Shown here: in pieces, positions 1 through 43,804 of the stretch
How the letters are laid out: every line of letters begins with the position of its first letter
Numbering within the stretch: position 1 is the first letter of the stretch
NCBI GenBank assembly: GCA_000708835.1
Contig: DF237637.1
Coordinates: 1-43,804 of the forward strand
Reading direction: 5' to 3'
Source of the DNA: Klebsormidium nitens
Lineage: Eukaryota; Plantae; Klebsormidiophyceae
Length of the DNA stretch: 43,804 nucleotides
Notes under the pieces: generated by a model
Seen by the model: only the letters and a program-made list of their open reading frames with translations
Databases searched by the model: none
Told to the model about the DNA's origin: nothing
Position numbers and translations under genes: made by a program

Positions 1-139
1 TGAATTGAAAAGACGTATTTACCTATTTTATCAGTCAACTTGATCCATCCAAAAATCTGACGACTTTTATGCCTGAACCGTCCGTTTCGACCCCCCAGCT
101 GGCTGAACCCTATTTTCCGACAGCTGCATGAAAGCTCCG

Positions 140-355
140 ACGTCTGAGTCAGGCCTCCTCTGTGGCCCTGGGGAGACTAGGAGTCGGACTCCTATCTGGC
201 CATCCGCTTGCCAACCGTCTGAGTCAGGCCCCTCTCGAAAGAGTACCCTGATAGTATCTGCTAAGCTCAAAGCTAAACCGTCCGAGTCAGGCGCCTCTTG
301 GAAGAGCATTGCTGATATCAATAGTAGCTGCTAAACAGTCTGAGTCAGGCCTCTC
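140..355 (+). repeat. Array of four TC(T/C)GAGTCAGGC units (~60-75 bp spacing) upstream of a TATA promoter
   Basis: tctgagtcaggcc near 143, 218 and 339, and tccgagtcaggcg near 281. The same TGAGTCAG core recurs at 11896, 12381, 12490 and 12562. Confidence 0.85.
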
Positions 356-404
356 ATTGCAGGCTTTTGTTGATGTCCAGGCCAGATGGTCGGAAACTGT
401 ATAG

Positions 405-437
405 TATAAAAGAAGGTCCTGCCGCCTCATTTGATCA
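405..437 (+). promoter_or_regulatory. TATA-box core promoter, copy 1 of a 33-bp conserved motif
   Basis: TATAAAAGAAGGTCCTGCCGCCTCATTTGATCA aligns without gaps to 12685-12717 (+) and 11816-11848 (-). Confidence 0.75.
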
Positions 438-1692
438 GTCCCCAAGTTCTTCTTACCCAAGTTCTTCTTACCATCTTTTTAGCATTCTCAAGTAGCTTCC
501 AGCTCACTGAGGCGTTCTAGCGTAGCCAGGACTCTCTGAGTAAGTTAGACCTGCAAATGGTTGCCAGCAGAGGACAGACGTACATCTCTCCAGCTGCGCA
601 CCCTGTTGGCAGGAGATGCTTTAGCCAGCTCGCTCCCTGTCAAGGATTTTGGAAGCCACGTGTCTTGCTCTAGGGACTTAATTGCTCCACAGACTTAAGA
701 AGCGCAGCCAGAAGGAGGTATGCAGATTCGGATCAGCTGGTGAATTGCGGGTCCTGCACTGCTAAGCTGAGCTGCCAGTTTGACTTCACTGCCGAGCTGA
801 GCTGCCAGTTCCATTTTGCATTTGCACTGGCAGTGAAAGCTTCTATCCAGCTCAGCTGAGCAGCCATTTCCTTTTGCAAATGTCATTCGGGAGCCAGTAC
901 GTCTGTCCAGCTGTGCAGCCTACAGTCAGCCGCTAGTGATCGAGCTCCAGCACTAGTTTGCCAGTGACAAGCGCCAGAAGCGCGCGCCAGACAAGGCAGA
1001 GCTCCCGGAAGGTCTTTCGAGGTGAGTGTGATTAGTTCCTGATGAATCAAGTGGTCTAGAGTAAACATACCATAAGTCCTCAATCTCTTCAAGCTACCGA
1101 GTAGCTCAAAGGAGTACATTTGCATGTTGCAACAGGCTGCCAACATCTTTGCACTCAAGATTCGAAACAAAATCAGTAGGAATTGAGTACAACTTGGCTC
1201 GTCCATGTTCTGTCAGTTCCGAGAGCACATGCCCAACTCAAGAACAAGAGTACTAGCAAGTCGCCATGTTTTCCGTCCATGTTTTGTCGTTCCTTTATAT
1301 GCATCTCAAATGCAGAACCTGGACAGCCTTGATCTCAAGGCCCTGCTCGAAATATTGGGGGCCTCATTAGATCAGGCTTCTCTTCGACTCAGCATCCACG
1401 TGCGCACCTGCCAAACACAAAGAGTTGCCGGAAGTGTGCTTTGAGCTGTCAGCTTCTGAATGTGAACTCTCGTACAGGTCGAATTAAGCTTTCATCAGCG
1501 TGGGGGCAGCTTCGTCAAACAACTTGCAGAAGAGCACCATTAAGCTTGCAACTGGGGGCTGTTGGGCATGGCTTCCGACCTGCGATTCCACTGGGAAAGG
1601 TAAGCCTGTTTAGCCAGGGCTTCTTTGATGAGTAAGCAGGTACCTGGACTGTCATGGGAATTGGGCCTCCAGTGCATTGAGAATCACACAGC

Positions 1693-2928
1693 CCTGCTAT
1701 ATGTCACGAGGAGCACCGGCACTCTGGTCGCATTCGTGAGATCTGGTCTATATTTCGTCGCTTCTGTACGAAAGTCGATCTTGCAAATCTAGACAAGGCT
1801 GTGGCGGAGGTTCGAGGCAAGAAGCTTAAACGGTGCGCTGTGATCACTAGCTGATTTCGAGCCCTCAGTATTCGCACCCGAAGGCTGACCTGCACCCTTT
1901 GTTTGTTCCTCCTCAGTGATCCTTCATCCTCTGAAGAATCGGAAGGAGAGGACATCGAAGGTGTCGAGTATGCGCCCCGCTCTGTTGACGGCTCCAACTC
2001 TGGACGCTCACTGGAGCAGTTCCTTCGAGACGAAGACTCTGCCAGCATCCAAGGCCCGTCCTTCTATAGGGCGTTGGACAACGAGAAAAGCTTCAGCCCA
2101 GCTCAGCTGCCACGCGGTCTCTCAAGTTTGTTCGGCAAGAAGAGACCTGCTGCGGTGAGCTTGCTTCGTGTATCTGCTTCTGACGGCAGCATAATTCGCC
2201 CTTGTTTGACATTGCTTATCGATATAGGTTGACTAAGATAAATCCTCTAGATTGTTTGCAACGTTCTTCTTGACGCGAAATAGGCCCACATATTGCGCAA
2301 CTTGTCAGATTTCAACAAAAGGACAGCCAATGATTGCTTCGGACAGATCCAAGTGTTCTTGTCAGATTCATCAACCCCATCCAGCCCACTGCCAGTCGAC
2401 GTTTGGTTATTGAACTGCCGTTGAAAATGGGCTTTGGGCTGCTCTTTAAGAACCATGAGTCGCTCACCGTCACGTATGCCGTGCAGGGGTATCAGCCTAC
2501 GTCTCCGTTTGCCTGGTCCTACGGCAGTGCCTTCGGAAAGCAGACCTGCGTAACACGAGTGCCAAGGAACCCCAAGGTAGGTAACATGCCGGCTGGTACA
2601 AATCTTGGGTGCTCAACTTGTCTTCAAGCTTCAAAGCTGCTACACATGATCATTGATTTCCAACCGTGATTGCATCTTAGACTGTCCAGTAATTGTCAAC
2701 CGCGCAGAGCAGGGAGTTTCCTTTGGATGCTGACAATTGCCTCCAGTGACGAGAAAAGTCTATTGCACACCAGGTCGGACGAATCTTCCTTTTGCACTTC
2801 AAGGGAAGTTGTCTAACTCACCAATCTGTCTCGAAACTTCTTGTCCCCCTTCGACTCACTGCCTTTCCGTTTCAGGTGCCTTTCGGTAGAAGCTGTGTGT
2901 CCAACCGGTCTTTAGTGTAAGCTCGTGG
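1693..2928 (+). CDS. Multi-exon hypothetical protein (5' end not resolved)
   Basis: Phase-compatible exons ~1693-1831 (..VDLANLDKAVAEVRGKKLKR, donor gtgcgc) and 1917-~2154 (acidic DPSSSEESEGED.., donor gtgagc). Probable further exons at ~2330-2577 (donor gtaggt) and ~2876-2928. No family recognised. Confidence 0.4.
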
Positions 2929-5147
2929 GTGGTGCAATTGAGTTGTCCTCTTTCTGACAACCACTCTTTACTGCGGAAAGCATTCTGAGCTTTCTTAAAC
3001 CCAGTCAAGCTCCAGCAAAATGCGGCTTTGAGTCAAACAGAGTAACGAGCGAATGTTCCAGGGCTCGAGAAGCCCATCAGCTGCTGGATCAGCTGGACAG
3101 GCTCACTTTACCTAGACGGTTGAATGCGCGAGAGGCTCTTTATGCAGAAACCTGTTAGAAAAATAGCTTCTTGAGGACTATGATCGACCCGTCAAAAATT
3201 ATAAGAGCAAACATTCACTGCCGATCAGAATTTTCATAATCTGCAGCACTCACTGCATACTTGTCTAGATCAGAGACCCCCAAAACCCTGTTTGCAAGAT
3301 TTGCTTCTTCTTTTTCATGCACGACTCCCCTTGCCGTGATACTAATTTTCTCTTACCACTTGGCAGATCCTGACTCTCCTCTCCTTCGGCGCCGGATGCG
3401 CTGCTCTTGGGGTCACTTCAATCAAAGGCCTGGTCTGCGACACTCAATACAGCGCTACTCAAAGTTTCTGTTTTTCATGCTAAGGTCGCGGGCTCTCTAG
3501 CATTCATAGAGTGGGCTGCCATGCTGCCGTCCGTGACAGGTTCACTCATGACCGTCTTGCGAGAAAGCTTCTGAAAAACGGTTCTCCAGGTTCGACACTT
3601 TGAATGATGTCAAGAATCCAAAATGGAGCACGGCTTGAGAGCTGTGCATCTCTCGAAGTGAGCTTGCCGAACCAGAATACACTGCTCCCGAGAAGATAGT
3701 ACTAGTACGGCCAGAGGATCCGTTTGCAGGGGAACTGGTATGTGTGCAAAAGGGAGTAACTCGTATTCACAAGTCTTTGGATGTCTCTTCCCATAGGCGT
3801 CACTCTCAAATCTCGTGGCTGCACGTGCCTGCCCAGCACACACACTGAAGGTCGATGGAGTCATTTCTGAAGGTCATTCATATTGCACAAGGTTTTGAGC
3901 AATTGCTCAAATGCATCATTGCTTTCTACAGAAAGAAGTGTTGGCACCCTGCCATTAAGCAAACTCATGACGCCATGCAAGAACTTAGATACATCCCATA
4001 CTCCGATGCACAGATAACCGTGTTTCAGCGTTTTATTTAACATTGACCGTTCTTACTTTTCTAGCTGACTTTTTGGATAAATAGTGCAGGCGCACATTCA
4101 AACTAGGTAGGAATTCCTGACTAAACAAGCATTTGCAACGAATCGCACATATACGGAAAGGCAATAAGTTGGTTTCGAAGTTGAAGTCGCGTAGCTACTA
4201 ATTTACATCATGCACTGCCCTTGTATACATCATGTCGTACTGCTTTGATAGCTGCTGCTTCACTCAAGTAATACCTTTTCAAATGACGTCCTCGTCGTAC
4301 CCAGAAGTGTCATGTTGCAATACTACGTACGATGATCAACTTCCAGCATGGATTGAGGGTGGCCGACGGACAGCTGCTTTTGTCGGGCCCGCCCCTTTTA
4401 AGTCATATGGCCAGTTGAATCGTGCAAGTACATGGTTGCGGCTATGCTGATAGGCCCGCGCCATGGCATGCCAGCTGATGCAGGCCTATCTAAGCAAAAG
4501 TTTCAACTGCATGCAGATTTCATCGATTAACAGTACGAATAAGATTGAGAAGCGGCATCTTTGGAAAACCGTGTTGACGGCAACATCATTGCGAAGCGCA
4601 GTGATGTACATGAGCTTAGCTGAAAAGACCCAATGACCTCAGAATAAAAGCAAGCTATATATCTTCCAATAGTCGCATGATTCGAAAAACGACCATTCTC
4701 ATACGTGTTATAATTAAGCGGTATTCAGGTTGCAATAAGTTGATTGGAAAAGTATGCTTGGCATGGACCAGCTTGCATAGAGTGCACCACAAGGATGTAT
4801 ACCCTGTCCAGTAGCTGCCGCGACACTGGCGGTTCTAAGGCCCTGGCTGGACTGGCTGACGCACAATCCCAGTTGAAGCGAAGATCAGACTGCCATGCTC
4901 AATCAAAGTTCATTCAAACTTCCAACAGATTGGCCCTCTACCGGGTAATTCTAGATAATTGGACAATAGCCGGAGGCAACCATTGTGAAACGCCCAAAGA
5001 ACGGATCATTGTTTCCTCGAGGCTTCCCAATCGCATAATTTCTGATCAAGATACAACAGTGCTCGGTCTGAATTTATGGTAAGCGGTCCAAGGACAACTC
5101 TCTCAACCCGCTTAACTCATTCAACCCGTGCAACTGAATCAAACTTC

Positions 5148-8100
5148 TCATTCGTCAACATCAACCAGGTGGGTTTCCAGCAACCTATAGCATGCGTCCC
5201 ACAGCCCGTGCGCTTCAATGAGCGGTTGGTGCTTCACCAGGTACCGCACCAGAGCCTGCTTCATGTACTCCTCGTGATCCTTCGGCCAAGACGACGTTTC
5301 AAGCTGCTTGTTCAGCCTGGGCACGACGTGCTTGGCATACCCCAGCACGATCCAGGGCGCGCTCATCTTCAAGGCAACATTAGATGGGCAGATCAGCTGC
5401 CCCCTCCCCGTCAGCTTCTGGCGAACATGCATAGCTACCACCGCGAGGGGGGTCTCCACCCGACTGAGCACGCTTCCGCTGCCGCCCCGCACAAAACTAC
5501 AGGTCACCATCATAGTCGTCGCGTTCTGCGCGATGACCTTCCCAGGAGAAAGGCCCTTGACATGCGGCCGGTACACCTTCTTGGCGGCGTGCGCATAACC
5601 CCTGGCCGCTTCGAAGGGCAGCCCATAGACATCCCGAAAATAACCTTCATCCGTTGTCTGGCCTGCAGAGACAAGCACCAAACTTTATTTCTTTGCCATT
5701 GCCCCGGAAGCGACCAGCAACCGCACACCTATTGGATTGGTAAGGAATACAATACCGTAATCACTTGACAGCGACTTCTCAGACATATATCTCAAGCCTG
5801 AGGATGACAATGTGTGTCCTGATCAGAGCGACTCCGATTCCCTTCCCTAAATATCGCCGGTCTTACTGGACCAACATCCCTCAGGAACAAGGATGCCACA
5901 CACGCGTTGACAAAGCATCGAGGCTGTGACCTGACGTTTGGCAACCAGGTCGTATCCACATTCTCACAAACTTCAGACTATCTCCCAACTGTTCGTGTCC
6001 ACCAAGATTAGAAGCAATCAGAGATGTAATGCAGAAAGGTGAACAGCCGGCTCAGAACCTGCAAACAGCCTACACTCACCGGGGTTCCCGTGGCCGGCGA
6101 TGTTGTCACCTCCTACCCACCCCTGCTCCTCATCCCATTGGGCGCAGGTCGGGTCTTCGGGGTCAGGGACGAACCATGCAGGGCCCTTTTGGAGGAGCTC
6201 CTGCGTCCATGTATGCTCAACGAATGCGGCGTCGGGGTGGTTCCGAATGCGGACGACGCCGGCACCTGCCAAAGAGTAACAGAGTGGTTCACTTATTGAT
6301 CGATGGGCCACAGCAGAATCTGGGGCGGCTGATGGAACCAGGAACTTGAAGCAGTCAAGTGAAGCAGGACTTCAGTGTTCGTAGAGGTCTTTGCAAGTGG
6401 CCTATGGAAGAGCGGCACTGCGAGAGAGACTATGTCAAACCTGAACCAGATGAACTTGGGGTGGTGCTGAAATCTGCTATCAGGATAGACGCACAATTAC
6501 AAAGGGAGAAGTGCGGGAAGCTTGAAAACTAAACCAGCTGATGATGCCCCAATCCAGATCTACGCACAGTGAAGGCACTGCCGTTCTGCCCACCTGGCAG
6601 CCGCTTCGATCCCCCAGAGTCAGCAAGCTGTGAGTAGACCGCTGCCTCACGTGCTGCCCTACCATCTCATTTGCACCAGGGAACAACTAGAAGGGTACGC
6701 AATTGGAACGCGACAGTAGCGCAAAGACGAGAGTGCCTTTGGGCAGTCCAACAGGTATCAGTACTTACCGGACGGTTTTGCAGTCAAAACCACGCATTTC
6801 TCCGCCACTTCCTTCTCCTCTTGACGCGCCTTCTGGGCCGCCTCTCTCTCCTCCCTCCACAGCTGGCGGGCTGCCGCCTGCGCCAAGTCCTCCGCCTCCG
6901 CCTCCGCCTTTGCCTCCGCTGCCTGATGTCCCGATCCGGCGTTATCCTCCTCCTTCCCTTTAACTGCCTGAGGCCGCGCCTTCCTGCGCCGCTCTCTCGG
7001 CCGCGCACCTCTTCCAACTGGTGTCTGGAAGCCAGCAGAGAAGATGCAGATTACGAACAAGCCAATACTTAGCATGAAAAATCTTCATCCCCTCACAGCT
7101 GGGCCTAGGGTTGCTGTATCCTCTGCGTACGGATGGCAGATCAGGGAACCCCATGCGCAGCAGCTCTCCAACATTGCACTAAAGCAACCCAGGTTCTTCC
7201 AAAGTAAACAATCGTCCAAAGATTGGAGTGTGGTTGAGGAGGTTTGTGACCATCGCAACCAAGCTGTCAACTATTAAAGCGGATGGTGATCACATAAAGA
7301 GCACACCTACTTTCCATACCTTTCAGGCAGCCAACGGCATGAAATGCAACAACTGCCAATTCCAACAGCTTTCCCAAGAAGCGGGAGGCAGCCATCACCA
7401 GGGCTTGCACAACTCTGGAGGCAAAAAACATTCATGAGGGATCAGGGATCCAGAATGAAAAACAGCCAACACCATGACTTGGAATTTTACTGAGTCAGGA
7501 AGACTCCCTTAAGAAATCCAGAAGCAGATGACAGCTGACGCCATGACCTGCATTAAGCATTGATTGTTCCACTGGGCTACTTAAGTACCAAGCTCTGGGA
7601 CCCCGACATTCTAACATTTAGCAGCAGCAATCAACGCACCCTGAAGGATTCCTCCTCGTCAGCGTCTTCGTCCGCCCCCTCTCCTTCAGTCTCCGACCCC
7701 TCTTCGCCATCTGACGTGGAGCCTGTGCCCTTGGCCAGCTTCATGACCAATTGTTCACCTTTTCCCGGGGAAGGCCTTGGTGTGGCATAGTTGCTTTCAA
7801 TCCCCATGAACTCCTCATCAGTGCCCTGTAAGAGTACTCTCACTGGCACCCACTCGTCCTGCTCGATCAGATCTGGATCTGCATTGGACTTCGTGATGGT
7901 CATCTGGTGCTGTCTGCCGAGATTAATGTTATGTTCCGTACTGAGAGAGAGCCCCTTCCGGCCCACAGCGGGGGGGGTCAGAGAGAAAGTCGTTCCTGTA
8001 CCATTACCGTAGTCTGTTTCGAACAAAATCAGGCCCATCCCCAGCCCGTTGTACAGGCCAGTCTTGGCCACCTCGGAAAGGACCTGTTCTTCTGAAGGCC

Positions 8101-8245
8101 TTGAGCTCATGTCCAGGTGGAGTGTACTGCAAGAAAAAGTCCCCCCTTCCTTGTACGGGTAGATGGCCTTGAGCTTGTACCTCGGATCAGCTATCTTCCC
8201 GTCAATAATCAACATTTCACAGTCGCTCTCGTATCCTCCCGCCAT
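5148..8245 (-). CDS. Large multi-exon hypothetical protein
   Basis: ATG at 8245 opens a ~200-aa exon ending in an acidic tract. Further exon-like ORFs have canonical splice sites: ~7414-7323, ~7030-6770 (coiled-coil-like, donor gtaagt), ~6222-6073 (donor gtgagt) and a last exon ~5667-5148. Middle exon phases are uncertain; no family recognised. Confidence 0.5.
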
Positions 8246-8413
8246 CTTGGGGCGCCAGCTTCGAGGGAAGGACAAGCTTTGAAATTGAGATCCCCGGGGC
8301 CGTGGCGCAAAACTATCAAAGCGTTCTCCTTTGTTTGTGTCTCCGGCACTTTCATTAGTGTAAATTACCCTCGAATACCTGGAAGCACCTGATTGTGAAA
8401 ATTATTGCAATTC

Positions 8414-8610
8414 TGACAACGGTTATGGGAGTGGTTACACCGCTGACAATGACGCTGACAGTGACACCGACACTGGCCGGGGCCCTCACTGTGACATTAA
8501 GGTTATGTTGCGAACCTGTGACGGTTCGTGGCAATCGACTAGCGGCTTGTTAGGGTTTAATACGCCACTTCCCAGTGACATTAGGGTTACTCACAGTGAC
8601 AGTGACAACC
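8414..8610. repeat. Cluster of about ten (C/G)TGAC(A) motifs with TTAGGGTT-like segments
   Basis: ctgacaa, ctgacag, gtgacac, gtgacat, gtgacgg, gtgacag and gtgacaa are seen directly; ttagggtt occurs at ~8550 and ~8581. The cluster lies between the divergent 8245(-) and 9234(+) genes. Confidence 0.55.
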
Positions 8611-9233
8611 GCTCACAAGATTCCCAACTAACCAACTGATTGTTCCAATCTCCGCGCGCCACGTGTCCCCCCTCCCGCACGGCTCGCGATCGGGCCGGAA
8701 TGACCAGCGGGGCGGTGGAACCATTTTACTTGGTAATCAGTTTCCCCAGCAAGTGGGGTTTAGGAGAATTTCTAGGTTTTTGTGACGCGTTTTGACCTCA
8801 ATCGACAAATGACGCCAACTTATCTGAAATATTTTGAACGTCCATGCCAAAGAGATGCAGTAACCAGCGCAGTAACTAGGGTGGGTCGAACTTGTCAAGC
8901 TCCCGCTGCCGTCGCGACTGCTTTTGGGGGCAAATGAATGCCGTTGATTATTGTTGAGATGGTCGGTTCTGGCTGATTGGCAGATCGGGCTAGAAACCCT
9001 AATAAGTATATAAAAAAGGGGGGCGTTGTTCCTGAGAACTAGCGCAATGGCGGCCATTCAAGGGGTGGGCAGTTTGTACGTTCTATTGGACACAAAGCGA
9101 ACGGCATTTTGCGAAGGTGAATGCATCACAGGCTAGTAAAAAGAACGTAGGAGTGTGTAAAATACCTTTGGCAACCTCCCTCAAGCTTCCTGCAAGGCGC
9201 TACAGCATTGCTGCTCTCATTTTGGATGCGCCA

Positions 9234-10358
9234 ATGGCGGCGGCCGCGGGCACTTCAAATGTGGTAGGGCCGCTTTTCTGGCCGACGAAGGTTGAGGGGA
9301 GGGGCGCCACACTTTGGGCCCGCAGCTCAGCCCAGAAGCTGGAAGCAGAAATAAAAAGTAGCTTCGGAGAGGAGGTAGTACAGATAGGGTATCAGCTGGA
9401 TTGCAAGACGGGCATCTCCTCATCTGTTGGGGGTAGGTACCCATTAAGAATGTACATGGAGCCTTCAAGCCAGGAGAGCACGGCATTATGTGTATTGGAC
9501 CATGCGGTGGACATGTCGTTGCCCGCCATGGCCCAGCGTATCCAAAGTTTAGAGCTGCCCCTATCGTCTGCTTGCTTTCACTCAGTGACAGTGGTTGCTT
9601 CACACAAGCACTTCTACACGCCCCTCCATGTCGACCCGCTTGGGATGGCGACTTGGATGGTTTTGACAAGGGGTAGAAAGCTTTGGCACTTTTGGAGTCC
9701 GCACAAGGGTTCAACAAGAGACATGGTACAAAGCAAAGAGGAGTCTTGCCCGCCCCCTGATATTGCAATTGATGCTGGAGTTGGCGATCTGATCCTGGTG
9801 CCGTCAGGTTGGGCTCACTCTGTAGTTACGAAGGAAGATGCGGTCGGATTGGCCGGCAACTTTTTGACCCGGGACAATGTTGCGGGGATAGACCTGGCAT
9901 TGTCCGAAGAGGGAAGGTCAGGTGGGCTCGAGGGAAACGAGCTTCGGGAGTTCGTTGCCAACCAGAAGAAGCAGCTTGCAAAAGACATGCGCGTTTCAGT
10001 GCGGGCGCTTGAGAATTTGCAGCAAAAGGCTGAAGCCTCTGCGGCGGCGGTGGTTGAAGCAGAGGGAGAGTCGCTTTCAAAAGCGTTCCAAGCAAAACAT
10101 GCAAAGCGGAGTGGGCGGGGCAAACATAAAATGGGGACAGGGAAAAGGAAAAGTTGTTGGCGCAAAGTTGGGCGTAATCGATATTGCAACCATCCGGAGC
10201 ACGAGCCAGGCTGTGCAAGGATGCTGAAACAGCGTGGTATTCCGGGTACTTGGTATGGCAAGCCAGTTGAAATGTGTAGGGCGTGCGAGCTGAGGTTTCG
10301 GGCCTCTCAAAAGCTGCACGAAGGGGACTTGGCTACACACTTAGGACTTGGGACATAA
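9234..10358 (+). CDS. JmjC-domain 2-oxoglutarate/Fe(II) dioxygenase with C-terminal basic and Cys/His-rich region
   Basis: Intronless ORF, first plausible ATG at 9234. JmjC/cupin motifs TPLHVD (HxD), GRKLWHF and GDLILVPSGWAHSV (distal His). The C-terminus has KRSGRGKHK and C..C.HPEH..C....CRAC. TATA-like tatataaaaaa at ~9007. Confidence 0.85.
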   Translation: MAAAAGTSNVVGPLFWPTKVEGRGATLWARSSAQKLEAEIKSSFGEEVVQIGYQLDCKTGISSSVGGRYPLRMYMEPSSQESTALCVLDHAVDMSLPAMAQRIQSLELPLSSACFHSVTVVASHKHFYTPLHVDPLGMATWMVLTRGRKLWHFWSPHKGSTRDMVQSKEESCPPPDIAIDAGVGDLILVPSGWAHSVVTKEDAVGLAGNFLTRDNVAGIDLALSEEGRSGGLEGNELREFVANQKKQLAKDMRVSVRALENLQQKAEASAAAVVEAEGESLSKAFQAKHAKRSGRGKHKMGTGKRKSCWRKVGRNRYCNHPEHEPGCARMLKQRGIPGTWYGKPVEMCRACELRFRASQKLHEGDLATHLGLGT

Positions 10359-10366
10359 GATTACGA

Positions 10367-10408
10367 AGTTTGAAAGCCGTAGTTTGAAAGCCGTAGTTTG
10401 AAAGTCGT
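10367..10408 (+). repeat. 3 x 14-bp tandem repeat AGTTTGAAAG(C/T)CGT
   Basis: Directly visible just after the JmjC stop codon. Confidence 0.9.
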
Positions 10409-11274
10409 GCTCAAATTCTATGTCTTTACATACAAGAAGCGTTGATGTCGCTGTAGTTATCGACTGTTAGACTCCGACGTAGCTATCAGCTGCTCGAGAA
10501 CCCTTTTGGGATTCTTTTGTAACCGTGTCATACAGCACCCCCTTAAAAACCGTTTGCAGTGACAAGCTCAACGCAAGCGATCCCTGTCTTATCATATCCA
10601 ACTCGCGGTTGCATGATGACACTTCGGACGAGAGGTTTTCAATTCGAAAGAGTAAAGCAGATTTCGCCTTGTCAACATCTTGCAGTCTTGAGCGCGCGAT
10701 CTAGGCCCTCGAAGATGGTGCGCACAAGATCGTACACATTTTTGCACAGGATGATTCTACCTATTAATGTCACAACCTGGACATGCGCCCCAAGGTACGC
10801 GCATGATACATTAGTCGAGATCTTGGTCCAGTCCGTGCTATTTTCCTGTAAATCTGCCTCTCCTGAAAAGCTTGTACTATACACCACACACACACTATGA
10901 TTATTGGTGTGACATGATGCGTCGCGAGGCCATGCCGTGTCGCGTGCGCGGCGCTTACCATGTATGCGATAATAACGGAAAAGATGAATGCCTACCCCAT
11001 GCATGAGCTATGTGCAAACATGAGGTGATGGCCATTCAAAGGCTCACATTGCGGGTAAGCTCGATGATCATACTCGACAATTCAAGCCCTCAAGTAGTGT
11101 CTACCGTTGCACAGTATTGCATGCCCATGTTGCACGTACTTGTTTTTTGACGCATTTCGCTTTACATCCACCAAGAAGTGATATTGAAAGGTGCGCATGC
11201 TGCACATGCTGAGATGCATGTTGAGATGCATATAAACAGTGCTCTAAGCAGAAGATCACAGCCCACTCGCCCAA

Positions 11275-11724
11275 TCATGGGTGGGTCATCTTGACGATAA
11301 TCCTGTTGCCCTCGACTGTGATTGAACCCCTGTCTCCTCGATTAGCCCCCTTCCACTTCACGGTGCCGCTCAGCTGTACGCCGCGCACGGCGAAGAAGTT
11401 GGAGAGGAGGTACTCCAACCAGCCCACGTAGTTGTAGAACTTCTCCCCCTTGTCCCAGACAAGAGAGCGCTTGTTGCCTGAGAGCGTCCACTGGCAGTAG
11501 AAGGAGGGAAACTTCTCTGTAAGGTAGTGTAAGCTCTCGCCCACGTACAAGGGCCCGATCACCTCTCGCTCAATTGTGACTGTGCGCTTCTGTAAAAAAG
11601 CATAAGGTAGCTCCAAGTCGTCCTCGTGGCAGTGGTCGTGCACGGCTGCCAAGATTGCGCTCTCTTCGGCCGTCAGGGGACGGGAGAGAGCAAAGCGGCC
11701 GGTGAATCTGGTGTCGTACCCCAT
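11275..11724 (-). CDS. Small intronless protein of an uncharacterised phage/giant-virus-type family
   Basis: MGYDTRFTG...FYCQW..WDKGEKFYNYVGWLEYLL..F...G..LSG.V.W.G...DRG.I.V.GN matches, from memory, a recurring hypothetical family of phages and large DNA viruses. It is preceded by the conserved TATA core at 11848. Confidence 0.75.
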   Translation of the reverse strand: MGYDTRFTGRFALSRPLTAEESAILAAVHDHCHEDDLELPYAFLQKRTVTIEREVIGPLYVGESLHYLTEKFPSFYCQWTLSGNKRSLVWDKGEKFYNYVGWLEYLLSNFFAVRGVQLSGTVKWKGANRGDRGSITVEGNRIIVKMTHP

Positions 11725-11815
11725 CACGCTGCCTTGATCCTGTTTGAGAAGTGAGGAGGGGGTTTGAGCTAGTGAGTGGCTTTTTGAGGGGCTAAAATTG
11801 ATTGTGCTAGAGGAA

Positions 11816-11848
11816 TGATCGAATGAGGGGGCAGGAGCAGCTTTTATA
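11816..11848 (-). promoter_or_regulatory. TATA-box core promoter, copy 2
   Basis: The minus strand reads TATAAAAGCTGCTCCTGCCCCCTCATTCGATCA, about 120 bp upstream of the ATG at 11724. Confidence 0.8.
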
Positions 11849-12684
11849 GGTACCTTTCACCAACTACTATCAACCAGAGGCTTCTATGGAAGGCCTGAGT
11901 CAGACTTTTCTTGAGTGATTCCGAAGCGGTTCGATTGAGCGATTCCGAAGCCGTTTCGAGCTCTCTCTGAAGAGAAATCCGACTCAGACGTCTGAGCGAG
12001 CTCCATGGCTGGCAAAAAATCTGACTCGAACACTTGAGCGAGCTCCACCTGGCAGCTCACTGAGGCAATTGAGCGATTCCAACGTGCTTCTGATCTGCCT
12101 CTGATCGGAAACCCTGACTAAAAGAGACTTCAGCGAGCTCCAGCTCCAGCTCAGGCGGTTGAGCGATTCCGAAGCTGAGATTCCGAACCAATGAATGGTA
12201 CGGAACTCGAAACTTTACTTTTTCGGACCACGTGGCTCTGTCCACATGCCGGCTGAACTCGGCTGAACCCCCATCATTAAATTCCGAACCTCCGAGGTCG
12301 GTTACTGTCAGACATGCCTCAGTCAGGACTCTCCGGAATCGCTCAACCGCCTGAGTTGAGCTGGAGCTCGCCAAGACTTCTGAGTCAGCTCTCTCTTCAA
12401 AGCCTGAGCTTGATTCTGGAACCGGCACCTCGGAATCAAGCTCGGAATCGCTCAACCGCATGACCTGAGCTGGAGCTCGCTCAAATGTCTGAGTCAGGTT
12501 TCTATTCAAAGCCTGAGCTTGACTCCGGAACCGTCACTTTGGGATCGCTCTTTGAGACGTCTGAGTCAGCTTTCTCTTGAGAGAGAGCTGGAAACGGCTT
12601 CGAAATCGCTCAACCGGTTCTGATTACTCAGAAAAAGTCTGACTGACACCTCTTTGGTTTGCAGCAGCAGTGCTGACCAGTATC

Positions 12685-12717
12685 TATAAAAGCAGCTCCT
12701 GCCCTCTCATTTGATCA
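12685..12717 (+). promoter_or_regulatory. TATA-box core promoter, copy 3
   Basis: TATAAAAGCAGCTCCTGCCCTCTCATTTGATCA faces the primase-helicase gene. Confidence 0.8.
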
Positions 12718-13185
12718 TTCCTCCAGCACAATCCTTTTCTTATCCCTCAAAAAGCCACTCACTAGCTCACCTCTCTTCCCAGCGACTTCCCAAAGCCAGA
12801 AAGCAGCGGCATACAAGCATGCTCTCCCCCGATCTGCATACAAAGGTAGCAAGCTGAGTTTGCCAGTTGATGAAGGGTGGTGGTGTCTAAGTTCAGAGGC
12901 GGGTGAGCTGGAAGGAGCTGCGCATCAGAGAGCCAGGTAACAGCTGTCTGTACAACTGCGTTTTCTATGACGAATTTCCCTTGATGGACAGTGCGGACAC
13001 TGAAGACAGAACTTTTCAGTTCTCGAGCATACGAAGTTTATTTTGAACCGCTTTTTGTCTTCCCTGCACTGACAGTGTACTTGTCTGTCAGAAGAAGCCA
13101 TCTTACACAAAGTCCTCTTCATGGACAGTGCGGACAGTGAAGACAAAGCTTTTTGGTGGTCTGATCTGTTTGAATTCTTTGCAGG

Positions 13186-16100
13186 GTTCGGGTGAGCGCG
13201 CGCGGCCATCAACATCAGGGGAGGCCGGACCAAACCCAATGGTGAGTCGTTTCAAAGGTTCTGAAAGGCTGCTTGCGTTTCTTATGCACGAGAATTAACA
13301 GAAACTCTGTCTTCACTGTCCCCACTGTCCATCAAGGGAAAATCGCTGATAGAAGACGCATTCGCATAGACAGAGCTGTCTTTATCTACGAAATAGGATC
13401 TTCAAAACCATGTAAAGTTTGATTGCCTAGTCTGCTCGAAAAGTCTGCATTCATTCGCGCGCGCTGACAGCATGCTTGTCTGTCAAGCGAAAAGATCTCA
13501 CACGTTTTCCCCTCATGGACAGTGCGGACACCGCACTGAAGACAGAATATTTGGTCTAACTGCTCAAAGGTTAAGGTTTTTGATGTGGACAGCATGCTTG
13601 TCTGTCAAGCGAAAAGATCTTACATAGAGTTCCCCTCATGGACAGTGCGGACGGTGAAGACAGAGTATTTGGTCTGGCTGCTCAAAGGTTAAAGTTTTTT
13701 GATGTGCAGGAGACCGCAGCTAGGGGCATGGTTGAGCGGGGTTACGTCGTCTTCTCAGCATACACCAGTTTCAACACTCAGACGGGCAAGAAGGCCATGC
13801 TCCCACCAAAGCATTGGCACGATTCTACACTGGCCAACTGCCTCAGCCCCGCATATTTTGACCCCTGCGACAATACCCTGCTGATCAACACAGCGCCTTC
13901 TGGCGTTCTCGTGTTGGATTTCGACCTTCAAGACGGGGGCATGGAGCAGCTGGCTGAGTGGGAGAGCAAGCACGGCGCATTCACGGGGGCGCGAGTGCGC
14001 ACCGGCAGTGGGGGGGTCCATCTCTACTTCTCGCATCAACGAAGCGTGGAGGCGGGATTAGATGCAGGCACACCAACGCACTTTGCAAAGCTCGCGCTCA
14101 AGATCCCGGACCCAAAAATGGGGAAGGAAACGGTGAAAAAGGTGGGGGTCGATATGCGAGGCGTGAGCTCGAATGGCATGATTGCGTGCCCTCCATCTTC
14201 CTATCAGCGGGGCGAGGAGTTTGCGCGCTACACTGTCGCAGGCGGAGGGGACCTACCAGCTGTCGATGCTCTGCCTCCCCTTCCTGGATGGTTTATTGAG
14301 ATTCTGAACGAGCGAGCTTCTTCGAAAGCAGCGGGGGGCGCGCCAAAAAGCCGTCCAGGGGCTGGGAAAGCAGCTGCGGCAGGGGCTGGGGGTACGCAGG
14401 CGCGCGCTCCGGGGAACCCGCCGGATCTTGCGGATCCAGTTCTGCAACAACAGGTGGTCGAGGTCTTGCGGGGCATGCTCAGCAGCTACGGGGACAACAG
14501 TTCTGTCTTTCGCAAGGCAGAATTGAGCACAGTTGCCGGCCCGGAAGCAGTGATCTATCACTTTGAGAACGGTAATGGGGGCCGGGCAACGTGCCCTTAC
14601 CTCAAGGCAGGAGAACGGGCGCACAGCAGCAACAACTTCGGCCTACTTCGAAGAGGAACGGAGATCACGTACGTGTGCCACAGCGGGCGGTGCAAGAGCG
14701 AGGGGCGCAGAAACAAGAAGCNNNNNNNNNNNNNNNNNNNNNNNNNNNNNNNNNNNNNNNNNNNNNNNNNNNNNNNNNNNNNNNNNNNNNNNNNNNNNNN
14801 NNNNNNNNNNNNNNNNNNNNNNNNNNNNNNNNNNNNNNNNNNNNNNNNNNNNNNNNNNNNNNNNNNNNNNNNNNNNNNNNNNNNNNNNNNNNNNNNNNNN
14901 NNNNNNNNNNNNNNNNNNNNNNNNNNNNNNNNNNNNNNNNNNNNNNNNNNNNNNNNNNNNNNNNNNNNNNNNNNNNNNNNNNNNNNNNNNNNNNNNNNNN
15001 NNNNNNNNNNNNNNNNNNNNNNNNNNTTGCAGCTGCGTTCTCAGATGCAGAACCGTTGAACAGCGAGCGGGATCGACTGTACGAGGACCGACAGCTGCTG
15101 CCCCTCTCGTTTCTACGGGAGAATCTCTCGGTAGCAGCAGGTGAGGTTAAAAGTTTCGACGAGCTGGCACGCATTCCAGTCTCCAAGAAAGGAGCGCACT
15201 GTTTGCCTTGCTGAAGTTTCGAGCAGATTCTGCGAAGGCCCCAGACAGCGGTGCTGTCTATCAAGTGTGGAGGCTTCACTTGCAAAACTGTCTTCACAGA
15301 CACCATGGACAACAAAGACGGAGGTTTCAAAAAGAATTCAAAGAGTTGATTCTGTGAATGCCCCAAACAGCGGTGCTGTCTATCAAGTGCGGACCTTCCC
15401 TTGCAAAACTGTCTTCACAGAGACCATGGACAGCAAAGGAATCGAAGAGTTGAATTCAAAGAGTTTTGGTTCCAGATTCTCGTGCCTTTTCTGGTCTCCG
15501 ATGAGACAAACGATGCTTGATTTGGCGTTAAAAAAGGTCTGCAAGCCCCCGGCGAGAGTGTACCAACTCACAACAATCTATGCAGGTGATGAAGGCGGCG
15601 CGCAGATCATCGATCGCCTGCAAACCTACACCGGCCAAAAGCTCGTCTTCTCGAACGAGAAGTGGTACGTTTTCACAGGGTCGGTGTGGAAGGCAGACCC
15701 AGGTGGGCGGGAGGCTCAAAAGGTGTGCCGTGGAGAACTCAACAAAATCAGCGCTGCGTACCAAAAGGAGACTGGGGCTGCGGTTGAGCAAGACGAGAGC
15801 GAGGATGATGATGGCAGCGAGGAAGGGCCCCCGAAGAAGAAGAAGAAGAGGACAGAAAAGCTGACCAACTTCAACTGGAACGCACGGATGTCCAACATCA
15901 TGACGACCCTGAAAGGCTATTGCCTGGATCCGGGATTCGAGAAGCTGCTCAACTCCAACAGAGACGCTCTTCCCCTGCTAAACGGCGTCATCCTCCTGCC
16001 AACTGGCGAGTTAGTACCGCACCATCCCAAGGTGAGCTTGGGTTAAGGCATTTTGCCCTTGAAAACTGCTTTGAAAACTACCCAAATATGACCGGAAGTC

Positions 16101-18040
16101 AGTCTGACAACCGACAATCTGCATATTTGCAGTTCCTGTGGTCGTTTCGTAGTTGAATACTTCGTGTAATCTACCGGTGGCCAACTTTTCAAAATCAGGC
16201 CTGGCCCTCCACATGCGTGCTCATAACCGTAAAACTTCGACTTAGTTGTATCGTTCAGTCCGCTTCAGAAAGTGCGTGAAGTTGTGCTTCAACGTAGCGC
16301 ATCGACTGAAGTGAAGGAGAAAAGAGGGATAGCATTCAACAGGCAATCTGACAACCGACACTCTACCTTTTGCAGTTCCTGTGGTCATTCGTGTTGGGGT
16401 ACAGGTGGCCTTCGACCGGTGTCCACACGCCGTTAGGCCGGATGGGCGAGTTCCTGAAGGAGATCACGCACACCCCAGAAGCTCTAGCCTATCTTCAGCG
16501 CATCCTAGGCTACGGCATCACTGGTCACATCTCCAACCAGGTCATGCTCATCATGATCGGGGAAGGTGGTGCTGGAAAGAGCCTCCTATTGACGCTCCTG
16601 AAGCGCCTTATTGGCCCGTTCTACAAGGACGTGTCAAAGGATATGTTGGTGACTTCGAAGGGGCAACGGCCGCCCAGCAAAGGAGCTGCCAACCCGGACG
16701 AAGCAGGTAATAGTTTTAGACAACGTCTGAGGAAGTTAGAGCTGTGTCTGATTCGTAATTGCATGCTAGACCGTAGAGCTTCTTTTGAAAAAGTCGAGCT
16801 GGTTTCTCATATGCGGATCTTGCAGACTTCTAAGCACTTTTCTCTTGATGTGCACGTGCGCAAGGACTGCAAGGGGTTCGAATGGCTGTGTGTTCGGAGT
16901 CGGAAGAAACCGACGAGTTTGCGGAGAGCAACTTGAAACGGCTCACCGGAGAGGCAACCATCACGAGCAGAGCGCTTTACAGTGACTATGTCACTTTTCA
17001 GACGACACAACTGGTGAGGAATAAACCACTGATCCCCTCACGGGCAGACATCCATTCATCTTTTGACTTCCTTTTGCAATCTCTGTCTTTGCTGTCCATG
17101 GTGTCTGTCAAGTACAATCTGCAAGTGAAGGTCCGCACTTGATAGACAACACCGCTGTTTGGGGGCCTTTACACAATCTGCTCGAAACTTCAGCAAGGCA
17201 AACAGTGCGCTCCTTTCTCGGAGACCGGAATGCGTGCCAGCTCGTTCAGATTCTACGAGGTGTTGAGAAGTTTTTTGTCTTTGCTGTCTGCACTGTCTTT
17301 CAAGCTAGATTCGTATAAGCATGCTTCCCTTGGTGGACAGTTACCGTGTCAACCAATGCTCAAACTTCCGCTGAAAACTCGAAAAAAACTGGAGGTGCCG
17401 GTTTACGAGCTAAATCCTTTTTGCATTTTGTCTGCAGCACATTCTCTGCACCAACTACCCGCCGCGTGCCAAGAGGTGGACCATTGCGCTGAAGCGCCGT
17501 CTGCTTACCCTGGTTTTTCCAATGCGCTTCTTCTACCCTCAAGAGGCGGGGTACGACCCGAAAAACCCACACCATGGGGTCAGAGATGATGCGCTCGAAA
17601 GCATACTGATGGCAGAGGTCGAGAAGCTGCTGGTTTTCTTGGTCATTGGAGCAAAGGACTGGTATGAGAACGGGAGAAGGCTACTTGACATGCCAGAAAC
17701 TAGCAAGAGATACATGGAGTCCTGGGAGCAGTCAAACGATCCGTTCGCAGCTTTTATGAAATACGAGGGCACCATCAACACCAAAGCATTTGAGACGTCG
17801 GAGTCTCTGATGACGGCTTACAACAACCCGGACAGGCTGGTTGACGGCGTCAGGTTTGAGGAGACAGGAGCTCCGATGATTCGCACTAGTCAGGAGTTAG
17901 CCAAGTATTGCAGAGCCCATGGTCTAGATGGTCCGGGGAAGCCTTCCGAATTGAGATTCGTAGATGCAGGCCATCAGATCAGGGGCTACCGAGGATTCAA
18001 ACTGAATAAGCCAACGGACCACAGTCGATTGGAGCGATAG
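13186..18040 (+). CDS. Intron-containing bifunctional primase-polymerase (Prim-Pol) / Zn-finger / D5-type SF3 helicase
   Basis: Predicted exons: 13186-13240 (tentative), 13710-[gap 14722-15026]-15140, 15586-16031, 16376-16706, 16865-17013 and 17438-18040, all junctions phase-compatible. Motifs: VLVLDFD, RTGSGGVHLYF, VDMRG, ACPPS (Prim-Pol); CPY..H.SNN..YVCHSGRC (Zn finger); LPLLNGVILL (D5_N); GEGGAGKS (Walker A); AVCSESEE (Walker B); ILCTNYPP (motif C); KRRL (Arg finger). Confidence 0.85.
14722..15026. other. Assembly gap (305 N)
   Basis: The run of n characters lies inside the primase-helicase gene. Confidence 1.
15159..17245. repeat. 161-bp inverted repeat pair (15159-15319 and 17085-17245)
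   Basis: Hand alignment gives roughly 85-90% identity, including an uninterrupted identical run agaaaggagcgcactgtttgccttgctgaagtttcgagcagatt. Both arms are intronic. Confidence 0.92.
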
Positions 18041-18408
18041 AGCGGCAAGCAGGCCCTTTTGCTTGACATCATTTGCCACAAGTGCGCTGTAACTACGAAC
18101 TGATTTATATGTTGATGAAAGCTTGATTCGTCATCAGGGAACGGATCCTTCCCTGATTCGAACACACACGTAAATCCAACGACTCTTTCGCGAGTGTTCA
18201 TAAACGTGCGCATGAGTGTTCTTTTTCGACCTTCCTTCAAGATTCTGTCTTCAGTTTCCATGCTGTCTATGAAGCCAAATCCCTGTACGAAGATCTATCT
18301 TGATAGACAACACATTGGCATGGCAAGCTTCCGGCGTGATGACCAGGTATGAGCCTCGTTCCGTTCCCGTTTTGGAACCATGAGCTTCGTTAACGGTTCG
18401 AACATCAT

Positions 18409-18798
18409 CTAGTCAACGGCTGCCGTTGGATTTGAGGTGGCGGTCTTCACGCATACAATCCTATTTTCAGAATCAAACTCAACGCCTGCTTCCTTCAATT
18501 TCGATATGGTCCTCGCATGCGGTTTTGTAGTTCTTCCAGTCCGAAGACGCTTGGCAGCGTCTTGTAGTAAGAGCCCGTGCTTGTGTTTCTGATACCATAT
18601 CTTCTTCCGCTCAAGCACACGCTGTTTGTTGCATCTGTAAAAATCTTGTCTCTTTAATTGAAGCTCTTTGCACCTCGGCACGCCGTCTGATGATTGAAGA
18701 GAGATTGGAAGTATTGCAATTTGAACAACTCGATGCTTCATTCCACAAAGGGTACAAGGAACTAAGCGTATGATGGTTATCTCCGCGCCGGTCTCCAT
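18409..18798 (-). CDS. Small basic protein, paralogue of 24257-24535
   Basis: ATG start with TATATAA just upstream. It has an N-terminal CxxC, and WYQKH...A.KR.R.G....P...T..KL..AG is shared with the 24535 ORF. Confidence 0.65.
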   Translation of the reverse strand: METGAEITIIRLVPCTLCGMKHRVVQIAILPISLQSSDGVPRCKELQLKRQDFYRCNKQRVLERKKIWYQKHKHGLLLQDAAKRLRTGRTTKPHARTISKLKEAGVEFDSENRIVCVKTATSNPTAAVD

Positions 18799-18864
18799 TT
18801 CGTTGAAATGTTATATAATCTACTCTTCATTCATATATTTTTTTCCAACAGATCAACGCAAAGC

Positions 18865-19215
18865 TCAGTTGTCTTCTGCCTCCTTGCATACCTTGAGAGT
18901 CCTCTTTGCCATCGATAGTAGAAGCGCTGCCTCCTCCTCGGAATACCCACCCGTCTCATGATCTGTTATACTTGCTGTGATTATGCCGAAAACATCGCCC
19001 CATGAAACGACGAATTCTTCATTACAGAGTCGATAAAGCAAAAGCAAAACGCCCTTCCGTAGCAAAGTCATGTCGATGGGAAGTCGGAGCCCTTCATCCA
19101 CGAGGCCTTCATAGCGAAGAGGTCCAAAGCTCTCAATCTCGTCGATGAACGGCAACAAGCTATATAGACGAGGGTTTGCCTGCTTTGGCACGTAGTACGT
19201 GTAGCCTCGCTCCAT
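18865..19215 (-). CDS. Hypothetical protein (116 aa)
   Basis: ATG-initiated intronless ORF tightly packed in the cassette, with normal globular composition. Confidence 0.6.
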   Translation of the reverse strand: MERGYTYYVPKQANPRLYSLLPFIDEIESFGPLRYEGLVDEGLRLPIDMTLLRKGVLLLLYRLCNEEFVVSWGDVFGIITASITDHETGGYSEEEAALLLSMAKRTLKVCKEAEDN

Positions 19216-19272
19216 TTGGATCTTTCTTTATAGAAAGGAGAAAAAAATCCATGCTCTTTAGGTCTCTGTCTC

Positions 19273-19851
19273 TCAATCTTCATCGCTGTCAACTGCAACA
19301 CATCTGAACGTTGTTATCTTGCTTCCCCGAGCCTTTCCGGTGGCTTTTGAAGTGCCTCTAGTAGCTGATTGTTTTGCTTTACCTTTATCAGTTGACTTTC
19401 TCTTGGAAGTCTGCTTTGCAGCCTTGCTCGAGGTTTTCTTTGTGCTCTCTTGCTTCTTCTTTGCCTTTGAAGCGGAAGCGTGCATCTTAACAAGCTCATC
19501 AACCGGTACCTTAGTTGCTGATGTTGAGAAGGTTCCTTCGAACGGAAGTCCAAGCGGTCGTTCACACTTTCGGATTGGGGAGATCTTCACCTCGTACCCA
19601 AATTCTTTCTTAGCCGAACCTCTGGTCGTTTCCTGTAAGAGAACATAGACAGTGCAGGGTGCTTTAGCTGCACCGTTACATTTGAGTGCCCTGAATAGCT
19701 GGCTACCCGCACGGGTGCCTGCTTGCGAAACACGTCCCCTTTCAGCATCGATCTCGAGACGAGTGTCTTCGAGAAGGCTCGAAGCATCTGATTGGTTATG
19801 GTCAAGCGCAAGAAGCACCTTAAATTTTCGTTTGTAGCATGCAGTATCCAT
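19273..19851 (-). CDS. Hypothetical protein with Lys/Ser/Ala-rich basic C-terminal tail
   Basis: ATG-initiated 192-aa ORF with the tail KAKKKQESTKKTSSKAAKQTSKRKSTDKGKAK. Confidence 0.65.
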   Translation of the reverse strand: MDTACYKRKFKVLLALDHNQSDASSLLEDTRLEIDAERGRVSQAGTRAGSQLFRALKCNGAAKAPCTVYVLLQETTRGSAKKEFGYEVKISPIRKCERPLGLPFEGTFSTSATKVPVDELVKMHASASKAKKKQESTKKTSSKAAKQTSKRKSTDKGKAKQSATRGTSKATGKARGSKITTFRCVAVDSDED

Positions 19852-20510
19852 TAGACCGGCTGTATGAATGTAAGGTCAGATAATAAACGTGGAACGAAAA
19901 TGCATCATGCTGCCTACCTTGGAGGTTGGCCCCCTGAAGCACTTCGGTCGTCTTCTTGATCTGGCAAAGTTGTTGACAGACAATTTGCAAAAGTTGCCCC
20001 TCTATGATCAGATAGTTGTCTACATGAAGCACTTTGAAAAGATGAACGACCCCAGTCACTATTCTAGAAGGGAGAGTCCGGATTTCGCGAAATTAGGACT
20101 CAAATGTGGGACCCCAAAAGCACAAAAAGCTGGGAGCTTTTGCTGGAATTGACCGCGTGTTGGGAAATCTTGTCACTTTAGAGTTTGAATTCTGGGATTG
20201 CAGCTGAAGATCAAAGATCATGTAACTGATTCTAGAATTGGAAAGGTGGTGCATCTTAGCAAACTGTGTTCCTACCTGAGGCTCTTGGATTCTAGAATCC
20301 AAACAAAGTGGGAAGTTTTTTGACCAAGTAGCAATCGTCCATCCCAAAATTCACCCAGAAAGGTTGGAAATTCGAAGACCAATTCCAGCCCCTTGATTTC
20401 GGCTGGCCGGGGGTTCTGAAGCAGACATTCCTAGGGGGTGCATCTTGAGGAGGCGTTCGTTTCAATTTCAGAATTATTGTAGATGATGTATGATATAGGG
20501 TTGCCAGTTG

Positions 20511-21581
20511 ATGGATTCGGAAGCATCCGTTCAATCGAGTACAGGATCCACATCCGACAAAGGAGGGGATAACGAAACTCTGCGACCAATTGCATCAGGT
20601 GAAGCTGCTTTGCGCAACCTGTTTCAAACGGGCAAACGGGCTGAGACAACTGTTCTACAATATCTGAACAGTGTGCGAATGATTCATACTCTAGTTACGG
20701 GCAATAAGGTGTTGCCTTCCACGTTAGATTGGATGAAGGATGCATCTATCATCATTGAAAAGCTCGACCAGGTCTACAAAAATCCTGGAACGTTCAAAAA
20801 TAAGCTGACCCCGTTAATGGTCATTGCTCACGAAAAGGGATGGGAATGCGCCTATAAGAAATACTTCGAGAGCTTCTCAGAGAAGAAGGCGGTCCAGATG
20901 AAGAAGGCCGATGAGCAAAAGGCTACCGAGAAAGAGGCTTCCAACTGGATAAGCATAGACGAGCTCAAAAGCAAAGCGGAAGAGCTCAACAGACACATCC
21001 GGAGGAACATAATGCCAAACTTAAAAGATAACGGTGCAAGTCTCAGCAGAGACGAGATAAAGTGCGTTTTCCAGCACTTGTTGATCGCAAGCAACCTTCA
21101 TGAGCCACCCAAGCGACGAGATCTGAGCGGACTTCCTCTCCAAAAAGCGGACGGAAGCTTCTACTGCGGTGAAGCCGAAAAGACGTATAGGGATACCGGC
21201 AATTGTCTACGAGAAAGCACAAGTGGGGAGTTTTCGCTTGTGCTTAAAACTTATAAGACGTCGAAAAAGTACGGGAAGAAAGAGTTTGAGCTTTCACAGC
21301 GTCTCAATAACTACATTCGACGGTCGATCGAGTTGGTTCCTAGGGGTTTTTTGTTATCGCGGCTTGGGGATACGAATCAAGCTATGTCCGATAACTATTT
21401 GACCAAGTTCATCTCCTCAATTACCTTTCCAAACGGAAAGCGATTGAATCAGAATCATCTGAGGCATCTTTACATTAGCGAACACTTCAAAAACGATCAT
21501 TCGATTGCTGAGAGGAAGCAGTTAGCTGAGAGGATGTTGCACGACTGGGGGACAGCAATGGTTACATACGAGAGAAAGTGA
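20511..21581 (+). CDS. Tyrosine recombinase/integrase of the type seen in Polinton-like viruses and virophages
   Basis: Intronless ORF with catalytic motifs in the expected order: PPKRRD (R), YKTSKKYG (K), NHLRHLYIS (R), LAERMLH (H) and terminal TYERK (Y nucleophile). Confidence 0.85.
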   Translation: MDSEASVQSSTGSTSDKGGDNETLRPIASGEAALRNLFQTGKRAETTVLQYLNSVRMIHTLVTGNKVLPSTLDWMKDASIIIEKLDQVYKNPGTFKNKLTPLMVIAHEKGWECAYKKYFESFSEKKAVQMKKADEQKATEKEASNWISIDELKSKAEELNRHIRRNIMPNLKDNGASLSRDEIKCVFQHLLIASNLHEPPKRRDLSGLPLQKADGSFYCGEAEKTYRDTGNCLRESTSGEFSLVLKTYKTSKKYGKKEFELSQRLNNYIRRSIELVPRGFLLSRLGDTNQAMSDNYLTKFISSITFPNGKRLNQNHLRHLYISEHFKNDHSIAERKQLAERMLHDWGTAMVTYERK

Positions 21582-21608
21582 TCAGCATTGAGCCAGAGTT
21601 GAAGAATA

Positions 21609-24077
21609 TCACCCCGATGAGATCAGTAAAGTTGGGTCAGAAGCCCAGGATCCGTCCCAATGGACTTCATCGACTCTCAAACGAACTTCTTGCAGCCGTT
21701 TCTCCAGTTCGTTCCTAGTTGGAAAGATCAAGCCGCGACCACAGGTGTCTTTGTAACCATCCAGTCCAAGTGTCCGTTTGATACGACCAATCAGCACATC
21801 CTTCTGCTGTGGCGGATCCTCTCTTGCGCCCTGATTGTCTATGAATGACCTGTAAGTTCGGAAGATGGTGGCACTTAGCACCTTGGTCTTTGAATCTGAT
21901 GAAAAGTTGCCGTTATCTAGCAACCCGCAAATCATCTTTGCCCAAAAGGGAATCGAGTGCTCTCTTAAAGCCGAACTCCACTTGCTTTTTGGGATCTGCT
22001 TGGGGTTCCAGGTGTTGATGCCTTCTCTTGACATCAAGTACCGGTAGAAGTGTTCAGCTGTAGTGGTAGTGAGGCTTTCACAAAGCCGATCAAAGTACGG
22101 TTGATCTCCGATTCTAGAGTCGGAGGCCTCAAAGCATGCATACCTTCTGTCTGTCGCTTCTTTCTTGATGGGCCAGTCCTCGTTCGTATTAAACCAGTAA
22201 TTTGCAAGGTCGGGTACTTGAAGGGGATCGATTCCTTTCTTTTCAAGGATCGTCGAGTCTTGGGTGATCAGGCTTTTCAACCGATTATTGCTTTTGTAGG
22301 CTCCACCCCAACTGCTCACTTCATCGAAGCATACCAAAAGAAGGTTTGCGGCTATTCCGTTGAACTTGCCAATGACCTTTTCCATATCGTTGCAGTACAG
22401 ATAGTATCGCGATCCGATGACATGCTTACCCACAAAGTCAGTGATTATGCTTTTGCCTGCGCCTTGGTCAGACCTGAAGACCAAGGCTGTTCCGATCTTC
22501 TTGTACGGCTTCTGCACAAGATGAGCTAACCAGTTGAGAATGTATTCCGCTACAGCAGGATCGTTGTCAGCAAGTACTTCGTTGATGTGCTTCAAGAGAA
22601 GATCAATTTGTTTCATGTCAACAGGTTGATTCGCTTCGTGAGCCTGGAAGGGAAAGCCGTAGAACAGGTTGTAGTTATCAGGTGAAACCATACGAGAGTT
22701 CGTTTCGAAGACTACCTTGTTGAGAGTCCTTCTCGCTGATGACTTGCACCACACCTTCCCAAGGTTGCCGATTTTGACACTATCCAGGTTGAATGATTCG
22801 GACCGTTCCAGAAACTCAGCTCTTGTACGAAGGATGCTGTCATTTGGCACCCAAGCAGTACCTCTTTCAATGAAGATGGTCTCGATAAAGAGTACTTTTG
22901 AGCTGCCGTCTAGAACGCAGAAGTAGTGGTTCATTGTGTCGATAGCAATCTGTGTGAGTTGCTGACATAGTTGCTGATACTGCACTTTGTCCACAGTGCT
23001 TTTGGCACTGATTATAATTCTCTCAGCTTCTTCAATAGGGCGCAGATCAAAGCGTGCTTTTGAAGTCAAAAGCGAACGCCAATGGTGCAGCCCGAGAAAA
23101 ACTCTCGGTCGTTCTTTGCATCCTGTTGACAAACAGCGGTACTCCATGCAGATCCCGTTGCAGATGATGCTGAAACTGTTGCTCGTGTGTTCCTCTCCGT
23201 AAGGGCAGATCCTGCTGTCCTTCACTCTGAACTTTAAGATGGCTTCCTCATCTCGACGCTTGATGCCTCGGTAGAAACTTGTTTGATCGTTGCATCTACT
23301 TCGCAGTAGCTGCGTTGCAACTTGGATTGCCTTTTCGGCCTCGACGGAAGAGGTTGTTTGCTGAGACGAGAGTTCTTTGGTGATTGTCTTGTCCGCTTTT
23401 GCTTTGCTGACAATTGATGTATCATTGCTGGAGGGTTTTGCCGACCCTTGGGCAGCTTGCTTTGTGGAGTCTTGAGAGTTAAGGATTTCTACGAGCCACA
23501 ACGGAAGGCAGGCAAGCTTCGTCTTCCAAGGAGAGTTTAGCCATCTGTATGAATGCTCTTCACCGTCACGAATGATGGTAGTTGGGGGTGCGAAGCAGAT
23601 GCCATTGCCTCTGAAATCGATGGTCGTTTGGGTGGAGTTGATGCATAGCTTGGTCGCGTCTGCCTTCCGTTCAAGCCCGGGGGAATCCGCTTTGAAGTAG
23701 TAGTGCAAGCCGCCACTCTGTGTTTCGGCTGTCCAGGTGATGGGTTCGCCGTGGTCTTGTGTCAATCGTTTCCAGACATCAAGACCATTAGCGACGGCTT
23801 TGCTTTCATTCAACTTGGGCAAGTCGATATCAACCATGACAATGCTATTTGGTCCCGGTCGTCCGCAGAGCAGGGCAAGGGCATTCTTGTCGGAACAATC
23901 ACGAATAAGATCTTCGTGCAACCCCCAGGAAGCCTCATCCACGATGCTTGAGTAAGAGCACCTAAAGTTGCTTGCGTCCTTCTTCCTTTCCTTTTTGTTC
24001 CATGTAAGCTTGAGCGTAACCGGCAGGAGATGAAGGCTCCGATACGATGAGATGCTTTCATTGAGGTCCGGATTCAT
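21609..24077 (-). CDS. Intronless Prim-Pol / Zn-finger / NrS-1-like (DUF5906-type) SF3 helicase, 822 aa
   Basis: First ATG at 24077. Motifs: VMVDID, ETQSGGLHYYF, IDFRG, FAPPT (Prim-Pol); CPYGEEHTSN..YRCLSTGC (Zn finger); SDQGAGKS (Walker A); VCFDEV (Walker B); WFNTNED (motif C); DRRY (Arg finger). Confidence 0.9.
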   Translation of the reverse strand: MNPDLNESISSYRSLHLLPVTLKLTWNKKERKKDASNFRCSYSSIVDEASWGLHEDLIRDCSDKNALALLCGRPGPNSIVMVDIDLPKLNESKAVANGLDVWKRLTQDHGEPITWTAETQSGGLHYYFKADSPGLERKADATKLCINSTQTTIDFRGNGICFAPPTTIIRDGEEHSYRWLNSPWKTKLACLPLWLVEILNSQDSTKQAAQGSAKPSSNDTSIVSKAKADKTITKELSSQQTTSSVEAEKAIQVATQLLRSRCNDQTSFYRGIKRRDEEAILKFRVKDSRICPYGEEHTSNSFSIICNGICMEYRCLSTGCKERPRVFLGLHHWRSLLTSKARFDLRPIEEAERIIISAKSTVDKVQYQQLCQQLTQIAIDTMNHYFCVLDGSSKVLFIETIFIERGTAWVPNDSILRTRAEFLERSESFNLDSVKIGNLGKVWCKSSARRTLNKVVFETNSRMVSPDNYNLFYGFPFQAHEANQPVDMKQIDLLLKHINEVLADNDPAVAEYILNWLAHLVQKPYKKIGTALVFRSDQGAGKSIITDFVGKHVIGSRYYLYCNDMEKVIGKFNGIAANLLLVCFDEVSSWGGAYKSNNRLKSLITQDSTILEKKGIDPLQVPDLANYWFNTNEDWPIKKEATDRRYACFEASDSRIGDQPYFDRLCESLTTTTAEHFYRYLMSREGINTWNPKQIPKSKWSSALREHSIPFWAKMICGLLDNGNFSSDSKTKVLSATIFRTYRSFIDNQGAREDPPQQKDVLIGRIKRTLGLDGYKDTCGRGLIFPTRNELEKRLQEVRLRVDEVHWDGSWASDPTLLISSG

Positions 24078-24256
24078 CTTAGGGCTGGACACCCCCTATG
24101 ATAAGTACTAAGGAAAAAAGTTTTGATCGGAATCTGAACGCACTGAAATTCTGACAGTGAGCTAGGCCCCTTACTGCACACTGAGTACAATTGGATCATC
24201 TGAGAGGGTAAACTTTGAGGAACGTGCTATGGATAAGCGCACATCATTTGAAGATA

Positions 24257-24535
24257 CTAGCATGTCTCACTTATTGGCCTTGAGTGGCGGTTGCCAAGTT
24301 CTTGCACATATCCGGCGTCTACAAGCTTTGCTAAAGTAGAGGGCCGAAGAGTCTTGCCATTCGAATACCTAATCAAAGCTTTACGCAAGCAGATTTCGGC
24401 CTTAGCCTTGTCGTAATGCTTTTGAGACCAAAGTCGATATTTGTCGAGATTGGTCTGCCGATAGCGCATCTCATACAGCCGCCGCTGATGATTGGCATCA
24501 TGATTTCTCGTCTCGGAAACAACTGACATAGACAT
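24257..24535 (-). CDS. Small basic protein, paralogue of 18409-18798
   Basis: ATG-initiated. YRQTNLDKYRLWSQKHY..LRKALIRYSNGKTLRPSTLAKLVDAG aligns with the 18798 ORF. Confidence 0.65.
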   Translation of the reverse strand: MSMSVVSETRNHDANHQRRLYEMRYRQTNLDKYRLWSQKHYDKAKAEICLRKALIRYSNGKTLRPSTLAKLVDAGYVQELGNRHSRPISETC

Positions 24536-24621
24536 CTAGCAACGTGCTTTCGTCTACCTTATTAGACGAAAAGAAGATACTTGCATGCCCCCTGACGAAT
24601 CGATGCTCAAGCTTCGACACC

Positions 24622-24798
24622 TTGGACACCTTGACCGCTCGCTATTTCGTCATGTGAGGGGTTTTTGAAAATCGATATCCATGACTTGCAAATAGCTGCC
24701 AAGGTGTCCAACGTGCCAGGATGGTGAAATCGTGTAGTGCACTCGTAGTGCAATCATGCTGTTATGTATTATCATCAAGTATAATAAAGAGGTGCCAG
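24622..24798 (-). repeat. ~180-bp TGGCACC element, copy downstream of the KDZ gene; contains a hairpin at 24622-24711
   Basis: The reverse complement aligns with 30301-30475 (ctggcacct..tatacttg..aatacata..tggcac..tcatg..ttttcaaaaa.cccct). It holds a perfect 12-bp inverted repeat ttggacaccttg (24622-24633) / caaggtgtccaa (24700-24711). Confidence 0.75.
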
Positions 24799-24894
24799 TG
24801 TGTGTTCTAAGTCTTGTTCCTCGTCCCTACATGAACGATAGCTCCCCACACGCTTGCGGGAAAGCTCAACAGCTATCTATCAACACATGGTCTA

Positions 24895-27800
24895 TCACCT
24901 GTACAAGAGAGCTGCGCGAACTGCCGGCGACCACTGATCAACCCTGGCTGCTATTCTGATCTTCTGGTCATCAACACGTGTCAACTCTGCGTTGCGCCCG
25001 CTCACTACGTTAGCTAGAATGATCATGAAGGACTCGAGAGCGGAAAACCAAGCAAGCACCTTGAACTTTATCAGGAAGGAGTTGACGCTCTCCACCGCTG
25101 AAGTGTTAACCCAGCGCACAGCGTCGTATAAATCAGGATTGTACTGAGGGCCACACTTGTGCGCCTCCGCGCCAGTCTTCTGAAAGTGGAACCTGCACGC
25201 GCGTAATTGGACAGTTTGGACACGGGACGGTTGCTGACGTCATTAGAAACGGGGCTCCCAGAAAGTCTCGGTGGTAAAAGCTCAGACACTTGGACACGGG
25301 ACGGCTGCTGACGTCATCAGAAACGGGCTCCGAGGAAGATATGGCAAGAGCTTGGATAGCTGGACAAAGGACGGTTGCTGACGTCATCAAAAACGGGATT
25401 CGAGAAAGATCTGGCAAAAGCTTGGACAGCTGGACAAGGGACGGCTGCTCACGTTATCACAACCGGGCTCCCAGAATCTGGCAAAAGCTTGGACAGCTTG
25501 GACACGGACGACAAGTGGCAGAATGACGCTCAAATGTATCCTGGAAAAGTGTTGATTATCTCGTCCTAGACTAACAAACAATCATTCGAAACCATGGACG
25601 CGTATGCGGTTTTTGTACTTGCCGGTCAACCAGGCATCGCATGTCTGCAAAAAATGCAGGCTCCCTCCTCATGCTGTACGCGCGCAGCTTGCAGGCGTTG
25701 TCGTAGAAGAGAAAGGAAGGCAGATTGTGCCGCTGGAGGCGGGTGTACAGCACCGCGAACGGATCACGAGGAGACTCCCCCCGGAGCATCGCATGGAACC
25801 CGTAGATCACCCTGTGAGAGCAGCAGAAGACGAACCCCCCCTTTGTGTGCTTCTGCAGCCGCTTGCCCGCCTTCTCACTCTTGGCCGCCGCAACCTTGGC
25901 ATCAAACTCCCCGACAGTGAGACCGCTCTTACAGCGGTGCTCCTCGCTGCTCTCGACCGCCAGACCAAGGTCATTTTCAAACGGCTTGTACTGGGGCAGG
26001 GGCCGTTTCTGCTCCCAACTGGGGAGGGGGTAGCAGCCGAGCGCGTTCTGCTCTTGGCAGTAAGGGTGGTCTTTGGGGAGCGCTTCGAGAAGCCGTCCGT
26101 CCGGGGAGAGACCCAGCCGATCGTGCAGCAGCTCGCGTTCGGCTTGGTTAAGGGCATACTCGAGGGGGGGTGGGGGGCGCAGAGCCTCGACGCCGGGGAG
26201 CAGCCGGTTTGCTCTTCCTCTCCAGAACGTGTAGCTCTCCTCTCTCTCTTCGTTCCAAGACCCTGGGACCTCCCGTCGCAACTGCAGCAGCCAAACGCAG
26301 GCATCCAACCCTTCGATAGCAGACAGCGCCCATCCGGCTCGACCGACCCCCAGCCCGACCGCCCCGCGTCCGAACAGCGTCAGTCGGTATAGATGATGGA
26401 GCGTGGGAAAAAAGAAGGCCGGAAACACTTCGTCGTAGTTGTCCAGCACTCGACGAAGGATGGGCGCATGCTCTGCCAGCACGGCCTTGCCCCCCTGGTC
26501 TACTGGACCCCCCAACAGTATCGCCCGGACAACAGCAAGCGCCCGCCAATGCTGGATCAGATTGCTGTCGTCGCTGACGGTTTGAGGGGACCCCAGAGCG
26601 TACAGCGGTTCCGCCCACCACTTTCGCGGCGACCGCACTCGACCGTTATTGGCGCCCGGAGTCTCCCCCCGGATCCCCTCCAACAGCAGCCGTGCAGCTC
26701 GGTTCTTCGATCGAATCTGCCCGATCTGCTCCTGCAGAAGGCGCCTCCTCCAGTGCAGCAGGATGGGCTCTGCGTCCGCATCGTCCGGATTGGCGACGAA
26801 GTCGGAGACGAGTTCCACGTCATCGCGATCCAGCGCAACCTAGGTAGAAGTCAAAGATGTCAGACGCCCTTCGTCCAGGTTTACCGAGCTCTTCATAGGC
26901 ATATCATTCCGAAAACCTAGACCGATTTCAAGGCTCCACTCGAAGACCTTGTTGCGCTCTTTTTAGTCCCACTGCAACAACCTTGGCTAAGCATCAGAAG
27001 GATTCATCGCGCATATACGGAGCAGACTGGCATCAAAGAGCGTGCGCAACTTGCGCTCGGATCGCTCCAAAGTCAACGTCAGATTCAACTCTAAGGTTGC
27101 CACAGAGACTGAAAAGCTCCGCAGTTTGAGTTTAGGGTCCATAACTCTGCTTGAAGAGAGTTATGTCGTGCACATTTGTCAGAACTCTAGCAGTTTTGGC
27201 GAGGGTGTTGTCCGTTCAGTGTGGGAGGGGAAAAGGGTCTGGAGCCACCTTCTGGCACCTTTCTTTATTACTTATAATGTAAGTGTATATAGGAATGGTA
27301 CACACTTTTCAATGGTTTGGCACCATGGCACCATGGCACCTATTTTCAATCATGGAACTTTCCATCAAGGAACTTTCAATCATAAAACACCTGAACGAAT
27401 AGAAAACAAGAGGCGCCAGTGCCATGGTGCCAGTGGGTGGGAAACTTACAAAGATGTTTTTGATCACAAGATTTGTTCCACCTACCAGCAGCTCTTGGAA
27501 TTCGCCCTCGCTCAGCTGCGCGCCCAGGTCCGGGTCCTTCGGATGATGCTGGCTGTACCGCGCCAGCAGAGCCCGCAGCTCCGGCTGGTGGATCAGGCGC
27601 CGCTTCAGCCCCCGCCCCTCCAATGCAGTCGCGCTGAAGTTCACACCGGCTTCCATGTGCTTGACGACAGTCTCCCCCGAACTGTTCCGGCTTGGAGCCG
27701 TGAAAGGCCGGAGTTCGCTTGCCGCCGTCCCCGCCAACCCGCCTTTCGATCTGCTACCGTCCGCGCACGCTAGCCCGGCGATACCATCGCAGAGCAGAAC

Positions 27801-30800
27801 GTCTGGGTGAGGGCCACAGAGGCTGCAGCACTCGAGGATGCTCTGCCCACACAGCCGGAAGAAGGCCAAGCAGACCTTTCGCCAGGACTCCTCGCTGAGG
27901 AGGGGAGCGGCCCCCGGCGAGAAGCGCCCACGAACCGATTTCTGTGCGCTGATCAGACCGCTGAAGGCTGATCCGGTCCCTTGAACAATACGGAGCAGAA
28001 GCTGGCACGACTCTTGCGTGACGATTATGGCCCTGCTCCACGCGTACAGGCCGAGCGCTTCCCCGTTGAAGTGGACGGTGTGCTTCACCGGGCATCTGCA
28101 GCAGTAGATCCGAACCTTGACCTGCGAGGATGTGCGCGCGCTTAGCCAACATAATTCATTTCGGCTCTGCACTCGTCCACGTTCTGTCTGAGGCACAGTT
28201 TCTGCTGAAACTAGAGTGTGCTCAAACCGTCGTCCAGTCTTTGCCAATGTTTGCCAAACCGATCGGATGCAAAAACATGGACAACTTTTCGAAGCTCTTC
28301 GCTCAGATAACCGGAGTCTCGTATGCGCTCTGCCACAGTGAGCGCGCACAAGTCTGTGTCTCTGATGCAACTTGAACCGCACCAGACCAATCGGAATGAG
28401 ACACGTGGAAACGCCTCGTGCTGACACGTGGCAGGCACCCTCGCTTCAAGCTGAGAGGCTCTCAGTTGCAACAAGAACGAGCACCTTCTCGCTTTTACTT
28501 TGGCAAAGGTTTGCATCACGTACCTCTTGCGACCATTGCAGTGAGTGCACGCATGCGCTCTGCAGCAACGCTTGCCACGCGGTGCCACAGGGAGCCAGTT
28601 CAGGCTTTGGGCAGGGTGCAGACAAGCACCCCACGGCGCTCAGCTCCTCGAAGTCCCTCTGCACGAGCTCGCTCACTCTCACTGGCCGCCGCAGCGACGT
28701 CACCAGCGGATCGTGCACCTCGAAGCTGTCAGTCGGCCGGACCAGCTTGGGGAGCTCGAGCTGCACACTTTTCGCGTCCAAGGGCAGTACGGGAGCCCAG
28801 AGCGGATTCCCGGCAACATGGGGGCAAGCCAAAGCCGGGCATACGCAGCTTGCGCACACTCTGGTTACGCCGCTCATGGCGTCCCTTCCGTCCCCTCCAC
28901 TCAACGTCTGCGGCGCGGTGTGCGTGGGCACAACCTCCTCCTTTTCAGCTTGCAGCGCGCCTGTTTCCTTCAGCTGCCCACCGCCCTCCTCTTCCTGAGC
29001 TGCCCAAAATGCTTTAGACCTCTTTGGCCCCCGTCCAGAGCAACGGTCTCCCGACTCCTGTCTTCCTCTCTTTCCCCCGACCTCGTTCGTATTCGTTTCG
29101 AGTTTGCAGCACCCGTCCTTGCAAGTCCCTCGCTCAAAATCAACCCCTCCGAAGAGCTGCTGGTGCTGCTTACAGAAGCACGAGGCCCCTTTGCAGCTTG
29201 CATCATGAGGCTGGCCCACGCAAAGCTCCATCAGGTACCGTTCGACCGAAGACATGTCGGACGACACTTCTGCCGAGCCTCCCTCTTTTGACTCCGGCGC
29301 CCCTTTTCTCTCCTCCTTCCTGTCCGTTTCGAGCAGCCAGGCACGTGCCCTTGCCAGTTGATCCTCGGAGAACAAGCAGCCGCTCAATATCTCGATGCTT
29401 CTGCCCGGACAGAGAGCGTCTTTGACGGCTCGTATGTGGTCGCAGTCTCCAGACGTGCTGCAGCCCGACAGCTTGCCGCCCTCGCAGTACCACTCCTCCC
29501 GCACGCCCTCATTCTTCAAATGCACCATCGTCCGCTTGGGCGAAGGGGAAGCCGCGTTCCAGTAGACGCCAAAGACCCGCTCAGGCCCTCTGCTGCAGGG
29601 AACCTCGATCACCCGCCTGCCCTTCTGGAGCGCAACGTGGTTGGCTTGCTGGCGCGACCCCAAGGCTTCAAGCGCCAACTTGTGAACGCATGGAGCATCC
29701 GGACCCAGGCGCCCGCGGTCGCAGGTGCAGCTGGCCTTCCCCAGGGTGTCCCAATGGACCGTTTCGAGCAGGGCTTTGTCTTTGCTCGGTCGTCCAAGCG
29801 GCTTTGGCCTGCCATAGTTGTGGTTCCAGACGGTCATGAGGTAGGCCAGGCCAGGGGAACCCTCCTTTCCCCGTTCAGAACCGCCCCCCAGCTCATAGAT
29901 TGAGCATGTTCCGTTCTGAATGCCAGCAAGGAACCTCGTCGCCTGAGAGGTGAGAGAAGAAACTGCGGCGCCATTGGCATGGCAGCGCTCCTTGCTGTCT
30001 GAACTCTCGGCACCTGACGAAGAGGGTTCTTCCTGCAGGCAACAGCATTTGAGTAAGCCGAGCATAAAGTAACAGGTAAGCTAGCCGCAAAAGGCACCAA
30101 TAAAAAGGCAGCAATATCTAGGCTCTAAAAAACATGTGGTACTTGCCGGCCACAACACAGTGTGTAGCTCTAGGTTCAGTCAGGTCGCAAATACAATTTT
30201 GCACTTGAAAAGAAATTTGAGCGAGCTAAGTTTCTTGTACAGTTGTTCTCTGTGTGGTGAATATGCAAAGGCAAGAGAAAGAATGGTGGCCTGACACCTT
30301 CTGGCACCTTATTTATATACTTGTAAAATGCAATACATACACACATTTGCTCTGCATGACTTATGTGGCTTGGCACCTATGGCACATTGGCACCTCATTT
30401 TCAATCATGAAACTTTCCTTTTTCAAAAAACCCCTGACTGAGAAAAAGCAAACAGTCGTGCTGTCGGTGGTGCCATCCAAACTGAGACCACTTTCAGGGC
30501 ACGTCGTCAGATTTCTGAGGGGTCAAAGCCAAATCAGAACCTCACTGCACATTCAAGGACTCACGTGCAACTTGCGTTTGACGTTTGCTCCAGCAGCTTT
30601 TCCCCTGTTGAGCGCGCTCTTTGCAGCGGATTTGGCTACCTTGCCTGTAACTGATTGTTTGCTTATTGCTTCCTGCGCTGCCAAGCCTTCTACATAGCTG
30701 CTTGTGAGCTCTTTGACCTGCTTCCACGGAGCGTTCTGCGATTCACGCTGGAACCACGTCTCAGCTACCTGCTTTTGCTGAACTGTCACTGAGGTCTCAG

Positions 30801-31092
30801 CCAGATGAACGCTGCCGGACCAGCGTTGCACGCATGAAAGACACAATGGCTGAACCCGCTGTTTGCATTTCACGGCTGAGGAGATGGCAAAACCCCTGAG
30901 AGACTGTTGGAATTTGCGGAAAGTTATCCTATGATTGACCAGGAGGGGCTGTCTGCAGAGCACGCATTTGCTAGCTACAGGCGTTTCACTGGATAGAAGG
31001 GTCGGATCAACAATGTATCGTCCAGTCTGCAAACTCTTCTGGTCCTCAAAATCTAGTCTAAGAGTTGGGGGGTCCCTCTTCTGAGATGGCAT
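24895..31092 (-). CDS. KDZ (Kyakuja-Dileera-Zisupton) transposase with SWIM and CxC4-type Cys clusters, ~1395 aa, 5 exons
   Basis: Exons 31092-30565, 30032-28524, 28121-27486, 26839-25623 and 25192-24895 join in frame with no stop. Motifs: SWIM CTCD..PCVH; CGTAW..RIYCCRC..FNGEALGLY; CSLCGPHPDVLLCDG (D); FCCSHRVIYGF..GES; YDNAC (D); VDRFHF..HKC..Y..NTSAVESVN (E). Confidence 0.9.
25207..25515. repeat. ~70-bp tandem repeat (about 4.3 units) inside the GC-AG intron of the KDZ gene
   Basis: Units start at ~25216, 25290, 25361, 25431 and 25498 with TGGACA..GGACGG(T/C)TGCTGACGTCAT..AAACGGG. Confidence 0.9.
27252..27433 (+). repeat. ~180-bp TGGCACC element in KDZ intron 3
   Basis: It starts ctggcacc and ends ggtgccag (8-bp inverted termini), with an internal tggcacc triplet followed by ttttcaatcatggaactttcc as in the 30301 copy. 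Confidence 0.75.
30301..30475 (+). repeat. ~180-bp TGGCACC element in KDZ intron 1
   Basis: caccttctggcacct start shared with the 27252 copy, a tggcac triplet, ttttcaatcatgaaactttcc, and an end at ggtgcca. Confidence 0.75.
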
Positions 31093-31671
31093 GGTCCCTG
31101 GTGCGCTGCCTTGGCTCGGGTTGCGGCTGTCTGCAGGCTTCGAGCTACGGAATCTGATAAAACCGCTTTGATTTATGTGGGAATTTATAGCCTGCCGGTC
31201 AAGGCTGCTCCGGCCTTGATCATAGTATTTCCCTCCGACGACTGGTCGACTGCCGCCTGCCAATCAGCAATACTACGTAGTTTATCTCGTTTTTAAAGCC
31301 TGCAACGTGGTCGAAGTGGTATTTAAAGCGTGCAACGTAGGTCGTTTCTGAGCGGTTCTATGAGCGGTTATACCACGTGGTCGACCCGGCCGGAGTAAAA
31401 GATTCCCTGGTTCCCGGACTCGCAGCCCGTCTCGCCCTGGGGGGTGCCGTACCTGCATTCCTCTACGGCACAAGCTTCCTAAGTAACGTCAAAGTGCCGG
31501 AACTCCAACCTTTAGCGCGTGGAAACCGTCCGATCCGGCAGTGGACTTCTGCGACGAATCGCAGCCGCTAATTTTATGCCAACCATCTGTTGGTGCCCCC
31601 CAAGCGAACTTCGGGTGACACGTCGTAAAGTTCGTTAGCTTAAGTTGATATTGACGGCTGGGAAAGTCCGG

Positions 31672-31858
31672 ATAACTCTCAAGAAAGATAATAGTAAGCC
31701 AAGATAATAGTAAGCTCCGACTAACACTAAGAACCCTAACCTTAAATGAACACCCGCTCCGCAGCCGTACCCACCCTAACCACCATACTAACCCTACCCG
31801 TCACAGTGCGGTTACCTTACTATTATCTGGGCTTACTATTATTTTCTTTGAGTTTCAT
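31672..31858. mobile_element. 187-bp MITE-like element with ~43-bp TIRs and 9-bp flanking direct repeat
   Basis: Left end ataactctcaagaaagataatagtaagccaagataatagtaag; the right end reverse-complements to atgaaactcaaagaaaataatagtaagcccagataatagtaag. AAAGTCCGG flanks both sides (31663-31671 and 31859-31867). Confidence 0.85.
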
Positions 31859-32267
31859 AAAGTCCGGCACCTGCAATCTGTGGCCACAACTTTATTACTT
31901 GAGCCACGTGGACACGAATCATGTGGAGGAAAAGCAATGATGACCCCCAATTGTGCTTGAAACCCTAATCTCTGCCTGAGTGTTGAACTTGCAGATTGCA
32001 ATGCTGCAATGCAGCAAATCCAGAAAACGCCTGACAGGCCTGAGAACGCCCTCGATAATTTGTTAGCTACTTCGTGAAAGAAAGGTGAGTCAGTAAGACT
32101 CAGAGATGAACAGAAGGTTGAAGCTGAGCTGAACGAGCAGTACGACCCTCGTGCGATGAGGGTGCAATGGCTCATTTCATTTCATAACAAAATGCAAGCA
32201 CACTTGACCAAGGCTTAAGTGGACCCATCAATATGACAGCAGCAAGGAGCTGACTCTGCTGAGACAG

Positions 32268-34880
32268 ATCGATCAGGTTCTTAGTGAACTTCGTATGGGT
32301 CTAGTGGCTGGTAAACCAGCGAGAAAGAGTGAGGCAGCTCCTGAGCTTCAGTATCTGCCACCCCCCCTGAAAGCCGGTGACAGTATCAGCGTCATTTTTC
32401 CTGCGGGTTACGTACGTGAGCAGGCCGTGCTTGACTGGGGGTTGCAACTCCTAAAGAAATGGTGAGGTGCAGGTTCAAAGCTGCAAGAGAGCTTAGATTG
32501 TGCTTTCAAGCTGCGAATGCTACTAATTTTGAGTCATGTAAGCTTATGGAAGCCAAAGCCAGCAGATCTATTAATCTGTTTGACCAGCTGCACATTCCAT
32601 GCTGAAAGTCTGTCAGTGCATACACTGTGATCAAGTGCAATGCCATCAGTATAGTTGAAACCCAAATCTGCCTGAACTTCAACTTAGTACGAAGCGCTAA
32701 TCATTCATATCTGCAGTTAACTCCGGCCTGTTGCAGTGCCAATTGAAATCAGATCTTCCAGCTTTCTTGTTGATTCGAGTCTGTGCTGGTTGATGACAAA
32801 TCTCAGCCTCTGTCCAATCACAATCAAGATAATGTGATGCTGATGCTGGCTAACAGCCAAGGTGGAGAGTTCCAAAAAAGGTTGTCTTATTGGGTTTGAA
32901 GCGGCAGTCAGGTAATGCAAGATTTGCCGCACCTGCAGGGATCTCAACCCAGTCTTCCACCAAGACTTGGATGCCAGGCTTGGCTACCTGGCCGGATCTG
33001 ACGCCGCTAGAGCTCAAGCAGTCATTGACGCGTTCACGAGTAGTGCCACAAAGGCCGTGATATGCGGACAAGGCGGATATGGCTGCACACGGATACTCCC
33101 CCTCCTAGAAGGAAAGATTCCTACGGAGGCCCTCAAGAAGAAGCGCTTCTTTGGCTTCAGCGATGTCACGGCTCTGCACAGGTGAGGAACGAGCCACATT
33201 TCAGGCTGCCTCGAGCCTATGTCTTTTCTTTGGAGGCATTGGTTGCTCTGAAAGTTCTTCAAAGCCACTATTCTGAAAGTATTCATGATGAGGCACTCTT
33301 GACAACATGGAGAACATGAGCGCTTCAACACTCCGGGCCCACAAGGACTGCTGCTGGTAAGGTGGCTCCACGCCATCCATTGCCAACATTCAGCTTGAGT
33401 CGTGCTGACCCCCTTCCTTCCTTTGAAACCACTTCTAGCAGATCGTATGTTCCACAGGGGGCAACTAGAAAGTCTCCCTCCTTCATTACTCTGGTAAGCT
33501 CTGAAAAATGAGTTATTCACCAAAGTTAGTCAGGGACTAGGAGCAAGTTGATTGGAAGGCGAAATCCATTGGTGCAGCTTACCACAGCCCTCTGGCATAC
33601 ATTTGAGTCGATTATGTCCACGTTCTGCAAATACGGTGCCTGCGACCAGATCCGAATGTTTCTTTCTTTCTGCAGCTTCTTCCAGCGCCAGCTCCCCGGT
33701 CTAGTTACATTCCACTCGCCCATGCCAGCAACGTCCCTCCTCGCCCAAGGCACTAAAGACAGCCAAGACGCCTTATATGACGCTCTTTTTGGGAAGGCTC
33801 TTGCGCTGGCATGCCCCGCCCTCCATGGGCGGACACTGCAAATTGGCCGAGCGGAGGCTACAGGAGGAGTCGTGACGGGTAGAGTGGTCGGAGGCAACCT
33901 GACGCTTGTGACCGCTCTGGTTGGAACGCCTTGGGAAGTGGACATGAAGGGCGCCATCTTGCTAATCGAAGACGGTGAGAAAATTTGAAATTGTTCCGGG
34001 TACTTTCGTGGCCCCACTGCCCGATGATGGGCCCGTCGGATGCAGATGTCAACTTTTACCCCCACATCAACCTAGACGTCAATGTAAAATAGCCGATTAC
34101 GAGGAGAGACCATCGTAGTCCCAGTATAGTCCCTCCGTTGATCTTATCGATCCTGGCCTACGAGGCTGTTTGATGATTCATTTCTTTGGTCAATCTTCCG
34201 CTTTCTCTTTGATGCTTCGAGGGGTGACGACGGGCTTAGTCGTTTTGAGGTCTTGTGGGCTGCGCTTGTAGAGGAATGAAAGCCTCAATGTCCCTCTGTT
34301 CATGGACTCTGCTTGTCGCATGCCTGCGGTTCAACCGGTTGCTGGATTCCAGTCGCTCAGTCAACCGTTACTTTGAAGGATAAGATCGTCTTGAAGTTCG
34401 ACCCGTGATTTGTCGGATGTGAGACTGCAATCCTTTGAGGCAATTTTTAAGCCGATCAGTAAGGCTGTGCCCTGTCGTTCTGGTCCTTCCAAAGGACAAA
34501 CCTTGGTCCATCGAATACAACGTTGATCCGGTCGCCTTGTTGACTCGAATATTGCAGTTAACGAAGCCGGATATAGAATAGACCGTATGCTTACGCAGTT
34601 AAATCAGGCACACGGAGGTAAGTTGTTCGAGCTCATAGCTGGCTTAGTCGTAGGAGACGTTGGAGACGATTTAATCGACGACTCAAAGCAACTCGGAGAT
34701 GATGTGGACGAATCGGACTGGTATTGGCTGAAATTGTTGGGGCTTCCTGCGACCCTCCCCATACTTACCGAGATACCAATCGGTCATATTAAAGAAGCCA
34801 AAACAGCGGCCTTGGGAGCAAACGGCCGACTTGACCTTGTTGGACAGAAACTTATAGTAGGCGTTAATGATCTTCTCTAG
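32268..34880 (+). CDS. Peptidase S66 (LD-carboxypeptidase / MccF-like), intron-containing
   Basis: Exons 32268-32461, 32939-33181, 33676-33974 and 34558-34880 join in frame; the 5' start is unresolved. Motifs: PPPLKAGDSISVIFPAG, LAGSDAARA, GGYGCTRIL, GFSDVTAL (Ser), GGNLT, LLIEDVNE..YRIDRML (Glu), PIGH (His). Confidence 0.9.
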
Positions 34881-37030
34881 CCGTATTAAGGCTTCAACAC
34901 GGCTGCAATCAATATGCAGTCGCATCCCTTCAAGGTATAGACGGTCGAGGTCAAGTTGTAAATAGATTATTGCTTGGAGTAGTATATGCCATGGGCAGAG
35001 TAGGTCGGAAACTTGACAAATATCATATTGCTAGGTTTGCCAATGTCATGCGGGTCGGCCGGGTGGCATGCGGCTAACACGTCGCGCTTTTGAAAAGATT
35101 GGTTATGGTGAAAAGTTGTCGGCCGGACGTCCCTCGGACGGGCATTGGTCGAATCCTGATCGTTTTGACAGCCGCAACAGTCAGTGACTAGCTTTTGGGT
35201 TCACCAACTATACGACTCTACTCTAGTAGGTACGTAGTCAAAGGTTGTTGCCTGAATGTTGCGTTTCGCATTTGTTGCAAATGCAACTTGAGCACAGCTA
35301 GCTATTTGTGCTTGTGCGAGCTGCGACCTGACCGTCCGTTCGGGCGGCCAGCAAATGAAGCAAGCCGAAGCCAACCGCTTATCAATTGGATAATCTGGAT
35401 TTGGCGCTAGACAGCCACGCCCAATGCATTAGTCGGAAGGTCTAGCGCGCTCAGAGTGTGAGTGGACGAAAAAGAAGACACGAGCAACTTGGATTCTAAG
35501 ACACAACTGAGCGCTAAATGTTGTTACCGGTGTTCATGATGATGAAGACGTGTTTGCAATATGCTTACGGCCACCTTACGGCTCATGATCCGTCTGAGCG
35601 CAGGCTCAGGCTGAGACCTCAATGCGCCGGCTCAGGCATGCGGCCCATTCTATATGACCGAATTGTGTACTAGCCTAGCCGCCGGCGGCGCTTTGCTATG
35701 AAGGCTAGCCTCTTTCGAGCATATACTGAGCTCAAACAACACTGGCACGTGCGGTTAACTGTATTCAATTTATACCGAGCTAATGATGTCCCCCGACAAG
35801 AAGAGTAGATTAGAGCGTCGTTGCCGCTTAATTCAACCTGCGCCTGCACCGTGACACAATCGTCTGTACCGGGCCCACCGATTCATGTATATAATATCTT
35901 GTTCTTAGCTCAACTGCAATAAGAGAATTGCATTCTTGGCCCCACCGTTGATGTATGAATTCAAGTCGTCGGATTCTATATGAGTCCGCCATTTGGTCGG
36001 ATGTTGGATGTAGATATCTGCCTCCTGTACTAGCTAGCTTAGCATGTCAGTGTGTGAATGGAAAGCATACTAGGATGTGCTAAAATTCAAAAAATGGGCT
36101 ACGTCATGCATATGAATTTAATCAGAAGAACATCAACGGCACAACAGCAACTGATTGGCGAATCTACCGTACCGGAACTTAGTACTAGCTAGCAGAAGAA
36201 TCATAATTCACCATGCATATCTAATGATACACGCATGCGGGCCCGCGGCATGGCTATTGCGGCAGTTCGAACTGCCGCAATAGATGGTAACTTCTCATTT
36301 ATTAACGCCCTTAGCCACATCAGAGCCATGGAGCACGGTCTCCGGCAGACCCGGGATAGTTTGTTGACTCTACATGCAGCTTGCTACAGCTATAGATCTA
36401 GTACTTGAATGTGTGTAACAAGTGCATGCACCATGTGCCACTAGGTCTCATTGTAGGCACGTACTGCATCGCACTACAATGATGTAGCCGGCAATAAGCT
36501 CTAGTATGCAATGGCTCCGCTCGAGCCTAGCCGCTTCGCCGGCAATTGCGTGATCAGTCAGGCTCCTGGCAAACATTTGATTGGAACGGAAAACATTGAG
36601 ATCATAAGTAAACTTTAAAATCATAACCATTCAAGCGTCACTGAGTTGCATAGGCATTGCAGGCCTAGCAGGTCTAGCTACAACTCTCCGTTTCTGATGG
36701 AGCACTGCAACTTGTCACTAGCCTAGTTTAGTACTACTATGGCACTTGATCTGGTCAGGCTCACATGTTCGAGGCAAAAGCCCCCACTAGTTCTACAGTT
36801 CAGCAGAATGCTGGCGTTCTCAGTATAAGAGCCGGCCATGCAGCGCTTTCTATGTGGGAACCACAATTTCACATCTAACTTACAGCGTGCAATAGTTACT
36901 ATTATTCTGTCCGACATGCACTTGAGGCACATTCTTTCCGTTTGTCGCCTGCAACGCATACTCATTTGTTCCGCACAGCACGTAAACTCTATTCCATCTT
37001 CAACCTCCAAGACTAACATTCTCAAGCAAA

Positions 37031-40000
37031 CTATTGCCGCTCCCTCTGACCTAGCGAACCCCGCTGTCGCACACCTCCGCCCATCGTTTCTCGCTCGAGC
37101 TCAGCAAGGACTGCATCTTCAATCTCCGCCGCAGCTGCGGACAGCCACTTTCTCCCTTCCGGCTTCGGACTATCCCCCTGCGAATTGCCCAACGTCCCGT
37201 TGTTTGACTTGGAGACCGATGCAAGGCCAACATCGTCTCGTTTCCGCTTTCCTTCGGGGCTCCGCCTACGGAGCTCCGCTACTGGGGGCAAAATCGGGCG
37301 CTGGTCCTGTAACACACGCGGTGACAGCTCTCTAGCGATGTTTGTGCTCGAGCTTCCGGCCGCGGCCGAACCCCCCGGCCGCCTCCCCAGCAGAACCTGG
37401 TGTCCGCCCGCAGCGCGCACTTTCTCCAAGTGCGCGCGGATCGCGGCTTCTACTTCCCGCGGGAACCGCTGGTGGATATTCAAGCTTTGCGACTCGGCGG
37501 GGGGCTGGGCACGGGGGGCCTGCGCTGGCAAACCTAGCTGAAGGGAGAGGTCCAGCTCGCCCCCTCGTTCCGACGGGCGTCTCGGGGAGTGCTCGGGCGC
37601 CAAGCGGCGGCCCTCGGCGCGCGCAGCCAGCGCGGCCCTTAATGCATTCTCCGACGGCCATTGACTGGCGGGAGGTTCTCGGAAAGTTGGCCCTGACGTC
37701 AGTGGGCTCTCAAAGGCGAGCCGCGCAGCGGGTTCTTGGAGTGCTGGACCTGAACATGACAACGAAAAACCAGCTGAGTATGGAAAGGCAACGAGGGGAC
37801 TGACAAACCACAGTCTAGCGTCAAGAAATTCTTGTCATCGCACTCCTGAGAAAGGGAGACGCCCTGCAGGAATTTGGTGACAAGGTTTCTCTGTCACCCT
37901 GGGAAACACTGGTGCCAGGCTGCAGGTGGGGGCACGCTTGCAGGATTTCAGAGGCGTCGGGTTTCGGGGCTTCTTGTGTTGGTAAAACAGCCTCGAAGCA
38001 GAACAACCGGGTAACTCGTCCTCAGTCGTCAGGACCTTGCGAATGAGCAGATGGGTAAGCTTTAACATCTGCACAACCTAGTGCCAGAATTTTGTGGATA
38101 TTGTGAAATCAAAGTCGGAGCAGTATCACATGATCGCATGGTCAAGAGCTAGAATTGTTGTGGACTTTCGGACTGCCTATCTTCCTTAGCAAGCAGGAGA
38201 GAACAGTGGTGATTTGAAAGTTCAGGACTTGAACACAGATGCGACCTGACGCTTTTGAGAGCAAACGCTCTGTCAGATGTGATCCAAATCCGCCAATGTG
38301 AGCTCAGGAGCTTTTGAAAATGAAGAGCTGAACAGAAAAATTGACGGACTGTACAAGACTCCAAAGCACATCAGAATTCGAGAAAAGAAAAAGTAAGAGA
38401 ACTGAAAGAAAAAGTAAGAGAACTAAGGAAGAGCATCAATGACATGACGAGGGAAAGATACGAAAGGACGAGAGTAAGGCAACGAGAGGAAAGAGGAAAA
38501 GCGAAAGGGAAGAAGTGAAGCAAGGGGTCGCCGCAATTGCAGCCATACCTGCACCCGCTGGATACTGCACACTGAAGCCCCGCACCCGTTGCAATCGCGA
38601 AACCTCCTCCTCTCGCTCTACCAACCGCCCCTCTCCATCAAACCGGTGCCTTTGGGAATCAAGACCCTGCCAGCGGATCTCAGCAGGCGTCGCCCGGACT
38701 GGGGGCGGGGGCGACGGGCCGAGCCTTGGCGCCCTCTCAGGGCTCCGTGCCAGGGGGGCAGATTCGCCTGGCGGAAACACCCCCCGTTCTTGTAACAGCC
38801 GCTCGATCACCAGCTTCGTTTGCTGCATGGCCAGTCTCTCCTCCTCAGTGATGAGCGACCCCCCAATCTCAGCAAGGCTCTTGGGGCTGCGCATAATCTC
38901 CGCCGTGGGGGGGCGCTGCCCATACTCATCAGCCACCCCCCCAAAACCTCTGGCCAGCACAGCCCCTCGGCCTTGCATTGACACCGCTTCCAGCTGCGGG
39001 GAGACTTGTAGGCTCCCTGCACCCAGCTCCTCCACTCGTGGTGTCATGTTTGACAGCGCTGTCACGGGTTGAGGCTCTGGCAAGGGGGAGGGAACACGGT
39101 CCAGATCCTTTTGCGTGCCCTCCCCCGCAAATCCCTTCTGCCGCGCCTTTCGGATCTCCAGTTCCTGAGCTCGCTGCTGGTTGATTCGCTCCTTCCGGCT
39201 CTCAATCTGAAGCGAGAGGACACGTGTCGTCAGATGGTGACACTTCTGGGAGGCCAGAACTAATAGAAGTAGTGAATCTTGACATGGTGTCAACACTGGA
39301 CGCCTAAGGTCAGATGTTATTGCAGGAGAAGAACAGCCTATTTGAATCTCTGTGGTCACTCCCCTTGTTGAGTCAAAAGGACACGTTGCAAAGTAGGCTG
39401 GTGCAGAGAAGCAGCTAGCTTGCTTGCGTCTGTCAGATCGCATTGCTGCCGCTGGGGAGCCAAAGTCTTTCTAAGTTTATTCAGCATTGAGGGTTTGGTG
39501 TTTAAGAGTCCTGGTTGCTGTCCAGAGTACTGTGAGGCGGGTGATACAGCACTCTGAGGCTGCTGCACCAGTCCACTAGTGCTATTCATTTGCCTGTAAA
39601 GAAGCATACAAACAAGAAGTCTGAAAAGTGGTTGGTGTGGAGCATGATGCAGGTCAGCTCCACACATTCTTTATCATCTTGAGCAACTTCACTGTCAAGT
39701 GGATCCAAAGAGATACCCTGACAGATTCAGGCCAGAGCACAGAAATCCAATCTGGCCAGTCAGAGTACTGAGCACCATAGCTTATGCCCACACAACTGGT
39801 GACCACTCTACTGTGGTCAGGATACCTACTAGTGCGAAACACTATGCACACCCAAGTGGCAAGATTGTCCTGGTGGTCAGAATATTGTCAGTACAGACTG
39901 CAAAACCCAGACTCGATTCAGTGACTGTTATAGACTGGATCAGTCCACAGATTCTGCTTATGTCAGAAAGTACAATAAAGGTACAACCTGACATGTAAGC

Positions 40001-41210
40001 ACATGACATCAGCACCCTGGCTCTGACCCAACCTGGTTAAGGGTAAGGGGTCCAGGTTAGCAGAAGGAAAGACAGTTGCTTCTCCTTGTATGATGCTCTA
40101 TACGCTCCCCGCAACCGGAAGTGCTATAAGAAACACGAACGGTGCTGTTTCAAGAGCATCCTGTGGGGAAGCACAGAAGTTTTCCTACTTGGAAAACCCT
40201 TCACCCAACGGCAACTCATCGCTGCATTCTCTCGCGGCGTCCTCTAGTTCTTTGCACAGTCTACGAGCAATGGCACAAGTACTAAATAGAAGCAGAACGG
40301 TCACCTTCTGTCTTCGCTCCCTCGCCAGCATCCGTTGCCGTTCCAGCCTCTCGTCAGCAGTCGCCAGCTTGTCCCCCCCAACCTCCCCTTTCTTGCCTGC
40401 CCCCTCAGGCAAAACAGGGGTGTTCTTTCCCCCCGAGCTGCTTTTGGGCCTCTCCGATGCCAGCCACGCAGGCAAGCTCCCCTTCCCAAGCAGGGGGTCC
40501 AACTGCTCAGCAAGACCGCCTCCCCCACCATCCACATTCTTGAGCACTTCAGCCCACCCCCCACTGCCACCCTCTCTTGCATCATTCTCTGCACGCAAGC
40601 TTGCTTGAAACCGCTCGAATCCGCGAGCGGCGCCCTCCTCCTCCAGGGGGGCTTCCTCAAGATTGAACGCCGGGGCTGGCCGCGCCTCCTCAAGCGGCTT
40701 CTGCATCCATTTTGGAACCCTCGTCTCTGACTCGTTCACACGGTACTCCATTGCACGTGGCTCCGATGGCCTGCTCATAGTGAGCACTGAGGGGAGCGGC
40801 AAATGAGGCTCGATCGGCGAGGGGGCAGCGACTGGGGGCCGGTCTAGGAATGCAAAGACGGTCTGCGCCTCCACACCTTTTGTGGCCACAGGCTTGTAGA
40901 GCGTTTTTTGGGGGCCTCCCCGGTCAGGATCTATAGCTCTGGTAAGGGTGTCTCCATCCACGCCCGGTCCCAGATTGGTGTTGACCGGTCCCCTGTCGCT
41001 CATGGTGGCAAGCACATGTGCCGACTGCGTCTCGAGCAACTGGTTCAGCTCCTCTAGAGAAGGAAACGGAAAAGCAAAGCGCCCCCGTTGCGGTGGTTCG
41101 AAGTCCGTTAGCAGGTCCGGCTTTGAAGCGCGGCGTTGGCTTTTACAGATTCGAGAACCGCCTCTCACAAGAAGCATCTGCAAGAGATGTGCGAGCGCGC
41201 CGTCAGCCAT
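37031..41210 (-). CDS. Multi-exon low-complexity putative nuclear regulator with an EAR-like motif
   Basis: Long GC-rich exon-like ORFs at 41210-~40305, ~39215-38590 and ~37760-37031. They include a basic helix ERLERQRMLARERRQK, LDLSLQL at 37535-37555, and an NLS-like RRRSPEGKRKR. Middle exon structure is uncertain. Confidence 0.55.
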
Positions 41211-43804
41211 GCCAAGTTTCGACGGGACAAATTTGTAGCAGGAAGCGGCAGATGTTTATAAACTGGTTTAAGTGAAGATAAAAATTGAAAGCGGCTTTTG
41301 GAGCTATCTGCGAGCAGAACAAACCGGGTGTCTGGGAAGCTTGATCTGCAAAGCACCAAAAGTATCTCTGCAGTCACGAGCATATGATGAGGTTTCAGCT
41401 CACTGGCAAGAAGATCCTGGATTTCAGAGCGGTAGCTTCGACAAAGTTCGACCTATTGAATGGGTGAGGAACCCCAAAGTTCGGGAAACCTATTTGAATG
41501 CAAAAGCAAAGAGAAGCTGGTGCAAGAAAGAAAAAGTCCTCACTGAGTTGGAAATAAAGTTGCATCTCATGAGGATAATCTTTCCTGCAATGAATATTGA
41601 GGAGTTGCCCTGACAAAACGGCTCAGGCCATGATCCAATACCAATCCCTGGATTGCCTGAAAGTTGGTAAACAGAGTCCCATTCGTGACAATATTATGTC
41701 AAAAAAGGCTCCAACACACGCGGGGTGCGGTAAAGCAAGCTGCATTTGGTCTATCAAAAGGCAGAGGCTTCTTCTTCAAACCCCCCCTGTGCAGGCAAAG
41801 TAGAAGTTGCAACTGGAACGATGATCGTTGAACATACCTGCGCCATGCGTCTTGATCCTTTGAGCTCCTCCAAGCCCGCGATGCTCAGCCGCTGCCCTTC
41901 CTGCACATCCTTCCGCTTCTGCCACAACCATCTTGCCGAGCACAAAAAAAAAACCCTGACCCTAACCAGTCCAGGAGCTCATTCCAACCCTAGTTGTTCA
42001 AGGACAACCATGTCGCAACCAAAGCAGAACAGACCCGGCAGGCTACAGCTCTGAGGCTTCAAGTTCAGGTACTCCCCTTCCAACTATAACTGCAAGGCAG
42101 CTCCTTCGAGGTTCCAAAGGCGCCCAGCCTAGCTGTAGCCTTAGGCTGTACGGTGTTCGCCATCCACAGAAGCAGGGCCTAGCTGGTCAAGAATGACAAC
42201 TGACACACGAGTGCTTCCCAAGGGCCAGTACCTACAGCTACGGTAGGTACGGGAGGTACTACCCGCAGTAGGCAGTGGGTGCCTACATAGGACCCTGTGG
42301 GTACTGCACCCGGTAAAAGCGTTTCTCGATCAGTACCGAAGTAGGTACTGCAGTCCCGTGCACGCACGCGCGGTTTGCTGCCCTGTTGACACTTTGATAT
42401 CATCGTGCACAGCTTTTGACACTTTAAGGTCAAGACTCAGACGTATAAAAATACTGTTTGCAAAAGTCAGTGCCGTGACCACTTACCGGTTCAAGTTCTT
42501 GCGAATTTCAAGATTTTGAACGCTGAAATTGCGCCCTTGCAAACTATCCCGCGCATCTCCAGGTTTGTCTCAGGTTTCAAGCTTTCAGCCCGTAAATATA
42601 AGCAGCCAGAGCTGTGCCTATACGGTATTTCCACGTTCTGCGCGCGGTTTTAGGTAGGCGCTTGTCGCTAGCTGGCCGCGCCCGTTTGAATTCAAATTCA
42701 ATATCGGGGCAGAATGTGCTCGCTTGCGCGTTTCTCTTTTGCAGGTGTCTCGCGCGCAAGCTTCGCCTTTGCTTGCCGCATTGCCACCTCAGGTTCAAGA
42801 ATTAATTGCATTTTCGCGTGCAATAAGTACTGGTAAATTAATGGCATGACAAGTTGCATGCAATCCGACCGCCGTATGAAAGGTAGTTTTGTTTCCCGAC
42901 GAGCTCTGAGGTTTGGTCCTCCGGGGTCCGGTAATGCGACTAGGTCCTCTCAGCGAGTCACAGGGTTTGGAGTAGTTTCAACTTTCGTATCGAAAGACCG
43001 TTTCGATATGGTGTCCGGTTCGTATCATGGTATGGTCACTTTGACTTTCTTGCAGTTGACCAGGGAATCGGTAGGGCCGGCCGCCAGGTACACACTTCGC
43101 GTGTTCGGTTTTAGGTGGAGATTGTGACTCTCGGGGTTTGGCGTGCCGTGTCTCCATTTTATGAAATTAATTTGTTAGACCTGAATGGTCTAACCTTAGG
43201 TCTACCGCTCACCTACCGGTAAATTGAGTAAACGAGTTAGAGCTCGGGACTTTGCCAGCATCAAACAAACTAAGATTCTAAACCCCGAGTTAGCCACCTC
43301 AATACCAGTATTCCAAAAAGCATCCGATCGAAAAACCCATACGAACCCTAGCAGTCCCCCGGGCATGATAGGTACCTAACCTCAAGATAGGCTACCGGTA
43401 TAGCCACTTGGCACACATAACTGTTTTAGTCTAAACCCTCATGCACATTGCAAACTCGACATCAAATTGATACTACCGTACGGTACCTCCTAAATCCTGG
43501 ATCCTGATTCTTGAATCCCGAGCAGGAATTGGAAGGATGAACACCGTGACGGCGCGAATTATTGGAAACATCACTTCCCATCACTGTCGCAAGTCAATCA
43601 ATCAATTTATTTTATAGTCCCGTAGGAGCCATGGGTGGCTCATGAGACAAGGTCTGAATGTAGTCTCGAGTCCTAAACGCCTCTCTAACAAAGCTAGCAA
43701 CCCTCTGTTGGTTCTCCTGACCTATAAAATGACGCAGACTAAATGCGGACTGGCCAACAAACAAATCCATGTACCGCTCTGTGCGTAGGAACCTATAAGC
43801 TGGG

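Follow-up and report, generated by a model that had tools for sequence, protein, structure and literature searches.

In Klebsormidium nitens, a spliced gene for a primase-helicase of the Prim-Pol/D5/SF3 type carries ten repeat units of 64–68 bp, nine of which are spread across four introns while one lies behind the stop codon (Table 1). We tentatively favour the explanation that these units are candidate protein-binding arrays, and that the protein binding them is likely the primase-helicase of the same gene, through its predicted winged-helix domain. As judged from sequence comparison and a modelled fold, protein-binding sites that survive where splicing removes them, the second alternative of the original prediction, would fit the contrast between conserved boxes and variable spacers, the constant spacing of the boxes, the retention of units in paralogues, and the presence of the winged helix itself.

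The units and the gene that carries them

Our window is the whole stretch of DNA analysed, 43,804 bp of contig DF237637.1 (assembly GCA_000708835.1). A degenerate 27-letter pattern of the unit matched eight times at two or fewer mismatches, against 0.00 matches expected from 100 shuffles, and leave-group-out scores for nine of the ten units (U4, with its 5-bp insertion, was omitted) were higher than at any of the 76,484 positions that lie outside the gene. The original prediction of about ten units of 64–65 bp was right as to number, which is far above chance, and also as to their occurrence in both orientations (six forward, four reverse), but lengths reach 68 bp. All units are located where it had placed them, in four introns and after the stop codon, with the bounds of introns 1 and 2 now mended to those of Table 1 and those of introns 4 and 7 unchanged. 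As it had also stated, no unit was detected in the exons or elsewhere in the window, and the second Prim-Pol gene (21609–24077), which is intronless, has none. Introns 5 and 6 are likewise without units, although their avoidance by all nine intronic units lacks significance (p 0.11 when judged by length; 0.23 when six events are taken as independent).

Table 1. Positions, within the window, of the repeat units, the primase-helicase gene and its neighbours
Feature	Position	Strand	Remarks
Divergent small phage-like gene KFL_006880030	11275–11724	−	
Inverted duplicated promoter	11765–12769		Shared with KFL_006880030; TATA at 12685 (+) and 11848 (−); other box class GTCTGAGTCAG
Intron 1	12937–13184	+	Predicted GT-AG; 5′ untranslated region
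U1	12945–13008	+	Intron 1; donor 8 bp away
U2	13082–13145	+	Intron 1
Primase-helicase coding span	13239–18040	+	Prim-Pol (PF09250), D5_N (PF08706), SF3 helicase, predicted C-terminal winged helix
Primase-helicase coding exons	13239–13241, 13710–15140, 15586–16031, 16376–16706, 16865–17013, 17438–18040	+	
Intron 2	13242–13709	+	Immediately behind predicted start codon (13239–13241); acceptor backed by a paralogue, donor predicted
U3	13308–13372	−	Intron 2; inverted near-copy of U1 (boxes 87%, spacer 80%)
U4	13477–13544	+	Intron 2; 5-bp insertion; in first copy (13466–13587) of 122-bp tandem duplication
U5	13599–13662	+	Intron 2; in second copy (13588–13706) of 122-bp tandem duplication
Assembly gap, 305 N	14722–15026		About 24–29 letters and no intron here in paralogues and relatives
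Intron 4	15141–15585	+	GT-AG; spliced in ~90% paralogue
U6	15255–15320	+	Intron 4; in 186-bp block 15159–15342, an 88% inverted copy of 17062–17245
U7	15377–15441	+	Intron 4; in second copy of 122-bp tandem duplication; most decayed unit
Intron 5	16032–16375	+	No unit; spliced in ~90% paralogue
Intron 6	16707–16864	+	No unit; AAG acceptor; spliced in ~90% paralogue
Intron 7	17014–17437	+	GT-AG; spliced in ~90% paralogue
U8	17084–17148	−	Intron 7
U9	17276–17339	−	Intron 7
Predicted RFX/P4-type winged-helix domain	17738–18013	+	Residues 73–164 of folded 172-aa piece; candidate binder
U10	18246–18309	−	206 bp beyond stop codon
Small basic gene	18409–18798	−	Behind U10; its end also behind primase in paralogues; second candidate binder

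The gene belongs to a multi-copy, intron-rich family with at least 14 named paralogues in K. nitens, which is just 25–35% identical to its intronless relatives; the nearest solved sequences are C962R of African swine fever virus (ASFV) and D5 of poxvirus (E 4e-4 to 8e-3). Contigs matching the primase copy itself are short and of low depth, and the evidence for splicing is that of a paralogue about 90% alike, in which introns 4–7 are removed in contigs of four runs. Splicing was judged from assembled contigs, and that these runs are RNA is our guess, none of those listed being recorded as such. Retention of the unit-bearing regions in RNA, named beforehand as contrary to the prediction, is not what this close paralogue shows. 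We skip the number 3 for introns because the assembly gap holds no intron in paralogues and relatives.

Anatomy and conservation of the unit

Each unit contains two 11-bp half-sites (TGTCYRTSAAG) in inverted orientation, 23–26 bp from one another, and has two additional GACA boxes that follow a 9-bp period. The arm-to-arm length is 45–48 bp in all ten units, whereas simulated windows held a mean of 0.46 such pairs and a maximum of 2 (50 runs). The inverted termini of 5–6 bp that had been proposed do not describe this structure, since the inverted repeat is internal and conservation extends beyond both supposed ends, with RACA 7 bp to the left in seven of ten units and RAR on the right side. 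The TGTCT...AGACA ends are exact in just seven units, and the core quoted as common fits the five units of introns 1 and 2 only. The predicted lack of target-site duplications was borne out, as flanking direct repeats amount to 0–3 bp at most in all ten cases. We rejected identity with a MITE or mini-transposon on the internal position of the inverted repeat, these short flanking repeats, and the lack of a high dispersed copy number at ≥80% identity.

Across all 45 pairs of units, mean identity is 76% in the boxes and 50% in the spacers, compared with 43% for shuffled spacer and 49% for the right flank, a contrast that is partly circular in that the boxes were chosen by conservation and the units found via the boxes. 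For U1 and U2, the boxes are 87% identical and the spacer 41%. The spacers, near the shuffled level in sequence, are nonetheless constant in length. There is no compensatory change between the arms in 110 cells, and fold z-scores are unremarkable (−1.5 to +0.6 for nine of ten units; −1.24 for U10), so that it is the sequence that is kept and not pairing. With no match to Rfam families in the units at E up to 1, and with units in both orientations, we ruled out an RNA or DNA hairpin and a snoRNA. A relationship to the GGACA-rich 70-bp repeats of 25198–25510 was also dropped (E 0.63–1.9, not significant; profile score 7.9 versus 32–45 for units). Auxin-response TGTC elements, resolvase half-sites and the 9-bp repeats of IS607 show some resemblance to the unit; no proteins that would go with an auxin-response, resolvase or IS607-type reading were seen in the window. 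At the 1-kb scale, there is no AT-rich block. Half-site positions 5–6 vary between TG, CA and TA, a pattern reminiscent of methylated-CG decay.

Sites of tyrosine recombinases consist of inverted arms about an overlap of 6–8 bp. An inverted pair about 7 bp, GACA-N7-TGTC with 4-bp arms, stands exactly before five of the ten units and in near form before two more, and the three direct 9-bp boxes of the unit resemble arm-type sites. The units might serve in recombination or synapsis by the product of neighbouring 20511–21581, a putative tyrosine recombinase by its catalytic motifs, and inverted copying between introns might be its by-product. We consider this very unlikely, because ten sites in both orientations within one gene would lead to lost or inverted exons, whereas the paralogues keep the exons in the same order, as far as contigs, which would miss rare exchanges, can tell; moreover, no recombinase was matched when Pfam, PHROGs and PDB sequences were searched.

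Local copying and the age of the introns

Copying within the gene is directly visible in two 122-bp tandem duplications, in the inverted 186-bp block common to introns 4 and 7, and in the pair U1/U3. Intron 5 contains a 50-bp duplication without a unit, and the gene therefore duplicates intron DNA in any case. Among the matches listed, at least five contigs of the species itself join unit pieces to parts of the primase gene (12737>13069, 13149>13668, 15148>13111..13153>15558, 13154>13932, 13155>13460), and in two other runs a unit occupies the intron-4 site and another the 3′-flank site. Also among the matches listed, both intron-7 units are retained while the 111 bp between them are replaced (by 33 letters in one run). 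In a near-identical copy from another run, a TGTC base of U3 is altered (13370 A>T). Mean depth in the own-species run, which is valid at ≥80% identity only, was 42 for unit bins, 57 for exon bins and about 20 for single-copy contigs. A genome-wide abundance of the unit, the other outcome named beforehand as contrary, was likewise not found, as the DNA contigs show no excess depth at ≥80% identity; beyond the matches listed, unit copies apart from primase genes may exist.

Such copying invites the view that the units are neutral relics of a single repeat or transposon end, small and old, which inserted into an intron already present in an ancestral copy, was multiplied through tandem duplication and gene conversion, and is now functionless. 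Recent local copying and the unit-free duplication both agree with this, and the variation at half-site positions 5–6 could be such decay. However, neutral copies would decay evenly, whereas here boxes are conserved over spacers and lengths are kept, and the paralogues listed retain units yet swap the DNA between them. We think this explanation unlikely.

As its first alternative, the original prediction had offered introner-like seeding of the introns by a common mobile sequence; the units would then be its remains. Each of the four unit-bearing introns does have at least two units, and one subfamily at 45% identity (P0006, P0017 and P0020) is continuous across the intron-4 position and shows no sign of intron 2 at its start, yet it breaks at unit-free intron 5. 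That subfamily clusters with relatives that break at intron 4 (support 81/93, not starred), which makes loss of intron 4 as likely as late gain. By the criterion given in the available text of PMC12130899, introners are alike up to both exon–intron boundaries and in one orientation. In this gene, the similarity between introns stops short of the splice sites (39–221 of 248 bp in intron 1 with 265–432 of 468 bp in intron 2), introns 4 and 7 are alike only when inverted, the distance from unit to splice site varies from 8 to 337 bp, and target-site duplications are lacking. Comparison among homologous primase genes indicates that positions 4–7 are old, being shared with relatives whose protein identity is as low as about 40%; positions 1–2 are poorly covered. 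Intron 4 is common to relatives at 40–67% identity, those at 40–51% in both main clades breaking there too, and intron 7 is common to the 40% clade; the idea that the unit-bearing introns are young was dropped once relatives at 40% identity proved to share the positions. In addition, supplementary file 7 of a published screen lists no introner families for K. nitens (PMC12130899). Recent introner gain is thus largely refuted and such an origin of the units highly improbable, an ancient, since-decayed seeding being conceivable. Introners, including viral ones, do place related sequence across several introns of a virus-like gene, according to the accessible parts of PMC12130899, PMC12166617 and PMC12768974; here, the similarity is internal and does not define the splice sites, a single gene family is involved, and the intron positions are old.

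Candidate binders and related replicons

The predicted last domain of the primase-helicase has a pLDDT of 80 (a single-sequence fold with pLDDT 36 was set aside). The top three of 48,161 chains in a fold search were RFX5 (Z 6.8, rmsd 3.4, 75 aligned), RFX1 with its X-box (Z 6.5, rmsd 3.3, 74 aligned) and 1KA8, the origin-binding domain of P4 (Z 4.7, rmsd 3.3, 73 aligned), all of them middling matches with Z under 8. Foldseek returned nothing at E 0.001, its best rows being ASFV C962R. A winged helix of this type is general to the replicase family.

Phage P4 α unites primase, SF3 helicase and a C-terminal winged helix in one protein and binds origin repeats, short sites in both orientations near the gene, through that last domain, as described in the sections available of PMC4234260 and PMC2777425. 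The primase-helicase likewise would be an initiator with primase, SF3 helicase and predicted winged helix (Z 4.7–6.8), and has a short site, direct and inverted, near its gene. It differs from P4 in having a Prim-Pol in place of the DnaG-type primase, a eukaryotic host, a spliced gene, and composite 64-bp units spread through introns. ORF904 of the archaeal plasmid pRN1 shares the order Prim-Pol, D5_N, SF3 and winged helix, and has a cis-site just behind its gene (PMC2777425, in the portion available). Its origin, however, is one 100-nt stem-loop conserved in structure and not in sequence, used without iterons despite the winged helix (PMC4234260, likewise in part), whereas here the boxes are conserved and pairing is not; no such stem-loop was found behind our gene (U10 z −1.24; 0 compensatory changes).

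By analogy with P4 α, the preferred binding-array explanation would have the replicase load on the units as on iterons, so that they would be the origin, or accessory sites, for an element that copies itself, and the same binding might repress its own transcription. Being read by a protein would be the reason why selection maintains the boxes; exons presumably cannot carry them, so introns and 3′ flank would have become their home once the virus-derived gene had gained introns. The units have multiplied through the 122-bp tandem duplications and inverted copying between introns. Points against this explanation are the decay of U7, the altered base of U3, the unit-free second Prim-Pol gene, the generality of the winged helix in the family, its presence in pRN1 without iterons, and the scatter of the units, in both orientations, through 5.4 kb, where an origin would be compact.

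Another protein, host- or element-encoded (for example, that of the small basic gene), might instead bind the arrays and keep the gene expressed or unsilenced, in the manner of VANC. The box evidence (boxes versus spacers, spacing, no compensatory change) fits another binder equally well, RNA-type contigs represent two of the paralogues well, and the promoter holds a second box class common to three promoters, which suggests an element rich in cis-arrays. Short motifs that tandem duplication has gathered in a selfish element's introns and in its flanking non-coding DNA also characterize the VANC21 targets of Arabidopsis VANDAL elements, as the accessible text of PMC5735166 has it, and K. nitens methylates silent transposons according to part of PMC5890265. 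On the other hand, no VANC or Mutator transposase family was present among 119 window frames scanned against Pfam, the small basic protein matches no family at an E below 0.09, and the element here is replicase-based with a fixed bipartite unit geometry. The CpG ratio is near equal in introns (0.75) and window (0.79). We judge this alternative somewhat improbable.

Virus-like genes, in the form of NCLDV-like inserts, occur in the Klebsormidium genome (PMC5294986, available portion), and the solved sequences closest to the gene are C962R and D5; unlike such inserts, the window had no Pfam match to capsid, packaging ATPase or DNA polymerase B, and the family is multi-copy and intron-rich. The unit pattern had no match in metagenome, viral and prokaryote collections, nor did a single unit by blastn against phages and plasmids; a protein-based locus search of metagenome and viral contigs gave no relative, and we found neither element ends nor free copies. 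Literature consisting mostly of non-subscription papers yielded no description of the primase family or the repeat, although the supplementary viral-contig gene maps of PMC5294986 may include the scaffold.

A broader proposal, possible though doubtful, is that these genes represent undescribed nuclear self-copying elements of Klebsormidium built on a plasmid-type Prim-Pol/SF3 replicase, whose iteron array moved into the replicase's own spliceosomal introns to act as origin and autoregulatory operator, with gene conversion matching the sites to the winged helix of each subfamily. If true, it would show that a replication gene of viral or plasmid origin in a eukaryotic nucleus can use its introns to carry its own cis-sites. 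It would also name an expressed, old, multi-copy replicase family in an alga near the land plants, and give a candidate protein–site pair.

Number, placement and anatomy of the units

A profile search recovered ten units (E 1e-19 to 1e-8; best further non-overlapping match, E 0.12), and a degenerate pattern gave eight matches against 0.00 expected; the repeat is a real feature. As originally observed, the units lie in four introns of the primase-helicase gene (two each in introns 1, 4 and 7, three in intron 2), with one more in its 3' flank, 206 bp beyond the stop codon. Introns 5 and 6, which the earlier list had missed, carry none, an absence that is not significant. The claim that the units are delimited by 5-bp ends did not hold. 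Their order is RACA, a left half-site (TGTCYRTSAAG), 23-26 variable spacer bases, the inverted half-site, two GACA boxes and RAR. RACA lies 7 bp upstream in seven of the ten, the extra GACA boxes step by exactly 9 bp, and a single unit has a 5-bp insertion.

Mean identity over all 45 unit pairs is 76% for the 40 box bases and 50% for the spacer (43% when spacers are shuffled), a contrast partly built in because boxes were picked by conservation; the constant spacer length is not built in. Of 110 cells, 80% allow the arms to pair, with zero compensatory changes, fewer than in all 500 shuffles. Nine of the ten units fold no better than shuffled sequence, and an Rfam search of the units gave no match. 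We infer that the anatomy is a pattern of half-sites that a protein would read, and protein-binding readings, taken jointly, appear probable; that the units are neutral relics was ranked third and seems rather unlikely.

Splicing and exchange among introns

That unit-bearing introns are spliced out was upheld for introns 4 and 7, the evidence being that of a ~90% identical paralogue rather than of the present copy. In four contig sets, presumed to be RNA, this paralogue skips introns 4, 5, 6 and 7 with GT-AG ends (in four of four, two, two and one of the runs, respectively). The intron-2 acceptor is supported by this paralogue's contigs: the DNA contig matches from 13668, the RNA contig, linked by a variant at 13814, from no earlier than 13709; intron 1 is predicted. 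The predicted start codon (13239-13241) is followed directly by intron 2, and the exons agree with those of paralogues, exon by exon. The intron-5 acceptor and exon start are duplicated (16097-16146 and 16341-16389, 86%); the upstream copy would run into a stop soon after. The 305-N gap at 14722-15026 corresponds to ~24-29 letters, with no intron, in paralogues and relatives, and its true length is probably far below 305.

Two tandem duplications of 122 bp occur (introns 2 and 4), U1 (intron 1) and U3 (intron 2) form an inverted pair, and a 186-bp block is inverted between introns 4 and 7 (88% identical). Since the present intron 4 has no close paralogue match, and paralogues have an intron-1-type unit there, sequence copied from intron 7 has probably overwritten it. 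Together, these duplications, inverted copies and replacement suggest that units are exchanged among introns while the sites remain occupied.

Introner-like seeding had also been proposed. Introners are recognized by similarity extending to both intron boundaries (PMC12130899), which the unit introns lack, and supplementary file 7 of that paper gives zero introner families for K. nitens; introners in viral genes are already known (PMC12166617; PMC12768974). In relatives down to 40-62% identity, the borders of gene-caller fragments fall at the positions of introns 4, 5 and 6, as they do at the intron-7 position in the 40% clade. One subfamily reads through the intron-4 position and groups with intron-bearing relatives, with weak support (81/93; 25 rows, 151 columns, excluding P0200 and P0054, which had no overlap). 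We consider an introner origin highly improbable.

The gene family and copies elsewhere

The gene product combines Prim-Pol (PF09250), D5_N (PF08706) and an SF3 helicase. Its K. nitens family includes 14 other named proteins (~40-87% identity), with KFL_002790160/170 being two adjacent members; intronless relatives occur elsewhere, at 25-35% identity. The paralogue P0005 (KFL_005140020) is annotated with a response-regulator receiver domain replacing the winged-helix end, a fusion that may be a gene-model artefact.

In an own-species DNA run, 94 of 108,136 contigs aligned at 80% identity, copies below which are invisible. Mean depth was 42 in unit bins and 57 in exon bins, with single-copy contigs near 20, contig depth not being equal to copy number. 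The depth of an abundant genome-wide repeat, the outcome against which the original prediction was set, was not seen: the run contains no repeat in hundreds of close copies, at least 80% identical. Among the own-species joints listed, five have an end in a unit region, and each of them connects it to a primase promoter, intron or exon. Other runs had one unit at the intron-4 site and one at the 3'-flank site, and retained both intron-7 units where the intervening 111 bp is replaced.

Other features of the window
Feature	Position	Remarks
Homologous promoters with TATAAAAG	405 +, 11848 -, 12685 + (in 142-445 and 11765-12769)	Repeated GTCTGAGTCAG-type boxes precede each; 11848 - and 12685 + are an inverted duplication driving divergent genes; paralogue's RNA-type contig starts within the repeat region
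JmjC-like reading frame, intronless	9048-10358	Under Pfam cut-off
Small gene	11275-11724	Identical to KFL_006880030; nearest Atlas clusters mostly tailed-phage hypothetical proteins (scores 0.94-0.95; phrog_38666)
Virus-like module, intronless	18409-24535	Small genes, 356-aa protein, second primase-helicase (Prim-Pol/DUF5906, 822 aa); small genes 18409-18798 and 24257-24535 homologous (33% over 60 aa), one adjoining each primase
KDZ-transposase-like element	24776-30418	Weak Pfam KDZ and CxC4 matches; 30-bp inverted ends 24776-24805 and 30294-30323; duplicated end near 27245-27363; four 70-bp tandem repeats with GGACA triplets, 25198-25510
37-bp inverted repeat	31678-31852	Encloses sequence containing telomere-like AACCCT words; comparable words also occur near 8540-8590 and 41950
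LD-carboxypeptidase (Peptidase_S66) gene, spliced	32916-34880	Bacterial-type family
Perfect 30-bp palindrome	36254-36283	

Candidate binding proteins

The 356-aa protein of the virus-like module has what we take to be tyrosine-recombinase motifs and gave no database match; that the units are recombinase sites was placed, with the introner reading, among the last two, and is improbable. For the last 172 residues of the primase-helicase, a fold was predicted from an 18-row alignment (pLDDT 80), and the best three of 48,161 chains against it were RFX5 (Z 6.8), RFX1 (6.5) and the P4 origin-binding domain (4.7). These scores are middling, yet fit what is known of the domain architecture in pRN1 ORF904 and P4 alpha, which have such a C-terminal domain (PMC2777425, PMC4234260). 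The origin repeats of P4 alpha are bound by its matching C-terminal domain (PMC4234260), whereas pRN1 uses a stem-loop (PMC4234260). Because of the fold match and this architecture, we put first, tentatively, the reading that the units are bound by their own replicase. Ranked second, and somewhat doubtful, is that they are sites of another protein, by comparison with VANDAL/VANC (PMC5735166).

Our literature search found no description of the K. nitens replicase family or of its intronic arrays; virus-like inserts are already known in Klebsormidium (PMC5294986). If bound by its own replicase, the array may serve as iterons or an operator would for a P4/pRN1-type replicase.

What the first reader, a model, noticed from the sequence alone, without database searches (positions are those of the whole stretch)
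18409..24535. Candidate new capsid-less integrative replicon: tyrosine recombinase + Prim-Pol/NrS-1-like helicase cassette in a eukaryotic genome
Seen: an intact-looking tyrosine recombinase lies tail-to-tail (27 bp apart) with an intronless Prim-Pol/Zn-finger/SF3 helicase, alongside small basic ORFs at virus-like gene density. Known: this recombinase + primase-helicase pairing typifies Polinton-like viruses, virophages and phage satellites. Prokaryote-style Prim-Pol fused to an NrS-1-like helicase is a self-priming replication module. No double jelly-roll capsid, FtsK-HerA ATPase, pPolB or long TIR was recognised in the window. Inference: a minimal self-replicating element that excises as a circle and integrates via its recombinase, i.e. 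a satellite- or plasmid-like element in an alga or plant.
Basis: partly seen in the sequence, partly recalled or inferred. Interest (0 to 1): 0.88.

Follow-up and report, generated by a model that had tools for sequence, protein, structure and literature searches.

The report
Capsid-less viral replication module in alga
An algal chromosome carries an intact recombinase gene beside an intact DNA-copying (primase-helicase) gene of the kind used by small integrating viruses, in several diverged versions and with no recognisable capsid gene nearby; the pair likely belongs to a larger virus-derived mobile element that would copy and re-insert itself without making virus particles.

Summary
[quoted passage not shown] No capsid or packaging ATPase was detected among all 148 reading frames of 85 aa or more. 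The pairing is not chance: three Klebsormidium nitens gene models join a paralogous recombinase to a paralogous helicase, and public DNA runs hold several diverged variants. A second, intron-bearing primase-helicase lies on the left. The recombinase plus AEP-helicase pairing is standard in PLVs, and K. nitens has seven PgVV-group capsid loci whose linkage to this module I could not test. Best reading: an old PLV-derived replication-integration module, now capsid-free, inside a larger composite mobile island (confidence 0.5). New variant of a known kind; interest 0.5.

The parts
20511..21581 (+). Tyrosine recombinase, 356 aa, intronless; virophage/PLV (OLV11-like) family; predicted catalytic R202, K249, N315 (His position), R318, H344, Y353
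21609..24077 (-). Prim-Pol (AEP) + Cys/His Zn-binding segment + NrS-1-like SF3 helicase (DUF5906), 822 aa, intronless
24257..24535 (-). ORF92, basic; paralog of ORF129; resembles a basic tail fused to the C-terminus of four environmental recombinases of the same family (likely DNA-binding accessory)
   Evidence: 33% over 60 aa with ORF129; phmmer E 3e-5 to 7e-3 to P0182, P0207, P0123, P0107 in a 235-protein set
18409..18798 (-). ORF129, basic; paralog of ORF92; its 3' end marks the only candidate left edge of the shared module (18412-18426)
   Evidence: X5 contig stops matching at 18426 and an X1/X2 joint lands at 18412
18865..19215 (-). ORF116, acidic, no family; conserved in order in the X5 contig
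   Evidence: table 8 record 17
19273..19851 (-). ORF192, Lys-rich C-terminal half, no family
20285..20302 (.). Perfect 18-bp palindrome 209 bp upstream of the recombinase, with a related half-site at 20228; candidate binding site or origin, role untested
   Evidence: blastn E 5e-6 within the 661-bp intergenic stretch
25198..25510 (.). 70-bp tandem repeat, about 4.2 copies, between cassette and transposase; shared with X5
25574..30080 (-). Probable KDZ-type transposase gene in three frames (SWIM-like motif recalled, CxC4, KDZ); looks disrupted near its 3' end; multi-variant and co-covered with the cassette
   Evidence: KDZ E 0.0016 and CxC4 E 0.004, both below Pfam cut-off
13638..18040 (+). Second primase-helicase (Prim-Pol + D5_N + P4/D5-type helicase) split by repeat-derived introns; neighbour, membership of the same element uncertain (not covered in X5 at 85%)

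Best explanation
The recombinase and the primase-helicase are the likely replication-integration module of a Polinton-like virus lineage that has shed its capsid genes and now likely persists as part of a larger (at least 13 kb, about 18.4-31.4 kb) multi-copy mobile island in a Klebsormidium-like streptophyte alga. Shown: both genes are whole, paired at several loci, chromosomal, and lack a detectable capsid or ATPase neighbour. Inferred mechanism: the recombinase would cut the element out as a circle and re-insert it; the Prim-Pol would prime and the SF3 helicase unwind the circle so that it is copied, probably with host polymerases, before re-insertion; ORF92/ORF129 would act as DNA-binding accessories of the recombinase; neighbouring genes (KDZ-type transposase, second primase) were likely gained by tandem insertion and are carried along in at least some copies.
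For: Recombinase family has 1679 clusters at E<=0.001; its profile hits recombinases of a virophage contig and three PLV-like contigs at E 1e-65 to 1e-104; closest predicted viral structures are proteins of algal giant viruses, with a virophage protein at rank 13. Three K. nitens gene models (P0015, P0223, P0226) begin with a recombinase N-half (profile E 1e-25 to 1e-38) and continue as the same helicase family, head-to-tail. The two trees split alike: window lineage versus the K. nitens fused lineage, each with 99-100% SH-aLRT, with matching divergence (recombinase 28-35%, helicase 35-38%) (quick trees, no test of congruence). A 9547-bp X5 contig keeps ORF129-ORF116-ORF192-recombinase in order. 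In X1, 351 of 598 contigs laid on 10500-30400 are under 95% alike, and cover is many-layered from 18328 to 31607 while the host gene lies on one exact contig of depth 23. No capsid/ATPase hit in 148 of 148 frames of 85 aa or more, nor with 54 ORFs of four viral contigs as queries. Recombinase-AEP pairing and mobile replicase modules are reported for this virus group (10.64898/2026.10.13.758929).
Against: No element ends, att sites or circular joint found (joints listed in 21 and 37 are only the best supported, 38 and 101 not shown). No listed contig bridges 24988-25098 in X5, so cassette-transposase linkage there is inferred from depth classes only. The 6.4 kb left of the cassette in X5 is unlike the window, so the island's left part is not conserved. 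Exact-match X1 contigs of the window's copy have depth 24-30, close to 23 for the host gene: no sign of an amplified episome. The major X5 variant has two single-base indels in the primase, so some copies are decayed. Pfam missed two of three presumed capsid ORFs and the presumed ATPase of PLV-like contig L002, and no PgVV-group capsid profile was tested; K. nitens has 7 PgVV-group capsid loci (PMC10120064 Table S5). The host lineage is inferred from named homologs only.
Confidence: 0.5

Rival explanations
1. Ordinary endogenous PgVV-group Polinton-like virus: this copy is a fragment that lost its capsid module, while other copies of the family still carry MCP, penton and ATPase.
For: K. nitens has 7 contigs with PgVV-group MCP genes (PMC10120064 Tables S1, S4, S5). 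The recombinase is the most widespread information-processing gene of PgVV-like PLVs (10.1101/2022.07.28.501842). Prim-Pol beside this recombinase family occurs on capsid-bearing contigs L002 and L004.
Against: Both enzymes are whole while no trace of a morphogenetic gene is found on either side within 43.8 kb, a host gene closing the right side. Close relatives of neither protein were found in IMG/VR (word-based scans of limited sensitivity). One K. nitens recombinase-helicase locus lies on a 5744-bp record, too short to tell.
Confidence: 0.25
2. Stand-alone minimal replicon of about 6 kb: recombinase + primase-helicase + small ORFs excise as a small circle; the neighbours are unrelated insertions in a repeat-rich spot.
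For: A possible left edge at 18412-18426 in two organisms. The gene pair recurs in another orientation in K. nitens, as expected of a small modular unit. In X1 only one contig covers 24535-24734 at 85% (depth 24.3) against 139 summed at 24078. The cassette is lower in G+C (0.46-0.50) than both neighbours (0.56-0.63).
Against: No direct or inverted repeat longer than 10 bp between the two flanks. X5 continues through the right linker with 18 other letters in 1013 bp and on into the transposase region.
Confidence: 0.13
3. Cargo of a giant KDZ-type DNA transposon: the DDE-type transposase moves the island, and the recombinase and primase are passengers or helpers.
For: KDZ and CxC4 hits in adjacent frames, a subterminal-like 70-bp tandem repeat, shared many-layered cover to about 31.6 kb. 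Parallel: 50-kb intron-poor repeats of Amoebidium with a Plavaka transposase and tyrosine recombinases (PMC11244446).
Against: Both hits are below Pfam cut-off; no TIR pair found between candidate ends; the transposase looks disrupted here while recombinase and primase are whole; the recombinase-helicase pairing is kept across lineages only 28-38% alike, which passive cargo would not explain.
Confidence: 0.1
4. Assembly chimera or contaminant prokaryotic satellite DNA.
For: Scaffold has a 305-N gap; no single public contig spans the whole stretch; the helicase has 463 phage matches.
Against: Exact X1 contigs bridge the left junction (17726-19672) at chromosomal depth; the phage matches shown are 23-28% identical and cover under half of the protein; no plasmid, PHROG or prokaryote-genome relative; the named close relatives are K. 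nitens proteins.
Confidence: 0.02

Closest known systems
PgVV-group and other Polinton-like viruses / virophages with OLV11-like recombinase and AEP-SF3 primase-helicase (PMC4642659; PMC10120064; 10.1101/2022.07.28.501842)
   Same: Same recombinase family; recombinase paired with an AEP-helicase; intronless, gene-dense; integrated in an algal genome; circular intermediate predicted for such recombinases.
   Different: No MCP, penton, packaging ATPase or TIR detected; the helicase is of the NrS-1/DUF5906 type and forms its own 10-row clade whose named members are K. nitens proteins; flanked by a KDZ-type transposase.
Mobile replicase modules of Polisuviricotina and transpovirons (10.64898/2026.10.13.758929, section 13)
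   Same: Replication (plus integration) genes without a morphogenetic module; the recombinase-AEP association is reported there as strong.
   Different: The passages read describe modules nested in viruses or giant-virus genomes, often without integrase; here a recombinase + AEP-SF3 pair is multi-variant in a cellular genome.
'Plavaka giant repeats' of Amoebidium (PMC11244446)
   Same: Large intron-poor clusters joining tyrosine recombinases and a transposase of the group described with KDZ.
   Different: No primase-helicase is mentioned for them in the passages read; different transposase; homology to this element not tested.
Cryptons and Starships (eukaryotic recombinase transposons; features recalled, Starship papers seen in listing only)
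   Same: Capsid-free DNA elements moved by a tyrosine recombinase.
   Different: They lack a dedicated primase-helicase; no DUF3435 or Crypton-type Pfam hit here.
Phage satellites (PICI, P4-like) and pipolins (recalled)
   Same: Integrase + self-priming replicase logic.
   Different: Eukaryotic host; the recombinase has no PHROG or plasmid match; analogy, not kinship.

Membership tests
Polinton-like virus | Double jelly-roll major capsid protein | tested here: not met
   No hit in 148 of 148 frames of 85 aa or more or with L001-L004 capsid ORFs as queries. Caveat: Pfam found 2 of 4 presumed MCPs in the control; no PgVV-group profile tested; window only.
Polinton-like virus | FtsK-HerA/A32 packaging ATPase | tested here: not met
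   No Pox_A32 hit; presumed ATPases of L001-L004 find nothing in the six frames; control found 1 of 2.
Polinton-like virus | Minor capsid (penton) protein | tested here: inconclusive
   No hit, but pentons diverge fast and only a virophage penton served as positive control.
Polinton-like virus | Terminal inverted repeats around 15-30 kb | tested here: not met
   None around the cassette or the wider island.
Polinton-like virus | OLV11-like tyrosine recombinase (common, not universal) | tested here: met
   Family profile hits recombinases of virophage and PLV-like contigs at E 1e-65 to 1e-104; fold hits include Aureococcus virus and Qinghai Lake virophage proteins. OLV11 itself was not compared.
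Polinton-like virus | Capsid module linked to other copies of this family | not testable with these tools
   No genome held; collection scans blank.
Transpoviron | Linear episome with TIRs that depends on a giant virus | tested here: not met
   Chromosomal depth and host-gene neighbour; no TIR. Helper dependence not testable.
KDZ transposon | KDZ transposase with CxC domain | tested here: inconclusive
   Two hits below cut-off in adjacent frames.
KDZ transposon | TIRs and TSD enclosing the cassette (8-bp TSD for Zisupton, PMC12730594) | tested here: inconclusive
   None found between the candidate ends tried; true ends unknown.
Crypton / Starship | Recombinase of the Crypton or DUF3435 type with short direct repeats at the ends, no replicase | tested here: not met
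   No such Pfam hit in 113 family members; replicase present; no end repeats. Features recalled.
Phage satellite (PICI/P4) | Prokaryotic host and phage-type integrase | tested here: not met
Any tyrosine-recombinase integrative replicon | att sites and an excised circle | tested here: inconclusive
   No att-like repeat; spaced inverted arms 18 overlapping hits against 2-12 in 20 shuffles; no circular joint among listed joints of assembled contigs, which drop rare forms.

The most novel reading that the evidence does not exclude
An ancient family of capsid-free, self-priming, recombinase-integrating DNA elements native to streptophyte algae: a eukaryotic counterpart of integrative plasmids that descends from PLV replication modules, has split into at least three lineages, never carries a capsid, and builds large islands by capturing other mobile genes such as a KDZ transposase and a second primase.
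Probability: 0.3. Interest if true: 0.75.

Novelty: new variant of a known kind. Interest (0 to 1): 0.5.

Why it matters
The transition from small DNA virus to capsid-free self-replicating transposon is much discussed but has few concrete cellular examples with a tyrosine recombinase and an AEP primase. A multi-copy family in a culturable alga close to land plants would make it testable: ends, target sites and circles can be read from long reads, and the two enzymes are whole. It also flags a blind spot: capsid-based screens for endogenous viruses miss these loci, and gene predictors fuse the two genes into false spliced models. If capsids prove linked in other copies, it is only a PLV fragment and of low interest.

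Tried and rejected
No whole genome held, so copies and flanks could not be aligned. Scans for related loci were blank: recombinase in viral contigs and metagenomes; helicase in viral contigs, metagenomes and prokaryote genomes; these are word-based and show no absence. Three deep alignments were too divergent for the locus scan. Search for longer, fused recombinases found none (79; weak, the three K. nitens fusions were found instead). Single-sequence fold was useless (pLDDT 35). ESM Atlas gave no answer. No RNA holder listed. Iyer et al. 2014 was not held; KDZ background is recalled. Ax_dynein_light hit on the recombinase (E 0.004, below cut-off) rejected as noise. Protelomerase reading of the recombinase (prompted by the 18-bp palindrome) rejected: TelA ranks 49-50 with TM 0.38 against Cre 0.55-0.59. 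Equal record length (9907 bp) of recombinase piece P0211 and helicase P0011 hints at one contig but was not checked and is not counted. Six of ten listed variant sites in the two genes' best-supported rows plus one more fall on third codon positions (7 of 10); too few and pre-selected to count as a selection test. The P0004-P0007 recombinase lineage could not be tied to a helicase. Eight literature searches (listings, top 20 rows at most) showed no paper describing this element in Klebsormidium; subscription papers and bioRxiv supplements were not visible, and the Bellas supplement file was cut, so a prior description there cannot be excluded.
Full report
1. Observation. The six ORFs cover 84% of 18409-24535. 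The first protein has no credible family hit alone, but it has 7 close relatives at 42-81% and a family of 1679 clusters. A profile of 113 members hits solved integrases and Xer recombinases, 17 of 113 members hit Phage_integrase, and the model (pLDDT 92) matches Cre along its length. R202, K249, R318, H344 and Y353 are conserved; the His of the usual H-x-x-R motif is Asn here and Asn, Ser, Cys or other residues in relatives, a family trait rather than damage. The second protein is Prim-Pol plus DUF5906, with best solved match 6K9C/6K9E (that these are the NrS-1 helicase is recalled, and UniRef names the K. nitens relatives 'NrS-1 polymerase-like helicase'). ORF92 and ORF129 are paralogs and resemble a basic tail fused to four environmental recombinases of the same family (weak scores in a small set), which ties them to the recombinase.

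2. Setting. The window is eukaryotic: an intron-bearing LD-carboxypeptidase gene lies at about 32200-34880. The only named close relatives of the helicase are Klebsormidium nitens proteins, so a Klebsormidium-like streptophyte alga is inferred; no genome was held. The cassette is not isolated. On its left is a second primase-helicase of D5/P4 type with repeat-filled introns (13638-18040). On its right are a 70-bp tandem repeat and a probable KDZ-type transposase (two sub-threshold hits).

3. Do the two genes travel together? Yes. Three K. nitens gene models start with the N-half of a paralogous recombinase and continue as a paralogous helicase, head-to-tail. Quick trees of both proteins separate the window's lineage from that lineage with 99-100% support, at matching depth (44 and 30 rows, chosen from the best hits; the careful recombinase tree did not finish). 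In run X5, of another organism, one 9547-bp contig keeps ORF129, ORF116, ORF192 and the recombinase in order up to 21557. In X1, the organism closest to the window, 351 of 598 contigs laid on 10500-30400 are under 95% alike; cover is many-layered from 18328 to 31607, while the host gene lies on one exact contig. Summed depth is no copy number; it shows several diverged variants. X1 and X2 are one sample and may be the window's source.

4. Where are the ends? No repeat longer than 10 bp joins the flanks, and spaced inverted arms are near shuffle level. An X5 contig crosses 23972-24988 with 18 other letters in 1013 bp, another covers 25098-25629, and a minor variant of depth 27-33 recurs over primase and transposase alike; no listed contig bridges 24988-25098. 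On the left, X5 stops matching at 18426 and an X1/X2 joint lands at 18412, the one hint of an edge; the D5-type gene is not covered in X5. Against a simple large unit, X1 shows a single contig at 24535-24734, and the cassette is poorer in G+C than both neighbours. No circular joint is listed, and the window's own copy sits at chromosomal depth (24-30 against 23).

5. Is a capsid missing? In the window, yes as far as tested: 148 of 148 frames of 85 aa or more gave no capsid or A32 hit, and 54 ORFs of a virophage contig and three PLV-like contigs found only the recombinase. The control shows the limit: Pfam found the virophage MCP, penton and ATPase, but only one of three presumed capsid ORFs and not the presumed ATPase of L002. 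A PgVV-group profile was not tested, and this matters: Bellas et al. list 7 K. nitens contigs with such capsid genes (PMC10120064; passages, supplement index and matching rows seen, file cut). K. nitens also holds giant-virus core genes (PMC5294986, passages). Whether these loci are linked to the module could not be tested; all scans for close relatives with context were blank.

6. Mechanism. Shown: two whole enzymes with the motifs for strand exchange, priming and unwinding, paired at several loci in a chromosome. From established knowledge: tyrosine recombinases integrate circular donors (PMC4642659, passages; PMC12220804, passages). Inferred: excision as a circle, self-primed copying, re-insertion, accessory binding by ORF92/ORF129, and growth of the island by tandem insertion. 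I put 0.5 on a capsid-free PLV-derived module within a larger island, 0.25 on a fragment of an ordinary PLV, 0.13 on the stand-alone 6-kb replicon, 0.10 on KDZ cargo and 0.02 on artefact.

7. Comparison. It works like the replication-integration half of a PLV but fails the capsid, ATPase and TIR tests in this window, so it is not filed as one. A 2026 preprint reports a strong recombinase-AEP association in these viruses and proposes that replicase modules move on their own (10.64898/2026.10.13.758929; passages and section 13 read, supplements closed). Amoebidium has 50-kb repeats joining recombinases and a Plavaka transposase (PMC11244446, passages). PLV capsids can escape first-pass detection (PMC11296320, passages). 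Zisupton-type ends are described in PMC12730594 (passages); PMC5890265 (passages) and 10.1101/2022.07.28.501842 (passages) were read for context. Phage-satellite kinship is not supported: no PHROG or plasmid match for the recombinase, phage helicase matches shown at 23-28%, and Prim-Pol also sits beside this recombinase in capsid-bearing contigs. Three unchecked notes of this scan describe capsid-less primase elements in other protists; they are leads, not support. Eight searches showed no description of this element (listings only).

8. Verdict. Real, recurrent and undescribed as far as searched; a new variant of a known kind. The concept has precedent, and the two decisive facts, element ends and capsid linkage in other copies, are open. 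Interest 0.5; 0.75 if it proves to be a capsid-free family with defined ends and circles (probability 0.3).

Noticed in passing
window 11765-12769, and 120-440: 1-kb imperfect inverted repeat that looks like a divergent promoter: repeated TGAGTCA motifs and a shared TATA-containing motif at 11848 (-), 12685 (+) and again at 405 (+). It faces a 150-aa ORF (11275-11727, -) matching phrog_38666 at E 5e-22 and the intron-bearing primase gene.
   Followed up: partly
window 12970-17340: The intervening sequences of the D5-type primase gene are built from one repeat family, including a 186-nt inverted pair at 88% (15159-15342 / 17062-17245) and a copy at 18244; possibly introner-like insertions into a gene of viral type.
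   Followed up: no
window 9117-10358 (+): Intronless JmjC-domain ORF (below Pfam cut-off) with a Cys/His-rich tail; JmjC genes are enriched in viral insertions of Amoebidium (PMC11244446).
   Followed up: no
window about 31680-31850 and about 36280: Short very high-copy repeat (summed depth 3460 against 23 in X1) with a 37-nt inverted repeat and CCCTAA motifs, at the border between island and host gene.
   Followed up: no
window about 32200-34880 (+): Intron-bearing LD-carboxypeptidase (Peptidase_S66) gene, a peptidoglycan-type enzyme; single exact contig in X1.
   Followed up: no
window 24776-24805, 27247-27270, 30294-30323: A shared TATA-like motif occurs three times around the transposase region, once inverted, with a 51-nt direct repeat at 27313 and 30366.
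   Followed up: no
P0015, P0223, P0226: Public K. nitens gene models named as NrS-1-like helicases are likely false fusions of a recombinase N-half to the neighbouring helicase gene; a true fusion is not excluded.
   Followed up: partly
P0017, P0227, P0228: Related NrS-1-like helicases (40% over a third of the length) occur in a transcriptome of the amoeba Copromyxa protea, so similar replicases are expressed in another eukaryote.
   Followed up: no
L002 1-14260, L004 1-15717: PLV-like contigs where a Prim-Pol is fused to a DEAD/ResIII-like helicase next to the same recombinase family; L002 has three consecutive capsid-sized ORFs, one with a Capsid_N hit.
   Followed up: partly
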